64,000 bases of DNA from Candidatus Dormibacteria bacterium. Its GTDB lineage: Bacteria > Chloroflexota > Dormibacteria > Aeolococcales > Aeolococcaceae. How positions within the stretch are numbered: the stretch's first letter is position 1; the number at the start of each line of letters is the position of its first letter. The notes below the pieces were generated by a model, which made no database searches, was not told where the DNA came from, and was given only the letters and a program-made list of their open reading frames with translations. The translations under genes and the position numbers were made by a program. The DNA is taken from the NCBI GenBank assembly GCA_044450385.1, contig JBIOIZ010000002.1:15393-79392 (forward strand), given 5' to 3'. Positions 1-64,000 of the stretch are shown here, piece by piece.

Positions 1-29
1 CCGGCCCGACCCCGTCCGCGCCGCGTCCG

Positions 30-899
30 ATGCCGATTCGCGACCCCACGCCGGACCCGGGACTCTTCGGCCCGGGGTCGGTCACCTGGGTCGTGATGCG
101 CGAACCTCGCCTGCTGCTGGCCGCCGGTCGTGCCCTGCTCCTGCAGGCCGCGAACCCGCTGGTCGCCCAGGGCGCGATCGAGCACAGCACCTACAAGTCC
201 GATCCCTACGGCAGGCTGGAGCGGACCGTCCGATGGGTGACGGTCGTGTGCTTCGGGACCACTCGCGAGGCCGAGCGGGTCTCGGGAGGTGTGAGCCGGC
301 TGCACCAGCCGGTGACAGGAACCCTGCCGGAGGCCAATGGCACGCGCCGTGTCCCGGGTGGCACACCGTACTCCGCGGGGGATCCTGCCCTCCTGCGCTG
401 GGTGCACGCCTCGTTCGTCGACACCATGCTGGCGGCACACGACGCTCTCGTGGGCGGCCTGAGCAGTGGCGAGCGCGACACCTTCGTCCGCGAATGGGAT
501 GCGGTCGCCCGGCTGATGGGCCTGGCCCCCACCCAGTCCTGGCCCGACGCCGCCGCGCTCCGGCGGTATGTGGACAGGGAGGTGCGTCGCGGCCAGGCCC
601 TGCCGGGGGCCGGCTCCCGTGAGGTCGCCGAGACGGTGCTGCGTCCCCCGGTCGGGTCGCCACTCATGCGACCGGGCATGGACACGCTCGCCTTCATCGC
701 GACAGGGTTGCTCCCCGCGGAGCTGCGTCGCGGCTATGGGCTGCGGTGGACCCCGGCCCACGTGGCCGCATTCGCAGGGCTGACCGGGTCGTTGCGGGCT
801 GCCACGCCGGCGATGCCGAGGCGCCTGCGCGTCTCCCCGGTGTACGACCTCGCCCTGGCACGCGCAGAAGGCCGCTGGCCGGCCTCGAGGGCCGCCTGA
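30..899 (+). CDS. DUF2236/MpaB-family oxygenase-like protein
   Basis: 289-aa ORF with ATG at 30 and strong GC3 bias. The N-terminal GPGSVTW...GRALLLQAANP pattern is recalled from the MpaB/DUF2236 family. Not searched. Confidence 0.6.
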   Translation: MPIRDPTPDPGLFGPGSVTWVVMREPRLLLAAGRALLLQAANPLVAQGAIEHSTYKSDPYGRLERTVRWVTVVCFGTTREAERVSGGVSRLHQPVTGTLPEANGTRRVPGGTPYSAGDPALLRWVHASFVDTMLAAHDALVGGLSSGERDTFVREWDAVARLMGLAPTQSWPDAAALRRYVDREVRRGQALPGAGSREVAETVLRPPVGSPLMRPGMDTLAFIATGLLPAELRRGYGLRWTPAHVAAFAGLTGSLRAATPAMPRRLRVSPVYDLALARAEGRWPASRAA

Positions 900-1032
900 C
901 CGGTCCCCCTCACTCAGCAGGGTGATTTTCGCGCGAAAGATGGCCTACCCATTGGTGAATCGGTACCCTACGACCTGCGTCCTGGGGTAGAGGTAATGCC
1001 CAGTGGACATTTGTCGTCACAAGGAGGCATAC

Positions 1033-2880
1033 ATGATCTTGAGAAGTTGGCGGGCTAAATCATTGCCCGCTGTCATCGGTCTCGGGGCGATCGTTCTCGC
1101 AGCGTGCGGGAGCACCAGCACTTCGACCGGGCCAACGGTCACCAAGACCACGGCGACATTCGCTGAGGGCCCCGGAGCGCAGCCGAACTACATCTTCCCG
1201 CTTGCCTCGCTGGCGTACTTCAGCGTCGCGAACCTCAGCCAGTTCCAGTTCCTCATGTACCGGCCGCTGTACTGGTTCGGCACCAACGGCCAGGTCCAGC
1301 TGAACACCAGCCTCAGCCTCGCCGACTCGCCTGTGTATTCCTCGGACGGCAAATCGGTGACCGTCACCCTCAAGGGCTGGAAGTGGTCGGACGGGACCCA
1401 GATCACCGCCCGTGACGTTCAGTTCTGGCAGAACATGGTCACCGCCAACGCGGCCAACTGGGCAGGCTCCTCGCCGGGCGAGTACCCCCAGAACGTCACC
1501 AGCACGACGATCAGCCCGACCAATCCGCTCCAGATCACCTTCAACCTCACCCAGGCCTACGGCTCGTACTGGTTCACCTACAACGAGCTGAGCCAGATCA
1601 CCCCACTTCCCCAGCATCTCTGGGACAAGGAGTCGGCGACCGGCGCGGTCGGAAACTACGACCAGACCACGGCGGGTGCCGTTGCGGTCTACAAGTTCCT
1701 TGACGCTCAGTCCAAGTCGATCTCGACCTACGACACCAACCCGCTCTGGCAGGTCGTCTCAGGTCCGTGGAAGCTCAAGTCGATGGACACGGCGGGCAAC
1801 ATCTCGATGGTGCCGAACCCCGGCTACGGCGGACCGGTCAAGCCGACTCTGACCCAGTTCAACGAGGTGCCCTTCACCAAGGACACCGCCGAGTTCGATC
1901 AGCTCAAGGCTGCGACCTCGGTCAACAACGCCACGATTGACTGGGGCTACATCCCCGACGCAGATGTGCTTCAGAGGTCCACGTTGAGCAACATCTACAA
2001 CTTCTCGACGTGGGCAGGCTGGCAGATCACCTACTTCCCGGAGAACTTCACCAACCCGACCAGTGGGCCGATCTTCAAGCAGCTCTACTTCAGACAGGCG
2101 ATGCAGTACCTGGTCGACCAGAACACCTTCATCAGCAAGGCGTTCTTCGGGTATGGCTACCCGACCTACGGCCCGGTGCCGACCAAGCCGTCCTCGAACT
2201 TCGTCGACTCATTCGAGAGGTCCAATCCGTACCCGTACAGCCCGAGCAAGGCCGTGTCGCTGCTCCAGGCCAACGGGTGGACGGTCAACGCGGGCGGAGT
2301 GAGCACCTGCACGAGCCCGGGTACGGGCACCGGCCAGTGCGGCGCCGGCGTTCCCCAGGGAGCCAAGGCCTCGTTCAGCCTCCAGTACGTGAGTGGAACG
2401 CCCGCCCTCGACCAGGAGATGGCGCAGTTCAAGACGGATTACGCGCTGGCAGGCATTGCGATCAACCTCTCCACCGCCCCCTTCAACACGGTCATCGGCA
2501 ATGCAACGCCCTGCAAGGCCGGCCAGCCATGCACCTGGGACATGGAGTTCTGGGGCGGCGGATGGATCTACGCACCTGACTACGAGCCCACCGGCGATGA
2601 GCTCTGGTCGTGCACGGGCACCGGCGCCAACGTGCAGTACGCGGGCTCGGACTCCGGCGGCTACTGCGACCCGCAGGCGCAGAGCCTGATCGTCAACACC
2701 GAGACGAGCAGCGCCATATCGGCCATGTACGCCTACGAGGACTACCTCACCAAGCAGCTTCCAGTCATCTGGATGCCCGTCAACTACGCCCAGCTGAACA
2801 TGATCAACAAGAATCTGAAGGGCACCCAGCCGCTGGATCCGCTCCTCCAGATCTACCCGGAGAACTGGCGCTGGTCCTGA
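1033..2880 (+). CDS. ABC transporter substrate-binding lipoprotein (family 5, peptide/nickel type)
   Basis: AAGGAGG lies 5 nt upstream of ATG 1033. Signal peptide with lipobox LAACGS. About 615 aa, with family-5 SBP-like sequence throughout. Followed by two DppB/C-type permeases. Confidence 0.85.
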   Translation: MILRSWRAKSLPAVIGLGAIVLAACGSTSTSTGPTVTKTTATFAEGPGAQPNYIFPLASLAYFSVANLSQFQFLMYRPLYWFGTNGQVQLNTSLSLADSPVYSSDGKSVTVTLKGWKWSDGTQITARDVQFWQNMVTANAANWAGSSPGEYPQNVTSTTISPTNPLQITFNLTQAYGSYWFTYNELSQITPLPQHLWDKESATGAVGNYDQTTAGAVAVYKFLDAQSKSISTYDTNPLWQVVSGPWKLKSMDTAGNISMVPNPGYGGPVKPTLTQFNEVPFTKDTAEFDQLKAATSVNNATIDWGYIPDADVLQRSTLSNIYNFSTWAGWQITYFPENFTNPTSGPIFKQLYFRQAMQYLVDQNTFISKAFFGYGYPTYGPVPTKPSSNFVDSFERSNPYPYSPSKAVSLLQANGWTVNAGGVSTCTSPGTGTGQCGAGVPQGAKASFSLQYVSGTPALDQEMAQFKTDYALAGIAINLSTAPFNTVIGNATPCKAGQPCTWDMEFWGGGWIYAPDYEPTGDELWSCTGTGANVQYAGSDSGGYCDPQAQSLIVNTETSSAISAMYAYEDYLTKQLPVIWMPVNYAQLNMINKNLKGTQPLDPLLQIYPENWRWS

Positions 2881-2915
2881 GCCAGGCGCTCTAGGTAACC
2901 CTCACCGCATCAATC

Positions 2916-2945
2916 GGGGGATGCCGGCAAGTGCCGGCATCCCCC
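2916..2945 (+). promoter_or_regulatory. Perfect 13-bp stem / 4-nt loop hairpin between the SBP and permease genes
   Basis: GGGGGATGCCGGC-AAGT-GCCGGCATCCCCC read directly. No U-tract follows. The position is typical of intra-operon attenuator or mRNA-stabiliser hairpins after SBP genes. Confidence 0.5.
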
Positions 2946-3002
2946 CGTCCGTTCCGCTACTCTTTTGGCAAATGGGCGTCAGGGCGAGGTAGGAAGGAGC
3001 AA

Positions 3003-3959
3003 ATGCTCGGCTACATCATCCGGCGGGTGCTTCAGGCAATCCTGATCACGATCGGCGTGACGCTGATCGTCTTCATCCTCCTGCATGTGATCCCCGGTGG
3101 CGGGGTGGCGAGGAACATCCTCGGCCCGCGTGCCAGCCAGGCACAGATCGATGCGTTCAACCACGACAACGGCCTCGACCAGCCCCTTCCCCTGCAGTAC
3201 CTGACCTACCTCTGGCAGTTGATGCACGGGAACTTCGGCTTCTCGTACAAGCTCAATCAGACGGTCTCCTCGATTCTGCTTCAGTACCTTCCCAAGACCC
3301 TGCTGCTTCTCGGCCTGTCCTACGTCGTCGCGATCGTCATCGCGATCCCGCTCGGCATCTACCAGGCCGTGCGGCGCAACAAGGTCGACGACTACATCTT
3401 CACCGGAGCGTCGTTCGTCCTCTACTCGATGCCGGTGTTCTGGCTCGGCATCATCCTCATCGTCCTCTTCAGCTTCGTGCTCCACTGGTTTCCAGCCGAA
3501 GGACCTCAGGGGGCCTTCGTCACCGATGATCTCAACCAGCTGAGCTCACTGATCCTGCCGGTGGCGACGCTCTCGCTGGTGACCATCGCATCATTCAGCC
3601 GGTACATGCGCTCGTCGACGCTGGAGAATATGGTCCAGGACTACACGCGAACAGCTCGAGCCAAGGGCGCGTCGAATTCGCGAGTGCTGTTTGTTCATGT
3701 GCTGCGTAACGCCATGATCCCGATACTCACGCTGATCGGGCTTTCCGTTGGCTACGTCTTCAGCGGTGCACTGATCACCGAAGCGCTCTTCAACTACCCG
3801 GGTATCGGCTACATCTTCTGGAACGCAACGTTGACAACTGACTATCCGATCATCCTCGGCGTGATCGTCGTGACCGGCTTCGCGACCGTCCTCGGTTCGC
3901 TCATGGCCGACGTCATGTACGCGATCGCCGATCCGCGCGTGAGGTACCGCCGAGCATGA
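3003..3959 (+). CDS. ABC transporter permease (DppB/OppB-like)
   Basis: Trimmed to ATG 3003, which follows AGGAAGGAG. Starts MLGYIIRRVLQAI. Has the DYTRTARAKG EAA-loop motif and multiple TM segments. Confidence 0.9.
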   Translation: MLGYIIRRVLQAILITIGVTLIVFILLHVIPGGGVARNILGPRASQAQIDAFNHDNGLDQPLPLQYLTYLWQLMHGNFGFSYKLNQTVSSILLQYLPKTLLLLGLSYVVAIVIAIPLGIYQAVRRNKVDDYIFTGASFVLYSMPVFWLGIILIVLFSFVLHWFPAEGPQGAFVTDDLNQLSSLILPVATLSLVTIASFSRYMRSSTLENMVQDYTRTARAKGASNSRVLFVHVLRNAMIPILTLIGLSVGYVFSGALITEALFNYPGIGYIFWNATLTTDYPIILGVIVVTGFATVLGSLMADVMYAIADPRVRYRRA

Positions 3960-4906
3960 GCACGTTGGATCAACCGCAAAGCATCTCGTTCCCGGTTCCG
4001 GGAGGGGTAACCCAGGAGAAACCGGCAGAGGTCCAGGACATCGTCCCAGCCTTCGAGACCCAGGGTGTCTGGCGGTTGGCATTCAACGTCTTTGTCCAGA
4101 ATCGCCTCGCCGTGGTCGGCGTCGGGATCGTGGTATTCATGGTCCTGTTCTGCTTTGTGGGGCCGGTCTTCTACCACACCAATCAAAACGACACGAACCT
4201 GGCGAACGAGTTCCTGGCGCCATCGTCGGCGCATCTGCTCGGTACCGATCAGGACGGCTTCGACATCATCGGGCGGCTGATGATCGGTGGCCAGACGTCG
4301 CTCGAGATCGGCATCGCCGCCGCCCTCATCGCCACGGTGTTCGGTGTGCTCTGGGGTGCCGTGTCAGGCTTCTTCGGTGGCTGGCTTGACAACCTGCTGA
4401 TGCGCTTCGTCGACATCATGCTCGCGATCCCCGCGCTGTTTCTCCTCCTCTTCCTCGCCGTCGCCTTCCCGCGCAACGTGCTGACCCTGATCCTCGTGGT
4501 CTCGGTCACGGCGTGGCTCATCCCGGCTCGTCTCGTGCGTGCCGAGGCGCTCACGCTGCGGACCCGTGAGTACGTCCAGGCGGTCACCATGATGGGCGGG
4601 GGCGGTTGGCGGATCGTGCTCCGCCACATCATTCCGAATTCCGTCGGGACCATCATGGTCAACGCGACCTTCCAGGTCGCCGATGCGATCCTCCTCGTCG
4701 CTGCGGTCAACTATCTCGGTCTCGGGATCGCCCCGCCGGCGACCAACTGGGGCGCGATGCTCTCCGACGGCACGACATATATCGCCAACGGGTGGTGGTG
4801 GTTGATCTATCCCGCTGGGCTCGCCATCGTGCTGACGGTGGTCGCGTTCAATTTCATCGGGGATGCGCTTCGGGATGCGCTCGAGGTGCGGCTCCAGAAG
4901 CGCTGA
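3956..4906 (+). CDS. ABC transporter permease (DppC/OppC-like)
   Basis: ATGA overlap with the upstream permease. Motif EYVQAVTMMGGGGWRIVLRHIIPNS and TM-rich sequence. Confidence 0.9.
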   Translation: MSTLDQPQSISFPVPGGVTQEKPAEVQDIVPAFETQGVWRLAFNVFVQNRLAVVGVGIVVFMVLFCFVGPVFYHTNQNDTNLANEFLAPSSAHLLGTDQDGFDIIGRLMIGGQTSLEIGIAAALIATVFGVLWGAVSGFFGGWLDNLLMRFVDIMLAIPALFLLLFLAVAFPRNVLTLILVVSVTAWLIPARLVRAEALTLRTREYVQAVTMMGGGGWRIVLRHIIPNSVGTIMVNATFQVADAILLVAAVNYLGLGIAPPATNWGAMLSDGTTYIANGWWWLIYPAGLAIVLTVVAFNFIGDALRDALEVRLQKR

Positions 4907-4969
4907 GGCGCATCGCGCTCGGGCCTGCGCTCCGCGCTCTCGTCCGGGGCCTGTCGAAGCGGGGACGGG

Positions 4970-6019
4970 CTAGGCCGCTGACTCCAGCGGTGCACGCAAG
5001 GGGAAATGGCACGCGGCCATGTGGTGCTCACCAAAAGCCCTGAGCGGGGGCTCCTGCTCGGCGCAGAGTTGCTGCGCCCGGGGGCAGCGGGTGCGGAAAC
5101 GACAGCCCGACGGTGGGTTGATGGCCGAGGGAATCTCGCCCTTGGGTGCGTCCATGTCCTTGGTGCGCTCGATGTCGGGATCGGGAATCGGAATCGCGCT
5201 GACCAGCCCCTTGGTGTACGGGTGGGCGGGCTCCGAGTAGAGCTCGGCTCCGGACCCGATCTCGACCATCTTGCCGAGGTACATCACGCCGATCCGGTCG
5301 GACATGTACTTCACGACCGAGAGGTCGTGGGAGATGATCACGTAGGTCAGGCCGTACTTCTCCTGCAGGGCGTTCATCATGTTGAGAATCTGCGAGCGGA
5401 TGGAGACGTCCAGGGCCGACACCGGCTCGTCGGCGACGATCAGATTCGGGTTCAGGGCAAGCGCTCTCGCGAGTCCGATGCGCTGACGTTGACCGCCGCT
5501 GAACTCGTGGGGATACCGGTCGAGCGCACCGCGCGCGAGGCCGACGTCATTGAGCAGCTCAGCGCAACGCTCAATCTGCTGCGACTTGTTCCCGATGCCC
5601 TGGATCGCGAGGGGTTCACGAAGGATCGTCACGACGCGCATACGCGGGTCGAGTGACGCGTATGGGTCCTGGAACATCATCTGCATATCACGGCGCTTGG
5701 TGCGCAGCTTCCCGTGTCCCATCTTGGCGATGTCCTCGCCGTTGATGACGATGGAACCGGATGTGGGAGGCTCGAGCGCGACGATCATCCGTCCGGTCGT
5801 GGTCTTGCCGCATCCCGACTCGCCGACGAGACCGAATGTCTCTCCGGGGAGCACTTCGAACGAGACATCGGAGACCGCATGCACCGCGCCGACCTGTCGC
5901 TGCAGGACCGCGCCCTTGGTGACCGGAAACTCCTTGACGAGATGCTTGACCACGAGAAATGGCTTACCGCCATTGGACGGAATGGGCGTCGCCGTCGGAG
6001 TCGCGGGCGTGACGGTCAT
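4970..6019 (-). CDS. ABC transporter ATP-binding protein (OppF/DppF-like)
   Basis: Trimmed to ATG 6019, giving an ATGA overlap with the upstream ATPase. Walker A GESGCGKTT, signature FSGGQRQR, Walker B LIVADEPVSALD. C-terminal oligopeptide-type Cys motif. Confidence 0.9.
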   Translation of the reverse strand: MTVTPATPTATPIPSNGGKPFLVVKHLVKEFPVTKGAVLQRQVGAVHAVSDVSFEVLPGETFGLVGESGCGKTTTGRMIVALEPPTSGSIVINGEDIAKMGHGKLRTKRRDMQMMFQDPYASLDPRMRVVTILREPLAIQGIGNKSQQIERCAELLNDVGLARGALDRYPHEFSGGQRQRIGLARALALNPNLIVADEPVSALDVSIRSQILNMMNALQEKYGLTYVIISHDLSVVKYMSDRIGVMYLGKMVEIGSGAELYSEPAHPYTKGLVSAIPIPDPDIERTKDMDAPKGEIPSAINPPSGCRFRTRCPRAQQLCAEQEPPLRAFGEHHMAACHFPLRAPLESAA

Positions 6020-7032
6020 CTGGCCGGAACGGTCTGGGCGACAACGGGGCTGTCGACGCCGGCAGGGTGATGACATGCGTAGTAGTGCGCCAGCTCGTGC
6101 TCGATGAGCAACGGCTCCTCCGAGTGGCACACGGCTGTGTCGTACCTGCAGCGCGCTGCGAAGCGGCATGCGGGCGGAGGAGCGGTGAGGTCCGGCGGCA
6201 GACCCGGAATGCTGTACAGCCCGGTCGCAGCGTCCTGGTCGAGCCTCGGAATCGCCTCGACAAGTGCTTCGGTATACCGATGACGCATTCCCTTGAAGAG
6301 CCTGCGTGTCTCGGATGTCTCGACGATCTTCCCCGCGTACATCACCGCGACGCGGTCCGCGCGACCGGCGATGACCCCCATGTCGTGGGTGATCAGGAGG
6401 ACCGCCATGTGCAGACGCCGGCGAAGATCGTCGAGCAGGTCGAGGATCTGCGCCTGGATGGTGACGTCGAGCGCCGTTGTCGGCTCGTCCGCGATGAGCA
6501 GCTTCGGGTCACACACCAATGCCATGGCAATCATCACGCGCTGGCGGAGACCGCCGGACAGCTGGTGGGGGTAGTCACTGAGACGTTCTCGCGGGCGGGG
6601 CATTCCAACCAGGCCGAGAACTTCGGCGCAGCGCTCGCGAGTCTCGTCGTCGCTGGTATCCCGGTGGATATGCAGCACCTCGCCGATCTGGTCACCGATC
6701 GTCATTGTCGGGTTGAGCGACGTCATCGGGTCCTGGAAGATCACGGCGACCTCGTTGCCTCGGATGTCACGCATCGCCTTCTCGTCCAGTGGCACGACAT
6801 CGCGGCCATTGAGCTTGATACTGCCGGAGACGATGCTGCCGCCCGAGGGCAGCAGTTTCATGATCGACATCCCGGTGATGCTCTTGCCGCATCCGGATTC
6901 GCCCACCAGCCCCAGCGTTTCACCGGGGGCGATGTGCAAGGAGATGCCGTCCACCGCGCGGACCGTGGTTCGAGACAGCCGGATATGGGTCTTCAGACCC
7001 TCGATCTCGAGTACGTTGGTCGCGTTATCCAT
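6016..7032 (-). CDS. ABC transporter ATP-binding protein (OppD/DppD-like)
   Basis: Walker A GESGCGKS, signature LSGGLRQR, Walker [13 protein letters not shown]. Confidence 0.9.
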
Positions 7033-7094
7033 GGCGAACTGAGCAATACCTCCTCACGCCGCAGTGTATCAGCGCCACAGTGCCGGTTTGGGTA

Positions 7095-7123
7095 TTGTCG
7101 AGAGGCGGCGGATTGGCTAGGCT
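7095..7123 (+). promoter_or_regulatory. Candidate sigma70-type promoter (TTGTCG-17 nt-TAGGCT)
   Basis: Pattern match only, read in the 108-bp gap upstream of the hydrolase gene. No experimental or comparative support. Confidence 0.2.
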
Positions 7124-7139
7124 CCTCGCAGTGAAGGTG

Positions 7140-8003
7140 ATGGAGGGCGACCCGGGAGTACAGGTCGAGGAGGACACATTCGTCGGCGTCCGCGGCCTCC
7201 GCATACACGTCAGGACGTGGCTCCCCGCAGGCGCGCCAACCGGCGTGGTGGTCGTCGCCCACGGATTCGCAGAACACGCCGGCCGATATGCGGCCGTGGC
7301 GAAGCGGCTGGTCGCAGATGGGCTGGCCGTTCGCGCCGCCGACCATCGCGGTCATGGGCAGAGCGAGGGCAAGCGCACCAGCGTCGTGCGCTTCGGTGAC
7401 TACGTCGACGACTTGAACGCGGTGATCGCGCAGGCACGGACTCGCTGGCCGTCACAGCCCCTCGTCCTGCTCGGGCACAGCATGGGTGGCCTGATCGCTC
7501 TCGACCTCGCGGTGCGGTCCAGCGACGCACTCGATGGGCTCGTCCTCTCGGCACCGGCGGCGTGCCCCCGCGACGTGTCGAGATTGCAGCTCGCGATCGG
7601 ACGGGTTCTGTCCCGCGTGGCGCCCGACACGGGCGTTCTGCGGCTCCCGCTCGACCGGATCAGCCGAGATCCCGCGGTCGTCGATGCCTACAACAACGAC
7701 CCGCTCGTGTTCCGCGCACCGATGCGCGCGCGGCTCGGCGCGGAGATGCTGGATGCGATGGACCGTGTCGACGCAGGACTGCCGTCACTGAGCGTTCCGT
7801 TGCTGGTGATGCAGGGAACGGCCGACGGTCTGGTGGATCCGGGGTGTGGACCGCACGTCTACGAGCGCGCGGGCTCGTCTGACAAGACCCTGAAGATGTA
7901 CGACGGGCTGTGGCACGAGATCTTCAACGAGCCGGAGCGGGATCACGTGCTCGGCGATCTGATCGCATGGTTGCGGACGCGTCTCGCCGCCTCACGCACC
8001 TGA
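7140..8003 (+). CDS. Alpha/beta hydrolase (monoacylglycerol lipase / lysophospholipase-like)
   Basis: Trimmed to ATG 7140. Nucleophile elbow GHSMGG, HG oxyanion region VVVAHGFAEH, C-terminal WHEIFNE His motif. Confidence 0.8.
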   Translation: MEGDPGVQVEEDTFVGVRGLRIHVRTWLPAGAPTGVVVVAHGFAEHAGRYAAVAKRLVADGLAVRAADHRGHGQSEGKRTSVVRFGDYVDDLNAVIAQARTRWPSQPLVLLGHSMGGLIALDLAVRSSDALDGLVLSAPAACPRDVSRLQLAIGRVLSRVAPDTGVLRLPLDRISRDPAVVDAYNNDPLVFRAPMRARLGAEMLDAMDRVDAGLPSLSVPLLVMQGTADGLVDPGCGPHVYERAGSSDKTLKMYDGLWHEIFNEPERDHVLGDLIAWLRTRLAASRT

Positions 8004-8022
8004 GGGTTAGAGTGCATCAGCG

Positions 8023-8826
8023 ATGCGTGCAGCGTGGGCCGTCAAACCGGGATCCAAGGTCGACGTTTCGACACTTGACCCCGCTGACACGCGCGCTCTC
8101 AAGGGCGGGCACAGAGCCGCCGACGCAGCACTCAAGGCTGACAGGGCTGCGCTGATCGAATGGCAGACTCGGCTGTGGGCCGAGAGCAAGCGCTCGTTGC
8201 TGCTGATCGTTCAGGGCACCGATGCATCGGGGAAGGACGGCACGATTGCCCACGTGTTCAGCGGTGTCAATCCGCAGGGCACCAACGTCACCGCATTCAA
8301 AGTCCCGACGGCGGAAGAGCTCGCGCACGACTTCCTCTGGCGCGTTCATCGGGTGGTGCCGCGTGCGGGGGAGATCGGTATCTTCAATCGATCCCAGTAC
8401 GAGGACGTCCTGGTGGCACGAGTGCGCAAGCTCGTCCCAAAACAGGTGTGGAAGCGGCGCTACGACGACATCAATGACTTCGAATCGCTGCTCACCACGG
8501 GCGGCACGACCATCATCAAGTGCTGCCTGCTCATCTCCAAGGACGAGCAGCGCCGGAGGTTTGAAGAGCGCCTGAGAGATCCACAGAAACGCTGGAAGTT
8601 TCAGCGCGGTGACCTCGAGGACCGAGCGCTCTGGAAGGAGTACCAGGCCGCATACTCCGAAGCGATCGAACGCACGTCAACGAAGGCTGCGCCGTGGTAT
8701 GTGATTCCCGCGGATCTCAAGTGGTATCGCAACTGGGCGGTGAGCCGGATCCTCATCGAAACGCTCAGCGAGATGGATCCGAAGTACCCCGATCCCCCGG
8801 ACCTCGCAGGACTGACGATCACCTGA
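8023..8826 (+). CDS. Polyphosphate kinase 2 family protein
   Basis: 267 aa. Walker-A-like GTDASGKDG and FNRSQYEDVL, both typical of single-domain PPK2. Confidence 0.85.
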   Translation: MRAAWAVKPGSKVDVSTLDPADTRALKGGHRAADAALKADRAALIEWQTRLWAESKRSLLLIVQGTDASGKDGTIAHVFSGVNPQGTNVTAFKVPTAEELAHDFLWRVHRVVPRAGEIGIFNRSQYEDVLVARVRKLVPKQVWKRRYDDINDFESLLTTGGTTIIKCCLLISKDEQRRRFEERLRDPQKRWKFQRGDLEDRALWKEYQAAYSEAIERTSTKAAPWYVIPADLKWYRNWAVSRILIETLSEMDPKYPDPPDLAGLTIT

Positions 8827-8849
8827 ACCGTTGCACCTGACCCGTTGCG

Positions 8850-9398
8850 TCATGCGGGTCGGTCGGCGATCCAGACCATGTGACATCCGGTGCTCGCCGG
8901 CGAATCTGCCGCGGCGGCTACGACGCGGTCGAGCCGGAATCCGAGCGTTCGGGGGACGGCCGCGCTCGCGATGTTGCCTTCGTCGCAATGGATTTCGACC
9001 CGATGCACGCCGGGAAGCGCGAATGCGGCATCGGTGAGCAGGCGCGACGCGGCCGAGGCGATGCCACGACGCTGGTATCGGGCGTGTACCCAGTACCCGA
9101 TCTCCAGCGCTCCCGGACCGATGCGCGGCATCAGGCCACAGCCGCCGACGAAGAGACCGGAGTCGCGCAGCGTGATCGCGTAGTTGGCGGCTGCAGCACC
9201 GCCGAATTGCGCCACGGAAGGCCCGAGAAATGCCATGACGGACGCATCGGTCGGAGCTGACTGAGCCCATGGCATCCACTGCCGGAGGCTGTCGAGGCTC
9301 GCCGCAATTGCGTCCTTGACGGCTGCGCCGTCGGTCAATCGATACCGGCGCAGCACCACGGTGTCATCGTGCAACTCTTCCGGAGGATGGAACTCCAT
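8850..9398 (-). CDS. GNAT family N-acetyltransferase (RimJ/RimL-like)
   Basis: GNAT core YQRRGIASAA...GVHRVEIHCDEGNIAS. The track start (GTG 9428) lies 2 nt from the tRNA 3' end, so ATG 9398 is preferred. The start is uncertain. Confidence 0.75.
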   Translation of the reverse strand: MEFHPPEELHDDTVVLRRYRLTDGAAVKDAIAASLDSLRQWMPWAQSAPTDASVMAFLGPSVAQFGGAAAANYAITLRDSGLFVGGCGLMPRIGPGALEIGYWVHARYQRRGIASAASRLLTDAAFALPGVHRVEIHCDEGNIASAAVPRTLGFRLDRVVAAAADSPASTGCHMVWIADRPA

Positions 9399-9429
9399 GC
9401 GGGAGAGATTCTCTCGTTCCAGCGGCACG

Positions 9430-9508
9430 TGGCGACCCCGATCGGATTCGAACCGACGATCTCCACCTTGACAGGGTGGCGTGTTAGGCCAGGCTACACC
9501 ACGGGGCC
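9430..9508 (-). tRNA. tRNA-Asp (anticodon GTC), CCA encoded
   Basis: Folded by hand. Acceptor GGCCCCG/CGGGGTC; anticodon stem CCACC/GGTGG with loop CTGTCAA; T arm GTCGG-TTCGAAT-CCGAT; discriminator G; terminal CCA. Confidence 0.85.
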
Positions 9509-9532
9509 GCGAAGCACCCGATCATAGCAATC

Positions 9533-10009
9533 ATGCCCCGCCGGCCCATGCGCCCCAACGAGATCTCGTCCGGAGGCGTTGTGGTGCGGCGATGCGTGGG
9601 CGGCTATGAGGTCTGCCTTGTGAACGACGCAAGATACTGGGGATTCCCCAAAGGCCACGTCGAGCCGGGAGAAACGCCAGAGGCGGCGGCGCTGCGCGAG
9701 GTCTCCGAGGAGACGGGCATCCCACTCCAATCGCTGGTTCTTCGTGCTTCGTTACCCGCAACTGAGTACGTGTACCGCCGGCCGAACCACGGTCCTCTGG
9801 TGTTCAAGCGCGTCCATCACTTCATCATCGAGGCGCCGGCTGACGTGGAGCTCCATCCCGATCCGGCCGAGATTGCTGAGGCTGCTTGGCTTGGGTTCGA
9901 TGACGCGAGAGCCCGGCTCAGCTTCAAGAGCAGCGTCGAGATCCTCGACGCGGCGAGGAGCGTCCTCGAGGCGGAACCCCCAGTGGGGACGCGGTCGAGC
10001 GCGCCGTAG
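9533..10009 (+). CDS. NUDIX hydrolase
   Basis: Nudix box GFPKGHVEPGETPEAAALREVSEETGI. Confidence 0.85.
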   Translation: MPRRPMRPNEISSGGVVVRRCVGGYEVCLVNDARYWGFPKGHVEPGETPEAAALREVSEETGIPLQSLVLRASLPATEYVYRRPNHGPLVFKRVHHFIIEAPADVELHPDPAEIAEAAWLGFDDARARLSFKSSVEILDAARSVLEAEPPVGTRSSAP

Positions 10010-10020
10010 AATCGGGCCGC

Positions 10021-11220
10021 ATGCAATTGTTCGACACCGCTCGCCAGGAGGTGGTGCCCTTCGAGCCGCGGGGCGGACGGGTCGGCATCTACGTCTGCGG
10101 CATCACGCCATACGATTCGGCGCACCTTGGCCACGCCTTCGTCTACCACGTGTTCGACGTCCTGCATCGCCGGTTTCGTGCGGCAGGGCTTGCAGTGCGA
10201 AGCGTCCGCAACATCACCGACGTCGACGACGACATCCTGCGGGTCGCACGTGAGCGCGGCATGGACTTCCGAGAGCTCGCCAGCGAGCAGGTGCGGATGT
10301 TCGATCACGATATGGCTGAGATCGGCCTCCTCCCCGTCGACGCAGCGCCGCGCGCAACCGAACACGTGGAGGAGATGGTCGACTGGATCGCTCGGCTCGT
10401 CGACGGCGGCTATGCGTATGCCGTCGACGGCTGGGTCTTCTTCGAGTCCGGCGTCTATCCCGACTACGGGCGGCTCAGCCACCTCGACCACGCCACCATG
10501 GTTGCCCTGAGCCGAGAGCGCGGCGCCGATCCCGACGACCCGCGCAAACGCCATCCCCTTGACTTCGTTCTCTGGCAGTCGTCGGCCCCGTCCGAGCCGA
10601 GCTGGCCGAGCCCGTGGGGCCCGGGCCGCCCCGGCTGGCATATCGAGTGCACCGTGATGGCCACCGGCGCGCTGGGACACCCCATCGATATCCACGGCGG
10701 GGGCGATGATCTGATCTATCCGCACCACGAGTCGGAGATCGCCCAGGCCGAGGCAGCCGGGGTCGCGCCGTACGTGCGGCAGTGGACCCACGTGGCCATG
10801 GTCAACCTCGACGGCGTGAAGATGAGCAAGTCGCTCGGCAACCTCGTCTTTGTGCGCGACCTGGTCCGCCGCGTGCCGGGCCCCGCGGTGCGTCTGCTGC
10901 TCGCGGCGCATCACTACCGGCAGTCCTGGTCGTACGCGGACAGCGAGGTCGATGCCGCGGCAGCGCGCCACCGCCGGTATCTCGCCGCGATGCAGAGTGG
11001 CGGCGCACTCAGCCACGAGGAAGCGGATCAGCACGAGCGCCGCTTCTTCGAACGCCTCGACGACGACCTCGACACACCCGGGGCGCTCAACGAGCTCGAC
11101 GCCGTCGCAGACAAGCTCTCCCGCGCCGGCATCGCGGCTGCACCCGGTACGGAAGGTCAGCAGCTGCTCGGCAGGCTGCTGGGAGTCCTCGGCGCCGAGA
11201 CCGAAGCCGTTCCCGCCTGA
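10021..11220 (+). CDS. mshC: Cysteine ligase of the CysRS/MshC family, most like the mycothiol ligase MshC
   Basis: HIGH-type HLGH, KMSKS, and EPSWPSPWGPGRPGWHIEC. The short length (399 aa, no CysRS C-terminal domain) and the ERGADPDDP segment resemble the recalled MshC (ERGGDPRRP) rather than CysRS. Confidence 0.6.
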   Translation: MQLFDTARQEVVPFEPRGGRVGIYVCGITPYDSAHLGHAFVYHVFDVLHRRFRAAGLAVRSVRNITDVDDDILRVARERGMDFRELASEQVRMFDHDMAEIGLLPVDAAPRATEHVEEMVDWIARLVDGGYAYAVDGWVFFESGVYPDYGRLSHLDHATMVALSRERGADPDDPRKRHPLDFVLWQSSAPSEPSWPSPWGPGRPGWHIECTVMATGALGHPIDIHGGGDDLIYPHHESEIAQAEAAGVAPYVRQWTHVAMVNLDGVKMSKSLGNLVFVRDLVRRVPGPAVRLLLAAHHYRQSWSYADSEVDAAAARHRRYLAAMQSGGALSHEEADQHERRFFERLDDDLDTPGALNELDAVADKLSRAGIAAAPGTEGQQLLGRLLGVLGAETEAVPA

Positions 11221-11224
11221 GCGG

Positions 11225-11920
11225 TCAGCGGCCCCAGGGCGCGCGGTCGCCGCGAGCCCGGAAACGCAGCACCGCTGAAGAGATGTTCTCCTCGAGGAAC
11301 CGGTAGAAGAGCTGCCGCTGCGACACGTCGATCGCGGCCTCGACCTCCTGACCTTCGCGACGCCGCGCGATCCACGGTGGGACGCCGTCCGCGACCATCT
11401 CGGTACCGACGCGGACATGCACGAGCGAATCGTTGTCCTCGCTCACATGCACCGTGACCTTGAGGACGAGGCCCGTGTGTTCGACGATCCGCCAGCTCCG
11501 TTCCCAGCGAGCCTTGCGAGCCGGGTCATGAGCCAGACGGACGGATTCGTCGACGATGACGCTCTCGCCGCTCCGGGCTGCTCGGCCGAGGAGCCGCCGG
11601 ATGCTCTGATCGAGATCTCGAGCGATCCAGTTGACGAGCGACGGGGCGCGATCACTGAGGTCAGGAAACCCGTTCGGGTCCTTGGCCAGCTCGCCGATGG
11701 CCTGCACGGTGCCGGCATGACGGCGGCAGTAGGTGATGCCCGAGAAGGCCACGCTGTGTACGGGGCAGAACGACGCCGGACACTTCCGCCCGCGCCGGTC
11801 GCGGTACGCGCAGAGCTGGGCGTTGCTGTTGGTGCATCCGCGCAGGTCGCAGGGTCGCGCCGTGGACACGGAAACGCCGTTGCCGGTGTTGTGCGGGCTG
11901 GGTTGGTACAGGGTGGTCAT
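11225..11920 (-). CDS. Hypothetical protein with a Cys/His-rich N-terminal domain
   Basis: 231-aa ORF with good GC3 bias, 23 bp downstream of the DAHP synthase gene. Contains [32 protein letters not shown]...CRRH. No family recognised. Confidence 0.6.
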
Positions 11921-11943
11921 CGGCGGAACTCCACGCGACGATC

Positions 11944-12996
11944 CTACCCCCCGCTTGCCGCTCTCACAGGTGACGGAGCTGTTGCGACCTGTCGATCCAG
12001 TGCGACGGCCAGGCGGCGAATCGATCCCATCAGCTCCGCGAACGCCGCGGGCGTCAGCGATTGCGCGCCATCGCTCAGCGCCCTCTCGGGATCGGGATGG
12101 ACCTCGATCATCAGGCCGTCGGCGCCTGCGGCGAACGCCGCACGCGCCATCGGGGGGACGAGAGGGCGGTGGCCGGTGGCGTGGGAAGGATCGACGATCA
12201 CGGGCAGGTGCGAGAGCGACTTCACCACCGGCACGGCGCTCAGGTCAAGCGTGTTCCGCGTCGCCGCCTCGAACGTGCGGATGCCGCGCTCGCAGAGCAC
12301 CACGTTTGCGTTGCCGTGGGCGACCACATACTCGGCGGCGAGCAGCCATTCCTCGATGGTGTTGCTCAGTCCTCGCTTGAGCAGGACCGGCCGGCGTGCG
12401 CCTCCCACAGCCTCGAGCAATGCGAAGTTCTGCGCGTTCCGCGTCCCGACCTGGAGCATGTCCGCATATTCGGAAACGAGGTCGACGTCCGCCGGCGTCA
12501 GCACCTCGGTCACCACCGGCAGCCCCGTCGCCTCACGAGCGTCGGCGAGATGGCGCAGGCCGTCGAGCCCGAGGCCTCGGAATGAGTACGGGGACGACCG
12601 CGGCTTGAATGCGCCACCGCGGAACATCGTCGCGCCGGCCTCGGCGACGGCGCGCGCCGTCGCGAGCACCTGATCGCGGTTCTCGACAGCACATGGACCC
12701 GCGATGACAACGAGTGACCCGTCGCCAAAACGTACGCCGGAGACATCGACCACGGTCGGGTCCGGGTGCCACTCCCGGGTCACCTGCTTGTAGGGCTTGC
12801 TCACCGGGATCGCGTCGACGACACCGGGGAGATCGCAGATGGCGTCTCGTATCGATCCTGGATTGCTGCCGAGAACGCCGATGGCGAGGCGATCGGCCCC
12901 GGGCAGCTCGATGGGCTCGAAGCCACGTTCACGCACGTGCTTGATGACGTTGGCAACCTGCTCGGGCGTTGCCTGCACGTTCATGACGACCAGCAT
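11944..12996 (-). CDS. aroF: 3-deoxy-7-phosphoheptulonate (DAHP) synthase, type I-beta with an N-terminal ACT/ferredoxin-like regulatory domain
   Basis: [13 protein letters not shown] and DPSHATG motifs. The roughly 70-aa N-terminal extension ([14 protein letters not shown]...) resembles the Thermotoga-type regulated enzyme. Confidence 0.85.
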
Positions 12997-13021
12997 CGCC
13001 TGATCCTACGAGAACGAAGGC

Positions 13022-13621
13022 TCACCCCCACGTCCAGCCGTTCAGGATTTCCTGCAGGCCCGCGCCGTCCTGGCTGAACGTGGCCTGGGGCGCGGTGAGA
13101 GCAATCTCGTAGGTGTTGCCCGCCTGGTTCACCACCATGTCCTCGTGCTCCTGCGCCACGCCGCCGGGAGTTCCGCCCGCCGGGATTCCGCTGACAAAGG
13201 TCACCAGCACGCCGGAAACACCGGCGATGTCGACGGGTTCCGGCTGGCTCACACTCGTCGATCCGGGTGGGATCACGCTGGTCAGGTACTGCGACAACTG
13301 ATCGTCGGCAACCGGCGTCGGCGCCGTCCTGGCAACCACGACGCCATGGTCCGGTGCGGTGAGGATCATGAGGAGAGTGCCGCCGCCGCTCGATGCGGCG
13401 ACGGCGCTCTGATTCATGGTCTCGTCCTGCCATCCCAAAGGGATGTTGGTGCGAAATCCCGCTCCGGAAAACGGAGTCGGCGCCACCGTGGGGGTCGATC
13501 CCGTCGATGTGCTCGAGCTGGGGGTCACCGTCGCCGTGGTCCCACCGCATGCGCTCAGCAGCAGGATCGCAGCGAACGCGCCCGCCGTGAGGGCGTGCGT
13601 GGAGGGGGAGGGCACAGTCAC
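13022..13621 (-). CDS. Hypothetical lipoprotein
   Basis: Signal peptide with lipobox LLSACGG. Start placed at GTG 13621 (GGAG upstream); 13615 and 13690 are alternatives. Confidence 0.6.
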   Translation of the reverse strand: MTVPSPSTHALTAGAFAAILLLSACGGTTATVTPSSSTSTGSTPTVAPTPFSGAGFRTNIPLGWQDETMNQSAVAASSGGGTLLMILTAPDHGVVVARTAPTPVADDQLSQYLTSVIPPGSTSVSQPEPVDIAGVSGVLVTFVSGIPAGGTPGGVAQEHEDMVVNQAGNTYEIALTAPQATFSQDGAGLQEILNGWTWG

Positions 13622-13683
13622 GTCTCCGAGGATAGCCGAGCGATCCCGCCTGAGCAGGTGTCGATGCGAGGAGAATCCCACGC

Positions 13684-14508
13684 ATGGCAACGAGCTCAGC
13701 CCTCCGCGTCACGCGGCTCGGACCGGCACACGCGCACCAGCTCGCCGCGCTCATCGACCGCGAGCCGGTGACCAACGTCTACCTGCGCAGCGAGCTCCGG
13801 CTTGGTTTCGAGGCGGGCGACTGGTGGGGCGCATTCGACGACGACGCGCTCACGTCGGTGGTGCTCGGCTGGTCATTGGTTGTGCCGTACATCCCGGATC
13901 CCGGCGCCGCACCGGCGCTCGCGCAGGCGCTCACCACCAGCGCGCAGCCACGCATGGTCGTGGGCCACAGATCGTCCGTCATGGCTCTGCACAAGGCGTT
14001 TCGACCGCCGCGCCCCGCGCGCGAACTGCGCGATCCGCAACCGCTCATGGTCCTCGATCGCGGCGATCTCAGCGGCACGCCCTCCGACGAGGTGCGGCTC
14101 TCCACACCGAGCGACCTCGAGGCGCTCATCGTCGCAGCGGCGCGGATGCACCGTGAGGAGATGGGCATCGACCCGCTCGTGGTCGATGCGCCGGCGTGGC
14201 GAATGCGCATGCTCAGCCTCATTGAGCGACGCTGGAGCTGGATCTGGACGCGCGACCACGAGGTGCTGTTCAAAGCCGAGCTGTCGGCGTGGACGCCCGA
14301 TGTGGTGCAGATTCAGGGCGTGTACACCGCACCGAAGTATCGCGGCCAGGGAGTCGCACGTGCCGGCCTTGCCGCGGTCTGCGCGCACGTCTTCGAGGAC
14401 GTACCTCGCTGCAGCCTCTACGTGAATGAGTACAACGTGATCGCGCAACGCGTGTACCAGCGGCTGGGATTCAAATCCGCGGACGTGTTCGCCACAGTGA
14501 TGTACTAG
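13684..14508 (+). CDS. GNAT family acetyltransferase (DUF4081-type N-terminal domain)
   Basis: C-terminal GNAT core YRGQGVARAGLAAV...YQRLGF. The N-terminal LRVTRLGP...VTNVYLRSEL pattern is recalled from actinobacterial DUF4081 proteins. Confidence 0.7.
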   Translation: MATSSALRVTRLGPAHAHQLAALIDREPVTNVYLRSELRLGFEAGDWWGAFDDDALTSVVLGWSLVVPYIPDPGAAPALAQALTTSAQPRMVVGHRSSVMALHKAFRPPRPARELRDPQPLMVLDRGDLSGTPSDEVRLSTPSDLEALIVAAARMHREEMGIDPLVVDAPAWRMRMLSLIERRWSWIWTRDHEVLFKAELSAWTPDVVQIQGVYTAPKYRGQGVARAGLAAVCAHVFEDVPRCSLYVNEYNVIAQRVYQRLGFKSADVFATVMY

Positions 14509-14522
14509 GCAGTAGAGCTTCC

Positions 14523-14984
14523 ATGATCGAGACACACGCTGACGTCACCTTGCCCGTCACCCCCGAAGAGGCCTTCGCGGTCGTGGCTGACATCGAGCAC
14601 GCTGACTGGCTCCCCGCCGTCCGCCGGCTTCGACACATCGGCGGCCCGTCCGGCGGCGTTGGTGCCCGGTACGAGGTCGAGGCGGGGCTCGTCGGCCGCC
14701 ACCTGCGCGGGGTGCTGGTGTGCACGGAGCTGACGCCGCCGAAAGAAATGGTGCTGAACCTCGAGGAGGGTTTGGATTTGACCCTCGAGGTCACCATCCG
14801 CAAGGTGACAGGCGGTTGCTCGGTTGTGATGGCGGCGCGATACTCGGTGAGCGGCCGACCATTTGCGGGCGCGGTTGAGCTCGCCTCCCAGGGTGCCGCG
14901 CGACGCGAGACCGCCCGTGCCTGCGAGCAGCTGGCAGCGCGGTTCGGACGCAAGAGCGGCAACGTCGGGAGCGTCGCACGGTGA
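14523..14984 (+). CDS. SRPBCC (START/polyketide-cyclase-like) family protein
   Basis: 153 aa. Typical N-terminus IETHADVTLPVTPEEAFAVVADIEH. Confidence 0.65.
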   Translation: MIETHADVTLPVTPEEAFAVVADIEHADWLPAVRRLRHIGGPSGGVGARYEVEAGLVGRHLRGVLVCTELTPPKEMVLNLEEGLDLTLEVTIRKVTGGCSVVMAARYSVSGRPFAGAVELASQGAARRETARACEQLAARFGRKSGNVGSVAR

Positions 14985-14988
14985 TCGG

Positions 14989-15564
14989 ATGACCAGGAGC
15001 GAGCTGACCGACCGCGAGATCCTGGACGCCAAGGTGCGCACGCTGCCGCCTCTGACCGAGACCGCCACAGCGGCGCTCCTCGCCGAGGTCCGCACCAAGG
15101 GTCGTGGCCCGGCGCTCGATGAGCTGGTCGAGCACCAGCTCGCAGCAATCATCGAGCTCGCCGAGGCCCGGCGTGGCAAGGGCGTCGAGGTCGGCGACCT
15201 GACCCAGGAGGGGACGATTGCCGGCGTGGTCGCGGTCATGGAGTACGCGGGTCAGGGTGGCCCGGCCTCCGGGCTGGAGCGGTTCGTCAGCCGGTTGGTC
15301 GCTTCCCATATGGACGACACGGTCGAGCTCGCCGCGATCGAGCGGGCGAGTGACGAGGCGTTCGTCCGCGACACCGAGATCTACGAGACCGCGGAGGTCC
15401 GCGCTCGTCACGAACTCGGCCGCACCCCGACGGTGCTCGAGCTCGCCGCGGAGCTGGGTTGGCCCGAAGAGCGCGTGGCCATCGTCGGCACGATCCTCAA
15501 CGAGGCGAGAGCCCGCTACGACAGCGAGATCGTCGAATACCTGGACGACGTCGAGGAAGAGTAG
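14989..15564 (+). CDS. Sigma-70-like protein lacking region 4 and the region 2.3/2.4 aromatic residues
   Basis: Trimmed to ATG 14989. GDLTQEGTIAGVVAVMEY aligns with sigma70 LDLIQEGNIGLMKAVDKF, and HELGRTPTVLELAAELGWPEERV aligns with QEMGREPTPEELAERMLMPEDKI. The protein ends soon after with an acidic tail. Confidence 0.55.
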   Translation: MTRSELTDREILDAKVRTLPPLTETATAALLAEVRTKGRGPALDELVEHQLAAIIELAEARRGKGVEVGDLTQEGTIAGVVAVMEYAGQGGPASGLERFVSRLVASHMDDTVELAAIERASDEAFVRDTEIYETAEVRARHELGRTPTVLELAAELGWPEERVAIVGTILNEARARYDSEIVEYLDDVEEE

Positions 15565-15611
15565 GCGCCGGTGGCGTCAGTGCGTGCCCTGGGCATCGAC
15601 CGCACTCTGAC

Positions 15612-16820
15612 TCAACGGCGGAGGTCGTCGCCGCGCCAGTCCAGGTCGTGCAGGCCTTCGCCGGCGCCGCGACGGATTGCGCCCTGTCCGAAACGTTCGC
15701 GCAGCCGGTCGAGCGTGTGATCAATGCGGTCGTTCGCGGGCCGGTCGAAGAGGTCCAGCTGGGGCGCCTCGGCGAGCCCACTCACACCGACGCCGAGCAG
15801 GCGGACTGCGTCGCCGGACCACGCGGCGTCGAGCAGGCTGAGCGCCGCGTCGCGGACGGTCGTATCGGTCGACGTCGATGACGCCAGGGTCTCCTGCCGC
15901 GTGATCGTCGTGAAGTCCGAGTAGCGAAGCTTCAGCGTCACCGTTCGCGCTGTCCAGCCGCCCGTCCGGAGGCGCGCGCCGACGTCGCCGGCGAGCTCGG
16001 CGACGCGCATGTGCAGCGCATCAAGCTGCGCGACGTCACGCGCGAATGTCTCTTCGCGAGACACGCTCCGTGGAGCCCCGGGGACGCTGACCGGCGCGGA
16101 GTCGATTCCCTGTGCGCGTTCCCACAGTGATCCACCGGACGCGCGCCCGACTCGGCGCTGCACGGTGTCTGCCGGAAGCGCCGCCAGCTGCCCGAGCGTG
16201 GAGATTCCCAAGGCGCTCAACGCTCGTTCGGCGGCGGGACCCAGGCCCGGCAATCGCCGGAGCGGCAACGGCGCCAGAAAGGCAGCCTCGTCACCGGGTT
16301 CCACGACCACGAACCCGCGTGGCTTGCGAAGGTCGGAAGCAACCTTGGCGACGGTCTTGCAGGTCGCCACCCCGAAGGAGGCGTGGAGCCCGCTGGTCGC
16401 CAGTATCCGGTCGCGGATCTCGGCAGCAATATGCTCCGCGGTGCCGAAGCGGCGGGTCGAACCGGTGACGTCGAGGAATGCCTCGTCGAGGGAGAGCGGC
16501 TCGATCACCGGTGTGTAGTCCCGAGCGATGTCGAACACGGTTTTGGAAGCGTCGCGGTAGGCGCGAAAGTCGACCGGTACCACGACCGCCCGGGGGCACA
16601 TCCGGAGCGCCGTGCGAAGCGGCATCGCCGAGTGGACTCCGAAAACCCGCGCTTCATATGAAGCGGCACTGACCACTCCTCGATTCAGCTGTGCGGTCCC
16701 ATCACCGGATGGCGCTCCGCCGACGATGACGGGGAGCCCTTGCAACTCCGGCCGGCGCAGCTGCTCGACGGATGCGTAGAACGCGTCCAGGTCGAGATGG
16801 ATGATCGCGCGGTGCGTCAT
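15612..16820 (-). CDS. dinB: DNA polymerase IV
   Basis: IIHLDLDAFYASVEQ and Y-family palm/little-finger sequence throughout. ATG 16820 is preferred over GTG 16835. Confidence 0.9.
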   Translation of the reverse strand: MTHRAIIHLDLDAFYASVEQLRRPELQGLPVIVGGAPSGDGTAQLNRGVVSAASYEARVFGVHSAMPLRTALRMCPRAVVVPVDFRAYRDASKTVFDIARDYTPVIEPLSLDEAFLDVTGSTRRFGTAEHIAAEIRDRILATSGLHASFGVATCKTVAKVASDLRKPRGFVVVEPGDEAAFLAPLPLRRLPGLGPAAERALSALGISTLGQLAALPADTVQRRVGRASGGSLWERAQGIDSAPVSVPGAPRSVSREETFARDVAQLDALHMRVAELAGDVGARLRTGGWTARTVTLKLRYSDFTTITRQETLASSTSTDTTVRDAALSLLDAAWSGDAVRLLGVGVSGLAEAPQLDLFDRPANDRIDHTLDRLRERFGQGAIRRGAGEGLHDLDWRGDDLRR

Positions 16821-16844
16821 GACCGCACGCCACACAGCCCCACG

Positions 16845-17096
16845 TCAGGTGCCGGTGTGCTGCCTCCACTCATCGATGTCCGCCTCACGCACGTAGCCTG
16901 CGCGAATCATCAGCTCCATGTACGGAACGGCCAGATGCGGTGCAGCTCGACGCAGCACCCACGGCGGGGGATTGTCCTTGTTCTTGTTGACGCTCTGGTA
17001 GAAGTAAATCTGATTCAGATCGCACAGAAGGGCAAGCCGATGTAAGGAAATCCCCCTCTCCGCGCACCGTTCTTTGACGTACTCCTTGAACTCCAC
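16845..17096 (-). CDS. Small XRE-type helix-turn-helix protein
   Basis: 83 aa with a GTG start. HTH segment GISLHRLALLCDLNQIYFYQSV. The 5' half of the gene is visibly AT-richer than its neighbours. Ends 24 bp upstream of dinB. Confidence 0.6.
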   Translation of the reverse strand: MEFKEYVKERCAERGISLHRLALLCDLNQIYFYQSVNKNKDNPPPWVLRRAAPHLAVPYMELMIRAGYVREADIDEWRQHTGT

Positions 17097-17098
17097 GC

Positions 17099-17860
17099 TC
17101 AGTCCAAGTATATGCCCATGTTCCGAAGCGCACCCGGCAATTCGCGAAGCGCTGCAATCACCGCATCGGCAACGCCGGATCCGCGTTCACCGTTCCTGCG
17201 CAGCAGCACGGCGCGCATGCCGGTTGCGTGTGCGCCCGCGATGTCGGCGGACTCACTGTCGCCGACCATGACGGTATTGCCCGCGTGCGTCCCGAGGGCC
17301 ACCATCGCCGCCTCGAAGATGCGGGGCGAGGGCTTGCGCCACCCGACCTCCGCGGAGAAGGTGATCGAGTCGAGGTGGCCGGCGAGCCCGACAAAGCCAA
17401 GTTGTGCATGCAGCGACGCAACCCGGTAGGGTGCGTTCGAACAGAGGCCGACGCGAATTCCCCGGCTGCGCAGGACTTCGAGGAGTGGAATCGCCTCATG
17501 GTCGAGGCGCGCGCCGTGCCACCAGGCCTCCTGTTCGATCCGCAGCAGCTCGTCGAGGAGGGCGCCGCCGATGCTGACGCCCGCCGCCGTGTAGGCGCGG
17601 AGCGATGAGTCCGCAGGGTCCATCTCCTCGAGGGCGCCGCCGCGTTGATACTCGGCGACCTCCTTCTCCACACGGTCGAGAACTCCTCGGAGCGCGGTCG
17701 GTGACGGGGCTTCCTGGCCCGATGCCGCCAGCACGTCGAGGATCCGGCGCTCCGCCTCGGCGAGCGCAGCATCGGGACGTGAGAATTCGACCAGGGTTTC
17801 GCCATAGTCGAAGAGAATCCCGCCCAACGGGCGTCGTGGCACTTCCGCGGCGCGGGTCAC
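17099..17860 (-). CDS. HAD-superfamily hydrolase
   Basis: Motif I ILFDYGETLV and C-terminal VMVGDSESAD. GTGA overlap with the upstream ORF. Confidence 0.8.
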   Translation of the reverse strand: MTRAAEVPRRPLGGILFDYGETLVEFSRPDAALAEAERRILDVLAASGQEAPSPTALRGVLDRVEKEVAEYQRGGALEEMDPADSSLRAYTAAGVSIGGALLDELLRIEQEAWWHGARLDHEAIPLLEVLRSRGIRVGLCSNAPYRVASLHAQLGFVGLAGHLDSITFSAEVGWRKPSPRIFEAAMVALGTHAGNTVMVGDSESADIAGAHATGMRAVLLRRNGERGSGVADAVIAALRELPGALRNMGIYLD

Positions 17861-18276
17861 CCGGGAGCGACACCTCCGGCACCACCACCGTCACCGCCAC
17901 CGCCACGCCCGCCCCTGCCGCGGCGCTTGCGACCCCCCTGCCAGCGCCGCTTGGGGCGTTTGCCGGTGCTCCGCGGCGCAGGCGACAGTTTCTCCAGGTA
18001 TGCCTCGCCAGGGCTTGGCTCCTTGGGCCGACCGGCACGGGCACCCGGTGCTGAGGCAACCCGAGCCTCGTATTCGGCGAGCAGTGCCTCGAGCGGTCGT
18101 TTGTCACTCGCCGGCGGCGCAGCCGTTTCCGCCCATGGCTGAGACTTGGGACTCGCCTCGGCGGCGAGCATGTCGCCGCCCGGAATCTCGGGGACGGCAT
18201 CGAGCACCGATTCAATGGCCCTGGCGATGAGACGGTCGGCCTCGAGGGGGTCGCGAAGCGGTCGATCAGCCGTCAT
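17857..18276 (-). CDS. Hypothetical protein with an Arg/Gly-rich C-terminal tail
   Basis: Trimmed to ATG 18276, overlapping the nudF stop by 11 nt. C-terminus KRPKRRWQGGRKRRGRGGRGGGGDGGGAGG. Low-complexity sequence, so the coding status is less certain. Confidence 0.45.
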   Translation of the reverse strand: MTADRPLRDPLEADRLIARAIESVLDAVPEIPGGDMLAAEASPKSQPWAETAAPPASDKRPLEALLAEYEARVASAPGARAGRPKEPSPGEAYLEKLSPAPRSTGKRPKRRWQGGRKRRGRGGRGGGGDGGGAGGVAPG

Positions 18277-18913
18277 TGGGGTTGGTGCTCCAGCCGGCGA
18301 GCCCCAGGCCCGCGATTGTCTTGACGTCCACCTCGCCACGGCGGACAAGCTCGTCGACGCCTGCGCGATCGAATCGCTGGACGTCCATCCGTTCATCGGC
18401 ATCACGATTCGTCGGCCCGTCAGTCAGGTCGACGGCCACAAAGAAGTGCATCACCTCTGTGGAGTAGCCCGGAGTCAATGGGGCCGAGGCCAGAGGCGTG
18501 ATCTGCGCAGTGCGCAGCCCGGTCTCCTCGGCGAGCTCGCGCTCGGCGGTTCGAGCCGGCGCCTCGCCGGCATCGCGCGTGCCCGCCGGCAGCTCCCACA
18601 GCGCGCGCCCGATGGCGTGGCGCCACTGGCGCACCAGGACCACCTTCTCATCGTCATCGATTGCCACGATCGCGACCGCGCCGGGGTGAGCCACCACCTC
18701 GCGTTGCGCCATCGTGCCGTCCGCGAGCCGGACATCGTCCTCGTAGAAGGTCAGCAGTCGCCCCGGGTGGATGATCCTCCGGGATACCGGCGTCTCCCGA
18801 AGGTGTTCCGTGGCCTCGAGGTCCTCGGGGCCGGCATCAGTGCCAGTGCTCACCCGCTGAGTTTGAGCCCCTAGCAGCGATTCAGGCGCAGGACCACTCG
18901 TGGGACTGGCCAT
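18266..18913 (-). CDS. NUDIX hydrolase (ADP-ribose pyrophosphatase-like)
   Basis: Nudix box ELPAGTRDAGEAPARTAERELAEETGL. Start at ATG 18913 or TTG 18919. Confidence 0.8.
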   Translation of the reverse strand: MASPTSGPAPESLLGAQTQRVSTGTDAGPEDLEATEHLRETPVSRRIIHPGRLLTFYEDDVRLADGTMAQREVVAHPGAVAIVAIDDDEKVVLVRQWRHAIGRALWELPAGTRDAGEAPARTAERELAEETGLRTAQITPLASAPLTPGYSTEVMHFFVAVDLTDGPTNRDADERMDVQRFDRAGVDELVRRGEVDVKTIAGLGLAGWSTNPNDG

Positions 18914-19451
18914 GAGCAAACATCTTCGCCGCGATGTTCGCCTGGGCCACGGGATCCCAGATCGAGGCAGCGGTTCCGCCGTTGGCGATGAAGGTCGACA
19001 TCAGGAACTGAAAGACCCCGATATAGGGGCCGCTCGGGTTGACCGAATTCCAGTGAAAGTGCGATTCGCAGTTTGCGGTTTGCAGCATCCATGCGACGTT
19101 CACGCCCCAGTGCTGAGCGGCGGCGGTGATGTCGGCAACCACCTGCGCCTGGCTGACCGACAGGCCACTCGGGATCACGAAACCCGGGTGCGAGACGCGG
19201 GGGCGTCGCGGCGCCACGCGCTTCGGCGCCGGCAGCGCGACGCTGACGAGCATCGCCGAGCGAACCCGAAGCATCATCGGATGCGTCGTCACGTTGGTGA
19301 GGCGGTCGATTTCCCCGATCGACGATCGAACGAGGGATGCAGACGCAACGGGCGTCTGCGCCGGCGCGGTGATGAGCACAGCGGTCGCTGGCCCGCCCAC
19401 CAACATGAGGCACCCGAGGACCAGTCCACGTGCCCGTTTGGGTAAATGCAA
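18882..19451 (-). CDS. Secreted transglycosylase-like (Rpf-type) domain protein
   Basis: Signal peptide. C-terminal domain NCESHFHWNSVNPSGPYIGVFQF...GG...W.C matches the recalled Rpf / transglycosylase-like pattern CES..W..N.G.Y.G..QF. TTG start with AGGAG upstream. Confidence 0.7.
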   Translation of the reverse strand: MHLPKRARGLVLGCLMLVGGPATAVLITAPAQTPVASASLVRSSIGEIDRLTNVTTHPMMLRVRSAMLVSVALPAPKRVAPRRPRVSHPGFVIPSGLSVSQAQVVADITAAAQHWGVNVAWMLQTANCESHFHWNSVNPSGPYIGVFQFLMSTFIANGGTAASIWDPVAQANIAAKMFAHGQSHEWSCA

Positions 19452-19636
19452 GGCGGATCACTCCTATCTGGTCGGGCTCCGGTCTCTCTCCCCTGACCGG
19501 GCTTTGAAAGCGGCTCGACCTCCCGCTGCCCTCTGGAGACGTCTCGTCTCGACGACAGCGTGGCGACCTGAGCCGGGCCGACCCTACCACACCTGCTACT
19601 TGTGCCTGCAACCCGCCCAAACGCAGCGAACGCTTC

Positions 19637-20353
19637 CTACCAACCGGTGGACGCCCCGAGGGCACAGGAGGACGGCGCGGCGTTGAGCACGACGGGGACG
19701 TCGGCGGCAAGGCTGGACCCCGCCTGCCAGATGAATTGCTCCGAGCCCCCACCCACAATCACGCCGGCGCCGTTCTTGCAGACTGCGAAGGCCACCACCG
19801 CGACGCCGGCGGAGATCGCCGTGGATGGTGTGAGGCTCCCTTTGACATCGCCATACCCGTGTCCTGAATGGCATGGCTGGCAGGCATAGGCGCCGGACGC
19901 GGTCAGGAAGACGGGTCCGACGCTCGTCGGCCAGGAGCCGACGGTGACGCTCACGCTCACGCCCGTGGCCGCGTTGCACGCGTCGGTGCAGTCCGCAGTC
20001 ACCGCCAGGACCTCGCCCGGCGCGAGGTTGACGGGCACCGCGTCGAGCGAGCCGAGGGTCCTACCGGCGCGACGCGTGACGAAATGCACCACCACCGAGG
20101 CGGCGGCATGATACCTCGCCTCGTTCTTGAGGCTGGCGACGGGGAACGCCGCGAGATCGAAGGTACCGATGCCGATCTCGAGCACGGCAACGCTCTGCGT
20201 ATCGGGCGGCAGTGGCGTCGCGGACGGAGAGGGTGTAGCGGTCGCCGACCTGCTCGGCGCCGGCGTGGGCGCGCCCGAGCAGGCTGAGAGCATCACCACG
20301 GCGATGCCGGCGAGCCAGAGAACGGCGGACGGAGGCTGAGGCATCGTCTTCAT
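19637..20353 (-). CDS. Hypothetical lipoprotein
   Basis: The real part of the 603-aa track ORF. Starts at ATG 20353 after GGAAAGGA. Signal and lipobox VMLSACSG. The rest of the track ORF is antisense to the acyl-CoA dehydrogenase gene. Confidence 0.65.
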   Translation of the reverse strand: MKTMPQPPSAVLWLAGIAVVMLSACSGAPTPAPSRSATATPSPSATPLPPDTQSVAVLEIGIGTFDLAAFPVASLKNEARYHAAASVVVHFVTRRAGRTLGSLDAVPVNLAPGEVLAVTADCTDACNAATGVSVSVTVGSWPTSVGPVFLTASGAYACQPCHSGHGYGDVKGSLTPSTAISAGVAVVAFAVCKNGAGVIVGGGSEQFIWQAGSSLAADVPVVLNAAPSSCALGASTGW

Positions 20354-20428
20354 CCTAGGGTCCTTTCCGCCGCAATCAGCGCGTGACAGAATTGACATCG
20401 ACGTCAGTAGCTCCGCCCAGGGAGGCAT

Positions 20429-21577
20429 TTGCTCGTGCGGTTCACGGCTGAGCACGACGCGCTCCGGGAGTCGGTACGCGATTTCGTCGCCAGGGAATTG
20501 CGTCCCCACGCCGATGAGTGGGAAACGGCTGAGGGATTTCCTGACAGCGTCTTCCGGCGGATGGGTGAGCTCGGGCTCCTCGGCCTCCGCTACCCGGAGC
20601 AGTACGGCGGTCAGGGCGGCGACTATTTCAGCGCCATCGTCCTCGCCGAGGAGATGGCGCGCTGCGGTTCCGGCGGCGTGGGGATGGCCATCAGCGTGCA
20701 CACCGAGATGGCCACGCCCCCCATCCTCAAATGGGGTACGGAAGAGCAGAAGCAGCGCTATCTCGTGCCTGCGATCAGAGGGGAGAAGATCGCCGCGCTC
20801 GGGATCACGGAACCGGACGCGGGGAGCGACGTGGCGAGCATCCGCACTCGCGCCGATCGGGTCGATGGGCACTGGCGGATCAACGGCAGCAAGCTCTACA
20901 TCACCAATGGGGTGCGCTGCGACTTCATCCTGCTGGTCGCGCGCACCGGCGCACAGGCGGACGGCGCGCACGGGATCACCCTCTTCCTCGTCGACAAGAG
21001 CCTCGCGGGCTTCACCGTCTCGCGGAAGCTGAAGAAGCTGGGCATGCACTCCAGTGACACGGCCGAGCTGTCCTTCAAGGATGTCGAGGTGGGCGACGAC
21101 GCCGTGCTCGGCGAGGTGGGCCAGGGCTTCTACAACCTCATGTGGGAGCTGCAGGGTGAGCGTCTGATCGGCTCCGCGGGCTCCATCGCCGGCGCCGAGG
21201 TCGCCTTCGAGGAGACCCTGAGATGGTGCAAGGAACGTGAGGCGTTCGGCCGGCCGATCGCGAACTTCCAGGTGAACCGGCACAAGCTCGTCGACCTCTA
21301 CACGGAGATCACGGTCGCCAAGAACTTCGTGTACAGCATCGCCGAGCGTTGGGATCGCGACGAGTACCCGGTGACCGAGATCTCGATGGCGAAGCTCGTC
21401 GTCGGACGTGTGTCGACGCTCGTGGCCGACACCTGCCTGCAGCTGCACGGAGGTATGGGCTACATGGCGGAGTCGGGCATCTCCCGATACTTTCGCGACT
21501 CGCGACTCATCCGGATCGGCGGCGGCACCGATGAGGTGATGAAGGAGATCATCGCCGAGACTGCGCTGGGGCTCTAG
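20429..21577 (+). CDS. Acyl-CoA dehydrogenase
   Basis: ACAD motifs ALGITEPDAGSDVASI and LHGGMGYM. The start is TTG 20429 or GTG 20435, after GGAGG. Confidence 0.9.
   Translation: MLVRFTAEHDALRESVRDFVARELRPHADEWETAEGFPDSVFRRMGELGLLGLRYPEQYGGQGGDYFSAIVLAEEMARCGSGGVGMAISVHTEMATPPILKWGTEEQKQRYLVPAIRGEKIAALGITEPDAGSDVASIRTRADRVDGHWRINGSKLYITNGVRCDFILLVARTGAQADGAHGITLFLVDKSLAGFTVSRKLKKLGMHSSDTAELSFKDVEVGDDAVLGEVGQGFYNLMWELQGERLIGSAGSIAGAEVAFEETLRWCKEREAFGRPIANFQVNRHKLVDLYTEITVAKNFVYSIAERWDRDEYPVTEISMAKLVVGRVSTLVADTCLQLHGGMGYMAESGISRYFRDSRLIRIGGGTDEVMKEIIAETALGL
21540..21577 (+). repeat. Direct repeat copy 1 (last 38 nt of the acyl-CoA dehydrogenase gene)
   Basis: TGAAGGAGATCATCGCCGAGACTGCGCTGGGGCTCTAG. 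34 of 38 positions are identical to 21959-21996. Confidence 0.9.
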
Positions 21578-21958
21578 GGTTGAACTCAGTTGAGACGATT
21601 GTCAGAGTGATTATTGGGGCGCGTTTTCACGGGTGCCCCAATAAACACCACCACTGTTGTGGGACAGAGCATCGGCGTGGGCTCATATGAAATGAGGCTG
21701 ACGAACGATTGCTACCTGATCACCCTGCACGTCGGTAATGGCGTCGAGCACTACTACCGCGACGGTGCAACCTGGGTCAAGGAAAGCACTCGGAACCGGA
21801 AGTTCAAAGCCACGGCTGAACAGGTGTTGAACCATTTGCTGCCGGCTCTCGCGGGGGTCAAGCCAAACGTGTCGGTGTCCGTGGACCACCGAGATCTGGA
21901 CAACGGAGCCGATAAGACGTTGGAGGCCCTGCGGGCACATCCGTCCGAAGAAAGTGGT
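21578..21958. other. AT-richer inserted segment bounded by the 38-nt direct repeats
   Basis: The segment lies exactly between the two repeat copies, which are offset by 419 bp. Its composition is visibly less GC-rich than the flanks. It carries one small ORF and no recombinase. Confidence 0.5.
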
Positions 21959-21961
21959 TGA
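21692..21961 (+). CDS. Hypothetical small protein within the inserted segment
   Basis: 89 aa from ATG 21692 (the track ORF starts at TTG 21614). No family recognised. Weaker GC3 bias than the core genes. Confidence 0.35.
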   Translation: MRLTNDCYLITLHVGNGVEHYYRDGATWVKESTRNRKFKATAEQVLNHLLPALAGVKPNVSVSVDHRDLDNGADKTLEALRAHPSEESG

Positions 21962-21996
21962 AGGAGATCATCGCCGAGACCGCGCTGGGGCTTTGA
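21959..21996 (+). repeat. Direct repeat copy 2 (orphan copy of the acyl-CoA dehydrogenase 3' end)
   Basis: TGAAGGAGATCATCGCCGAGACCGCGCTGGGGCTTTGA. It still encodes (L)KEIIAETALGL-stop. Homology to the gene stops abruptly at its 5' edge. Confidence 0.9.
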
Positions 21997-22003
21997 AATA
22001 GCG

Positions 22004-22376
22004 CTACGGCTGCTTGGTGTACGTTGCGGCGCAGTACGTGTCCGCCAGATGGACCGCGGTCCACCGTTCGGATCCGATGCTCACCCCGTCGGGTTCGGAC
22101 TGTGCGATCCCTTGGGCATTTGTTGTGGCTGTGCCAATCTGCTTCCCGCCCACCGAGAAATCAATCTTGATGTCCGGAAGTGGCGCCCTGGTTTCGCTGG
22201 TTACCGTGGCGATGAGCTGCTTGGGTGGGGTCCGAAAGCAATCGGACCAGCGTCAAGAAAGGGCGCAGCGACACTTTTATCGGTGAACAGCCGACCGTTG
22301 GACTTGAGTTCGACGGTTGCGTTGAGCCGCAGGCAGCCAGCACCCCAGAAACCAGCAGAAGGGGTAGTCGGCTCAT
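22004..22376 (-). pseudogene. Probable frameshifted small lipoprotein gene
   Basis: ATG 22376 opens MSRLPLLLVSGVLAACGS (lipobox). Plausible coding sequence then continues in two other frames (ATVELKSNGRLFTDKS..., then KQLIATVTSETRAPLPDIKIDFSVGGKQIGTATTNAQG...YTKQP-stop at 22004). Sequencing error is not excluded. Confidence 0.4.
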
Positions 22377-22381
22377 GGTCT

Positions 22382-22684
22382 TCAGACGCATTTGATGCAA
22401 GCTAGGTGATCGGATCGGGGGGCCTCTGCTTGCTCGGCGAGAGTGGTGACCATGGCTCGGATCCAGGCACGGAACGCGTCGGCGGCATGGTCCACGAGAC
22501 CATCGGCGGGCGCTTCGGTTGAGGCGGCGATGAAGGCGCAGCCGTTGAAGTCGGGTTGCTCGAAGAGCTCTGTCCGGGCAGCGAAGACGGCCAGGATCTT
22601 CTGGTGCGGATCGTTGAACCTCTCGATCGCTTCGGCGAGCCGCGCATCCAAGCGCGCAGCGCCCGGATAGACTCCGCATGACAC
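22382..22684 (-). pseudogene. 5'-truncated TetR-family regulator remnant (C-terminal ligand domain only)
   Basis: The 100-aa ORF contains a TetR_C-like ELFEQPDFNGCAFIAASTE segment. An in-frame stop lies 5 codons upstream and there is no HTH-coding sequence before the AIM24 gene. Confidence 0.45.
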
Positions 22685-22706
22685 CGACAGCTCGGAGGAC
22701 TACCTG

Positions 22707-23477
22707 ATGCAGGACCGGATCATCGGCACCACCATGCCCGTGCTCGAGATCACGCTCGACCCGGGCGAGGCAATCTTCTCCGAGTCCGGAGAGCTCTCCT
22801 GGATGACGCAGTCGATCGTCATGCAGACCTCAACCCAGATGGGCGGCGGCGGTGGCGTCGGCGGGGTGTTCAAGCGCGCGCTGGGTGGGAGCTCGATCTT
22901 CATGAGCGAGTACTCCGCGCAGGGCGCCCCCGGCATGGTCGCGTTTGCAGCACGCCTCCCCGGCATGATCTTTCCGCTCGACGTCGCGCCGCAACCGGGC
23001 ATGGGGTTTCTCGGACACCGGCACTCGTTCGTCTGTGGTGTGCACGGCGTGCAGCTGTCGGTGGGATTCCAGCAGCACCTCGGCGCCGGATTGTTCGGTG
23101 GCGATGGGTTCCGGCTCGAGAAGATCTCCGGTCAGGGACGCGCCTGGTGCGAGCTCAGTGGCGAGGTGCTGACGTACGACCTGAAGCCGGGCGAGAGCCT
23201 TCGCGTCCACCCTGCCCATGTGGGCCTGTTCCAGGACACGGTGCAATTCAGCATCACCACCATCAAGGGCATCAAGAACAAGATCTTCGGCGGCGACGGC
23301 ATCTTCCTCGCGCTGCTCACCGGACCGGGTCGCGTTTGGCTCCAGTCGCTCCCGCTGCAGAAGCTCGCGCAGGCGCTCGGTGAGTTCTCGCCGGGTCAGG
23401 CTGCCGAGGCCGGGGTTGCGGGCGGCGTTGCTGGCGGCGCCGCGAGCGGTGTCATGCGGGGGATTTTCGGGGGCTGA
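22707..23477 (+). CDS. AIM24/TIGR00266 (DUF124) family protein
   Basis: MPVLEITLDPGEAIFSESGELSWM and GGDGIFLALLTGPGRVWLQSLPL are typical of the family. Confidence 0.8.
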   Translation: MQDRIIGTTMPVLEITLDPGEAIFSESGELSWMTQSIVMQTSTQMGGGGGVGGVFKRALGGSSIFMSEYSAQGAPGMVAFAARLPGMIFPLDVAPQPGMGFLGHRHSFVCGVHGVQLSVGFQQHLGAGLFGGDGFRLEKISGQGRAWCELSGEVLTYDLKPGESLRVHPAHVGLFQDTVQFSITTIKGIKNKIFGGDGIFLALLTGPGRVWLQSLPLQKLAQALGEFSPGQAAEAGVAGGVAGGAASGVMRGIFGG

Positions 23478-24036
23478 ACTCGCTGCGCTGAAACAGCGCG
23501 TGCAGCGTGATCCCCGCCGCCTCGAGGGCTTCGCGTCCGCCCTCTTCTCGGTCGACGACGCACAGCGCCCCGGCGATCGCCGCGCCAGTGGCGGCAACCG
23601 CCTCCTGCGCCTGCAGGAACGTGCCACCTGTGGTCATCGTGTCGTCGACAAGAAGCACGCGCATCCCTGGTTGCAGGTTCGGTCCCTCGATGGGCCGGCC
23701 GGTGCCGTGCGACTTGACCTCCTTGCGGACGATGAACGCGGTGATCGGATGGTTTGTGTCCCCGCTGAGCGCCGCGGTGGCCGCGGCGATCGGATCCGCT
23801 CCCAGCGTCAACCCGCCAACTGCGTCGATGCCGTTGTCGCGGCAGTGTTCGAGCGTGAATCGCGCAACCAGGTACAACCCGCGCCCGTCGAGTGTCACCT
23901 GCTTGCCGTCGACGTAGTAGTCACTGGTGCGCCCACTGGTGAGCGTGAACGTGCCGTACTTGAAGGCGCGCACCGCGACAAGCTCGCGGAGCTCCTCCCG
24001 AAGGTCGGTATCGATCGCGGTGGTCACGGCGACCAT
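23452..24036 (-). CDS. pyrE: Orotate phosphoribosyltransferase
   Basis: PRPP motif VLLVDDTMTTGGT and FTLTSGRTSDYYVD. Confidence 0.9.
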   Translation of the reverse strand: MVAVTTAIDTDLREELRELVAVRAFKYGTFTLTSGRTSDYYVDGKQVTLDGRGLYLVARFTLEHCRDNGIDAVGGLTLGADPIAAATAALSGDTNHPITAFIVRKEVKSHGTGRPIEGPNLQPGMRVLLVDDTMTTGGTFLQAQEAVAATGAAIAGALCVVDREEGGREALEAAGITLHALFQRSEFSPRKSPA

Positions 24037-25511
24037 CGCAGGATGGGGTGACGCGCGGCACGCACCTCATCCACGCGGCTCACCGGGGTTTCGTGGGGCG
24101 CGTTCTGCACAAATGCCAGTTCGCGTTCCGCCTCGTCAACGATCTCCGCGCAGATACCGGCGAAAGCGTCGAGACTCTGCTTCGACTCCGTCTCGGTGGG
24201 CTCGAACATCAGCGCCTCGGGAACGGTCAGCGGGAAGTACACCGTCGGTGCGTAGACCCCATAGTCCAGCAGCCGTTTGGCGACGTCCATCGCGCGCAAC
24301 CCTTCGACACGGCCGCCCTTGGTGCTGGCCACGAACTCGTGCATGCACGGTGTCTGGACCGCCATCACGAACAGACCGGTGAGCTTTGACTGCAGGTAGC
24401 GTGCGTTGAGAACGGCATCGCGCGCGACCCAGGAGAGATGGTCGCCGTAGGCACGGATGTACGCGTACGCGCGCACCAGCATCCCGAAGTTTCCATAGTA
24501 CGAGCGCACCTTGCCGACGCTCTTCGGGCGCGCGCCGTCGAGAAAGAAACGGTCGCCGTCTCGCTCGACGGTCGGTGTTGGAAGGAAGTCGACGAGCCGG
24601 TCGCCCACACCGACCGGGCCCGCCCCCGGGCCGCCACCGCCGTGTGGCGTCGAGAACGTCTTGTGCAGATTGAGGTGAACGACGTCGAACCCCATGTCAC
24701 CGGGTCGCGCGATCCCGACCAGCGCGTTGAGGTTGGCGCCGTCGTAATAGACGAGCGCGCCGGCGTCGTGCGCCAGCCTGGCGATCTCCACGATGTCCTT
24801 CTCGAACACGCCGAGCGTGTTGGGGTTGGTGAGCATGACGGCAGCCACGGTGGCGTCGAGGTGGCTCGAGAAATCCTCGACGTCGACGGTGCCGTCGTGG
24901 TTGCTCTTCACGGTCACGACGTCGAGTCCGCACGCGGCGGCGGACGCGGGGTTGGTGCCGTGCGCCGAATCGGGAATGAGCACGCGGGTGCGAGCCGTGT
25001 CGCCGCGGTCGGCATGGTAGGCCTGGATCATGCGCAGACCCGTCCATTCCCCGTGCGCGCCCGCTGCAGGCTGAAGCGACATGCGCGCCATTCCCGTGAT
25101 CGATGCGAGCATGCGGTCGAGCTCCCACATCAACTCCAGGGCGCCCTGCGTGTCCTCCTCGTCCTGGTATGGATGCAGCTGCGCGAAGCCGTCGAGCCAT
25201 GCGAGCTGCTCGTCGACCACCGGGTTGTACTTCATCGTGCACGAGCCGAGCGGATACATCCCCTCGTGGAGATTGTGATTGCGGCGCGCGAGGCGGCCGA
25301 AGTGGCGCGCAAGCACCGCCTCCGGAACCGCGGGCACGGTGGGCGGCGCCTTGCGCAGCAGCGACTCGGGAACCGAAGCGTCGCCGCCGGTGACCGGAAC
25401 GCCGGCTGCGGTCACCGCGGGTCCGCTCGTGTAGTTGGTGCTCAGCTCGAACACGAGCGGTTCGTCCACCGACCACTTGGCCTCGCGGGTCACATCGGGG
25501 ATGCCGTTCAT
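24024..25511 (-). CDS. gcvPB: Glycine dehydrogenase (decarboxylating) subunit 2
   Basis: PLP-lysine region HLNLHKTFSTPHGGGGPG. ATGA-type overlap with gcvPA. Confidence 0.92.
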   Translation of the reverse strand: MNGIPDVTREAKWSVDEPLVFELSTNYTSGPAVTAAGVPVTGGDASVPESLLRKAPPTVPAVPEAVLARHFGRLARRNHNLHEGMYPLGSCTMKYNPVVDEQLAWLDGFAQLHPYQDEEDTQGALELMWELDRMLASITGMARMSLQPAAGAHGEWTGLRMIQAYHADRGDTARTRVLIPDSAHGTNPASAAACGLDVVTVKSNHDGTVDVEDFSSHLDATVAAVMLTNPNTLGVFEKDIVEIARLAHDAGALVYYDGANLNALVGIARPGDMGFDVVHLNLHKTFSTPHGGGGPGAGPVGVGDRLVDFLPTPTVERDGDRFFLDGARPKSVGKVRSYYGNFGMLVRAYAYIRAYGDHLSWVARDAVLNARYLQSKLTGLFVMAVQTPCMHEFVASTKGGRVEGLRAMDVAKRLLDYGVYAPTVYFPLTVPEALMFEPTETESKQSLDAFAGICAEIVDEAERELAFVQNAPHETPVSRVDEVRAARHPILRWSP

Positions 25512-26881
25512 GCGTGCGCCATCGCAACGCTGCGCTCCGACGCGACCACCTCAGCCGCCGCGGCTGCGTAGCGGTCGATCGCCTGCGGTGAGGTGAGCTC
25601 GGTGCAGCAGACCAGGAGCTCGCCGTCTCGCGTTGCGTCTATCCGACCAAGTGGCAGCCCGGCCACGATGCCTCGGTTGCGCAGCGCCTTCGCGAACGCG
25701 GTTGCGCTGCCTGGGGTTCGCAGCACGAACTCCCAGAGAAATGGCGTTGCCGCGTACGTCAACGAGAGCCCGTCGATCGCCGTGAGCCGGTCCGCCAGGT
25801 GATGCGCGCGCTTGGCGCTCACCTCGGCAACAGCGCGCATCCCACCGGCTCCCATGTGCGCCATGTACACGGTCGCGGCGAGCGCGATCAGCGCGTGGTT
25901 GGTGCAGATGTTGGACGTCGCATGCTCGCGGCGGATGTGCTGCTCGCGGGCCTGCAGGGTCAGCGTGTACGCGCGCCGCTCGTCGTGGTCCAGGGTCATC
26001 CCGACGAGGCGGCCGGGTATGCGCCGCATCTGGGCTTGCGCCACCGACATGAAGCCGACATGCGGTCCACCGAACGACGCAGGGATGCCGAGTGGCTGAC
26101 CGTCGCCGACGGCGACATCGAAACCGCACTCACCGGGGGACGTCAGCAACGCGCACGCGTGCAGGTCGGTGGCGCAGATTGCCAGACCACCGGCGTCGTG
26201 AGCGGCCTGCGCAAGTGGCGCGAGGTCCTGGATCGTTCCCGCAAAACTGGGGTACTGCACGAGCAGCGCAGCGTGGTCGGCCGTCAGTGCCGAGCGCACC
26301 GTGTCGAGCCTGAGGATGCCGTCGCCGGTCGGGATGACATCGATGGTGATGCGCCGCCCTTCGCCGAAGGTCCGCAGCACCGCGATCGTTTCCGGATGCA
26401 CGGTGTCCGCGACGGCGATCCGGGCGCGGCCGGTTGCCTGCACGGCAATGACCATCGCCTCGGCTGCCGCGGTTGCCCCGTCGTAGAGCGATGCGTTTGC
26501 CACGTCGAGGCCGGTCAGCGCGCAGATCATCGTCTGGAACTCGAAGATCGTCTGCAGGGTCCCCTGCGAAGCCTCGGCCTGGTAGGGCGTGTACGCGGTG
26601 TAGAACTCGGGCCGGGAGATGGTGCCGCGAACGATGGCGGGACTGAAGCGCCGGTAGACACCGGCGCCGAGAAAGCTGTCGTACGTGCTCAATGACCGGT
26701 TTCGCGATGCAAGTCCCTCGAGGTTCGCGACCAGGTCCTGCTCGGGCAGCGGCGGTGGGAGGTCGATCTGAGGATCGCGGAGGGCGGCCGGAATCGTGGT
26801 GAACAGGTCCGTTTCCGACGCCGCTCCCACAGCATCGAGCATCTCGCGACGTTCGGCATCGGAGTTTGGGAGATACGCCAT
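25508..26881 (-). CDS. gcvPA: Glycine dehydrogenase (decarboxylating) subunit 1
   Basis: MAYLPNSDAERREML, FYTAYTPYQAEASQG. ATG 26881 is preferred over the track TTG 26887. Confidence 0.92.
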   Translation of the reverse strand: MAYLPNSDAERREMLDAVGAASETDLFTTIPAALRDPQIDLPPPLPEQDLVANLEGLASRNRSLSTYDSFLGAGVYRRFSPAIVRGTISRPEFYTAYTPYQAEASQGTLQTIFEFQTMICALTGLDVANASLYDGATAAAEAMVIAVQATGRARIAVADTVHPETIAVLRTFGEGRRITIDVIPTGDGILRLDTVRSALTADHAALLVQYPSFAGTIQDLAPLAQAAHDAGGLAICATDLHACALLTSPGECGFDVAVGDGQPLGIPASFGGPHVGFMSVAQAQMRRIPGRLVGMTLDHDERRAYTLTLQAREQHIRREHATSNICTNHALIALAATVYMAHMGAGGMRAVAEVSAKRAHHLADRLTAIDGLSLTYAATPFLWEFVLRTPGSATAFAKALRNRGIVAGLPLGRIDATRDGELLVCCTELTSPQAIDRYAAAAAEVVASERSVAMAHA

Positions 26882-26988
26882 CCTCAAAGTATGCCGGGCG
26901 GTGGGAGGCGCCCGGGAGCCCGCCGCCGTGAGTGGGCGGATCCCCGCCAGGAGGTTTGCTCAGCCGAACCGTTGGTAGACTGCAAGTG

Positions 26989-27204
26989 ATGTCCAAGCGC
27001 GCCTCCACCGTTTCCATCGAGGATCTCGTCGCGGCGATCGAGACCGCCCGCGACAAGGTGATGGCTGATGAGGTCAAGAGCCTCGTCAAGCTGGGCCTCC
27101 CCAAGACCGTCGCGTACAAGATGGTCGCCGACCGCTATCGCCAGCGGGCCGAGGGTGACGACGGAGAAGCAGACTCCGCGAGCCCCTGGCCGGACATGTC
27201 CTGA
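26989..27204 (+). CDS. Hypothetical small protein (71 aa)
   Basis: ATG 26989 inside the track ORF 26932-27204. Very strong GC3 bias. No family recognised. Confidence 0.5.
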   Translation: MSKRASTVSIEDLVAAIETARDKVMADEVKSLVKLGLPKTVAYKMVADRYRQRAEGDDGEADSASPWPDMS

Positions 27205-27205
27205 C

Positions 27206-27222
27206 CCGGCGCTAGGCGCCGG
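27206..27222. terminator. GC-rich hairpin between convergent genes
   Basis: CCGGCGC-TAG-GCGCCGG (7-bp stem) spanning the DedA stop codon. No U-tract. Confidence 0.2.
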
Positions 27223-27823
27223 AGCTTGGGGTTGGCGCGTCGCGCCTGCGCCCCCGCAGGTACCAGACCACCACCACCACCACGACGACCATGGCGATGA
27301 CGATCGCGGCCGTCCCGATCGGGCCGGAAACCCTGGTGTAGTTGGCCCCCACCTCGTATCCGAGTATCGAGAGGAACGTCACCCAGACGGTCGAGCCGAG
27401 GAGGGAGAGGCCGGCGAACCACAGGGGCTGCATCTTCGCGAGACCCGCCGGGAACGAGATGTAGGTGTGGATGACGGGGAGCATCCTGCCGAAGAAGACC
27501 GCTGCCAGCCCGTAGCGGTGGATCCAATGGTCGGCGGAGTCGAGGTGCCGCTCGGAGATCCCGACGCGCCGTCCCGGACCGAGGAGCAACGGGCGGCCGA
27601 AGCGCCGAGCGAGCGCATAGGCGAGGAGTGCGCCGAGCCAGTTGCCGGCAACCCCGGCGATGATCACGACCACGATGTTGTAGTGGCCGGCAGCGGCGAG
27701 GAGGCCGGCCACAGGCATGATGACCTCGCTCGGGATGGGCACGCCGCAGCTGTTGACGAGCATCAGCACAAGCACGATGAAGAGGCCCCCGCTGGTCACC
27801 CATTGGCCGATCACACCGCCCAT
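27212..27823 (-). CDS. DedA family membrane protein
   Basis: GVPIPSEVIMPVAGLLAA and FFGRMLPVIHTYISFPAG motifs. Multi-TM. Confidence 0.85.
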   Translation of the reverse strand: MGGVIGQWVTSGGLFIVLVLMLVNSCGVPIPSEVIMPVAGLLAAAGHYNIVVVIIAGVAGNWLGALLAYALARRFGRPLLLGPGRRVGISERHLDSADHWIHRYGLAAVFFGRMLPVIHTYISFPAGLAKMQPLWFAGLSLLGSTVWVTFLSILGYEVGANYTRVSGPIGTAAIVIAMVVVVVVVVWYLRGRRRDAPTPSSGA

Positions 27824-27854
27824 CGCCGGGATTGTGGCCTACGCTGCCGCGAAC

Positions 27855-28703
27855 ATGCGCCGCACGCTCCGGCCAACCTCGATACCGCCGTGGCCCGTGC
27901 CCTTCGATTCCAGCGCGGAGCTGGACTGGGGACGCCCCGAATACGCGCGCCGTCTGCTGCGCGAGCATCTCGACCAGGCGCACGATGGTGCGAGCCGGCG
28001 GGGCACGGTGATCGCCGGGCAGGTGCGCAGGCTCGCCCGGCTCCTTCCGAAACCGCCGGCTCGCGTTCTCGACGCGGGGTGTGGCCCCGGCCTCTACGCG
28101 GTTCCGCTCGCGCAACTCGGCCATGAGGTCACCGGTGTCGACCTGAGCGCCGCGGCTCTCAGGCATGCTCGTGCCCTCGCGCGGGACGCCCACATGTCCG
28201 GCAGGGCTCGCTTCGTGAAGGGGGACCTTCGTGACGCACCTCTCGCCGGGCCTTTCGATGCGGCGCTCCTCGTGTATTTCGTCCTCGAGGCCTTCTCACG
28301 CGCCGAACAATCGAAGGTGCTCGGGCGTATTGCCGCGTCACTCGCGCCAGATGGTGTGCTCATCGCCGAGTTGCGGCTCCGGCCCGATCAGCCCCCCGGG
28401 CGCATCGACTGGTGGGACGTGGTGCCGAACTCGCTGCTCGCGGACCGGCGCCACCTGCTCCTGGGTGACGCGGTCTATGACGAGCGCCGCCATACCTACG
28501 TGCTACGCGAGGTCGCGATCTTCGATGACGGCTCGGTGTCGGTGCAGCAGACCAGCGGATGGCTCTGTCCCTTCGGATCGATACCGCGGCTCTTCGCTCG
28601 AGCCGGGCTGTCCGAGGTCACGACATTCGACGGGTGGAGTGGCGCCCCGGCGCACGCGCTCTCCGAGACGGTCCTCGTCGTTGCGCGCCGCCGGCAGTCC
28701 TGA
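27855..28703 (+). CDS. Class I SAM-dependent methyltransferase
   Basis: Trimmed to ATG 27855. Motif I VLDAGCGPG followed by VTGVDLS. Confidence 0.8.
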   Translation: MRRTLRPTSIPPWPVPFDSSAELDWGRPEYARRLLREHLDQAHDGASRRGTVIAGQVRRLARLLPKPPARVLDAGCGPGLYAVPLAQLGHEVTGVDLSAAALRHARALARDAHMSGRARFVKGDLRDAPLAGPFDAALLVYFVLEAFSRAEQSKVLGRIAASLAPDGVLIAELRLRPDQPPGRIDWWDVVPNSLLADRRHLLLGDAVYDERRHTYVLREVAIFDDGSVSVQQTSGWLCPFGSIPRLFARAGLSEVTTFDGWSGAPAHALSETVLVVARRRQS

Positions 28704-28777
28704 GGCGCCAAGACCCACGGTGCGAGCGGCTACCATGCGTTCTTCGGTCCGGGAGTCCTGTCTGGAGTTGATTCACC

Positions 28778-30853
28778 ATGCCGACGCCCACCCCTGATCA
28801 CATCCGCACGGTCGCCGTCGTGGGACACAGCCACGACGGGAAGACGACACTGTGCGAGGCGTTGCTGCACACCGCCGGAGCAACCCAGCGCATGGGCTCG
28901 ACGGAGCAGGCGACATCGCTCTTCGACCATGAGCCCGAAGAGCAACGCCACTCGATGAGCATCGGGCTTTCCGTCGCGCACTGCGACTGGGACGGGTATC
29001 GCGTGAATCTCATCGACGCACCGGGATTCCAGGACTTCGCAGGCGAGGTTGTCGAAGGCCTCGCCGTCGCCGACGCGGCGGTCCTCGTGATCGCGGCCAC
29101 CGGGACCGTACCGGTCGGTGCCGAGATGGCCTGGGAGATGATCCAGGCCGCCGGTGTTCCCGCCCTGATCGTCGTGAACCGCATGGACAAGGAGAACGCA
29201 GCGTACGAGGCGACCGTTGATGCGCTTCGGGAGGCCTTCTCGCGCAAGCCCATTGCTGTCGCGGTACCGATCGGAGCCGCCGACGGGTTCCGCGGGTACG
29301 TCGACCTGGTGGACGACCGTGCGCACGCCTTCGACGAGCACGGCCGCGCCACCGACACCGCATTGCCCGATGAGATGAGTGCGGAGATCGAACGCGCGCA
29401 TGCCGCGCTTGTCGATGCCGCTGCGGAGAGCGACGATGCGCTGCTCGAGAAGTACCTCGAGGGCACTGAGCTCACCGACGAGGAGGTGCGCACCGCGCTC
29501 CACGCGGCGACCGCACGGGGGTCGCTGATACCGATCGTGTGTGCATCGGCGGCCATGGAGAATGGCGCGGGGCTGGTGCTCGACAGCATCGTTCGGTATC
29601 TTCCGGGGCCGACCGAACGGACTCGCGCGGGTCTCGATCCGAAGGGCAACGACGCAACTCTCACATGCGATCCGGACGGGAAGCTGTGCGCCTTCGTCTT
29701 CAAGACGACCGTCGACACCTTCGGCAAGGTCTCGTTCTTCAAGGTTTTGCGCGGCACGATGCGCGGCGACAGCCATCCGATCAACCCGCGGCTTGGTCAG
29801 GACGAGCGATTCGCGCAGCTCGGGCAGCCCAACGGCAAGGCGATCGTGACCGCCACCGAGGTGGTCGCCGGCGACATCGGGGTCGTCACCAAGCTCACCC
29901 ACACGCAGACCGGCGACACGCTCTGCGCGAAGGAGGCCCCGGTGCTGATGCCGCCATTGCCGTGGCCCTCGCCGAGCGCGTCCGCCGCGATCGTCGCTCG
30001 CACCAAGGGCGACGAGGACAAGATCATGAGCGGCCTTGCGCGTCTTGCCGAAGAAGACAGGACGTTCTCGACGGATCGAGACCCGGTCACCAACGAGGTG
30101 CTCGTCCATGGCCTGGGTGACGTCCATCTCGACGTCGCCCTCGAGCGCATGAAGCGGAAGTTCGGCGTCGATGCCGAATTGCACCCGCCCAAGATTCCGT
30201 ACCGCGAGACCATCACCGGCACCGCGCGTGTGGGCCACAAGTACAAGAAGCAGTCGGGCGGCTCCGGTCTGTACGGCGACGCGACGATCGAGATCGAGCC
30301 ACTACCGCGCGGCGGCGGCTTCGAGTGGGAGGACAAGATCTTCGGCGGTTCGATCCCACATCAGTTCCGCCCATCGGTGGAGAAGGGTGTCCGCCAGACG
30401 ATGGAGCAGGGAGCCGTCACCGGCAACCCCATCGTCGACATCAAGGTTCGTCTCGTCGACGGGTCGACACACAGCGTCGACGGCAAGGACATCGCGTTTC
30501 AGATCGCCGGCGCCATGGCGATGAGGGAGGCGGTGCAGAAGGCATCGCCGGTGATCCTCGAGCCAATCGTGAACGTCAGTGTCGTCGTCCCCGAGCGCTT
30601 CACCGGCGACATCATGGGACTGCTGAACTCGAAGCGTGGTCACGTCGGCGGGGTGAACCCGCTCGGAGACGGCCGCGCCGAGGTCAACGCGCATGTACCC
30701 CAGGCCGAGATGTACACGTTCCCCGTCGAGTTGCGTGCCATGACCCAGGGTCGCGGCCGGTATTCGATGGCGTTCGCGAGCTACGAGGAGGTGCCGGCGC
30801 ACGTCGCTCAGAAGCTCATTGATGCACACAGCAACGAGCATCCGGCAGCATGA
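28778..30853 (+). CDS. Elongation factor G paralogue (EF-G2-like)
   Basis: Five-domain EF-G length (691 aa). G1 VGHSHDGKTTL differs from the canonical AHIDAGKTT. G3 DAPGFQDF, G4 NRMD. Confidence 0.85.
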   Translation: MPTPTPDHIRTVAVVGHSHDGKTTLCEALLHTAGATQRMGSTEQATSLFDHEPEEQRHSMSIGLSVAHCDWDGYRVNLIDAPGFQDFAGEVVEGLAVADAAVLVIAATGTVPVGAEMAWEMIQAAGVPALIVVNRMDKENAAYEATVDALREAFSRKPIAVAVPIGAADGFRGYVDLVDDRAHAFDEHGRATDTALPDEMSAEIERAHAALVDAAAESDDALLEKYLEGTELTDEEVRTALHAATARGSLIPIVCASAAMENGAGLVLDSIVRYLPGPTERTRAGLDPKGNDATLTCDPDGKLCAFVFKTTVDTFGKVSFFKVLRGTMRGDSHPINPRLGQDERFAQLGQPNGKAIVTATEVVAGDIGVVTKLTHTQTGDTLCAKEAPVLMPPLPWPSPSASAAIVARTKGDEDKIMSGLARLAEEDRTFSTDRDPVTNEVLVHGLGDVHLDVALERMKRKFGVDAELHPPKIPYRETITGTARVGHKYKKQSGGSGLYGDATIEIEPLPRGGGFEWEDKIFGGSIPHQFRPSVEKGVRQTMEQGAVTGNPIVDIKVRLVDGSTHSVDGKDIAFQIAGAMAMREAVQKASPVILEPIVNVSVVVPERFTGDIMGLLNSKRGHVGGVNPLGDGRAEVNAHVPQAEMYTFPVELRAMTQGRGRYSMAFASYEEVPAHVAQKLIDAHSNEHPAA

Positions 30854-30927
30854 CGCGTGCCGGCAGGCACGGCCGCCTGCACTGACCTGCTGACGGCACC
30901 GAATTGAATCCAGTGAAGGAGCAAACC

Positions 30928-31632
30928 ATGGGCGAGACGGTCGAATTTCCCAGCAATGGACATACATGTGGCGGATATCTCGCGACGCCACCGAGCGGCA
31001 GGGGCCCGGGGGTCGTGGTCATCCAGGAGTGGTGGGGCGTCAACGCGCACATCCGCGACCTCTGTGACCGCTTCGCCACCGACGGATTCGTGGCGCTCGC
31101 TCCCGACCTGTATCACGGCAAGGAGACCAAGGAGCCCGACGAGGCCGGGAAGCTGCTCATGGAACTCGATCTCGCCGGAGCCGCACGCGACATGCTCGGT
31201 GCGGGCAAGTGGCTTGCTCAGAGCGAGCGCACGGCCGGGGACCGGGTCGGCATCGTCGGCTTCTGCATGGGCGGTGCCCTCGCCCTTTACGCTGCAACCT
31301 TGAGCGATGTGTTCGCTGCAGTCGTGCCCTTCTACCCGTACATGGGGGTGACCGCGGCGGCCAAGCCAGACGTCACCAAGATCAAAGGCGCGGTCCTCGG
31401 CCATTTCGCGGAGAAGGACGGAGCGTACACGCCCGAGCAGGTGAAGCAGCTCGAAGCCGAGATGCGTGGTGCCGGCGTCGACGTCGAGTTCTTCTGGTAC
31501 CAGGGGGCCGACCATGCGTTCTTCAACGACACGCGCCCGGAGGTCTACGACCCTGACGCGGCACGGCTGGCATGGGACCGCACCAGGGCGTTCTTCCGGA
31601 CCCACCTGGCGACCACGGTCGCCCCTGTCTGA
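30928..31632 (+). CDS. Dienelactone hydrolase family protein
   Basis: GAAGGAG upstream of ATG 30928. VVVIQEWWGVN, nucleophile GFCMGG, C-terminal GADHAFFN. Confidence 0.85.
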   Translation: MGETVEFPSNGHTCGGYLATPPSGRGPGVVVIQEWWGVNAHIRDLCDRFATDGFVALAPDLYHGKETKEPDEAGKLLMELDLAGAARDMLGAGKWLAQSERTAGDRVGIVGFCMGGALALYAATLSDVFAAVVPFYPYMGVTAAAKPDVTKIKGAVLGHFAEKDGAYTPEQVKQLEAEMRGAGVDVEFFWYQGADHAFFNDTRPEVYDPDAARLAWDRTRAFFRTHLATTVAPV

Positions 31633-31718
31633 CCACGTCTGAGGGAGCGTGCGCGTCGCGGGCGGGCTCGTTCTGGCTGCTCCTTCGGAGCCCTTTTGAC
31701 CGCCCCCGCCCGGACCCC

Positions 31719-31760
31719 GGCCTGAATTCGGCTCCAATTCAGGCCAGATGTGTCTAGAAT
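31719..31760 (+). promoter_or_regulatory. 10-bp perfect inverted repeat next to a TAGAAT -10-like hexamer
   Basis: GGCCTGAATT-CGGCTCC-AATTCAGGCC (31719-31745), followed by TAGAAT at 31755-31760, 57 nt upstream of the DUF5679 gene. No convincing -35 element. Confidence 0.3.
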
Positions 31761-31817
31761 GCCCGCAACCTGCCTCCGAGCAGTCGCAGATCCACCCCCC
31801 ACCCACCGGAGGAGCAC

Positions 31818-31964
31818 ATGGCCACTGGCTATTGCCTCAAATGCAAGGAACAGCGCGAGATCAAGGGCGCTGAGGCGATCACGATGAAGAACGGCAAACC
31901 GGCCACCACCGGCACCTGCCCCGTCTGCGGTACCAAGATCTTCAAGATCGGCAAGGCCGCCTAA
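31818..31964 (+). CDS. DUF5679-type small zinc-ribbon protein (48 aa)
   Basis: Not in the ORF track because it is under 60 aa. GGAGGAG upstream. MATGYCLKCKEQREIKGAEAITMKNGKPATTGTCPVCGTKIFKIGKAA has two CxxC pairs, matching the recalled family. Confidence 0.7.
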   Translation: MATGYCLKCKEQREIKGAEAITMKNGKPATTGTCPVCGTKIFKIGKAA

Positions 31965-32089
31965 CGTTCCTCCGCCAGGCGCCGCTCGTCAGCGTCCGGC
32001 CCTGGCGCACATCGACTGGTGACGGGGTGCTTGTGCGCCCCCAAACCAACCTCTCAACTTCCAGGACCCACCGCTCGGCGCGGGTTGGG

Positions 32090-33763
32090 TCAGGTCGCTC
32101 TGAGCAACTCCTGCTGGAGAAGATCGAGCGGCATCGACCCCAGGTTCAGCGCATCCATGTGGAATCGCTTGAGATCGAACCCCGATCCGAGCCGAGTCAT
32201 GAGCTGACCGCGGATGTCGAGCCAGGCTCGCTCTCCGACCTTGTAGCTGATCGCCTGGGCGGGCATCCCGCAATATCGCTCGAGCTCGCTGCGTGCGAAG
32301 CCCAGTCCCACAAAGCCGCAGTACCGGGTGACGAACGGGAGCGCCGTGTCCCAGTCCCAGATGCGGCCGGGGTTGTATGCCTCGGTCTCGGGGATCGCGA
32401 GCTGGAGGTGAAGGCCGATGTCGACGACGACCCGCATGGCACGAAACGCCTGGGATGCGAGCATCCCGAAGCGGTAGTCGGGCTTCTCCAGATAGCCGAG
32501 CTCGTCCATCAACCGCTCGGCATAGAGCGCCCAGCCCTCCGCGTGGCCTGAGTAGGTTCCCAGCTGTCGCTGAAAGGTGCTGAGGCGCTCCTGGAACGTC
32601 ATGCAGAGCCCGATCTGCAGATGGTGGCCGGGCACCCCCTCGTGATACGCCACCGTGATCTCGGACCAGAGCGGAAACCGCGTCCGGGCCTTGGCGGGAT
32701 ACCAGGTGCGTCCAGGGCGGCTGAAGTCCGCTGAGGGTGCGGTGTAGTACATCGCAGCCGCAGTCCCGGGAGGCGCCTCACAACACTCGATCCGGCGTAT
32801 CTGATCCGGGATGTCGAAGTGAGTCCCGTCGAGATCGGCGATGGTCCGATCGGTCAATTCCTGCAGATGGGCAAGCAGCTTGTCGATGCCTTCGATGCTC
32901 CGCGCAGGGTCACCCTGGAGCACTACCATGGCGCCGTCGATACCCGCGCCGGGTGCGATCTGGTCGGCGGTTGCGGCCATCTCGGCTTCGATCCGATGCA
33001 ACTCATCCCAGCCCCAGGCATAGATCTCCTCAGGATCGCGGTCCATGCCGAGCCACCTGCGAATCCCGATGGCGTACAGCTCGCGGCCGACCGCGTCCGT
33101 TTCGGGGGCCTGCGGCGCGTACTCGTCGCGCAGGAAGCGAGCCATGGCGGCGTACGCATCGGTCGCGGCCTGGGCGCCCTTGCGGAGCCGCTCGCCGAGC
33201 GCATCGTCGTGCGCTGTCTGAGCTGCGATGCGCGCGAAGTACGGCGTCTCACCGTCGCCGAGACCGGCCAGGGTCGCAGCTTGTTCGGCGCAGACCAGCG
33301 CCTGGCGGCGAGGAGCGATCTGTCCGGTCGCCAGACCGTACCGGAGCGACGTCCTGAAGCCGTCAAGCGAGTCGGGAACCCGACTCATCCGGGTGCCGAT
33401 CCGTTCCCAGTCGTCCGGAGTCTCGCGAGGACCGAGGTCGAACGCCATCCGGATGAACGAGAGGGGCGAGTCGAAGTTCGACAGCTGCCGCCACGGCGCG
33501 CCGGCCCGATACCCCTCGAGCCCGGCATCGATGCGGTCACGCATGACGGCCGCGGCGATCCGATCGGCCTCGTTCTCGACGGCAGCGCTGTCGAGGTCGC
33601 GGAGGGTCCGGCGGGCGAGGTCGACCATCGAATCCACGCCGTCCGGCGAGAAGTCGGTGACCTCGTCATCGTGTCCCGGTATCCCCAGATCGGTGGCCAT
33701 GAACGGGTCGAGTGAGCAGAGCTCGTCGACGTACGAGTCGGCGAGACGGAAGACCTCGGTCAC
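32090..33763 (-). CDS. DUF885 family protein (metallopeptidase-like)
   Basis: [11 protein letters not shown] motif and typical length of 557 aa. The GTG start overlaps the gyrA stop (GTGA). Confidence 0.8.
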
Positions 33764-36219
33764 GCCTCGAGGGCAACCACCGCGCCCACCCCGGCGATCG
33801 ACGCGACGCGGTCTCCATCATCGAGCCGCATGATGATCACGCCCCTGGTCTGGCGCCCGGAGATCCGGACCTGGTCGAGCGGGATGCGGATCACCTGTCC
33901 CGACGTGGAGATCACCATGAGCTCCTCGGACAGATCTTCGACGACGCGCATGCCGACGATCTCGCCGATCTTCGGAATCGCGGTCTGGTCGACGGTGTAG
34001 ACGCCCTGGATGTTGCGGCTCTTGACCGGGTAATCACTCATCGGCGTCAGCTTGCCGAAGCCGTTCTCAGTGATCACGAGCACGTGACCCTCCGGATTGA
34101 CGATGTCGAAGCCGGCGACCTCATCGCCCTTGCGCAACCGGATCGCCCCGACACCCATCGTGTCACGGCCCATCGGGCGCACTTCCTTCTCGGTGAATCG
34201 CGAGCCCTTGCCCCTGCGAGTCACGACCAGGACCTCGTCACCGCCCGACGAGCGGCGCACCCAGTTGAGCTCATCGTCGTCTTGGAGATTGATCGCGATG
34301 AGACCGTTGCGTCGAACCGCAGCGTAGGCGGCAGCCGGGGTCTTCTTGATCTGACCGAGCTTGGTCACCATCACCAGGTACTGCTCGTCGCTGAAGACCT
34401 CCATGTCGATGAGCGCGGTGACCTTCTCGCCCTGGTCGACCTCGATGAGGTTGATGATCGGGATGCCCTTGGCCTGGCGCTTGACGTCGGGAATCTCATG
34501 GGTGCGCAGACGGAAGACGCGACCTCGATTGGTGAAGAACAGCATGTCGCTGTGCGTGCTCGCTGTGGTCGAGTGCTCGATGTAATCCTCGTCGGTCGAG
34601 CGCCGCGCACCGACGACTCCCTTGCCGCCGCGATGCTGCGCACGGTAGTTGTCGAGCGACATGCGCTTGATGTAGCCGCGATGCGTGAGCGTCACGAAGA
34701 CCTGCTCCTGGGGGATGAGGTCTTCCTCATTCATCTCGAGCTCGTCGTGACGGATCTCGCTGCGTCTCGGATCAGCGAAGCGCCGGCGGAGGTTGGTGAC
34801 CTCGTCCTTGATCACGGCGTCGATGAGCCGCGGATTGGCGAGAAGGTCCTCGAGCTGCGCGATCTTCTTGATGAGCTCTTCGTACTCCTCGCGGAGCTTG
34901 CCGCTCTCGAGCCGCGTAAGGCGCCCAAGGCGGAGGTCGACGATCGCTTTCGACTGGCGCTCGGTGAGACTGAACCGCTGTTCCAGGGCGGTCTGCGCGG
35001 ACTTCTCGTCCTGCGCCCCGCGGATGATCGCTATCGTCTCGTCGAGGTTGTCGAGGACGATCGTCAGGCCTTCGAGGATGTGCGCCCGTTCGCGGGCGGT
35101 GGTGAGCTCGTGGCGGGTGCGCCGAGTCACCACGTCGCGCCGATGCGTGATGTAGTGCTGCAGCATTGCCTTGAGGCTCAGCACCTGTGGGCGTCCGTCG
35201 ACGATGGCGAGCATCAGCGCTCCGAAGGTCATCTGCAGCTGGGTGTGCTTGTAGAGGTTGTTCAGCACCGTGTGCGGCCGCGCATTCGACTTCAACTCGA
35301 TGACGATGCGCACCTTGTCCTCACGCCCCGACTCGTCGTGCAGGTCGGCGATGCCCTCGATCTTGCGGTCGTTGACGAGCTCGGCGATCGTCTGCATCAA
35401 CCTGGATTTGTTCACCTGGTACGGCAGTTCACGGACGATGATCTGTTCTCGCCCCGACTTCGACTCCTCGAAATCGACCTGCGCGCGCATCACGATCCGG
35501 CCGCGTCCGGTGCCATACACGTTGGCGATGTCGCGGGTGTAGATGATGCCGCCGGTCGGGAAGTCAGGCCCTTTGACGATGCGGATGAGATCCTCGGTCG
35601 TGGTCTCCGGAGCGTCGATCAAACGGACCACCGCGTCGCAGATCTCGCCCAGGTTGTGGGGTGGGATGTTGGTTGCCATGCCGACCGCGATGCCGCTCGC
35701 GCCGTTGACCAGGAGGTTGGGGAGCAGCGACGGCATGACCGACGGCTCGCGCACGCCGGGGACGTTCGCAAAGTTTGGGCCGAAGTCGACAGTATCCTTC
35801 TCGATGTCGTCGACGAGGCTCATGGCCACGGCGGTCATGCGCGCCTCGGTGTACCGGTATGCGGCGGGGGGATCGCCGTCGACGGATCCGAAGTTTCCCT
35901 GCCCGTCGATGAGCGGATAGCGCATCACCCATGGCTGCGCGAGCCGGACTAGGGTGTCGTATACGGCCGAGTCACCATGGGGGTGATACTTGCCCAGCAC
36001 TTCGCCGACGACCGCGGCGCACTTCTGGTAGCGCGCCCCGGCGGTCATGCCGGTGTCCAGCATCGCCCAGAGGATGCGGCGCTGCGCCGGCTTCAGCCCA
36101 TCGCGGATGTCCGGGAGCGCGCGGCTGATGATGACGCTCATCGCGTAGTCCATGTAGGACGCGCGCATCTCCGCCTCGAGTTCGATGGGATGAATCTGTC
36201 CGGGCTCGAACACCGCCAT
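33760..36219 (-). CDS. gyrA: DNA gyrase subunit A
   Basis: Active-site region [10 protein letters not shown]. GyrA-box QHRGGKG in the C-terminal domain argues for gyrase rather than ParC. Confidence 0.93.
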
Positions 36220-37232
36220 TACGCAGTCACCTCCGCCGGGCTGCGTACGGCACCCGCGATCACCTTGCTGACACCCTGATCTGCCGCGCGCGCAGCCACG
36301 CGAATCGCATTCATGGTTGCCTCGGCATCCGACCGGCCATGGGCGATCACGACCTCGCCGGCAACACCGAGCAACAGCGCTCCACCAGTCTTCCTGTAAT
36401 CGACCCGATCCCTGAGAGGACGCAGCTTTGGCTTGAGGAGCGCTCCCCCGACCTTGCCGCCGATGCTCTTGCGAGCCTCACGGGCAATGCTCGCAAAGAG
36501 AAAATCGCCGATGCCCTCGGCAACCTTGAGCACGACGTTGCCGGTGAATCCATCAGTGACCACGACGTCGCAGCCGCCGCGGAAGATGTCCTTGCCCTCG
36601 ACGTTACCGGCAAAGTTGATCGGGAGCGCGGCGATCAGTGGATGCGCCGCCTGGACCAGCTCCGATCCCTTTTCCGACTCCTCGCCGTTGCTGAGCAATC
36701 CGACCCGGGGGCGCTCGATACCAAGCATGGTCCGGGCGTACACGTCGCCCATCACAGCGAACTGAGCAAGCCACTCCGGCTTGCAGTCGGTGTTGGCGCC
36801 CACGTCGAGGATGAACGTCTGGCCGCCCTCACTGGGGAAGGACGCGCCGATCGCGGGCCTGGAGATGCCGGGAATGCGTTTGATGGTGAACAGCGCCGCG
36901 GCCAGCATCGCGCCGCTGTTGCCCGCGCTCACCACGCCGCGCGCCAGGCCATCAGCGACCAGCGCGCAGCTGCGCACCAGCGACGAGTCCTGTTTGGCAC
37001 GGACTGCGTTCGCCGGATGCTCGTGCATCTCCACGACCTCGCGCGCATCGACGATGTCGAGCCGATCGCCGATCGCCGCTCCGGCGTCCCCGAGCTCTGC
37101 TTCAATCGTCTCACGCTTGCCCACCAGCGTCACCGTGATGCCATGCTCGCTGGCGGCGCGCACTGCACCGCGCACGATCTCTGCGGGGGCCTGGTCGCCG
37201 CCCATCGCGTCGACCGCTATCGGAAGCGGCAT
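36219..37232 (-). CDS. plsX: Phosphate acyltransferase PlsX
   Basis: [43 protein letters not shown]. One-nt stop/start overlaps with gyrB (TGATG) and gyrA (TAATG). Confidence 0.9.
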
Positions 37233-39142
37233 CAGATATCGAGGTTGCGCACGCTCGTGGCGTGGGTCTGGATGAAACGCTTGCGAGGCTCGACGTCCGA
37301 GCCCATCAGGCGATCGAAGATGTCGTCCGCCTTGAGTGCGTCCGCAACACCGACCTGCAGCAGGACTCTGCGGTCGGGATCCATCGTCGTTGCCCAGAGC
37401 TCCTCGGACATCATCTCGCCGAGTCCCTTGTACCGGGACACTTCGGTATCGCGTCCCATGGACTTGACCTTGTCGTCACGCTGGTCATCGCTGAAGGCGT
37501 ACTCGGTCTGGCGGTTCTTACCCCTGCCCTTCTCGAGCTTGTACAGCGGCGGCTGCGCGAGATAGAGGAAGCCCCCGTCGACGAGCGGACGCAGGTGGCG
37601 CCAGAAGAACGTGAGCAGCAAGGTGCGGATATGGGATCCGTCGACGTCCGCGTCCGCCATGAGCACGATGCGGTGATAGCGGAGCTTGTCCACGCTGAAC
37701 GTCTCGCCGAAGCCTCCCCCGAGCGCCATGATCAGGTCCTTGATCTGCTCGTTGCCCAGAATCTTGTCGGCCCGCGCCTTCTCGACGTTGAGGATCTTGC
37801 CGCGAAGCGGAAGGATTGCCTGGTTGCGGCGTTCGCGCGCCTCCTTGGCTGTGCCGCCTGCCGACAGACCCTCGACGATGAAGATCTCGCAGTGCGCCGG
37901 GTCGCGCTCGCTGCAGTCAACCAGCTTTCCCGGCAGCGTCGCCGACTCGAGCAGTGACTTGCGCTGTACCAGGTCGCGAGCCTTCGCGGCGGCCTGGCGT
38001 GCACGCGCAGCCGTCAGCGACTGATCGATGATCCTGCGCCCGTCGGCCGGGTTCTCCTCGAGGTACTGCATGAGTGCCTCGCTCAGCACCGTCGAGACCT
38101 GACCCGCCACTTCGCTGTTTCCCAGCTTGGTCTTGGTCTGACCCTCGAACTGCGGCTCACGCAACTTGACGCTGATCACGGCTGTCAACCCGTCGCGCAC
38201 GTCGTCGCCACTGAGGTTGGGGTCCTGCTCCTTGAGGATCGCAGCCTTGCGCGCGTACTTGTTGAGCGTTGCGGTCAGTGCGCTGCGGAACCCGGTGACA
38301 TGCGCGCCACCCTCCTCGGTGTGCACGTTGTTGGCAAACGCGAGAACGTGCTCGGTGAAGACCGTGTTCTGATACTGAAGCGCGATCTCGACGACGTTGC
38401 CGTCGATCTCCCGTTCCACGTACATCGGCTTCTGGTTGATGACGTTGCGGTTCGCGTTGAGATACCTGACGAAGGACTGAATGCCGCCCTCGAAATGGAA
38501 GGTGTATTCCTGTTCGTCGCGCTCATCCGCGAGCTGAATCGTGATGCCCTTGTTGAGAAAGGCATAGCTGCGCAGCGACGTGGACACCGTCTCCCACGAG
38601 AACTCGATCTCCTGGAATATCTCCGGGTCGGGCCAGAAGCGCACGAAGGTCCCGCGGCGGTCGGTCGTGCCGATGACCGTCACAGGTCCGTCGGGCACTC
38701 CTCGCGTGTACTCCTGGTGATGCGTCTCGCCGTCGCCGTACACCTCGACCACCAGACGCTCACTGAGCGCGTTGACGACCGAGAGACCGACTCCGTGCAG
38801 TCCACCCGAGACCTTGTAGCCCCCGCCACCGAACTTTCCACCAGCATGGAGCGTGGTGAGCACCACCTCGAGTGCGGACTTCCTGGCGGTCGGATGCATG
38901 CCCACGGGGATGCCGCGGCCATTGTCCAGCACGGACACCGACTTGTCCGCATGGAGGACGATCTTGATGGTGTCGCACCAGCCGGCGAGCGCCTCGTCGA
39001 TGCTGTTGTCGACGAGCTCGACGACGAGATGGTGCAGACCCCGAAGATCTGTGGAGCCGATGTACATCCCGGGCCGTCGGCGAACCGGCTCGAGGCCCTC
39101 CAGGATCTGAATCTGATCGGCCGAGTACGCGTCCTTGCCCAC
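37232..39142 (-). CDS. gyrB: DNA gyrase subunit B
   Basis: GLHHLVVELVDNSIDEA, HAGGKFGGGGYKVSGGLHGVG, Toprim EIFIVEGLSAGG. Confidence 0.93.
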   Translation of the reverse strand: MGKDAYSADQIQILEGLEPVRRRPGMYIGSTDLRGLHHLVVELVDNSIDEALAGWCDTIKIVLHADKSVSVLDNGRGIPVGMHPTARKSALEVVLTTLHAGGKFGGGGYKVSGGLHGVGLSVVNALSERLVVEVYGDGETHHQEYTRGVPDGPVTVIGTTDRRGTFVRFWPDPEIFQEIEFSWETVSTSLRSYAFLNKGITIQLADERDEQEYTFHFEGGIQSFVRYLNANRNVINQKPMYVEREIDGNVVEIALQYQNTVFTEHVLAFANNVHTEEGGAHVTGFRSALTATLNKYARKAAILKEQDPNLSGDDVRDGLTAVISVKLREPQFEGQTKTKLGNSEVAGQVSTVLSEALMQYLEENPADGRRIIDQSLTAARARQAAAKARDLVQRKSLLESATLPGKLVDCSERDPAHCEIFIVEGLSAGGTAKEARERRNQAILPLRGKILNVEKARADKILGNEQIKDLIMALGGGFGETFSVDKLRYHRIVLMADADVDGSHIRTLLLTFFWRHLRPLVDGGFLYLAQPPLYKLEKGRGKNRQTEYAFSDDQRDDKVKSMGRDTEVSRYKGLGEMMSEELWATTMDPDRRVLLQVGVADALKADDIFDRLMGSDVEPRKRFIQTHATSVRNLDI

Positions 39143-39445
39143 CCGCCCGGCGCCTTCCGGACGCGGGTCCGGACTGCCGTCTGAATGGGTCGTTGCGGGT
39201 CTCGTCTCTGTCTCGATCGCTGCCTCATCGGGGCGTTCGGGGCGTGCGGTGTCGGTTATTTGTGCTGCTCCGGTTGTGACGTGAGTGATGGAGAGTGGGC
39301 CAGGGGTGAAACCGCTCGATTGTTCCAGCGGGGACCGCTCAAATCGGCCGTTCCACGTACCCCTATTCTACCAGCCGGACGGCCCACTTGGCTCTTTTCG
39401 AGTGGTTCGCTGCACTAGCATCAAGGGCGTGAAGGACACCGTCCG

Positions 39446-42196
39446 TTGTGCGCCGGTCCGGCCTGGTCGAGGGCGTCGATAAAGGTGGCCACATCCACTC
39501 TTGAAGAGTACCGCCGCAAGCGCGATTTCAATCAGACCCCGGAGCCCAGCGGCGACCCGATCCCGCAGTCCGGTACAGAGACTTCGGCGTGGGAGCACCT
39601 GCCCCATGGAAAGCGCTTCTGTGTCCAGAAACACCGGGCTACACGAATGCATTTCGATTTTCGCCTGGAGCACGACGGCGTGCTGCTCTCGTGGGCGATT
39701 CCGAGGGGTCCAAGCCTCGATCCGGCCAGGAAGCGCCTGGCAGTGCAGACCGAGGACCATCCGATCGACTATGGCGAATTCGAGGGCGTCATCCCCTCAG
39801 GGTACGGCGCCGGCACGGTCATGCTCTGGGACATCGGGACGTACGAGTGGATCAAGGAAACCGCCGAGGATTTCGAGCGTTCGCTGCAGAGAGGAGATCT
39901 CAAGTTCCGCCTCGATGGCACCAAGCTCTCGGGCGAGTTCGCACTGGTTCGCATCGGTGACCGTGGACGCCAGTACGGCGGCAGCAACGACGGAAACAAG
40001 AACTGGCTGTTGATCAAGAAGCGCGATGCCTCCGTGGTCGAGGGATACGAGGCAGGCGACTACGACGTTTCAGTCAAAACCGGCAGAAGCCTGGCTCAGA
40101 TCGCTCAGGACGGAGGTGGTGATCCTCGCGAGATGCGCCGTGCCGCTCGTGTCCGTGGTGCTGCCGCAGCGGCGCAGCCCACAGTGTCCTCCCCGCTGCT
40201 CGCTCAGGCGCCCCCGCCGATGCTCGCCACGCCGGTCGAGCAGCCGTTTTCGCGGGACGGATGGCTGTTCGAGCTGAAATACGACGGCATTCGCGCCATG
40301 GTGAGCGTCGCCGGTGACCTGATACGCATCACCGGCCGGCGCGGCGGCGATGAGACGGCGCGCTACCCGGAGGCAGCGGCGATTCGTGCTGGAATCCGGG
40401 CCGGGCAGGCGATCGTCGACGGCGAGCTTGTCGTGCTCGACGCCGAGGGCCGTCCATCGTTCGAGCGGATCCAGCAGCGAATCGGCGTCAGCCGCGAGCC
40501 CGATGTCCGCCGAGTCGCGGGCGAACACCCCGTGACGTTCATAGCGTTCGACCTGCTCGAGGTGGACGGCCGCGACCTGCTCAACACCGAGCTGCGCATT
40601 CGCAAGAAGACTCTTCGCGAGACCATCGTCGACTCGCCACACATCTTGTTCGCTGAACACGTCGAGCGCGATGGCATATCGCTCTTCGAGGTGGCTCGCT
40701 CGTCGGGCATCGAGGGCATCGTCGGCAAGCGCGCCGATTCCCTGTACCGGCCAGGAATCCGCAGCCCCGACTGGGTGAAGATCAAGTCCTGGCTCAGCCA
40801 GTCGTGCGTCATCGTGGGCTATACCGCCGGACGCGGACGCCGTTCAAACCAGCTGGGCGCACTCATCCTGGCGGTGCTCGACGGAGGGCGTCTCGTCCAT
40901 TGCGGACAGGTCGGCACCGGCTTCGATGACAAGACCCTAAACGACCTGAAGGACCGGCTCCGACCCCTCGAGGTGAAGACCTGCCCACTCGACGTCACGC
41001 CGAAGACGGCAGAACCGGCGACCTGGGTCAAACCCGAGCTCGTCTGCGAAGTCCGCTTCGCCGGATGGACCCGCGACGGCATCCTCCGCCACCCCGCCTT
41101 TCGCACCCTCCGTCTCGACCAGAGACCCGAAGACTGCTACCGGGAAGTCTTCCTGAAGACCGCGCCGGCCCAAACGCCACGGCCTCCAAGGGAGCGGCCT
41201 GCGGCCACCCCCCGCGCGAGGCGCAGAGCAGAGAGCGTGCAGACGCCCGCTCATGACTCGCGACAGAACCCGGAGGACTTGCAAGCACTGGCGCAGCTGA
41301 GAACGCTGACAGGCAATGCGCATTGGGAAATCGCAGGTCGCAGACTTCCACTCACGAATCTCGATAAGGTGCTCTGGCCGGCGGACGGCATCACGAAACG
41401 GGACATGATCGAGCACTACGTCCGGATGGCACCGTACATGCTGCCCTACCTGCGCGACCGCCCGTTATCGATGCAGGTATTCCCCGACGGTATTGACGGA
41501 AAGTCCTTCTGGCGCAAGGACAAACCCACGCATGCTCCGGCTTGGATCGAGGCGTGGACGTATCACGGTGAGAAGACCAAGACGTACATAGTGGTCAACG
41601 AGGTTGCCACGCTCGCGTGGGTTGCCAACGCCGGTGTCATCGATCTGCATCCGTGGCACTCGCGCATCGATGCTCCGGAGCAGCCGGACTGGGCGGTATT
41701 CGACCTGGATCCATTCGAACCGGCAACGTTCCAGGATGTCATCGATATCGCCAAGCTCGTCAAGGCGGCGCTGGATCATTACGGCATGCATGGCGTGGTC
41801 AAGACGAGCGGCCAGACCGGGTTGCAGATCTACGTGCCCATTCGCCGTGGCCCCGACTACTCGGCGGTGCGCCACTGGGTGGAGGAGGTGGGCAGAGCGA
41901 TCGATCAGGCGGCGCCCGGTCGCGTGAGCTGGGAGTGGTCGGTTGCGAAGCGGACGGGCCGGATCCGGATCGACTACACGCAGAACATCATCAACAAGAC
42001 CCTTGCGGCGCCTTACTCACTCCGCCCTGCGCCCGGAGCTCCGGTATCGACACCGATCACATGGGCAGAGCTCGACGACCCGGAGCTCAGACCTGATCGA
42101 TGGAACATCGCAACCATCGCGAAGCGCGTCGCGGAGAAGGGGGACCTCTTCGCGCCGGTCCTGCAGGCGGACCAGGACCTTCCGCGCCATTCGTAG
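39446..42196 (+). CDS. ligD: Multidomain ATP-dependent DNA ligase D (phosphoesterase-ligase-polymerase order)
   Basis: PE domain QKHRATRMHFDFRLEHDGVLLSWAIPRGPS; ligase motif I ELKYDGIR and motif IV EGIVGK; C-terminal primase-polymerase domain with AVFDLDP. The start is uncertain (TTG 39446 or GTG 39485). Confidence 0.9.
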   Translation: MCAGPAWSRASIKVATSTLEEYRRKRDFNQTPEPSGDPIPQSGTETSAWEHLPHGKRFCVQKHRATRMHFDFRLEHDGVLLSWAIPRGPSLDPARKRLAVQTEDHPIDYGEFEGVIPSGYGAGTVMLWDIGTYEWIKETAEDFERSLQRGDLKFRLDGTKLSGEFALVRIGDRGRQYGGSNDGNKNWLLIKKRDASVVEGYEAGDYDVSVKTGRSLAQIAQDGGGDPREMRRAARVRGAAAAAQPTVSSPLLAQAPPPMLATPVEQPFSRDGWLFELKYDGIRAMVSVAGDLIRITGRRGGDETARYPEAAAIRAGIRAGQAIVDGELVVLDAEGRPSFERIQQRIGVSREPDVRRVAGEHPVTFIAFDLLEVDGRDLLNTELRIRKKTLRETIVDSPHILFAEHVERDGISLFEVARSSGIEGIVGKRADSLYRPGIRSPDWVKIKSWLSQSCVIVGYTAGRGRRSNQLGALILAVLDGGRLVHCGQVGTGFDDKTLNDLKDRLRPLEVKTCPLDVTPKTAEPATWVKPELVCEVRFAGWTRDGILRHPAFRTLRLDQRPEDCYREVFLKTAPAQTPRPPRERPAATPRARRRAESVQTPAHDSRQNPEDLQALAQLRTLTGNAHWEIAGRRLPLTNLDKVLWPADGITKRDMIEHYVRMAPYMLPYLRDRPLSMQVFPDGIDGKSFWRKDKPTHAPAWIEAWTYHGEKTKTYIVVNEVATLAWVANAGVIDLHPWHSRIDAPEQPDWAVFDLDPFEPATFQDVIDIAKLVKAALDHYGMHGVVKTSGQTGLQIYVPIRRGPDYSAVRHWVEEVGRAIDQAAPGRVSWEWSVAKRTGRIRIDYTQNIINKTLAAPYSLRPAPGAPVSTPITWAELDDPELRPDRWNIATIAKRVAEKGDLFAPVLQADQDLPRHS

Positions 42197-42230
42197 CGTG
42201 GAGCGCGGATTGCGGGTACCCTGCGACGCG

Positions 42231-42863
42231 ATGCGACGGGTGTTCCTTCCGGCTGTGCTCGTGGCGGCCGCGACCGCGATCGGGTGCGGATCGGCGTCCC
42301 CAACGGTCACGAGCACGGAGCCGACGCCCTTCAGCGTAACCCCGACGCCGGTTCAGAGCCAGACGCCCCTGGCGACACCCACCGCCATCCCGACCGCCAC
42401 CCCGACGGTGACAGCAACTGGGCCGTGCATGCCGGGCCAGTTCCAGATCGCCATCCTGAACACCCAGGGCGCCGCGGGCACCATCTACGCGACGTTCGAG
42501 GTTCGCAACGCTTCGACCGCCGACTGCTCCGAGAACGGCTACGCCAAGCTGCAGCTGCTCACCTCCGGGGGCGGTCTGCTGAACACGAGCTGGTCGAACG
42601 ACAACTCAATGGCCAGTCCGAGCCCGGTCGACCTGCCTGCGGGCACCCAACCGCTGGGAGCCACCGGCGCGACGGGACACGGCTATTTCCTGGTCTCGTG
42701 GACCGATGCGACCTGCTCCGCGGCCCAGGCAGAGATGCCGAAGTTCTGGCGGGTCATCCTGCCGACATCGCGGTTCCAGACGAATGTGGCCGATATCGAT
42801 TCGAGCATGGTGTGCGCGGGTGCGATCAAGGTCGGCCCGATCAAGTCAGCTCCCTACGTCTGA
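42231..42863 (+). CDS. DUF4232-type secreted lipoprotein
   Basis: Trimmed to ATG 42231. Lipobox AIGCGS, Thr/Pro linker, then CMPGQFQIAILNTQGAAGTIYATFEVRNASTADCSENGY, typical of DUF4232. Confidence 0.7.
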   Translation: MRRVFLPAVLVAAATAIGCGSASPTVTSTEPTPFSVTPTPVQSQTPLATPTAIPTATPTVTATGPCMPGQFQIAILNTQGAAGTIYATFEVRNASTADCSENGYAKLQLLTSGGGLLNTSWSNDNSMASPSPVDLPAGTQPLGATGATGHGYFLVSWTDATCSAAQAEMPKFWRVILPTSRFQTNVADIDSSMVCAGAIKVGPIKSAPYV

Positions 42864-42902
42864 CCGACGCCAGGATGCTCGCTTCCCAATAGAATTCGGG
42901 CC

Positions 42903-43424
42903 ATGGCAGTGCTGCTGCTCAACGCCTCGATGCAACCGCTCAACGTGATCAGTCACCGCCGGCTGGTGGTGCTCCTGACCAAGGAGCGAGTCGCGTTCGT
43001 GGATGAGGCGGCTGAACGAGCTGCTGCAGAGGCACTCGCGGGGCGCAGGTTGCCAGAAGGCGTCGTCATCGTGCGCCTGCTCCGGACCATCCACGTACCG
43101 CGCCGGTTGCTTCGACCCAACCGCCGCAATCTTCTGCTCCGCGACGATCATACGTGCCAGTACTGCGGGCGCCTCGGTACCGCCGCCGAGCTCACCGTCG
43201 ACCACGTGATCCCGGTCTCTCGAGGGGGCGCTCCGGATCGCTGGGACAACGTAGTGATCGCATGCAGGAAGTGCAACTGGCGAAAGGCGAATCACCGTCC
43301 CGAAGAGGTCGGACTCGTTCTCCGGCGCAGGCCCGTACCGCTGACGCAGGAATACGCGCACATCATCTTTCTGCGCTACCCGGAGCTCAAGGCCGCCTAC
43401 GACAGGATGCTCGCCGCGGCCTGA
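42903..43424 (+). CDS. HNH endonuclease
   Basis: CQYCG...LTVDHVIPVSRGG...NVVIACRKCNWRKANH (HNH/zinc-finger core). Confidence 0.85.
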   Translation: MAVLLLNASMQPLNVISHRRLVVLLTKERVAFVDEAAERAAAEALAGRRLPEGVVIVRLLRTIHVPRRLLRPNRRNLLLRDDHTCQYCGRLGTAAELTVDHVIPVSRGGAPDRWDNVVIACRKCNWRKANHRPEEVGLVLRRRPVPLTQEYAHIIFLRYPELKAAYDRMLAAA

Positions 43425-43486
43425 ATCGCGCCTCGCGCGTCAGACCCTCGTCCAAGCCGATCCCGCGCCTCTATACTCGAGGAGCC

Positions 43487-44347
43487 ATGCCTCGATCCAT
43501 GTGGCGCGGCGCCATCAGCTTCGGCATGGTGGCGATCCCCGTGCGGCTGTACCTGGCGACCGAATCGAAGAGCGTTTCGTTCCGGCTGCTGTGTCCAACT
43601 GATCACACGCCCGTCCGCAACAAGCGCTGGTGCCCGGAGGAGGATCGCGAGATCGGCTGGAGCGAAGCGGTTCGCGGGTATGAGGTGGGCAAGGACGAGT
43701 ACGTGGTCATCACGGACCAGGATCTCGACGACCTGCCGCTGACCACGACGCACACCATCGACATCGTCGAGTTCTGCCCGGATTCCGAGATCGAGGCGGG
43801 CGTCTACCTCAAGAGCGCCTATTACCTGGAACCCGAGGCCGTCGGCGTCAAGCCCTACGCGTTGCTCCGGGAGGCACTCGAGAAGACCGGCACCGTCGCC
43901 ATCGGCAAGATCGCACTCCGTGATCGCGAGCACCTCTGCCGCCTGGCACTGCATGAGCAGGGGCTGCTGCTCAACACGCTGCACTGGCCGGACGAGATCC
44001 GCTCCGCGGCCGAGCTGGCGATTCCCGAGCAGGCTCCTGACGTCGCCAAGAAGGAGCTGGACATGGCGGTGATGCTCGTCGAGAACATGAGCGCCCACTT
44101 CGACCCGGCGCGCTATCACGACAACTACCGCGAGGCGCTGATCCAGGTTGTCGAGGCAAAGCTGGCCAACACGCCGATCGAGCGCCCGCAGGTGCAGGAA
44201 CCCGGCAAGGTCACCGACCTCATGGCTGCGCTCAAGGCCTCGGTCGAGGCGGCGAAAACGCGGCGGTCTGAAGGCGGCGCAGCAGAGGAATCCGAGGCCG
44301 ACGACGCCGAGTCTCTGGAACCGGCCCGCCGGAGCCGGGCGTCCTGA
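43487..44347 (+). CDS. ku: Ku protein (NHEJ DNA-end binding)
   Basis: Trimmed to ATG 43487 after GAGGAG. MWRGAISFGMVAIPVRLY start and Ku core; basic/acidic C-terminal tail. Confidence 0.9.
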   Translation: MPRSMWRGAISFGMVAIPVRLYLATESKSVSFRLLCPTDHTPVRNKRWCPEEDREIGWSEAVRGYEVGKDEYVVITDQDLDDLPLTTTHTIDIVEFCPDSEIEAGVYLKSAYYLEPEAVGVKPYALLREALEKTGTVAIGKIALRDREHLCRLALHEQGLLLNTLHWPDEIRSAAELAIPEQAPDVAKKELDMAVMLVENMSAHFDPARYHDNYREALIQVVEAKLANTPIERPQVQEPGKVTDLMAALKASVEAAKTRRSEGGAAEESEADDAESLEPARRSRAS

Positions 44348-44364
44348 GGCTTCACGGGTCACGC

Positions 44365-45474
44365 GTGGCTGGGAGAGCAAGCCTGTCTCGTGCCGCCCCG
44401 GAGTCCCAGAGCGAACCTTTGCCCTTTCGATCACCGGTGCCGCCTCAGCTCCCGGGCTACATCCCGTTTGAGATATCAGTCCCCTGCGCGGAGGCGTTCG
44501 ATGACCCCGACTGGCTGTTCAGCGTCGACTGGGACGGGGCACGCGCGCTGCTCTTCATCGACTCGGGCGGCTCCGTGCGCATCCAGGGCGAACTGGCTCG
44601 TGATCTCGCGCGGCGCTTCCCTGATATCTCGACCGCCGTGGCCATCCCGAACGGCCGGGGCGCTGTCCTCGACGGTGTCATCGCCGTGCTCGACCGGGAA
44701 GGCCGTCCAGACCTGACCGGCTTCGGCCGTCGCCTCGCCGCCGGGCCGGCCGCAGCCGCTGAGCTTCCAGCGGTGTACCTCTGCTGTGACGTCCTGCACC
44801 TCGACGGGCGCGCGACGGTGGGTTGGGCCCTGGATCGTCGCCTCGATGCTCTCAGCGACCTGACCCGCCGCAACGATGTCCTCCAGGCGCCGGACCACGT
44901 GCGCGGACGAGGAGTCGCGCTCGCCGCCGCGGCGGCTGGACGGGGCCTGCCGGCGTTGCTCGCCCGGCGGGCCGCGGCTCGCTATCGGCCAGGCGTCGCC
45001 TCCCCTGATCGTCTGCGCATCGGGCTCTCGGATCAGACGACTTGCGTCATCGCGGGCGTGGTTTCGCGCCGGGCTGGCACGAGGCTCATTCTCGGAGAGC
45101 ATGTCGACGGTCGCCTGACCTTCGCGGGACACGTCGACGGGCCGCGTGATCCGCTCGTCGCCGCGTGGCTTGCGCGGCACATCGCCGACCTGAGGGTCAA
45201 CACCGCGCCACTCGAAGGGGTGCAACCCGTCAACGCGACCTGGCTGCGACCTGCGCTCACGGCGACCGTCCGGCACCACGGCCGCAGCGCTGCCGGAGCA
45301 CTCCTGCGACCGGCGCTCCTGGCGGTGCGCGACGACGTCGATCCATGCTGGTGCGTGCAACGACCCGCGGTCGCCGGGCCGGTCGAGCTGCACGCGGGGA
45401 CCCGCTTCTCGCCGACACTGCTGATGCCGCTTCCTCTGGGCGACCTTTCAGGGACACCCCAGGCGACTCGATGA
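44365..45474 (+). CDS. ATP-dependent DNA ligase-like protein with substituted catalytic lysines (predicted inactive)
   Basis: Colinear with the LigD ligase domain in this window, but motif I KYDG is DWDG, motif IV EGIVGK is PALLAR, and motif V KIK is RIG. Intact frame with strong GC3 bias. ATGA overlap with the next gene. Confidence 0.7.
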   Translation: MAGRASLSRAAPESQSEPLPFRSPVPPQLPGYIPFEISVPCAEAFDDPDWLFSVDWDGARALLFIDSGGSVRIQGELARDLARRFPDISTAVAIPNGRGAVLDGVIAVLDREGRPDLTGFGRRLAAGPAAAAELPAVYLCCDVLHLDGRATVGWALDRRLDALSDLTRRNDVLQAPDHVRGRGVALAAAAAGRGLPALLARRAAARYRPGVASPDRLRIGLSDQTTCVIAGVVSRRAGTRLILGEHVDGRLTFAGHVDGPRDPLVAAWLARHIADLRVNTAPLEGVQPVNATWLRPALTATVRHHGRSAAGALLRPALLAVRDDVDPCWCVQRPAVAGPVELHAGTRFSPTLLMPLPLGDLSGTPQATR

Positions 45475-46304
45475 CCACGTCGGTCCTGATGTGCCGGCCC
45501 GATCACTTCGGGATCGAGTACGAGATCAACCCGTGGATGCACGTTGCGGTCGAGGTTGACCACGCGCGGGCGACGTCGCAGTGGGATGCGCTGTACCGGA
45601 CGTACCTCGACCTCGGGGTGGTCGTGGAATTGGCGACACCCGTCGCGGGTCTGCCTGACATGGTCTTCACGGCCAATGCGGCAGTGCTCTGGGATGACCG
45701 TGCCGTGCTGAGCAACTTCCATCATGCCGAGCGGCAGGGTGAGGAGAAGCACTGGCGCGAGGAGCTCGAGCGCCTCGGCTTCGATGTTCACGAACTGCCG
45801 CGATCGCTTTCGTTCGAGGGCGCCGGGGACGCCCTCTTCGTCGGTGATCGCCTGTTCTGCGGTTACGGGTTCCGGACCGACCGCGAGGCACACCATCCGG
45901 TGGCGCGCATCCTCGAGGTCGAGGTCGTCTCACTCCAGCTGGTCGACCCGCGCTTCTATCACCTGGACACCTGCTTCTGCCCGCTCGACGCCACCAATGT
46001 CCTCGCGGCGCCCGCCGCGTTCGCCCCGGAGTCGATGCGGTTGATTCGCGAGCTGGTGCCGAATCTGATCGAGGTGCCCGTCGAGGTGGCGGCCGGGTTT
46101 GCGTGCAACGCGATGCCGCTCGGGCAGCAGGTGCTCTCTTCGCTGACGATCTCGCAGATGGAGGCTCCGCTCCGGGCGGCCGGATACACCCCGATTCCGC
46201 TCCCCATGGGGGAGTTCCTCAAAGCCGGTGGTGGGGTCCGCTGCCTCTCACTGCCACTCGGCGAGCGAGGTCGCGGCCGCACCCGGGATGCCGCACAAGG
46301 CTGA
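45471..46304 (+). CDS. Amidinotransferase/DDAH-fold (guanidino-group-modifying) enzyme
   Basis: LMCRPDHFGIEYEINPWM N-terminus and C-terminal GGGVRCLSLPL (catalytic Cys context), recalled from the family. Confidence 0.7.
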   Translation: MTTSVLMCRPDHFGIEYEINPWMHVAVEVDHARATSQWDALYRTYLDLGVVVELATPVAGLPDMVFTANAAVLWDDRAVLSNFHHAERQGEEKHWREELERLGFDVHELPRSLSFEGAGDALFVGDRLFCGYGFRTDREAHHPVARILEVEVVSLQLVDPRFYHLDTCFCPLDATNVLAAPAAFAPESMRLIRELVPNLIEVPVEVAAGFACNAMPLGQQVLSSLTISQMEAPLRAAGYTPIPLPMGEFLKAGGGVRCLSLPLGERGRGRTRDAAQG

Positions 46305-46360
46305 GGGTAGATCCAACAACCTCTGAGCGTTTTCCCAGACTTCCGCGCGAAGATGGTCCG

Positions 46361-47086
46361 GTGACCACACCAACCCCTGGAGAGCCGAACCGAGTTCTCG
46401 TCGTTGACGATGAGCATGCCATCACCGATCTTGTGGCGATGGCCCTCAAGTACGAGGGTTTCTCGGTGCAGACCGCCGGCACCGCAAAGCAGGCCCGTCA
46501 CGCGGTGATGGACTTCCGCCCGGACCTGATGATCCTGGACGTCGGACTGCCGGACGACGACGGCTTCACGCTCGTGCAGCGTCTGATCACCGACGGCATC
46601 AAGGTCCCGGTGATCTTCCTCACCGCCCGGGACGCCACCGAGGAAAAGGTCCACGGGCTGACCATCGGTGGCGACGACTACGTGACCAAGCCCTTCAGCA
46701 TCGAGGAGCTGGTCGCGCGGATCCGTGTCGTGCTCCGTCGCCACAATCCAGACGGCGCGGCGGCGAACGGCAAGCTCGTCCTCCACGACCTGGAGCTGGA
46801 TGACGAGACGCATGAGGTCTTCCGCGCCGGGGAGCCGGTGGAATTGACGCGCACCGAGTTCCGACTGCTGCGCTATTTGATGATGAACACGGGCCGCGTG
46901 CTGTCGCGCTCGCAGATCCTCGATCACGTCTGGGACTACGACTTCGGTGGCGACGCCAGCGTGCTCGAGACGTACATCAGCTACCTCCGCCGCAAGGTCG
47001 ACAACGTCGACCCGCCGCTCATTCACACGGTCCGCGGGATCGGCTACGTCATTCGCGTACCGCGCACCGCATCGGCGCATGCGTAA
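46361..47086 (+). CDS. OmpR-family response regulator
   Basis: GTG 46361. Receiver VLVVDDE...MILDVGLPDDDG...KP, and winged-helix LTRTEFRLLRYL...GIGYV. Confidence 0.9.
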   Translation: MTTPTPGEPNRVLVVDDEHAITDLVAMALKYEGFSVQTAGTAKQARHAVMDFRPDLMILDVGLPDDDGFTLVQRLITDGIKVPVIFLTARDATEEKVHGLTIGGDDYVTKPFSIEELVARIRVVLRRHNPDGAAANGKLVLHDLELDDETHEVFRAGEPVELTRTEFRLLRYLMMNTGRVLSRSQILDHVWDYDFGGDASVLETYISYLRRKVDNVDPPLIHTVRGIGYVIRVPRTASAHA

Positions 47087-47116
47087 GCGGCGCGGGCGAT
47101 GTTCTCAGGACGATAG

Positions 47117-48514
47117 ATGTCTCTCCGACTCCGGCTGCTGCTGACCCTGGCGCCGCTGTTCATCCTCGGACTCGCGGCCGCCGACGCCGGGACGTACGTG
47201 GCGTTGCAGAGTTCGCTGCTTCAGAACGTCGACAATCAGCTGGTCGCACTCCACGACGGTGCGGAGAACGCCCTCGGGCACTCGGGGCCACCTGGGCAGT
47301 TCGACAACGGCGGAGGCAGCGGCCAACTACCCCCAGGCACATATGGCGAGCTCGTCAGCGCATCCGGGGCTCTGAGCGGCGGCGGCCTGTACGGCGGCTA
47401 CGTCCAGCCAACGCCATCGCATCCTGTGTTGCCCGCAACGATCTACAAAGACGCGAGCACGACGCTGCTGACGGTTCCCGGAGTCGGAACGTGGGATTCG
47501 TACCGAGTCCTCGTCACCCCGGACTCGACTCAGCCCGGCACTGATGTGGTGGTCGCGATCCCGCTCGACGGCGTCAACACCACCCTGGGCACGCTCCTGC
47601 TCTTCGAGATCGCCATCAGCGGCGGCATCACGATTGTCGTCCTGGTCGTCACGTGGTTGCTGGTTCGTCGAGGGATGCGTCCGCTCGAACGCATGGGTGC
47701 CACCGCGCGGTCGATCGCCGCAGGCAACCTCGGTCGTCGGGTATCGCCGTCCAATGAGCGCACTGAAGTCGGCCAGCTCGGCCTCGCCCTGAACGGAATG
47801 TTGAGCCAGATCGAGCGAGCGTTCGCCGAGCGCGACGTCACCGAGCAGAAGTTGCGCCACTTCGTCTCCGATGCCTCACACGAGTTGCGCACGCCGCTCA
47901 CGTCGATGCGCGGCTACGCGGAGCTGCTGCAACGAAACCCGGACATGACCCGTGACGATGTCCTGCTCGCGGTCCGTCGCATCGAGGACGAGACCCGGCG
48001 CATGGGGCTGCTGGTCGACGACCTGCTCCTGCTCGCGAGACTGGACCAGGGACGTCCCCTGGACCGGGCACCGGTCGATCTCACCTCGATGGTCAACGAC
48101 GCCGTGAGTGACGCCCGCGCCGCCGACCCGGGGCGCTCTGTCAGCGCCCGGATCGAGGCGCCGATCGTGGTCACCGGCGACGACCTGCGCCTTCGCCAGG
48201 CTGTGGCCAACCTCGTCCGAAACGCGCTGGTGCACACGCCCGCAGGGAGTCCGGTGGAAGTTGCTCTGCATCCGGAGAACGAGCACGTTGAGATCGATGT
48301 CATCGACCACGGTCCGGGGGTGCCAACCGCGCAGCGCGAGCGGATCTTCGAGCGATTTCATCGTGCGGATCCGCTGCGCAGTCGCGACCAGGGCGGCAGC
48401 GGGCTGGGCCTGAGCATTGCGACGGCGGTCGTCACCGCGCATGGCGGAAGGATCAGCGTCACCGACACACCCGGCGGGGGCGCCACCTTCCGGATCGAGC
48501 TTCCGGCGGCGTGA
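47117..48514 (+). CDS. Sensor histidine kinase (HAMP-HisKA-HATPase)
   Basis: H-box FVSDASHELRTPLTS, N/G boxes including GGSGLGLSIA, and two TM segments with a periplasmic loop. Confidence 0.9.
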   Translation: MSLRLRLLLTLAPLFILGLAAADAGTYVALQSSLLQNVDNQLVALHDGAENALGHSGPPGQFDNGGGSGQLPPGTYGELVSASGALSGGGLYGGYVQPTPSHPVLPATIYKDASTTLLTVPGVGTWDSYRVLVTPDSTQPGTDVVVAIPLDGVNTTLGTLLLFEIAISGGITIVVLVVTWLLVRRGMRPLERMGATARSIAAGNLGRRVSPSNERTEVGQLGLALNGMLSQIERAFAERDVTEQKLRHFVSDASHELRTPLTSMRGYAELLQRNPDMTRDDVLLAVRRIEDETRRMGLLVDDLLLLARLDQGRPLDRAPVDLTSMVNDAVSDARAADPGRSVSARIEAPIVVTGDDLRLRQAVANLVRNALVHTPAGSPVEVALHPENEHVEIDVIDHGPGVPTAQRERIFERFHRADPLRSRDQGGSGLGLSIATAVVTAHGGRISVTDTPGGGATFRIELPAA

Positions 48515-48526
48515 GGACGGTCGCCG

Positions 48527-49114
48527 ATGTCTGATCAACTGCTCTGGTACACGACTCGCGGCGCGGGCGCTGTCAGTCTCGTGCTGCTGAGCGTGGTCGT
48601 CGTCCTCGGGCTGCTCGCACGCGTGCGCTTCGAGACGCGTGGCTGGCCGCGGTTTCTCAGTGCGGCTGTCCACCGTGATCTGGCGCTGATGACGCTCGTG
48701 TTCCTGCTCCTGCACATCGTCACGGCGGTGGTCGACCCGTTCACCCATCTTGGCCTCGTGGCCGCGCTCGTCCCCTTCGGCTCGTACTACCGCACGTTCT
48801 GGCTCGGCCTCGGGACGATCGCCTTTGAGCTACTCATCGCGATCGTCGCCACCAGCCTGCTCCGGAAGTACATCGGTGCTCGTGTGTGGCGGGCGATCCA
48901 CTGGCTCGCCTATGCGAGCTGGCCGGTTGCTGTGGTGCACGGCATCGGCACCGGCACCGACCGGACGGCTCTGTGGATGCTGGCCATCGATGCGGTGTGC
49001 GTCACCGCAGTTGGGGCGGCGCTCGTGTGGCGCCTGGTTGCGGCTCCCCTGGATCCGCTCGCCGACGAGCGCCGCCTTGCCGCGGAGCGCGCGTCATTCG
49101 GCACCGGTCGATGA
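48527..49114 (+). CDS. Ferric-reductase-like / MsrQ-like transmembrane protein (putative di-haem)
   Basis: 195 aa, multi-TM. Two His pairs in TM helices (AAVHRDL...LLLHIVTA and AIHWLAY...AVVHGIG). Confidence 0.65.
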   Translation: MSDQLLWYTTRGAGAVSLVLLSVVVVLGLLARVRFETRGWPRFLSAAVHRDLALMTLVFLLLHIVTAVVDPFTHLGLVAALVPFGSYYRTFWLGLGTIAFELLIAIVATSLLRKYIGARVWRAIHWLAYASWPVAVVHGIGTGTDRTALWMLAIDAVCVTAVGAALVWRLVAAPLDPLADERRLAAERASFGTGR

Positions 49115-50337
49115 GCATCGCGCTGCTGGCCGGCAAGCCCGCTGTCGAGGGGATGGAGCATCTCGCCGAGCACCGGCAACGTCTCGGCGCACTCCCGCCC
49201 CCGTCGTCCGCACTCATCGATGCGATCGAGCGAAGCACCCTGCGTGGCAAGGGCGGTGCCGGATTCCCGGTAGCCACCAAGTGGCGATCGGTTGCGTCGC
49301 AGCGGACGGGCACCCCGGTGGTCCTCGCCAACGGCGGCGAGGGCGAGCCCTTGAGCCAGAAGGACCGCATGCTCATGGCGCAGCGGCCGCACCTCGTCAT
49401 CGACGGCGCACTGCTGGGTGCCCATGCCGTCGGGGCGGACGAGGTCATCCTGTACATCGGCGCGGACCACGCCGGCGCGGTCCAGGCGATGCACCGGGCG
49501 GTCGGGGAACGTCCGGCCTCCGAGCGTGCCCGGCTTCGCCTTGTGAGTGCCCCGGTTCGCTACGTCTCCGGAGAGGAGACAGCGGCGGTGCATTTCGTCA
49601 ATGACGGGATCGCGCTCCCCACGTCGATCCCACCCCGTCCGTTCGAACGCGGAGTCGACGGCCGCCCCACACTCGTGCAGAACGTCGAGACGCTCGCGCA
49701 CGTCGCGTTGATCGCTCGCTTCGGCGATGAGTGGTTTCGCTCACTCGGCGAGGGCAAGGCGTCGGGGACCACGCTGGTCACCGTGGGTGGCGCTGTTCCG
49801 CAGAGCGTGCTGATCGAGATTCCACAGGGCATCGCCCTTGCCGATGCCGTCAACGCGGCCGGTGGCCTCACGTCCGACAGCGATGCGGTGCTCCTCGGCG
49901 GTTATTTCGGAGGGTGGGTCGACTCGGGCACCGCCTGGGGACTCCCTCTGGACGCCGATCCGTTGCGGCAGCGCGGCTACTCGCTCGGCTGCGGGGTGAT
50001 CGCCGTGCTTCCGTCGACCCGATGCGGTGTCATCGAGACCGCAAGAATCGTGTCGTATCTTGCGCACGAGAGCGCGCGACAGTGCGGACCGTGCACCTTC
50101 GGCTTGCGTGCCATCTCGGCGGCCACTGGCCGCATCGCCGGGCTCGCGCCGACCGCCGGTGACCTCGAGCATGTGCAGCGCTGGGCGGGACTGCTCGCCG
50201 GGCGCGGTGCGTGCCGGCACCCGGACGGGGCCGCTGGGCTGCTCGCCTCCGCACTGCGCGTCTTCGCGGACGAATTCCTGCTCCACGATGGCGAGCGGCG
50301 CTGCACAGTTGCGAGCGTCGCGGCGGCAGCGTCATGA
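49111..50337 (+). CDS. NuoF-like protein (NADH-ubiquinone oxidoreductase-F Fe-S binding region family)
   Basis: Trimmed to ATG 49111 (ATGA overlap). RGKGGAGFPVATKW, NGGEGEP, ESARQCGPCTFG. Confidence 0.75.
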   Translation: MSIALLAGKPAVEGMEHLAEHRQRLGALPPPSSALIDAIERSTLRGKGGAGFPVATKWRSVASQRTGTPVVLANGGEGEPLSQKDRMLMAQRPHLVIDGALLGAHAVGADEVILYIGADHAGAVQAMHRAVGERPASERARLRLVSAPVRYVSGEETAAVHFVNDGIALPTSIPPRPFERGVDGRPTLVQNVETLAHVALIARFGDEWFRSLGEGKASGTTLVTVGGAVPQSVLIEIPQGIALADAVNAAGGLTSDSDAVLLGGYFGGWVDSGTAWGLPLDADPLRQRGYSLGCGVIAVLPSTRCGVIETARIVSYLAHESARQCGPCTFGLRAISAATGRIAGLAPTAGDLEHVQRWAGLLAGRGACRHPDGAAGLLASALRVFADEFLLHDGERRCTVASVAAAAS

Positions 50338-50555
50338 GCGATCGCGTCGCGCTCGCCATCGATCGCATCAAGTGCGATGGTCATGGTGTGTGCGCCGATC
50401 TGGTCCCAGAGCTCATCGAGCTTGATGACTGGGGATACCCGATCATCCGTGCGGGTGCGATCCCGCCGTCGGTCGTGCCCCATGCGCGCCGGGCTGTCTC
50501 AGGCTGCCCAACGCTTGCTTTGCGCCTCCAGGCACTGGGCAATTCGCGCCGCTGA
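50334..50555 (+). CDS. Small ferredoxin
   Basis: ATGA overlap with the upstream gene. 73 aa. IKCDGHGVCADLVPELI...GCP pattern of single-cluster actinobacterial ferredoxins. Confidence 0.7.
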   Translation: MSDRVALAIDRIKCDGHGVCADLVPELIELDDWGYPIIRAGAIPPSVVPHARRAVSGCPTLALRLQALGNSRR

Positions 50556-50566
50556 CGTACGCCGCG

Positions 50567-51310
50567 TCAGCCGTGCTTCAGAAAGAGATCGAACTCCATC
50601 GTGGCCGTGTTGTCGACGGTGACGAAACCCCCGACGTTCGGCGCCTGCATGTTGAAGTCGCTCCAGGGAAACGAGGTCGACCCGGCCACCTCGATCTGCG
50701 AGCCTGAGAGCCGCGCTTTCACGGGAATCGTGACCGCCCTGGCCGTCCCATGGATGGTCAGCTTGCCCATCAACGACACCTGTATCTGAGCCCCTGACGT
50801 CGCTGTCGCGGGCAGGGTCACCGGCGATGACAGCACGAACGACGCTGTGGGGAATTGCGCGCTCTCGATGCCGAGGGTCTGGAGATGGCTGTCGCGCATC
50901 GACTGATCACTGGTCAGCGATTGCACGTCGACAGTGAACGATGCTGCACTGACCGTCAGTGCCGTCCCCGACCCCGTGATGGTCACGCGTCCAGTGATCT
51001 GCGAGGTCCGCCCCACGGCATCGCTTGGTGCCGAAAGAAACGCGAGCTGCTCGCGAACACGGTATCCGGCGACCGACTTCGAGGCAACGCTCCAGGTTCC
51101 CGGAATCGCAGTCGACGTGAGCGCCGGCGATTGCGTCGTGGCCGCCGGCGACGTCAGGGCCAGCGGCGCCGGCGCGGAATGGCTGAACAGCACGAAGTAG
51201 ACGAACAGCACGCCCGCGGCCCCGACTGCGACCACAGCCCCGAGTCCGGTGAGAAGCCAGGCGCGCACGCTTCGCGGACGATGGAATGAACGGGATTGGG
51301 TCTGGGGCAT
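50567..51310 (-). CDS. YceI family protein with an N-terminal membrane anchor
   Basis: AAGGAGG upstream of ATG 51310. YceI-like VDVQSLTSDQSMRDSHL and HGTARAVTIPV. Confidence 0.8.
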   Translation of the reverse strand: MPQTQSRSFHRPRSVRAWLLTGLGAVVAVGAAGVLFVYFVLFSHSAPAPLALTSPAATTQSPALTSTAIPGTWSVASKSVAGYRVREQLAFLSAPSDAVGRTSQITGRVTITGSGTALTVSAASFTVDVQSLTSDQSMRDSHLQTLGIESAQFPTASFVLSSPVTLPATATSGAQIQVSLMGKLTIHGTARAVTIPVKARLSGSQIEVAGSTSFPWSDFNMQAPNVGGFVTVDNTATMEFDLFLKHG

Positions 51311-51460
51311 CGGACCTCCTTGCCTCGGAACGGTAGTGGCGCCCGCTCAGAGACCAGCCCGAGATCCCTGTGAGTCCGCTCAGAGATCGCCGTGACCTCA
51401 CAGCCGCCTCCCAGCATCCTCAGGGCTGGTGTCAAGGAGCGGCCTGCAGGCTTTGATCTC

Positions 51461-52243
51461 ATGAACGATCTTCGCGGAACCGAGACCACACCGGTCCTGG
51501 ATATCGCACTTCCCGTGTACAACGAGGAGCGAGTCCTGGAGCGGAGCGTGCTCCAGCTGCACAACCACCTTCGCGCGGAGATCCCGTTCGCAGCGACGAT
51601 CACCATCATCGACAACGCGAGCGAGGACGGAACGCGCTTGATCGGCATGCGGCTCGCGAACGCACTTGACGGCGTGCGCTTCGTCCACCTGCCCCGGAAG
51701 GGCCGCGGCCGGGCACTGCGCAACGCGTGGACGGAGAGCGATGCGCGCGTTGTCGCGTACATGGATGTCGACCTCTCGACGCGACTCGGTGCGCTGACAA
51801 CGCTGATCGCCCCGATTCTCTCGGGCAGCTGTGACATTGCCATCGGCAGCCGGCTCACGACAGGCGCGCGCGTGGTTCGGAGTCCGCGACGTGAATTCAT
51901 CTCGCGCGGGTACAACCTTCTCCTCCGTACGCTGCTGCACACCCGCTTTCGCGACGCCCAGTGCGGGTTCAAGGCGATGCGGGCGCAGGTCGCGCACGAA
52001 CTGCTGCCGATCGTCCGGGATGAGGGGTGGTTCTTCGACACCGAACTGCTCGTCGCCGCGCAGCGTGCCGGCATGCGCATCCAGGAGGTTCCGGTGGAGT
52101 GGGTCGAGGACCCGGACTCGCGGGTCGACATACCGCGAACCATGCTGACCGATCTTCGCGGCGTGCTGCGGCTGCTCCGCGAGACACCGCCTGAACCTCA
52201 TGCCTTGCTTCCGCAACCGGCACATTCGCAGGAGCACTGGTGA
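51461..52243 (+). CDS. Family 2 glycosyltransferase (polyprenyl-phosphate sugar synthase-like)
   Basis: LDIALPVYNEE, IIDNASEDGT, DxD YMDVDLS. The start is ATG 51461 or GTG 51392. Confidence 0.8.
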   Translation: MNDLRGTETTPVLDIALPVYNEERVLERSVLQLHNHLRAEIPFAATITIIDNASEDGTRLIGMRLANALDGVRFVHLPRKGRGRALRNAWTESDARVVAYMDVDLSTRLGALTTLIAPILSGSCDIAIGSRLTTGARVVRSPRREFISRGYNLLLRTLLHTRFRDAQCGFKAMRAQVAHELLPIVRDEGWFFDTELLVAAQRAGMRIQEVPVEWVEDPDSRVDIPRTMLTDLRGVLRLLRETPPEPHALLPQPAHSQEHW

Positions 52244-52554
52244 TGCAGTCACCCAGGCGGCGAATCACAGTCAAGGAGCGCGACCGTGCGCTCCGCCTGC
52301 GAGGCAAGCTCACCGCGTCATTCGGTGTCATCGGGACCGCCGCCGTCGCAGTGCTGGCAGTTACCGCGGCGCACACCCATGCCGGAACATCGACGAACGC
52401 TGCATCGTCCTCGGCGGTCAAGGCGTCCACCACGACCACGCCGACGCCGACATCGTCATCCGCATCGAGCAGCACCGGCTCGTCGTCGCTCTCCACGGGA
52501 TCCGCGAGCACCGGAAGCTCATCCTCCGCGAGTACCGTCAGCGGCGGCTCATGA
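52243..52554 (+). CDS. Small membrane-anchored Ser/Thr-rich protein
   Basis: AGGAG lies 9 nt upstream of ATG 52243. Basic N-terminus, one TM segment, then about 60 aa of S/T/G/A low complexity. The start overlaps the GT2 stop and the stop overlaps the ApbE start. Confidence 0.5.
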   Translation: MQSPRRRITVKERDRALRLRGKLTASFGVIGTAAVAVLAVTAAHTHAGTSTNAASSSAVKASTTTTPTPTSSSASSSTGSSSLSTGSASTGSSSSASTVSGGS

Positions 52555-53486
52555 CTCTTGCCGTCTATCGAGGAACCGCATTCGGGACATCCATGCACGT
52601 GGTGGTGACCGACCCGGACAGCCTCGACGCGGCGACGGCGCGTGTCCAGGGGGTGGTCGATGCCATCGACCTTGCGTGCAGCCGGTTCCGGGACGACAGC
52701 GAGTTGAGCCGCCTGCAGGCAGGTGACGGACCGCGAGAGGGCGTCGTCTCGCCACTCCTGGCTCAGGCGCTCGCCACCGCGCTTCGAGCGGCGGAGCTGA
52801 CCGACGGCGCAGTCGATCCCACAGTCGGCGAGGCACTCCGCTCAGCCGGGTACGACGTCGACTTCGACGTGCTGCCCGCCGAAGGGGAGGCGCTGACACT
52901 TGCAGTCACGCGCGTGCCGGGATGGCGGCGGATCCGGCTCTTTCCAGCCACCCGGCGCGTGGAGATCGATGCCGGCGTCGAGGTCGATCTCGGGGCGACC
53001 GCGAAAGCGCTTGCCGCGGATCTCGCCGCCACAGCCGCACTCGAGGCGATGTCCACTGGCGGCGTCCTTGTGAGCCTGGGCGGCGACGTTTCCGTGGCGG
53101 GCGCCCCCCCGGAGGAGGGATGGCACATCCAGATCGCCGAGAACAGCCGGGCCGCAATCACCGCGGACGGAGAGACGATCGCCATACGTGCGGGCGGTGT
53201 CGCCACCTCGAGCACGACCGTGCGCCGCTGGCGGCGTGGCGGAGTCGAGCTGCATCACATCATCGACCCGGCGACCGGGCTCCCGGCCGCCGGCCCCTGG
53301 CGGACGGTCAGTGTCGTCGCCGGAAATTGCGTCGACGCCAATATCGCTGCCACGGCTGCGATCGTTCGGGGTGCGACGGCGGCAGCGTGGCTCCACGACG
53401 CCGGCCTTCCGGCGCGGCTGGTCGATACGAGCGGTGCAATGACCCGAGTCGGCGGCTGGCCCGAGCCGGGCGCTCAGTCGTCCTGA
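52551..53486 (+). CDS. apbE: FAD:protein FMN transferase (ApbE family)
   Basis: Trimmed to ATG 52551. AFGTSMHVVV, SRFRDDSELSRL, DLGATAKALAAD, GGVATSS. Confidence 0.8.
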   Translation: MTLAVYRGTAFGTSMHVVVTDPDSLDAATARVQGVVDAIDLACSRFRDDSELSRLQAGDGPREGVVSPLLAQALATALRAAELTDGAVDPTVGEALRSAGYDVDFDVLPAEGEALTLAVTRVPGWRRIRLFPATRRVEIDAGVEVDLGATAKALAADLAATAALEAMSTGGVLVSLGGDVSVAGAPPEEGWHIQIAENSRAAITADGETIAIRAGGVATSSTTVRRWRRGGVELHHIIDPATGLPAAGPWRTVSVVAGNCVDANIAATAAIVRGATAAAWLHDAGLPARLVDTSGAMTRVGGWPEPGAQSS

Positions 53487-54274
53487 GCGATCAGCATCTG
53501 GACCTGGCGCTGATACCGACGCGTGTCGTCATACACGCCATGGCTGGCGACGCTCGCATCTCCCTGGTAGTAGCCGGCGAGGGTGGCGGGGATGTCGGCC
53601 TCGTGCTTGGTCATCAAATGGCGCAGCAGCATCGCGCCGGCGACGACGTTGTCCTGCGCGCGCCAGATATCAAGGTGCGTCCCGGCCAGGTGACGCGACA
53701 CCCACTCGCCGGTGAAGGGTTCGAGCTGCATGATCCCCACGGCCCCAGTCGGTGAGACGCGTTCCTGACGCCACTCTGACTCCGCCCACGCGACACCCCG
53801 CAACAGGCGACCGTCGACGCCGACGTCTGCCGCAACAAAGCTCACCAGCGCATTCATCCGTGTCAGGCGTCCGGGCACGACCAGTTCGTCACCCTCGGCG
53901 ATCGGGGCGTTGACACCGATCCCGTTGGTACGAGCAAGCGCGGTCGGATCGACGCCGAATCGCCGAGCCGTCTCAAAGACGCCCTCACCGCGCCCGACCC
54001 GATAGGTCTCGGAGTCGTCTCCGCCTCGCGCATAGGCGGGGAGTGCCAGTGAGGCGTCGGGGATCCGAAGCATCTGGCCGACCCGGATGAGCTCCGGAGC
54101 CGCCATGCGATTTGCGTCGAGAAGCGCTGCAACGGTGGTCCCGTGGCGCACCGCGATGTCGGACGCGGTGTCGCCAGGACGCACCACGTACGAGGTCGCG
54201 AAAACAGCGGATGGAATTGTGGCCACCGCGGTGGCGCCGAGCGCAGCAGCGGCAAGACGAGACCTTGTCGGCAT
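53474..54274 (-). CDS. LysM-domain lytic transglycosylase (SLT domain)
   Basis: Trimmed to ATG 54274 after GAGGA. Signal peptide, two LysM repeats (YVVRPGDTASDIA..., YRVGRGEGVFETA...), and SLT motif AWAESEWRQ...GIMQL. Confidence 0.8.
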   Translation of the reverse strand: MPTRSRLAAAALGATAVATIPSAVFATSYVVRPGDTASDIAVRHGTTVAALLDANRMAAPELIRVGQMLRIPDASLALPAYARGGDDSETYRVGRGEGVFETARRFGVDPTALARTNGIGVNAPIAEGDELVVPGRLTRMNALVSFVAADVGVDGRLLRGVAWAESEWRQERVSPTGAVGIMQLEPFTGEWVSRHLAGTHLDIWRAQDNVVAGAMLLRHLMTKHEADIPATLAGYYQGDASVASHGVYDDTRRYQRQVQMLIAQDD

Positions 54275-54340
54275 TGGGTTCCTCGCGTTGTGGGACGTTG
54301 GGGGAGATGTGGGAACCGGCCGCGCGATCGCGGCCCAGGC

Positions 54341-54370
54341 AGCGTAGGCACAGTAGATCGCGCGCGTCAA
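54341..54370 (-). promoter_or_regulatory. Candidate sigma70-type promoter (TTGACG-18 nt-TACGCT)
   Basis: Pattern match only, about 65 nt upstream of the LysM-SLT start codon. Confidence 0.25.
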
Positions 54371-54466
54371 GCGTTGCAGGCAGCCGTAACGGTTTCGTCA
54401 CAACCAGGTCCCCTCCGTGTGAAGCGTCAGCGAGTCCGCCTGAGTGCTACGCTGCGATCGAAAGCC

Positions 54467-54820
54467 ATGCGACCCCCGAGCCTGCCGCGGACCTCGCTGC
54501 CGACCACGTTTCTGGCCGCTTCATGCGGCGCGGGCCTCGGCATCCTCACGTTCATCCTGAGCGCATGGCTGCACGCCGTCGGTGCGACTGGCGCCGCAGC
54601 GCTCCTCGCGGAGTCGGCGCTCCTCATCGCGCTGGCATGCGTGGCGGCGTTCGCGCTCTTTGACGGCAACACGCGGCTCCGGGGAGCCCGCGTGCCGATC
54701 AACCGGGCGCTGCCCCCCGCGTGGTGGCCCCGTGACCCGGACTCCGTCTCGCTGCTTGCGGCCTGCGTTGGCGGTCCGCTCGTGATCGGCGCCGGGGCGG
54801 CGGTGCTGCTCTTCCGCTGA
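54467..54820 (+). CDS. Hypothetical membrane protein
   Basis: 117 aa from ATG 54467. Three or four hydrophobic helices. No family recognised. Confidence 0.5.
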   Translation: MRPPSLPRTSLPTTFLAASCGAGLGILTFILSAWLHAVGATGAAALLAESALLIALACVAAFALFDGNTRLRGARVPINRALPPAWWPRDPDSVSLLAACVGGPLVIGAGAAVLLFR

Positions 54821-54835
54821 CCGCGCCGGCCGCGT

Positions 54836-55927
54836 TCAGCCGGTCAGTCGGGTGATCGCCCAGCGAGCGGCATCGCGAACGACCACATCCGGGTCGAGTT
54901 GCGCGCTTCGCCGGAGTGACGGCAGCGCGGCGTCATCTCCGGCGTTGCCGAGCGCGATCGCACAGTTGCGGGCAAGGCCGGCACGCCCGGTCCGCGACAC
55001 CGCCGTTCCGTTGAATCTTGTCGCGAACTCAGCGTCGGTGAGCTCGAGACACTCAATGAGATCCGGGTACGGCACGGGGCCGCCCGCGGTGGTCGCCATC
55101 CCCACGTCGAGCTGGTCGGGGGCGAGGCGGTGATTGATCGGGCATGCCTCCTGGCAGAGGTCGCAGCCGAATGCCCAGGTTCCCATCAGCGGGCGCAGAT
55201 CGGTCGGAATCGGGCCCCGATGCTCAACGGTGAGGTACGAGATGCAACGCCGGGCATCGATCACGCCGGGTGCCACGATCGCACCGGTGGGACACGCCGG
55301 AAGGCACGCCAGGCAGCGACCGCAGCCGCGCCTCGAGGGACCGTCAACCGGCAGAGGTAGCGACACAGCGATCGCGGCGAGGAGCACATAGGAGCCTGCA
55401 CCGGTGGTGATCACCGACGCGTGCTTCCCCGCAAATCCAATCCCGGCGCGCTCGGCGATGGCGCGGTCGAGTGCCCATCCGTGATCGACGAAACGCTTTG
55501 CTCTGACGCCGTGAACTCGTTCCTGCAGCCAGTCGACGAGGGCGTCGCACCGTTCTGCGAGCAGGTCGTGGTAATCGACGGCGCGACCGCCGTCCTCGGT
55601 GCACGCGTATGCCGAGAACCGTCCGCGGACAGTGCCCTCCGCAGCGGGGACCGGGTCTCGCACGGGAGCGGGTCGATATGGCCACGCCAGGGCGACGATC
55701 GATCGCGCCCACTGGTAGCGGCCTCCGATATCGGCAGACGCCTCTACGCGATTCCGCGTGTACCAGGACATCCCGTCCATTCGCCCCGCATCGATCGCCT
55801 CCAGTGCCCGAGTGCGCGCCTCGGCGAACGGACGCACCGAGGTGACGCCACATGCCGCGAATCCAAGTCCGCGCGCCTCGACGCTCAACGCATCCTTGAG
55901 CGCAGCCATATCGGTGGATTGGGCCAT
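54836..55927 (-). CDS. queG: tRNA epoxyqueuosine(34) reductase
   Basis: Trimmed to ATG 55927 after GAAGGAG. Two 4Fe-4S motifs (CGRCLACLPACPTGA, CDLCQEACP), ISYLTVEH, C-terminal HEAT-like repeat. Confidence 0.85.
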   Translation of the reverse strand: MAQSTDMAALKDALSVEARGLGFAACGVTSVRPFAEARTRALEAIDAGRMDGMSWYTRNRVEASADIGGRYQWARSIVALAWPYRPAPVRDPVPAAEGTVRGRFSAYACTEDGGRAVDYHDLLAERCDALVDWLQERVHGVRAKRFVDHGWALDRAIAERAGIGFAGKHASVITTGAGSYVLLAAIAVSLPLPVDGPSRRGCGRCLACLPACPTGAIVAPGVIDARRCISYLTVEHRGPIPTDLRPLMGTWAFGCDLCQEACPINHRLAPDQLDVGMATTAGGPVPYPDLIECLELTDAEFATRFNGTAVSRTGRAGLARNCAIALGNAGDDAALPSLRRSAQLDPDVVVRDAARWAITRLTG

Positions 55928-55973
55928 CTCCTTCGATGATGGTTGCACGGGCCGCACACCGTACGATCGAGGC

Positions 55974-57272
55974 ATGAATGCCGCCGGGGGCGCAGCCCGC
56001 CTGCCACGCCTGCTCTGCATCATGGGGTCCGGCGAGACCACGCCGACGATGGTGTCCGTCCACCAGGATCTGCTCTCGAGGCTCGGGCAGCGGCCAGTGC
56101 CCGCGGTGCTCCTGGACACGCCGTTCGGCTTTCAGGAGAATGCCGCGGACATCAGCGAGCGCACCGTGGCGTACTTCCGTGATCGCGTCGGATTTCCGAT
56201 CAGCGTGGCGTCCTTTCGGAGTCGCGAGCAAGCGACCCCCCTCGAGTACGAGACCATGCTCGCCCGCGTCGCTGAAGCGCGCTACGTCTTTGCCGGCCCC
56301 GGAAGTCCGAGCTACGCACTCCGCCAGTGGCTCGGCACGGCCGTCCCGGACCTGCTCGCGGCGAAGCTGCGCGACGGCGGCTGCGTGACGTTCGCGAGCG
56401 CCGCGGCGGTCGGCCTCGGCGTGTGCTCACTTCCGGTGTACGAGGTCTACAAGGTCGGCGAGGAGCCGCGATGGCTGGACGGCCTCGACCTGCTGAGCGC
56501 TACGGGACTTCGCGTGGCGGTGGTGCCGCACTACAACAATGCAGAGGGCGGCACCCATGACACCCGCTACTGCTACATGGGCGAGCGCCGCCTGCGCATG
56601 CTGGAAGAGCTCCTTCCCGACAGCGTCGACATCCTCGGTGTCGACGAACACACGGCGGCGGTATTCGATATCGATGCCGGGTCGGTCTCGATACGCGGGC
56701 GCGGCGGGGTCACGTGGCGCCACAGGGGAGCATCGCAGCGATTCGAGAACGGCACGACGATGCCGATCAGCGCGCTTGCAGCCGGCATGTCGTCGCCGGG
56801 CGATGCCGCTCCCGCAGGGACGAGTGGCGGTACATCAGTCAATCTCGAGGACGCACTCCCGGCCGCGGCATCGCCATTCCTCGAAGAGGTGACCCGGCAG
56901 TCGGACGCCGCCGACAGCGCGCTTGCGACCCGAGACGTCGATGGCGCGGTCGGTGCGGTGCTGGCGATCGACTCGCAGATCCACGATTGGGCTGCCGATA
57001 CCCTCGACTCCGACGAGCAGGACCGGGCACGCGAAGTGCTCCGCCGTTACGTGGTGCGCCTCGGCGACCTCGCGCGCAATGGACCCACCGATCCGCGCGA
57101 CCTGGTGGGTCCGGTCGTCGACCGGATTCTCGAGCTCCGCGTGCAGATGCGAGGCGCCGGAGAGTACGAGCTCGCCGACAAGCTGCGCGATGTGCTGCTG
57201 GAAGCAGGGGTCGAGGTGCACGACACTCCGGCTGGTTCCACCTGGGAGTTCGCACCGGTGGCCGCCGGCTGA
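55974..57272 (+). CDS. Hypothetical fusion protein: peptidase-S51/class-I-GATase-like N-domain plus a CysRS-C-terminal-like helical tail
   Basis: Trimmed to ATG 55974. N-domain LLCIMGSGETTP...FAGPGSPSY...FASAAAVGLG. C-terminus RGAGEYELADKLRDVLLEAGVEVHDTPAGSTWEF resembles the recalled CysRS C-terminal pattern. Both assignments are tentative. Confidence 0.55.
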   Translation: MNAAGGAARLPRLLCIMGSGETTPTMVSVHQDLLSRLGQRPVPAVLLDTPFGFQENAADISERTVAYFRDRVGFPISVASFRSREQATPLEYETMLARVAEARYVFAGPGSPSYALRQWLGTAVPDLLAAKLRDGGCVTFASAAAVGLGVCSLPVYEVYKVGEEPRWLDGLDLLSATGLRVAVVPHYNNAEGGTHDTRYCYMGERRLRMLEELLPDSVDILGVDEHTAAVFDIDAGSVSIRGRGGVTWRHRGASQRFENGTTMPISALAAGMSSPGDAAPAGTSGGTSVNLEDALPAAASPFLEEVTRQSDAADSALATRDVDGAVGAVLAIDSQIHDWAADTLDSDEQDRAREVLRRYVVRLGDLARNGPTDPRDLVGPVVDRILELRVQMRGAGEYELADKLRDVLLEAGVEVHDTPAGSTWEFAPVAAG

Positions 57273-57285
57273 CCGCCGGCATGGG

Positions 57286-59637
57286 TCAGGCGGTGGCCTC
57301 GCCACGCTCCTCAGGAGCGAGCTCCATGTGACGTGGGCGACCGAGCCAGTATCCCTGACCGGCCGTGACCCCGAGCGCGGCGAGCCGATCCGCGGTCGCC
57401 TCGTCCTCGATCCCCTCGGCAATGACGGTCGAGCCGGAGCTGCGCGCGTAGGCGACGGTCGCCTCGATGACGGCACGAGCTCCACGTTCGACGCAGGCCT
57501 GGGTGATGCTCTTGGCCACCTTCACGAATTCCGGGACGGCTGCGGCGAGCAGCTCGAGCGTGGAGTGGCCTTCGCCGATGTCATCGAGCGCGAACTGAAA
57601 GCCGTGCTCGCGATAGCTGGCGAGCACCAGCCTGAGGCGCTGCTGGTCGGCGATTGACTCGCGCTCGGTGATCTCGAGCACCATCGTCTCCGGGTCACGA
57701 CCAGCCCAGCGGGCGAGCAGGAGCATGTGATCGACGGGATGGAGCGGATCAAGGAGCATCGCCGCTGAGACGTTGAGGAACAGTGGATCCGACGGCGGGA
57801 GCCCGGAAGCGGCCGACATTGCGATGCGCCTGCAGATCCAGTCGATTTCCTTGGTCACCCCACGACGGTGCGCCAGCGCGAACACGTCCTCGACGCCGTC
57901 GACGGGGTCGCGCAGGCCGGGGACGCGCGCGAGCGCCTCCCACCCGATCGCCTTGTGATCACTGAGGAGCACGATCGGCTGGAACACCGCCTGGATCACG
58001 CGCCGCTTGCCGAGGATGGCGTCCAGCATGGCCCCGGCGTCACCGCCGCCGCGCACGAGGCTCGGGAGCGAGCGGTCGCTCGCGACCACGACCCGGTCGC
58101 GCCCATCCTTCTTCGCCTTCGAGAGGGCTTCATCGGCCGCGATCCAGAGCGCGTGCACGCCGCCACCGCCTGCGGCCACGCCCGCACTGATCCGGGCTTT
58201 GCCATGAGGGAGCGCGACTCCGTGCAGCGAGGTGCGCATCCGCTCGGCGATCGCCACCGCTTCGGCCTCGGTAGTTGCATCCATGATCGACACAAACTCG
58301 TCACCGCCGATGCGGAGCAGCTGATCGCCCGCGCGCAGCTGCGCGCGCAACGTCCGTGCCACCTCGATGAGCAACATGTCGCCGGCTTCGTGGCCGAACT
58401 CGTCGTTGATCGGCTTGAGGTGGTCGACGTCGATGGCGACCACCGCGGTTGCGCCGGTCAGCTCCCCGAGGCGCTCCTCGAATGCCCGCCGGTTCCCGAC
58501 CTTGGTCAGCGGATCGGTCGTAGCGTGCAGCGCCTTCTCCTCGAACAGACCGGCACGCGCCACCGCCACCGCGGCCTCGTCGGCGATCGCCTGGACCACG
58601 GTCAGGTCATGCGTATCCCATGCCCCGCGGCGTGCATGTGAGATGAGCACGAGGACACCGATCACGCGTCCACCTGCGGCGCGCAACGGCGCGGCGACGA
58701 CGCTTCTCGAGCGGCGCCCACCGCCGAGGCTCTCGAGCTCGGCGAGATTCGATCCCGGCATTGACGCGTATGCCTGCTTGATGTCGCGAGGCGTCCTGAG
58801 CATGCAGGGTTCGCCGGTCGAGAACACGCGCCCGATGACTCCTTCGCCCGGTGCCATGACCACAATCGGCCCCGACGCCGGTGAAACCCCGGCGGGCCCC
58901 AGGATCAGCGGGAGTGTTGCGAGGCCCCCCGAAGCCGAATCGAACAGGAGGACCCGGCCCCATGTCGCGTCCGGATACGTCTCATGGCAGCCACCGAGCA
59001 CAGCGGCCGCGACCTCGCCCGAGTCCGTGGTCAGCCCGAGGCTGCGGGCAACGTCCGCAACCGCTCGAAGCCGGCGCGTCTGCGCCTGGTAATGGCGGTC
59101 GGTCAACGACCAGTTGGAATACGCAAGCACGACGATGCCCACCATCAACGCAAGGACCTGGATGAGCTGGTTGACGCCGACTGTGTGAAACAGTCCCGCC
59201 CACCACCAGACCGTTGTCAGTCCACCGCAGGAGGCCACGAGGATGGTCCAGAGCGCCGGCGCTCGTGCAGACGGGTCCACCGTGAGCAGCACGGCGACAA
59301 ACCCAAGCACGATGAGCGGCAACGGATGGCTCAGCCTTGGCGCGGAGAGTCCGAGAATCAACGTGCACAGGGCAACGCTGGTCAGCCCCTGCACCAGCGC
59401 TGCAATCGATGGGCTGACGCGGGCTCCACGACGCAGCCGGATCGTGATCTCGAGCATGACCGCCGCGACGACCACGACCTCGATCTCCACGAAGAGGATC
59501 CGCGGCGGGAGCGAGGAATCGACCAGCTGCCAGCTGGTGATACCGAGCAGCACCGCTGTCGCGAATATCGGCAGCCAGCGCCGCGCGGCGCTCTCGTTTT
59601 GCATAACCCTCTCGAGCAAGAGCGTACGTGGAGCCAT
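57286..59637 (-). CDS. Membrane-bound GAF-GGDEF-EAL signalling protein (c-di-GMP turnover)
   Basis: N-terminal multi-TM region, GAF-like segment, RIGGDEF, then EAL domain (GWEALAR, ALDDIGEGHS). Confidence 0.9.
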   Translation of the reverse strand: MAPRTLLLERVMQNESAARRWLPIFATAVLLGITSWQLVDSSLPPRILFVEIEVVVVAAVMLEITIRLRRGARVSPSIAALVQGLTSVALCTLILGLSAPRLSHPLPLIVLGFVAVLLTVDPSARAPALWTILVASCGGLTTVWWWAGLFHTVGVNQLIQVLALMVGIVVLAYSNWSLTDRHYQAQTRRLRAVADVARSLGLTTDSGEVAAAVLGGCHETYPDATWGRVLLFDSASGGLATLPLILGPAGVSPASGPIVVMAPGEGVIGRVFSTGEPCMLRTPRDIKQAYASMPGSNLAELESLGGGRRSRSVVAAPLRAAGGRVIGVLVLISHARRGAWDTHDLTVVQAIADEAAVAVARAGLFEEKALHATTDPLTKVGNRRAFEERLGELTGATAVVAIDVDHLKPINDEFGHEAGDMLLIEVARTLRAQLRAGDQLLRIGGDEFVSIMDATTEAEAVAIAERMRTSLHGVALPHGKARISAGVAAGGGGVHALWIAADEALSKAKKDGRDRVVVASDRSLPSLVRGGGDAGAMLDAILGKRRVIQAVFQPIVLLSDHKAIGWEALARVPGLRDPVDGVEDVFALAHRRGVTKEIDWICRRIAMSAASGLPPSDPLFLNVSAAMLLDPLHPVDHMLLLARWAGRDPETMVLEITERESIADQQRLRLVLASYREHGFQFALDDIGEGHSTLELLAAAVPEFVKVAKSITQACVERGARAVIEATVAYARSSGSTVIAEGIEDEATADRLAALGVTAGQGYWLGRPRHMELAPEERGEATA

Positions 59638-59683
59638 GCCGCGAGAGATGGGCGTGACAGCCTTGTGTCCGGTTCCTCAGAGG

Positions 59684-60175
59684 TCAGGGGTTTCGCACGG
59701 ATATTGATCCGGTGAGCGCCTGGCCGATCACCTGCGAACCGTTCATGGGGGAAAGGACCAGCTGCACCGTCCCCGGGGATCCGGCGTCGAACAGGAGCTG
59801 CAACGGGGCGCTCGACTGGCTGGTGAGCTCGCCGCCGCACGCTTTCCAGCCACCCGCATCCGCGATGAACGGCTCCTTGTCGACGTTCTGGAAGATTGCC
59901 TCGACGGGTGTGAGCGGCCCCTGCACCAGGGCTCCGACACAGAGCTGTCCGATCACCGTGTCACCCACGTTGTCGACGGACACGTCGATCTCCACGCGCT
60001 TGCCGGCTGCTGCGGCGGTCGGCAGCGCGCCACTGATGTCCGCCATCGGGGGTCCTGCAGTTGCGAAGAGGGGCGTGATGACTCCGAGGAAGAGCCCGAG
60101 GAGCACAATGCCGACGACGACCAGGAACACGGTTCGAGGGTTGGCGCTGAGCCAGCGTCGGACCGAAGCGAGCAC
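59684..60175 (-). CDS. Hypothetical membrane-anchored protein
   Basis: 163 aa with one N-terminal TM helix, then a beta-rich extracytoplasmic domain. Starts 5 bp after the mutase stop. No family recognised. Confidence 0.55.
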   Translation of the reverse strand: MLASVRRWLSANPRTVFLVVVGIVLLGLFLGVITPLFATAGPPMADISGALPTAAAAGKRVEIDVSVDNVGDTVIGQLCVGALVQGPLTPVEAIFQNVDKEPFIADAGGWKACGGELTSQSSAPLQLLFDAGSPGTVQLVLSPMNGSQVIGQALTGSISVRNP

Positions 60176-60180
60176 GCCCT

Positions 60181-61890
60181 TCAGATCGTGGCCGGCGGCT
60201 GGTATTCACCGAACACGGACCGCAGCGCGCCACAGATCTCACCGAGCGTCGCTTCGGCTCGAACCGCGTCGAGGATTCGCGGCATCAGCGTTTCGTCGGA
60301 CGAGGCGGCGTTCCTGACTGCGGCGAGCGCCGACTCGACAGCCGCCGGGTCACGCAGGGCGCGGTACCTCGTCAGCCGCTCTGCCTGTTCCGCCATCGCG
60401 CGAACGTCGGGCCGGAACAGCAGGGGCGCTTCGCCCTCCTCGGTCTCGGTATGGCGGTTCACGCCCACGATCACCTTGTCGCCGGCTGCGACCGCCCGCT
60501 CGGTGCGATACGCCTCATCCTGGATGCGCTGTTGCATCCAACCCGCCTCGATGCACGCCACCGCACCCCCGAGCTCGTCGATCTCATCAAGCAGCCGCGT
60601 GGCGTCACGCTCGAGCTCGTCGGTGAGCCACTCGACGAAGTACGAGCCACCGAGCGGGTCAACGGTGGTGGTCACCCCGGTCTCCTCGGCGATGATCTGT
60701 TGCGTTCGAACCGCGATGCGCTGCGCTTTCTCTGTGGGAATGGACAGCGCCTCGTCATAGCACGACAGTGCCAGTGACTGGACGCCGCCGAGCACCGCAG
60801 CCAGCGCCTCGATGGCCGCGCGCACGATGTTGTTCTCCGGCTGCTGTGCGGTCAGGGTCGAACCGCCGGTCTGTGTGTGCGTCCGCAGCATCAGCGAGCG
60901 CGGGTCACATGCACCGAAACGTGTGCCCATGATCCGCGCCCACATGCGCCGCAGCGCTCGGTACTTCGCGATCTCCTCAAAGAAATCGATGTGCGTGTTG
61001 AAGATCCACGACAGCTTGGGAGCGAAGTCGTCAACCGCGACACCACGATCGACGGACGCCTGGACATACGCGCATGCATTCGCAATGGCAAACGCCATCT
61101 CCTGCGGGGCGGTGCTGCCGGCTTCGCGGATGTGGTATCCGGAGAGCGATATCGGGTTGAACCTCGGGGTGTTGACAGTGCACCAGACGATCAGATCTGC
61201 CGCGAGGCGCAGCGATGGCCTCGGTGGATAGATGAAGGTGCCCCGGGCGATGTACTCCTTGAGCACGTCGTTCTGGACGGTTCCCATGATCGAGGCCGTG
61301 TCGAGGCCCTGACGTTCCGCGGCGACGACATACATGGCGACGAGCACGGGCGCCGGTGCGTTGATGGTCATCGAGGTGCTCACCGCGCTGAGCGGAATGC
61401 CCTCGAAGAGGTCCTCCATGTCGCGCACCGAGTCAATGGCGACCCCGACCTGGCCGACCTCCCCAAGGCTGCGCGGATCATCGCTGTCCAGGCCCATCTG
61501 CGTCGGGAGGTCGAACGCGACCGAGAGCCCCGGCTGGCCCTGTGCGAGCAGGTAGCGGAACCTCGCGTTGGCGTCAGCAGCCGTACCGTACCCGGCGTAC
61601 TGGCGGATGCTCCAGAGGCGACCTCGATACATCGTCGGCTGGATGCCGCGGGTGAAGGGCGGCACACCCGGGAACCCCTCATGACGAAGCCGGTTGTGCC
61701 GCGCCAGTTCGGCCTCCGTGTAGAGCGGTTCCACCGGGATACCGCTGGCGGTTTCGAAGACATCTTTTCGTTCACCGCGCGCGCGCGCCGGCTCGAGAAT
61801 CGTGTCCTGCCACTCGATGAGGGCCTCGATGAAGTCCGGCTCTCCTCCGTCCACCGTCACGGACGACGCAGCATCCTCATCGGCGGCCAT
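60181..61890 (-). CDS. Methylmalonyl-CoA mutase family protein, large catalytic subunit (no B12-binding domain)
   Basis: Trimmed to ATG 61890. FTRGIQPTMYRGRLWSIRQYAGYGTA and SVAFDLPTQMGLDSDDP. About 569 aa, ending before any B12-binding domain. Confidence 0.85.
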   Translation of the reverse strand: MAADEDAASSVTVDGGEPDFIEALIEWQDTILEPARARGERKDVFETASGIPVEPLYTEAELARHNRLRHEGFPGVPPFTRGIQPTMYRGRLWSIRQYAGYGTAADANARFRYLLAQGQPGLSVAFDLPTQMGLDSDDPRSLGEVGQVGVAIDSVRDMEDLFEGIPLSAVSTSMTINAPAPVLVAMYVVAAERQGLDTASIMGTVQNDVLKEYIARGTFIYPPRPSLRLAADLIVWCTVNTPRFNPISLSGYHIREAGSTAPQEMAFAIANACAYVQASVDRGVAVDDFAPKLSWIFNTHIDFFEEIAKYRALRRMWARIMGTRFGACDPRSLMLRTHTQTGGSTLTAQQPENNIVRAAIEALAAVLGGVQSLALSCYDEALSIPTEKAQRIAVRTQQIIAEETGVTTTVDPLGGSYFVEWLTDELERDATRLLDEIDELGGAVACIEAGWMQQRIQDEAYRTERAVAAGDKVIVGVNRHTETEEGEAPLLFRPDVRAMAEQAERLTRYRALRDPAAVESALAAVRNAASSDETLMPRILDAVRAEATLGEICGALRSVFGEYQPPATI

Positions 61891-61967
61891 GACCGCAGCA
61901 TATCGTTGTGTCACGAGCGCGCGAACTCGTTCGCGGCCGTCCTGAACCTGTGCAACACTCCCCGGGG

Positions 61968-62810
61968 ATGGCGCTTCCTGTGACCACGTCGCTCGTCGAG
62001 GAATCAGCGGCCCGGCTCGCAGCCGGGGGCTGGCACTACACTCGCCGGCAGCTGTACTACGCCACCTGCGCTCGCGCGGAGACCACCCCCGGCAACGCCG
62101 CATCCAATGGCGAGATCGGTCTCGGGGTGCTGATGATCCTCATCGGCTTGATCCTCATCGGCATCAAGGTGCTGTTCGCGCTGTTCGTGACCCTGGGTGT
62201 GGCGCTCATCCTCACCGGAATCCTGGGGAGGCTGCGCCGTCCGACGGTGACGGGGCGGCTCCTTGCGCTCTCATTCGACGAATTCGGCGCTCGTTTCGGA
62301 TCGCTCGACCCGGACGGCCTCATTCCTGACTCCGTCCCTGCCGCGCCGGCAGCCGCGGTTGCGGAGGCCACGATCGTCACCGACACGCGTGATACCGCGG
62401 CGCTGATCGCCGCGAACGCGGTCCGCGCGGAGCTCGGCGCGGTCAAGATCATCGTGGCGAATGACGGCCACACGCCTGATCGAGGGACGCGAGCGATCGT
62501 GCTCCACGATGCCTCTCCGCGCGGCTGCGCCCTGGTGCTCGACCTCAGGGACGCCGGCGTCGAGGTGGTTGACGGGGGCCTGCGTCCTCGCGAGGTCGAC
62601 GGGCCGTCGCATCAGGTGATCGAGGGTGCACCCGCACGCCTGCCTCGAGATCTGAGCGTCCTGCTGGACGGTGACGAGATCGACTGGCTTCTCAGTGGCC
62701 GGCGAGTCGAGCTCGCGACGCTCCCGTCGGAGGCGGTGATGGACCGGGTCCGCGCCGCCGTCAGCGAGGCTCCACGGCTTCGCGGCGATGCCCCGCAGCC
62801 AGCTCGCTGA
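61968..62810 (+). CDS. Hypothetical membrane protein
   Basis: Trimmed to ATG 61968. N-terminal WHYTRRQLYYA segment, two TM helices, and a roughly 170-aa C-terminal domain. No family recognised. Confidence 0.5.
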   Translation: MALPVTTSLVEESAARLAAGGWHYTRRQLYYATCARAETTPGNAASNGEIGLGVLMILIGLILIGIKVLFALFVTLGVALILTGILGRLRRPTVTGRLLALSFDEFGARFGSLDPDGLIPDSVPAAPAAAVAEATIVTDTRDTAALIAANAVRAELGAVKIIVANDGHTPDRGTRAIVLHDASPRGCALVLDLRDAGVEVVDGGLRPREVDGPSHQVIEGAPARLPRDLSVLLDGDEIDWLLSGRRVELATLPSEAVMDRVRAAVSEAPRLRGDAPQPAR

Positions 62811-63762
62811 GCATCTCGGGCGATACTTCGCTGCCCGACGCCGCGGCGACGCGGCACGCCGTCACGGCCCTGAGCGTTGCCGTTCGCCGGCCACCCTCGA
62901 GCAGCGCACGCTCGCCGAGCACCGTCCCTGGTCCGACCTGAGCCACCGGCTCCCCATCGACCTCGACCGAGAGAACGCCGTCGAGGAGCAGGTACATGTC
63001 CTTCCCCTCGTCGCCCTGGACGACCAAGGTCGCGCCCGACTTGGTCGTCTCGATGCGCGGTTTGACGCCGCCACGCATGATGCGAAGTGAGAGTTCGCGC
63101 TCCAGCGCCGTTTCGACCTGCGTGACCAGCGCCGGTGAATCCTCGTCACCCCAGGGCGTGTGCCTGCCGAAAGCGTGCTGGTACCAGCGCTTGAAATCCA
63201 CCAATCCGGACTTCTGAGCGAGATTGCCGTCACCGTCGTAGACCCAATGGCGCGGGAATGGACTGGCGCCGGTGAGCTCATGGTGCGACGTCCCGTCCGA
63301 GGAGATCGTGAGCGTCAGGCTCGTCCACGCGAGGGGTGCCGCGAGTTGGACGAATGGAGGCCGATTCACCTTGCGCGGTGCCGGAACGCCGGTCCGTCCG
63401 CCGGCGGTCTGGGTGAAGCGAACCCAGCCGTCTCCCACGACGGGCGCCTGACGCTTGTCGGGGAACGGAACCGCGGCGATCGTCATGCCGCGACCGCCGA
63501 GACTGATCGTCGTTGAGCCGATCTCCCCGGCTCCACTCTGGCCGTGATCGACGATCCGGCCGTTGTCGACCTCGATCCACGCGCTCAACTGATTGGCGAA
63601 TCGAAAGCGGTCCGCTTCCCGGAGCGCGGCCAGCGACTCGATGTGATCCGGAGGCGGGTCGTCGTAGTGCGCCAGGCCCATCTCGAATGGGAGCTTGGTG
63701 GTGCCCTGAACAGCCTCGGATGGAATCCACGAGATGGACGTGACTGACGATTCGATGCGCAT
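62761..63762 (-). CDS. Cyclic-nucleotide-binding domain protein with an unknown N-terminal domain
   Basis: C-terminal cNMP domain VVQGDEGKDMYLLLDGVLSV...GERALLEGGRRTATLRA. The N-terminal roughly 220 aa is unassigned. Confidence 0.75.
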   Translation of the reverse strand: MRIESSVTSISWIPSEAVQGTTKLPFEMGLAHYDDPPPDHIESLAALREADRFRFANQLSAWIEVDNGRIVDHGQSGAGEIGSTTISLGGRGMTIAAVPFPDKRQAPVVGDGWVRFTQTAGGRTGVPAPRKVNRPPFVQLAAPLAWTSLTLTISSDGTSHHELTGASPFPRHWVYDGDGNLAQKSGLVDFKRWYQHAFGRHTPWGDEDSPALVTQVETALERELSLRIMRGGVKPRIETTKSGATLVVQGDEGKDMYLLLDGVLSVEVDGEPVAQVGPGTVLGERALLEGGRRTATLRAVTACRVAAASGSEVSPEMLSELAAGHRREAVEPR

Positions 63763-63906
63763 GTCGTACCTCCGTTTCGCGAATCATGGCGGCCGTGCGG
63801 AATGTGGTCGAGGGTGCCGGGACCACAGGTCACGGTGAGGATGACCCCCGCACACCGTGGTGGCTGCCCCCATGTGCATCTCCCAGTCGCTGACTACAGT
63901 TGGTTC

Positions 63907-64000
63907 ATGCCCCCGGAGCCGTCGATTCGCGTCGTGCTCGCGGATGACAATCTGATCGTGCGGGAGGGAGTGCGTGCGCTCCTCGCGATATCCGGAGATG
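63907..64000 (+). CDS. Response regulator (NarL/LuxR-type receiver start), partial at the window edge
   Basis: MPPEPSIRVVLADDNLIVREGVRALLAISGD. Truncated by the end of the window. Confidence 0.7.
   Translation, partial: MPPEPSIRVVLADDNLIVREGVRALLAISGD

Follow-up and report, generated by a model that had tools for sequence, protein, structure and literature searches.

[quoted passage not shown] Here we describe a locus in which these two genes are accompanied by four others. It lies in a window of 64,000 nucleotides (the whole stretch of DNA analysed) from a metagenome-assembled genome of an uncultured member of the Dormibacteria. Six genes stand in a row on the plus strand, and their open reading frames, domains and junctions are exactly those described in an earlier sequence-only reading, which proposed an expanded NHEJ locus. 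The gaps between successive genes measure 34, 39, 62 and 17 bp and are followed by a 4-bp ATGA overlap (-4 bp), again in exact agreement; 303 bp separate the block from the divergent gyrB (37232-39142, minus strand). The genes and associated elements are as follows.

39416..39421, plus strand: 5' end of the ligD unit, putative -10-like hexamer TAGCAT, separated by 7 nt from the conserved GTG that follows at 39429
39429..39482, plus strand: 17-codon mini-ORF running from GTG to TAA (stop at 39480-39482), from the gyrB-ligD spacer alignment and the sequence
39446..42196, plus strand: ligD, three-domain PE-Lig-Pol with Pfam and NCBIfam matches; the start is possibly 39485
42231..42863, plus strand: DUF4232 lipoprotein gene (PF14016, 28.6 bits against 27; lipobox)
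42890..42895, plus strand: putative -10-like hexamer TAGAAT, 7 nt ahead of the HNH ATG
42903..43424, plus strand: HNH endonuclease gene, 173 aa (PF01844, 53.7 against 21.4)
43472..43477, plus strand: putative -10-like hexamer TATACT, 9 nt ahead of the ku ATG
43487..44347, plus strand: ku (TIGR02772, 292.9 against 150)
44365..45474, plus strand: lysine-free pseudo-ligase gene, NTase and OB fold with disordered termini
45471..46304, plus strand: gene for an ArgZ-like arginine dihydrolase of the DDAH/amidinotransferase fold, 277 aa (PF19420, 56 bits against 23)

The core NHEJ pair is present. Ku, the only one of the genome, scores above its cut-off, and LigD has its PE, Lig and Pol domains (PF13298, PF01068, PF04679 and PF21686; TIGR02776 at 511 bits, cut-off 373), an intact motif I (ELKYDG) and 12 lysines in the ligase domain. 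Full LigD occurs in every Ku-bearing genome of the class (29/29, Ku being found in 29 of the 32 sampled). The sequence-only reading would have been refuted had the arrangement been confined to this genome; comparison of ku neighbourhoods across relatives shows that the gene order is kept outside it. The conserved neighbours also include gyrA-plsX-gyrB and a two-component system.

A lysine-free ligase paralogue directly behind ku

As judged from its sequence, the gene downstream of ku encodes a divergent paralogue of the LigD ligase domain which, with not one lysine in it, is unable to form lysyl-AMP. The earlier description of it as lysine-less holds to the letter (0 Lys in 369 aa). Motif I reads SVD-WDG as against ELK-YDG in LigD, with Asp55 in place of the nucleophile lysine, and a HMMER alignment sets D55 on K481 of M. 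tuberculosis LigD (1VS0). Motif IV is LLARR instead of EGIVGKR, and motif V is RLRI(G/A) instead of WVKIK. Among 108 family members, 55 have no lysine and 39 have one; the nucleophile site is mostly D, with E in two members and N or G in a few.

Such losses of all the catalytic lysines, together with ligase profile matches that fall below cut-off (TIGR02779, 112.7 against 227.75; PF01068, 24.4 against 26.2; PF04679, 25.5 against 27.5), could mark a decaying pseudogene in a block that is mere inherited synteny. We regard this explanation as close to refuted. The frame is intact in all of about 140 clusters, down to 45% identity, and 66 alignment columns are invariant, a pattern of purifying conservation. 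The fold is confidently predicted: the AF2 model has a pTM of 0.77 and matches 6NHX in Foldseek (E = 9e-24, TM 0.71). Conservation also extends beyond the catalytic core into termini that are predicted to be disordered (residues 1-41 and 337-369). The N-terminal tail carries PLPFRSP in the window protein (family consensus LPLxLP) and the C-terminal tail carries F.PT[VL]L..LPL, of which F.PT.L..LP is among the invariant columns. Conserved order within one bacterial class is partly inherited synteny, but the place of the paralogue behind ku is constant despite rearrangement of its surroundings. Compared with beta-clamp motifs, neither PLPFRSP nor the family LPLxLP has a Gln, and the canonical QLxLxL or QLSLF is seen in 4 representatives among the 44 without the motif I lysine and in 2 among the 45 with it.

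Alternatively, the ligase fold may have gained a new enzymatic or nucleotide-sensing activity, such as AMP/ATP binding or hydrolysis, or the processing of 5'-adenylylated DNA ends. Arguing for this, the pocket residues D57, G58, R60 and D142 are kept, motifs IV and V show invariant, conservative exchanges of K for R (R201, R202, R216), and members of this family, apart from the few with N or G, have an acidic residue at the nucleophile site. The K-to-R changes and the acidic site could thus reflect retained nucleotide binding or new catalysis instead of a pure scaffold. Counter to this, other families of the class have A or R at the site and Dehalococcoidia have M, so that there is no common new catalytic residue, and we know of no activity of a ligase fold without the lysine. 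We consider a new activity improbable.

The linkage of the paralogue to ku is strict, as the sequence-only reading had supposed. The order ku then pseudo-ligase holds in 24/24 genomes of the genus, in 10/10 sampled genomes from other genera of the family and in five distant contigs, including two (L039 and L040) in which no ligD or HNH gene is shown within +/-8 kb. In every locus inspected the gap between the two genes is small and never holds an insertion. Among the genomes sampled (families f1, f3 and f5, and f4 with its Lys-keeping form), the pseudo-ligase is met only alongside Ku and always immediately downstream of ku. Thus, ku and the stand-alone paralogue of the LigD ligase domain directly behind it are the invariant unit of the locus.

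In each of the Dormibacteria families sampled, the Ku-adjacent paralogue has a conserved C-terminal L..LP[LFI] tail; D, A or R stands in for the lysine in three families, and one retains it. Beyond the family of this genome, ku is followed by an EVAW..G form with tail QLPRLP[LI] in f3, by an EVRWDG form with tail LPQLPF in f5 and by an EVKWDG form, with the lysine, and tail LTRFPF in f4. Dehalococcoidia and Chloroflexia have Ku-adjacent ELMWGG forms (K-to-M). The tail motif is present in 23 of 44 Lys-less stand-alone representatives as against 1 of 45 that keep the lysine. In the tree, the ligase domains of fused LigD proteins group in a clade that contains only Lys forms, outside which the Lys-less forms fall; at least two changes of the lysine state are well supported, and the minimum count is 4. 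The adenylylation lysine was given up more than once, with D, A, R, M or L in its place depending on lineage; on the tentative three-component reading discussed below, this would mean that an ancestral Ku-partner ligase was already valued mainly for something other than catalysis. Source annotations in the collection searched call these proteins 'bifunctional NHEJ protein LigD' or 'ATP-dependent DNA ligase'.

Transcription units and neighbouring genes

Conserved hexamers precede ligD, the HNH gene and ku. Together with opposite-strand genes (ABC-transporter or TM2/DUF2752) that lie between HNH and ku in four loci, they argue for three transcription units. A generic sigma-70 scan reported no plus-strand promoter, and promoters are proposed here solely from the conserved hexamers.

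The first unit would comprise ligD, encoding a catalytically competent PE-Lig-Pol enzyme, with an optional DUF4232 gene behind it. TAGCAT is unchanged in 8 members of the genus, while its flanks vary in the gyrB-ligD spacer alignment, and it may serve as the ligD promoter. The exact start of ligD is uncertain owing to the mini-ORF GTG at 39429 and an in-frame ligD GTG at 39485, just past the mini-ORF stop; in two relatives (L027 and L028) the GTG equivalent to 39429 is in frame with ligD. In three genomes (G271, G319 and G195) ligD lies 55 kb from the ku-pseudo-ligase pair or on a separate contig. The lipoprotein (lipobox LVAAATAIGC) behaves as the passenger it had been suspected to be: its gene is found in L043 and is missing from L038, L041, L042 and G159.

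The HNH gene would form the second unit. Its hexamer is TAGAAT, TATGAT or TACAAT in the family of this genome (f1) and CACAAT in f2, the sister family; its distance from the start codon does not vary, and the rest of the spacer is unconserved. The protein is 94-98% identical across the genus. All 41 genomes of the order carry one copy of the gene, and 12 of these have neither Ku nor LigD. In the phylum, 127 of 151 sampled genomes carry a single copy, some of them likewise without Ku. In f2 the gene has an ETF-FHA block on one side and rapZ on the other. It is unlinked to NHEJ genes in f2 and f3, adjoining them only in f1, and 80 Ku/LigD loci from other lineages yielded neither an HNH nor a DDAH-fold match. 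The suggestion that it processes ends for NHEJ does not withstand these observations; rather, it would be a gene retained by the phylum for a function unrelated to the presence of NHEJ.

The third unit would be the tight pair of ku and pseudo-ligase, to which the ArgZ-like gene is appended in this genus. TATACT occurs 9-10 nt before the ku ATG in 17/17 loci compared, and in the genus a TTGACA-like hexamer (TCCACA, TGCACA) lies about 16-17 nt upstream of it. The TATACT element is kept where the upstream genes are unrelated (L040) and where an ABC-transporter insert lies upstream (L026, L036, L037). No -10-like element is found in the 17 bp that separate ku from the pseudo-ligase gene.

The last protein has the guanidino-modifying fold that had been assigned to it, with a PF19420 match and the catalytic Cys, His and acidic residues kept. 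It matches the N-terminal domain of Sll1336 (6JV0) over its full length (E = 1e-69), and the active-site segments FTANA, HLDTCF and GGG.RC align to it unchanged, the Cys context being GGGVRC. Equivalog scores are 282.4 for NF045659 (cut-off 300) and 270.7 for NF052232 (cut-off 450). The gene is present without Ku or pseudo-ligase in G132 and G186, is present but unlinked to ku in f5, and is absent from G195, which has both ku and pseudo-ligase. In G263 it lies 119 kb from that pair; in G319 the distance is 5 kb, and in L038 PhoU and PHO4 genes stand between it and the pseudo-ligase gene. Its presence without Ku, its absence from G195 and its distance in G263 and G319 rule it out as an obligate NHEJ partner. 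It is probably a metabolic neighbour.

These patterns bear on whether the six genes together make up a single expanded NHEJ operon. In it, the HNH protein would trim ends, and the DDAH-fold enzyme would be a stoichiometric partner of the pseudo-ligase and might, for instance, modify arginines in that Arg-rich, Lys-free protein or in Ku. The shared strand, the short gaps and the overlap between the last two genes fit such an operon. So does the recurrence of the order ligD-HNH-ku-pseudo-ligase-DDAH in distant members of the family, and both the DDAH-fold gene and the D-type pseudo-ligase are present in 24/25 genomes of the genus and missing in the sister family. Nonetheless, we judge this arrangement to be very unlikely, given the opposite-strand genes that split HNH from ku, the separate conserved -10-like elements of HNH and ku, the independent distributions of the HNH and DDAH-fold genes, and the activity of ArgZ, the nearest characterised relative of the DDAH-fold protein, on free arginine. 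The sequence data argue instead for a lineage-specific juxtaposition of about three transcription units. A locus with more NHEJ genes than the canonical two is supported, but the expansion extends to LigD, Ku and the dead ligase; the HNH, lipoprotein and arginine-degrading genes occur and move independently of the repair genes. Adjacency alone is no ground for counting the HNH and arginine-dihydrolase genes as repair factors.

Candidate roles of the pseudo-ligase

A non-catalytic partnership with Ku is the most likely role of the pseudo-ligase. We think it probable, though not strongly so, that in this block of about three units the ku-linked protein is a non-catalytic third NHEJ component at Ku-bound ends. 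It would be made together with Ku from ku's own promoter and act without catalysis at Ku-bound DNA ends, where it could bind a 5'-phosphate or nick in the manner of a ligase. Through its tail motifs it could reach Ku, LigD or possibly the beta clamp, and it would serve as a scaffold or adaptor, with sealing left to LigD. Parallel inactivations in neighbouring lineages strengthen the case for a third component.

The same protein could instead be a negative regulator: a dominant-negative decoy on Ku or the DNA end that limits mutagenic joining by LigD until conditions such as dormancy or desiccation change. Consistent with this, it has a dead ligase fold, is co-encoded with Ku and has terminal motifs that could compete for the site at which Ku recruits LigD. 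The sequence data do not separate inhibition from scaffolding, but a positive accessory role seems more economical than an inhibitor that is persistently co-expressed, class-wide, from the unit of ku itself. We therefore consider a decoy unlikely and prefer the accessory component.

In eukaryotes, accessory factors of the XLF and PAXX kind bind Ku by means of short motifs at their C-termini. End joining in Dormibacteria and related Chloroflexota may be a three-component process, in which a ligase-fold pseudoenzyme co-expressed with Ku is an obligatory adaptor that docks through N-terminal LPLxLP/QLxLxL-like and C-terminal L..LP[LFI] motifs. We put this more specific proposal forward tentatively, with less confidence than the general one.

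If the general reading is true, a lysine-free ligase-fold protein welded to ku across the class would be a third, non-enzymatic component of NHEJ. It would also offer a natural experiment in which the contribution of the ligase fold to end synapsis can be considered apart from sealing. In addition, labelling pseudo-ligases as LigD or ligase overstates ligase content and can lead to miscalled NHEJ genotypes in Chloroflexota and Dormibacteria.

Comparison with known systems

Among the neighbours, the HNH protein resembles small stand-alone HNH endonucleases (PF01844; Geobacter Gmet_0936, PDB 4H9D) in its HNH core with Cys pairs and a DH..N motif, but adds a helical region at the C-terminus and, at the N-terminus, a strongly conserved stretch of about 80 aa. 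Its single-copy status throughout the phylum sets the gene apart from HNH genes of the mobile or restriction type. The DDAH-fold protein is closest to Mtb-type DDAH (NF045659) and to ArgZ/Sll1336, with which it shares the active-site segments, but it is a stand-alone protein of 277 aa without the C-terminal domain of ArgZ.

The pseudo-ligase is closest to the LigD ligase domain (LigDom; 1VS0, 6NHX; TIGR02779), with which it shares the NTase and OB fold, about 27-32% identity and colinear motifs I to VI. It differs in having Asp for the nucleophile lysine, Arg, Gly or Ala for the motif IV and V lysines and no lysine anywhere, and in the additional disordered tails at both termini, in which Leu/Pro motifs are conserved. 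At the level of the locus, the canonical two-component systems (M. tuberculosis Rv0937c/Rv0938, B. subtilis YkoV/YkoU) likewise have one Ku and one three-domain LigD, close together and on one strand. Here, in contrast, a dead ligase-domain gene is fixed directly behind ku, and in relatives ligD can be unlinked from that pair.

The pseudo-ligase has no homology to XRCC4, XLF or PAXX. Precedent for a non-catalytic ligase role in NHEJ comes from catalytically dead Lig4, which supports synapsis and repair (PMC3549972, PMC9638927, PMC10858965). The structural role of eukaryotic Lig4 is similar in that a ligase fold aids end joining without ligation chemistry, but the pseudo-ligase is the separate product of a dedicated gene beside an active ligase, and the analogy is functional only. 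If the three-component reading is true, this protein would be a bacterial counterpart of the structural role played by Lig4 and XLF-type factors.

The ku neighbourhood and what travels with it

The source metagenome-assembled genome (3.3 Mb, 191 contigs, 90% complete) carries a single copy of Ku, encoded within a row of six plus-strand genes that the sequence-only reading had termed an expanded NHEJ locus. Family searches confirmed the identities it had assigned, and the junctions are as it described: gaps of 34, 39, 62 and 17 bp, then an ATGA overlap, with a 303-bp spacer to the divergent gyrB.

39446-42196, plus strand: ligD, encoding a PE-Lig-Pol LigD
42231-42863, plus strand: DUF4232 lipoprotein
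42903-43424, plus strand: HNH endonuclease
43487-44347, plus strand: ku
44365-45474, plus strand: stand-alone ligase-domain paralogue of LigD (hereafter pseudo-ligase), matching ligase models below their cut-offs only
45471-46304, plus strand: DDAH-fold protein (ArgZ-like, of the arginine dihydrolase type)

The whole stretch gyrA-plsX-gyrB, divergent from ligD-lipoprotein-HNH-ku-pseudo-ligase-DDAH-response regulator-histidine kinase, is syntenic throughout the genus (24 genomes). Synteny at this level is by itself little informative, and it is the wider comparisons that separate the linkages. Looking across these, only the pseudo-ligase among the four extra genes bears out the idea of an expanded locus; the HNH and ArgZ-like genes lend it no support, and the lipoprotein, present in some relatives and missing from others, is the passenger it had been suspected to be.

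Conservation of the ku neighbourhood, the check proposed by the earlier reading, bears out the pair of ku followed by the pseudo-ligase, which is adjacent in all 10 sampled genomes of the family's other genera and on five distant contigs. The gaps between the two called genes range from 4 to 85 bp, with no insertion in any locus compared. The pair also occurs away from its usual neighbours: at two loci (L039, L040) that have neither ligD nor HNH, it follows Band7 and AIM24 genes, and in three genomes (G271, G319, G195) ligD is 55 kb off or on another contig.

The HNH gene had been put forward as a possible end-processing activity. It is single-copy in 41/41 genomes of the order, including 12 that have neither Ku nor LigD; in the sister family members of this kind it is flanked by ETF-beta, ETF-alpha and FHA genes at one end and by rapZ at the opposite end. 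Of 151 genomes sampled across the GTDB phylum, 127 have it, among them genomes of 1.4-1.5 Mb. At the 80 Ku/LigD loci examined in other lineages, no copy lay within 8 kb. Given this phylum-wide spread and the absence from other NHEJ loci, HNH is a core gene whose place beside the NHEJ genes is family-specific. Its function is probably important. Conservation within the genus is 94-98%, compared with 73-87% for LigD and 65-90% for the pseudo-ligase, and the 173-aa protein and its orthologues share an invariant N-terminal region, VLLLNAS.QP.NVIS.RR. An AF2 model (pLDDT 48.8) was too poor for classifying this region. Full-text searches of the available literature turned up no publication that connects an HNH nuclease with LigD or Ku.

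The DDAH-fold protein is a stand-alone homologue of the cyanobacterial ArgZ arginine dihydrolase domain (6JV0, the Sll1336 N-terminal domain; E = 1e-69), with active-site segments unchanged in the alignment. Its proposed membership in NHEJ is not supported by comparison, as two genomes (G132, G186) have the gene without Ku or pseudo-ligase, and G195 has the ku/pseudo-ligase pair without the gene. Elsewhere it is unlinked to ku (family f5) or lies at a distance of 119 kb (G263) or 5 kb (G319); PhoU and PHO4 genes intervene at locus L038, and in four other genomes the separation from the pseudo-ligase is 1-1.9 kb. The 4-bp overlap is seen in the window's genus; in the more distant relatives compared, the two genes are instead ~50-100 bp apart or have other genes between them. 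Adjacency alone is thus not enough to count the HNH and arginine-dihydrolase genes as repair factors.

A minus-strand ORF (45959-47080, 373 aa, no family match) overlaps the DDAH-fold and response-regulator genes and is probably a shadow ORF in the window. Locus L043 has, in the equivalent position between its ArgZ-like and response-regulator genes, a called minus-strand gene of 373 aa that likewise matches no family.

Predicted transcription units and leaders

Foreign DNA interrupts the block upstream of ku in some relatives. In three genus members (L026 at 7297-10949, L036 and L037), a 3.7-kb insert of two opposite-strand fused ABC-transporter genes separates HNH from ku, and in one distant relative opposite-strand TM2 and DUF2752 genes do so. 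The element TATACT before ku is kept despite the ABC-transporter insert, and it lies 9-10 nt 5' of the ku start codon in 17/17 loci compared, foreign upstream DNA included. TAGAAT-type hexamers occur 7-9 nt 5' of the HNH start, in the sister family too, and TAGCAT lies 7 nt 5' of the conserved GTG heading ligD; the 17-bp ku/pseudo-ligase spacer has no -10-like hexamer of these kinds. This geometry of hexamer and start codon fits leaderless or near-leaderless mRNAs, and the pattern fits three units: ligD-lipoprotein, HNH, and ku-pseudo-ligase with or without the argZ-like gene. Scanning 39000-47200 for generic sigma-70 promoters and for terminators returned one minus-strand hit and no terminators.

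In the window, at 39429-39485, a 17-codon mini-ORF (MKDTV...) starts 7 nt past the conserved TAGCAT, and its stop falls 2 nt short of the in-frame ligD GTG. At two loci (L027, L028), a version shorter by 30 nt puts the same GTG in frame with ligD. The window's ligD may have an alternative true start, or the mini-ORF may be a uORF with re-initiation.

The gyrB-ligD spacer holds ~150 nt of near-invariant non-coding sequence (39225-39375, minus strand), seen also at L024, L025, L028, L030 and L032. It lies downstream of a minus-strand TAGAAT (plus-strand ATTCTA, 39365-39370), so gyrB would have a conserved 5' leader of ~210 nt. An Rfam search of the spacer gave no match, and RNAalifold found no covarying pairs in the leader. 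The order gyrB-plsX-gyrA (33760-39142, minus strand), in which plsX separates the two gyrase genes, is kept across distant Dormibacteria (L038, L041, L043); in L038 and L041, gyrA has an intein carrying a LAGLIDADG domain (1238-1239 aa). On one contig (L033; G005:C2:1-20000), two copies of the block from ligD to the pseudo-ligase lie inverted relative to each other and contain numerous frame breaks; the cause is probably chimeric long-read assembly and not biology.

A lysine-less ligase beside Ku

We aligned the pseudo-ligase with the locus's own LigD, ~150 other ligases and M. tuberculosis LigD (1VS0). The motif I nucleophile lysine is replaced by Asp55 (ELK-YDG becomes SVD-WDG), motif IV changes from GKR to ARR, and motif V from KIK to RIG. 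A K-to-W reading of motif I was ruled out, as many ligases and 1VS0 place the lysine just before W/Y, hence K-to-D. The window's pseudo-ligase has no lysine at all, compared with 12 in the LigD ligase domain next door, so a lysyl-AMP intermediate is impossible. Among 108 full-length family members, 55 have no lysine and 39 have one. Evasion of pupylation as a cause of lysine loss was rejected: the Pup ligase (PF03136) is absent from the genome (90% complete).

The family remains intact down to 45% identity (~140 clusters at 90%, ~24 representatives at 50%), with 66 invariant alignment columns. An AlphaFold2 model comprises NTase and OB domains and superposes on M. tuberculosis LigD (6NHX, E = 9e-24, TM 0.71), with residues 1-41 and 337-369 disordered. 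Both tails contain conserved Leu/Pro motifs: LPLxLP at the N terminus (PLPFRSP in the window protein) and F.PT[VL]L..LPL at the C terminus. These sequence features indicate that the pseudo-ligase is catalytically dead yet retained. A LigD comprising PE, Lig and Pol parts is likewise present in all 29 Ku-bearing genomes among the 32 sampled from the class, so the dead copy never stands in for LigD but always comes in addition to it.

When 1.8 billion representatives were searched with a profile, 44 of the best 150 matches had no motif I lysine. We compared loci taken both from reference genomes and from members of the class.

Table. Genes following ku, by lineage (motif I; C-terminal tail)
Family f1 (the window's): SVDWDG; tail ..LPL
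Family f3: EVAW(D/N/S/G)G; tail QLPRLP[LI]
Family f5: EVRWDG, ligD directly next; tail LPQLPF
Family f4: EVKWDG, lysine kept; tail LTRFPF
Several Dehalococcoidia and Chloroflexia: ELMWGG; no tail

The tail motif occurs in 23 of 44 lysine-less stand-alone representatives, versus 1 of 45 that keep the lysine. In a maximum-likelihood tree, fused-LigD ligase domains form a lysine-only clade, and the lysine-less forms fall outside it, mixed with a few lysine-keeping Ku-adjacent forms. At least two changes of the motif I lysine state are well supported, with a minimum count of four.

The architecture of NHEJ genes within this one class is very fluid. At four family f5 loci (L128, L129, L136, L137), ku is followed by an R-type pseudo-ligase and then by ligD (PE-Lig), and the best Pol-domain matches are on other contigs. 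Family f4 has a cluster of PE, Lig and Pol parts located away from ku.

Proposed role of the pseudo-ligase

We consider it most likely that the pseudo-ligase is a non-catalytic accessory at Ku-bound ends. Ku and the pseudo-ligase would be produced together, the latter keeping the DNA-encircling ligase fold, with some phosphate-contacting positions as Arg and adenylylation not possible. Possible tasks would be to recognise or hold the 5'-phosphate end or, via its tail motifs, to connect Ku with LigD or with a different factor. Alternatively, the protein may be a decoy or inhibitor, or it may have a new nucleotide-dependent activity. The same full-text searches found no description of a pseudo-ligase or inactive ligase as a Ku partner, and inactive ligases go unmentioned in a comparative survey of NHEJ (PMC7719229).

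The beta-clamp motif QLxLxL resembles the family's N-terminal LPLxLP, which lacks the Gln, and canonical beta-clamp motifs appear in few related forms only; going by these motifs, a possible link to the beta clamp is no more than a lead. Eukaryotic Lig4 has a ligation-independent role in synapsis (PMC3549972, PMC9638927, PMC10858965), and it is this role that the one proposed for the pseudo-ligase as a non-catalytic accessory would parallel.

Follow-up and report, generated by a model that had tools for sequence, protein, structure and literature searches.

A lysine-free ligase-domain paralog encoded directly after ku is a probable non-catalytic component of the Dormibacterota Ku/LigD end-joining locus

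Bacterial NHEJ is usually presented as a pared-down system of just two proteins, Ku and LigD. In the DNA analyzed here (64,000 nucleotides, referred to as the window), ku is followed directly by a gene for a relative of the LigD ligase domain that contains no lysine, and a complete ligD lies 2 kb upstream. This arrangement raises the question of what the ligase-like protein, here called pLig for pseudo-ligase, might be doing at a locus that already encodes a ligase. The genes of the locus are as follows.

39446..42196, + strand: ligD, canonical three-domain form (phosphoesterase, ligase, polymerase) in which every catalytic residue of the ligase is intact
42903..43424, + strand: HNH endonuclease gene between ligD and ku (Pfam HNH, E 2.3e-14), part of the conserved cluster
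43487..44347, + strand: ku, 286 aa from the ATG at 43487 (TIGR02772, 291.5 bits; cut-off 150), with the conserved C-terminal helix VTDLMAALKASVEA
44365..45474, + strand: the pLig gene, GTG start, 369 aa, a LigD ligase-domain paralog with 0 Lys
45471..46304, + strand: DDAH/arginine-dihydrolase-like gene (amidinotransferase-type fold), whose start overlaps the pLig stop

The sequence-only reading of this DNA had placed a 369-aa ORF 17 bp past ku and had described it as coupled to the next gene by an ATGA overlap. Both placements were correct: the ku stop codon (TGA) occupies 44345-44347, which leaves 17 nt before the pLig start, and the pLig stop codon (TGA, 45472-45474) overlaps the ATG at 45471 of the DDAH-like gene. 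The strong GC3 bias reported in the same reading is real (0.77) but not distinctive, since the neighboring genes have values of 0.78-0.86 and pLig thus lies within the ordinary range of the window. In the NCBI annotation pLig is 345 aa long and labelled 'hypothetical protein'; IMG names it 'bifunctional NHEJ protein LigD'. The longer frame with the GTG start was favored over the NCBI call because codons 1-39 exhibit a dN/dS of 0.18.

Comparison with known families showed where pLig belongs. BLASTP aligned it with the LigD of the window at 31% identity over 324 residues (E 3e-35) and recovered all four of the aligned blocks from which colinearity with that ligase domain had originally been proposed. 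A HMMER alignment with the ligase domain of M. tuberculosis LigD (1VS0/6NHX) gave an E-value of about 1e-17. Against NCBIfam TIGR02779 (LigD ligase domain), pLig scored 112.7 bits (E 1.9e-32), which is below the curated cut-off of 227.75, and the window LigD scored 301.2 bits. The Pfam scores were just below the gathering threshold for PF01068 (DNA_ligase_A_M; 24.4 bits, threshold 26.2) and below it for PF04679 (DNA_ligase_A_C; 25.5 bits, threshold 27.5), and the LigC model NF006078 of NCBIfam matched weakly (E 1.9e-14, 53 bits, cut-off 296). Despite the sub-threshold Pfam scores, homology of pLig to ATP-dependent DNA ligases is clear from these alignments. Furthermore, an AlphaFold model of the protein (core pLDDT 80-96, pTM 0.78) has the nucleotidyltransferase plus OB fold; its best Foldseek match was the M. 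tuberculosis LigD ligase domain 6NHX (E 1.6e-23, TM 0.70), and the top matches comprised LigD and archaeal and human ligases (E 1e-23 to 1e-14). The resemblance to the LigD ligase domain is far beyond chance, as the TIGR02779 and Foldseek E-values show, and the earlier proposal of a paralog of this domain with its fold kept is borne out. The following regions were distinguished in the protein.

44365..44481, + strand: N-terminal Pro-rich extension, aa 1-39, with the motif PLP[FL]RxPxPPxLPG; predicted disordered (pLDDT <50)
44482..45030, + strand: nucleotidyltransferase-like domain, aa 40-222 (PF01068, 24.4 bits; pLDDT mostly 80-94; Foldseek 6NHX)
45031..45369, + strand: OB-fold-like domain, aa 223-335 (PF04679, 25.5 bits; AlphaFold), including the motif VI remnant
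45370..45471, + strand: C-terminal tail, aa 336-369; predicted disordered (pLDDT <50)
45406-45438, + strand: near-invariant C-terminal linear motif F348-x-P-T-[LV]-L-x-x-L-P-L

The N-terminal motif is conserved down to 45% identity. In the C-terminal motif, F348 was present in 72 of 73 aligned sequences and P350, T351, L356 and P357 in all 73. Cys41 and Cys330 are invariant.

The catalytic motifs of pLig were compared with those of the window LigD, whose key positions in motifs I-VI read KDGRDGEDEGKKKRDQ, using an alignment of the window protein and its orthologs (73 sequences).

44521..44544, + strand: motif I remnant SVDWDGAR; Lys nucleophile replaced by Asp55, Gly58 and Arg60 kept
44665..44694, + strand: motif III remnant VLDGVIAVLD; Val105 in place of the ribose-contacting Glu, Asp-Gly retained
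44950..44967, + strand: motif IV remnant PALLAR; Glu replaced by Pro, Gly by Ala, and Lys by Arg201 (Arg in 73/73)
45010..45024, + strand: motif V remnant RLRIG; Trp replaced by Arg216 (73/73), Lys by Arg218 (68/73), second Lys by Gly, Ala or Pro
45328-45336, + strand: motif VI remnant RDD; Arg322 and Asp324 invariant, motif VI Lys replaced by Val

In the HMMER alignment, the lysine of M. tuberculosis LigD that is adenylylated (K481) is matched by Asp55 of pLig, and the position is occupied by Asp in 60 sequences, by Glu in 13 and by Lys in none, so that pLig lacks the motif I lysine nucleophile (KxDGxR) of covalent nucleotidyltransferases. The adenylate and metal contacts (motif III Glu, IIIa aromatic residue, IV Glu and Lys, V Lys-x-Lys, VI Lys) are all replaced: Pro stands in place of the metal-binding motif IV Glu, and the adenine-stacking Phe of motif IIIa is lost, its position varying among Thr, Phe, Ser, Ile and Cys. 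The Glu two residues before the motif I Lys, which helps to hold adenosine in canonical ligases, is also absent. The sequence-only reading had claimed that the motif I lysine was replaced by Asp, the motif IV lysine by Arg within PALLAR, and that both motif V lysines were lost; each of these replacements was recovered, with Asp or Glu at position 55 and Arg at position 201 throughout the alignment. The extent of the loss had been understated, however, as motifs Ia, III, IIIa and VI are changed as well. Lys was present in at most 7 of the 73 sequences at any alignment column and nowhere in the window protein, so no alternative lysine is available for the motif I position. Because it has no lysine at all, pLig should be unable to form the lysyl-AMP intermediate, as had been argued at the outset, or to ligate through it, and neither self-adenylylation nor nick or end sealing is predicted.

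The pocket is nevertheless remodelled rather than eroded: Arg has taken the place of the lysines that contact phosphate, invariantly at Arg201 and almost so at Arg218, Arg216 is invariant, and residue 55 is always acidic (D/E55, R60, R201, R216, R322 and D324, each 73/73). Two histidines are also well conserved, His145 in 68 of 73 sequences and His304 in >90% of a 25-sequence alignment. The motif Ia Arg, a DNA contact in canonical ligases, is Glu in pLig, and this substitution makes the canonical mode of nick binding doubtful for the protein.

All of the pLig relatives studied stem from metagenome-assembled genomes. At 72 of 80 species loci, at least 85% of pLig was covered by one match in a single frame, and these 72 species-level orthologs, all labelled or resembling Dormibacterota, span 43-90% identity. 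Four frameshifted copies were found, all in long-read MAGs, and three of these also had frameshifts or misassembly in neighboring genes. In close pairs, dN/dS was 0.136 for pLig, 0.110 for Ku and 0.124 for the LigD ligase domain; by region of pLig it was 0.15-0.23, with the lowest value (0.09) in the C-terminal motif. In distant pairs it rose to about 0.4 in all genes, a value inflated by saturation of synonymous sites, and our conclusions were therefore drawn from close pairs only. Sixty-five positions of pLig are conserved at ≥95%, the replacement residues among them. The suggestion that the gene is retained and not decaying is upheld by the 72 intact orthologs and by a close-pair dN/dS (0.14) similar to that of Ku (0.11) and the LigD ligase domain (0.12). 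pLig is a pseudoenzyme: it has kept the enzyme fold, has lost the catalytic residues and is under purifying selection.

The linkage to Ku, first seen in the window, proved general, with ku directly upstream of pLig and on the same strand in all 74 loci that had enough upstream DNA. The DDAH-like gene followed within 250 bp in 60 of 77 loci, including those of a clade without a nearby LigD; six loci had no such gene downstream and others had inserted genes. The Ku-pLig pair was also kept in 13 of 62 loci that had no LigD within 10 kb. Neither terminator-like sites nor coding-strand promoter-like sites were found across 39000-47200. Given the 17-nt gap and this lack of promoter- or terminator-like sites, we infer that pLig is co-expressed with Ku.

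More distant relatives without the motif I lysine were present in Chloroflexota-labelled MAGs and unlabelled metagenome contigs (e.g., P0160/P0268, P0166/P0285, P0214 and P0149). These are stand-alone ligase-domain proteins of 330-400 aa, in which Ala, Ser, Leu or Arg replaces the lysine. They were located directly after ku in two unrelated neighborhoods; some lie 5 bp before a full ligD and others adjoin one, and some had no end-joining neighbor within the DNA available around them. They resemble pLig in being stand-alone, in several cases directly beside ku or ligD. Unlike pLig, they have no DDAH-like neighbor, most of them keep the motif III Glu and the motif IV Lys (P0214 is an exception), and they fall outside the monophyletic Asp/Glu clade formed by pLig in a rough neighbor-joining tree.

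With ku before it in all of the related Dormibacterota loci studied, pLig has the look of a third component of the end-joining locus, one that is non-catalytic and previously undescribed. We consider it probable that pLig is a dead, stand-alone paralog of the LigD ligase domain that has been selected as a non-catalytic component of the Dormibacterota Ku/LigD locus, and its function is most likely that of a non-catalytic accessory or regulatory factor of end joining. As such it would bind DNA or Ku and, made together with Ku, would act at DNA ends as an accessory or regulatory subunit. Docking to Ku and/or LigD would probably occur through the two conserved disordered tails, above all through FxPT[LV]LxxLPL; alternatively or additionally, it might use the counterpart of the ligase-domain surface that is bound by the Ku C-terminal arm in M. 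tuberculosis LigD. A phosphate, e.g., that of a 5'-phosphate DNA end, may be accommodated by the Arg-lined pocket, and the chemistry would be left to the real LigD encoded upstream.

The LigD ligase domain (TIGR02779; 1VS0/6NHX/6NHZ) is closest to pLig in both sequence and structure. The two share the nucleotidyltransferase and OB domains, are colinear over about 290 residues and occur at the Ku locus. In contrast to the LigD domain, pLig has about half of the family cut-off score, has every catalytic or adenylate-contact residue replaced and no Lys, stands alone rather than being fused to polymerase and phosphoesterase domains, and adds the conserved disordered N- and C-terminal tails. LigC (NF006078), a stand-alone ATP-dependent ligase of Actinobacteria, resembles pLig in domain content, length (about 350 aa) and repair context; it is, however, an active ligase that pairs with PrimC rather than Ku (PMC8068969). 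LigC has all of the motifs, whereas pLig lacks ligation chemistry. The eukaryotic proteins XRCC4, XLF and PAXX are non-catalytic NHEJ scaffolds that bind Ku via short terminal motifs. They match pLig in concept, as accessory factors with disordered terminal motifs, but their fold is unrelated and there is no sequence similarity. A functional analogy is offered by catalytically dead yeast Dnl4 (ligase IV), which still supports end joining structurally (PMC3694833) and, as proposed for pLig, contributes a ligase fold without ligation to Ku-dependent end joining. The dead Dnl4 proteins, however, are laboratory point mutants of the sole active eukaryotic ligase, while pLig is a separate natural paralog beside an active LigD. 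The sequence-only reading knew of no Ku-associated dead ligase; likewise, a full-text literature search and a reading of the main comparative NHEJ survey turned up no natural dead LigD or ligase paralog.

In M. tuberculosis, the Ku C-terminus binds the LigD ligase domain; D522 of LigD is critical for this binding and K579/L580 lie in the Ku-contact region (bioRxiv 10.64898/2025.12.12.693941). D522 aligns to the variable Gly97 of pLig, and the Ku-arm interface is therefore not simply transferable to pLig. K579 and L580 correspond to Asp161 and Ala162; the helix that contains these two residues keeps R159 and L163, which are common to canonical ligases. Retention of this helix would also fit a negative regulator or decoy that vies with LigD for DNA ends or for the C-terminal arms of Ku, keeping ends protected and unligated, e.g., so that error-prone joining is restricted to dormancy or desiccation. 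Dead paralogs that bind the same partner are a common origin of dominant-negative regulators, and architecture and Ku linkage would be the same for an antagonist as for an accessory factor. However, we regard a decoy as unlikely: placement in what appears to be one operon with Ku and LigD, without a coding-strand promoter-like site of its own, would be odd for an antagonist, and the Ku-pLig pair persists in the 13 loci without LigD within 10 kb.

Ku is not the sole candidate partner of pLig, since the DDAH-like gene is translationally coupled to it and nearly as constant a neighbor. pLig might thus serve the DDAH-like enzyme, e.g., as a non-catalytic subunit or adaptor, or be otherwise unrelated to end joining, with its position after ku a residue of tandem duplication. 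The ATGA overlap and the 60 loci with close spacing, including those of the clade without a nearby LigD, point in this direction. Nevertheless, adjacency to ku is universal and adjacency to the DDAH-like gene is not, and independent lysine-less ligase-domain lineages adjoin ku or ligD without any DDAH-like gene; this reading is accordingly rather improbable. It is still harder to envisage pLig as an enzyme that uses a non-lysine nucleophile or non-covalent chemistry in the remodelled, Arg-lined pocket. The invariance or near-invariance of the replaced pocket residues, which exceeds strict scaffold needs, and the conserved His145 and His304 would suit such an activity, but every characterized member of the covalent nucleotidyltransferase superfamily is known to rely on the lysine of motif I, the residues that bind adenosine have been lost along with the metal-binding Glu of motif IV, and the candidate histidines are not invariant. 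Finally, the idea that pLig is a pseudogene in decay, derived from the LigD ligase domain, toward which the Pfam and NCBIfam scores under curated cut-offs and the NCBI label might lead, was refuted to the point of being negligible by the intact frame in 72 species-level loci at 43-90% identity, a dN/dS of 0.14-0.18, the 65 positions at ≥95% conservation including the replacement residues, and the confinement of the few frameshifts to error-prone long-read assemblies.

A wider model can be put forward tentatively, as one that is possible but less than even in its prospects. End joining would have at least three components in Dormibacterota and perhaps in other soil lineages, the latter on the strength of the distant relatives from Chloroflexota-labelled MAGs and unlabelled metagenomes. 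A dead ligase paralog would bind Ku via its C-terminal motif and read the end phosphate with its Arg-lined former AMP pocket, performing the synapsis, end protection or ligase loading that falls to XRCC4, XLF, PAXX or the ligase IV body in eukaryotes. A phylum-wide, selected dead ligase paralog with a fixed place after ku would be the first such accessory factor of natural origin, and pLig would match in nature the non-catalytic role that yeast ligase IV has been shown to play when engineered to be dead. For mutational studies of how a nucleotidyltransferase pocket acquires a new use, the invariant replacement residues and the tail motifs are clear targets.

There is also a consequence for annotation. 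Domain-presence surveys of NHEJ count any LIG domain with the catalytic residues unchecked. Combined with the LigD name given by IMG, such counting means that the repair capacity of these uncultured soil and permafrost bacteria can be over-called, and the risk is highest in the clade in which only Ku-pLig was found at the locus.

Among the remaining observations, pLig, Ku and the DDAH-like protein had no match to PADLOC-DB defence models, and the HNH protein had only weak generic HNH matches. The HNH protein is 95-98% identical in the near clade and 69-90% in deeper clades, with a dN/dS of 0.04. We also considered the absence of Lys from the window protein, which has 42 Arg, as a signal in itself and rejected it, since neighbors that do not bind DNA are Lys-poor too (DDAH-like protein, 0.7%; histidine kinase, 0.4%); even so, pLig really does differ in Lys content from the LigD ligase domain (3.4%) and Ku (4.5%).

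We examined pLig, a pseudo-ligase paralogous to the LigD ligase domain, in the following gene neighbourhood of the window.

39446-42196, + strand: canonical three-domain LigD (phosphoesterase, ligase, polymerase), upstream of pLig
~42230-42863, + strand: small predicted lipoprotein-like ORF (MRRVFLPAVLVAAATAIGCGS...), within ORF 41943-42863, between ligD and HNH
42903-43424, + strand: HNH endonuclease gene, 173 aa, between ligD and ku
43487 (true ATG) to 44345-44347 (TGA), + strand: ku (TIGR02772, 291.5 bits, cut-off 150)
44365-45474, + strand: pLig, GTG start, 369 aa
45471-46304, + strand: DDAH/arginine-dihydrolase-like gene, downstream of pLig
46373-47083 and 47117-48514, + strand: OmpR-type response regulator and histidine kinase pair, 3' of the DDAH-like gene

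Both junctions described in the sequence-only reading were found as claimed: 17 nt separate the ku TGA from the pLig start, and the pLig TGA (45472-45474) overlaps the ATG (45471) of the DDAH-like gene as ATGA, coupling the translation of the two. Consensus scans of 39000-47200 detected no terminator-like sites and no promoter-like sites on the coding strand, the sole promoter-like match being on the minus strand. The GC3 of pLig was 0.77, compared with 0.78-0.86 in its neighbours.

BLASTP of pLig against the ligase domain of the window LigD recovered the aligned blocks reported earlier, with 31% identity over 324 residues (E 3e-35), and TIGR02779, the NCBIfam NHEJ ligase-domain model, covered pLig end to end (E 1.9e-32). 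The score on this model, 112.7 bits, was under the cut-off (227.75), and both Pfam ligase domains fell slightly below their gathering thresholds. By sequence, the nearest solved structure was 1VS0/6NHX (E ~1e-17), the ligase domain of M. tuberculosis LigD. An AlphaFold2 model built from 26 sequences (pTM 0.78; pLDDT 80-96 over residues 45-335; predicted disorder at residues 1-39 and 340-369) gave 6NHX as the top Foldseek match in the PDB (E 1.6e-23, TM 0.70), with ATP-dependent ligases of archaea and human ranking next.

Catalytic motifs were compared between 102 canonical ligase domains and the pLig family after the best 150 matches of a 1.84-billion-protein search had been aligned to a profile.

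Motif residues in canonical ligase domains and in the pLig family
Two residues before the motif I Lys: canonical Glu; pLig Ser
Motif I: canonical Lys; pLig Asp/Glu
Motif Ia: canonical Arg (DNA-contacting); pLig Glu
Motif III: canonical Glu; pLig Val
Motif IIIa: canonical Phe; pLig variable
Motif IV: canonical Glu-Gly...Lys; pLig Pro-Ala...Arg
YxPGxR: canonical Arg; pLig Ala
Motif V: canonical Trp-x-Lys-x-Lys; pLig Arg-x-Arg-x-Gly/Ala/Pro
Motif VI: canonical Lys in about half, Val/Ile/Leu in others; pLig Val

About 40 structural positions are retained, including F45, W56, G58, R60, D103, G104, D142, R159, Y207, G210, R322 and D324. In the HMMER alignment, Asp55 lies opposite K481, the adenylylation lysine of M. 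tuberculosis LigD, in agreement with the motif I replacement first read from the sequence. The nucleophile position is an invariant carboxylate (Asp in 60 and Glu in 13 of 73 sequences), and the motif V Trp is replaced by Arg216, which, like Arg60, Arg201, Arg322 and Asp324, is invariant in 73/73 sequences. Phosphate-binding lysines of canonical ligases are replaced by the invariant Arg201 and the near-invariant Arg218. The window pLig contains 42 Arg and 0 Lys; 38 of 73 orthologues are Lys-free, the maximum in any is 3 Lys, and at any one alignment position at most 7 of the 73 have Lys. We also checked for another lysine at motif I, an observation that the original claim had said would count against it, and found no candidate; because pLig is Lys-free and has no conserved Lys column, no alternative lysine is available as nucleophile. 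pLig, a protein of ligase fold, cannot form lysyl-AMP, and it probably does not hold adenosine. Lys content was 0.7% in the DDAH-like protein, 0.4% in the histidine kinase, 3.4% in the LigD ligase domain and 4.5% in Ku, indicating that the Lys poverty of pLig is partly a genome-wide trait; pLig nevertheless stands apart from the LigD ligase domain and Ku.

pLig is named 'hypothetical' by NCBI and 'bifunctional NHEJ protein LigD' by IMG. It is a homologue of the LigD ligase domain but lies below curated family thresholds and fails on every catalytic count, and therefore should be classed neither as LigD nor as a DNA ligase; its features fit the definition of a pseudoenzyme. Separately, Cys41 (44485-44487), immediately ahead of the nucleotidyltransferase domain, and Cys330 (45352-45354), part of a conserved DPxWC motif that closely follows the OB domain, are invariant in 73/73 orthologues, and a disulfide or metal site formed by this pair could possibly lock a closed conformation.

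A word-index search returned 144 pLig relatives at 45-100% identity, the organism-labelled matches being all Dormibacteria/Dormiibacterota except one Saccharimonadales. A genome scan (one genome per GTDB species) gave 80 pLig loci, essentially all from Dormibacterota MAGs, with a few under other automatic labels. The ku-neighbourhood survey proposed in the sequence-only reading placed ku directly 5' of pLig on the same strand in 74/74 loci whose sequence extends at least 1 kb upstream, and the median gap in related loci was ~21 nt. Of the 62 loci that had sufficient sequence, 49 encoded LigD within 10 kb upstream; the DDAH-like gene lay within 250 bp downstream in 60/77 loci and anywhere downstream in 71/77.

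In most Dormibacterota loci, among them the ones with no LigD close by, the DDAH-like gene stays downstream. A deep clade, ~45% identical to the window pLig (loci L055, L056, L061, L064, L065, L067, L069, L070, L072 and L077-L080), retains the trio of Ku, pLig and DDAH-like protein, with neither LigD nor HNH within 10 kb upstream. The gene of a guanidino-modifying enzyme accompanies Ku and an Arg-rich, Lys-free pLig. The DDAH-like protein retains a C-terminal GGGVRC sequence, a type of motif that we take to house the catalytic Cys of this enzyme superfamily. No gene of the cluster is better conserved than HNH (dN/dS 0.04): among species in which pLig shares 65-80% identity, the HNH protein is 94-98% identical, and in deeper clades 69-90%. 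Against PADLOC it gave weak PtuB-like or generic HNH matches and nothing stronger, and its function may be end processing dedicated to this end-joining operon. The lipoprotein-like ORF is apparently missing from some related loci, judging by LigD-HNH spacing, and the response regulator/histidine kinase pair is syntenic in closer Dormibacterota loci only.

In M. tuberculosis, the Ku C-terminus touches the LigD ligase domain (bioRxiv 10.64898/2025.12.12.693941), and yeast ligase IV without catalysis still supports end joining (PMC3694833). Ku proteins of the pLig loci carry a conserved C-terminal helix, VTDLMAALKASVEA. We infer that pLig most likely takes part in Ku/LigD end joining as a subunit without catalysis or as a regulator. 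It would be produced together with Ku, its tails may dock onto Ku, LigD or the DDAH-like protein, and its body may provide either a Ku-arm binding surface or a phosphate-recognising pocket for the DNA end. Simple transfer of the M. tuberculosis contact to pLig is argued against by two replacements: D522, the key Ku-contact residue of LigD, aligns to a variable glycine, and the motif Ia Arg is Glu. Sequence alone does not separate an accessory factor from a decoy restraining LigD, a partner of the DDAH-like enzyme, or a protein with residual non-lysine catalysis.

No account of a Ku-linked ligase paralogue that is naturally dead emerged from full-text literature searches or from the main comparative survey of NHEJ, as had been supposed at the outset; this survey sorts by domain presence and nowhere mentions catalytic lysines. 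pLig, which has a putative role and is known from uncultured lineages only, would surprise specialists for whom NHEJ in bacteria is a two-protein system, and lends itself to clear experiments.

Retention rather than decay, as originally proposed, was borne out by intact copies, purifying constraint and invariant replacements, and a pseudogene is excluded. A single in-frame match covered at least 85% of pLig in 72 of the 80 loci; 4 others were cut by contig ends and 4 were frameshifted (L036, L051, L058 and L074, all long-read Microflora Danica MAGs), 3 of the latter also having a frameshift or misassembly in neighbouring genes. In L036 and L051 the frame of LigD, HNH or the kinase is also shifted; in L058 the whole ligD-HNH-ku-pLig block is present as an inverted duplication, probably an assembly artefact; and L074 has one frameshift, limited to pLig. 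Nei-Gojobori dN/dS in close genome pairs (Ku dS <0.5) was 0.136 for pLig, 0.124 for the LigD ligase domain, 0.110 for Ku, 0.095 for the DDAH-like gene, 0.068 for the LigD polymerase domain and 0.039 for HNH. Because motif I is Asp/Glu in 73/73 sequences and the Arg/Asp positions are invariant, the substitutions are old and themselves constrained. Within pLig, pooled dN/dS was 0.18 for the N-tail, 0.15 for the nucleotidyltransferase domain, 0.20 for the OB domain and 0.23 for the C-tail; the most constrained region was a C-terminal motif in the conserved disordered tail (F-x-P-T-[LV]-L-x-x-L-P-L, aa 346-358; 0.09). Constraint on the N-tail supports the long GTG start over the 345-aa NCBI call.

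The profile search also returned distant stand-alone ligase-domain proteins of 330-400 aa in which the motif I Lys is Ala, Ser, Leu, Arg or Asn, whereas the motif IV Lys survives in the majority; organism labels, where present, are Chloroflexi/Chloroflexota MAGs, and most are unlabelled. Among these, P0268 and P0285 (Ala) each immediately follow ku, in neighbourhoods unrelated to one another, P0214 (Ser), which has 0 Lys in its whole length, stops 5 bp short of a full ligD, and P0149 (Leu) is convergent with a full ligD, while P0161 (Arg), P0295 (Ala) and P0223 (Leu) have no end-joining neighbour within the available flanking DNA. The arrangements with Ala/Ser at motif I, directly after ku or directly before a full ligD, occupy L081 (7087-9049), L086 (5072-6990) and L089 (1585-5476), whose neighbourhoods are unrelated. 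In a rough, indicative neighbour-joining tree the Asp/Glu family is monophyletic, and the other lysine-less proteins fall into small clades at the base, where a few stand-alone ligases that still carry the lysine are interspersed. Ligase paralogues of the lysine-less kind seem to occur at end-joining loci beyond the Dormibacterota family.
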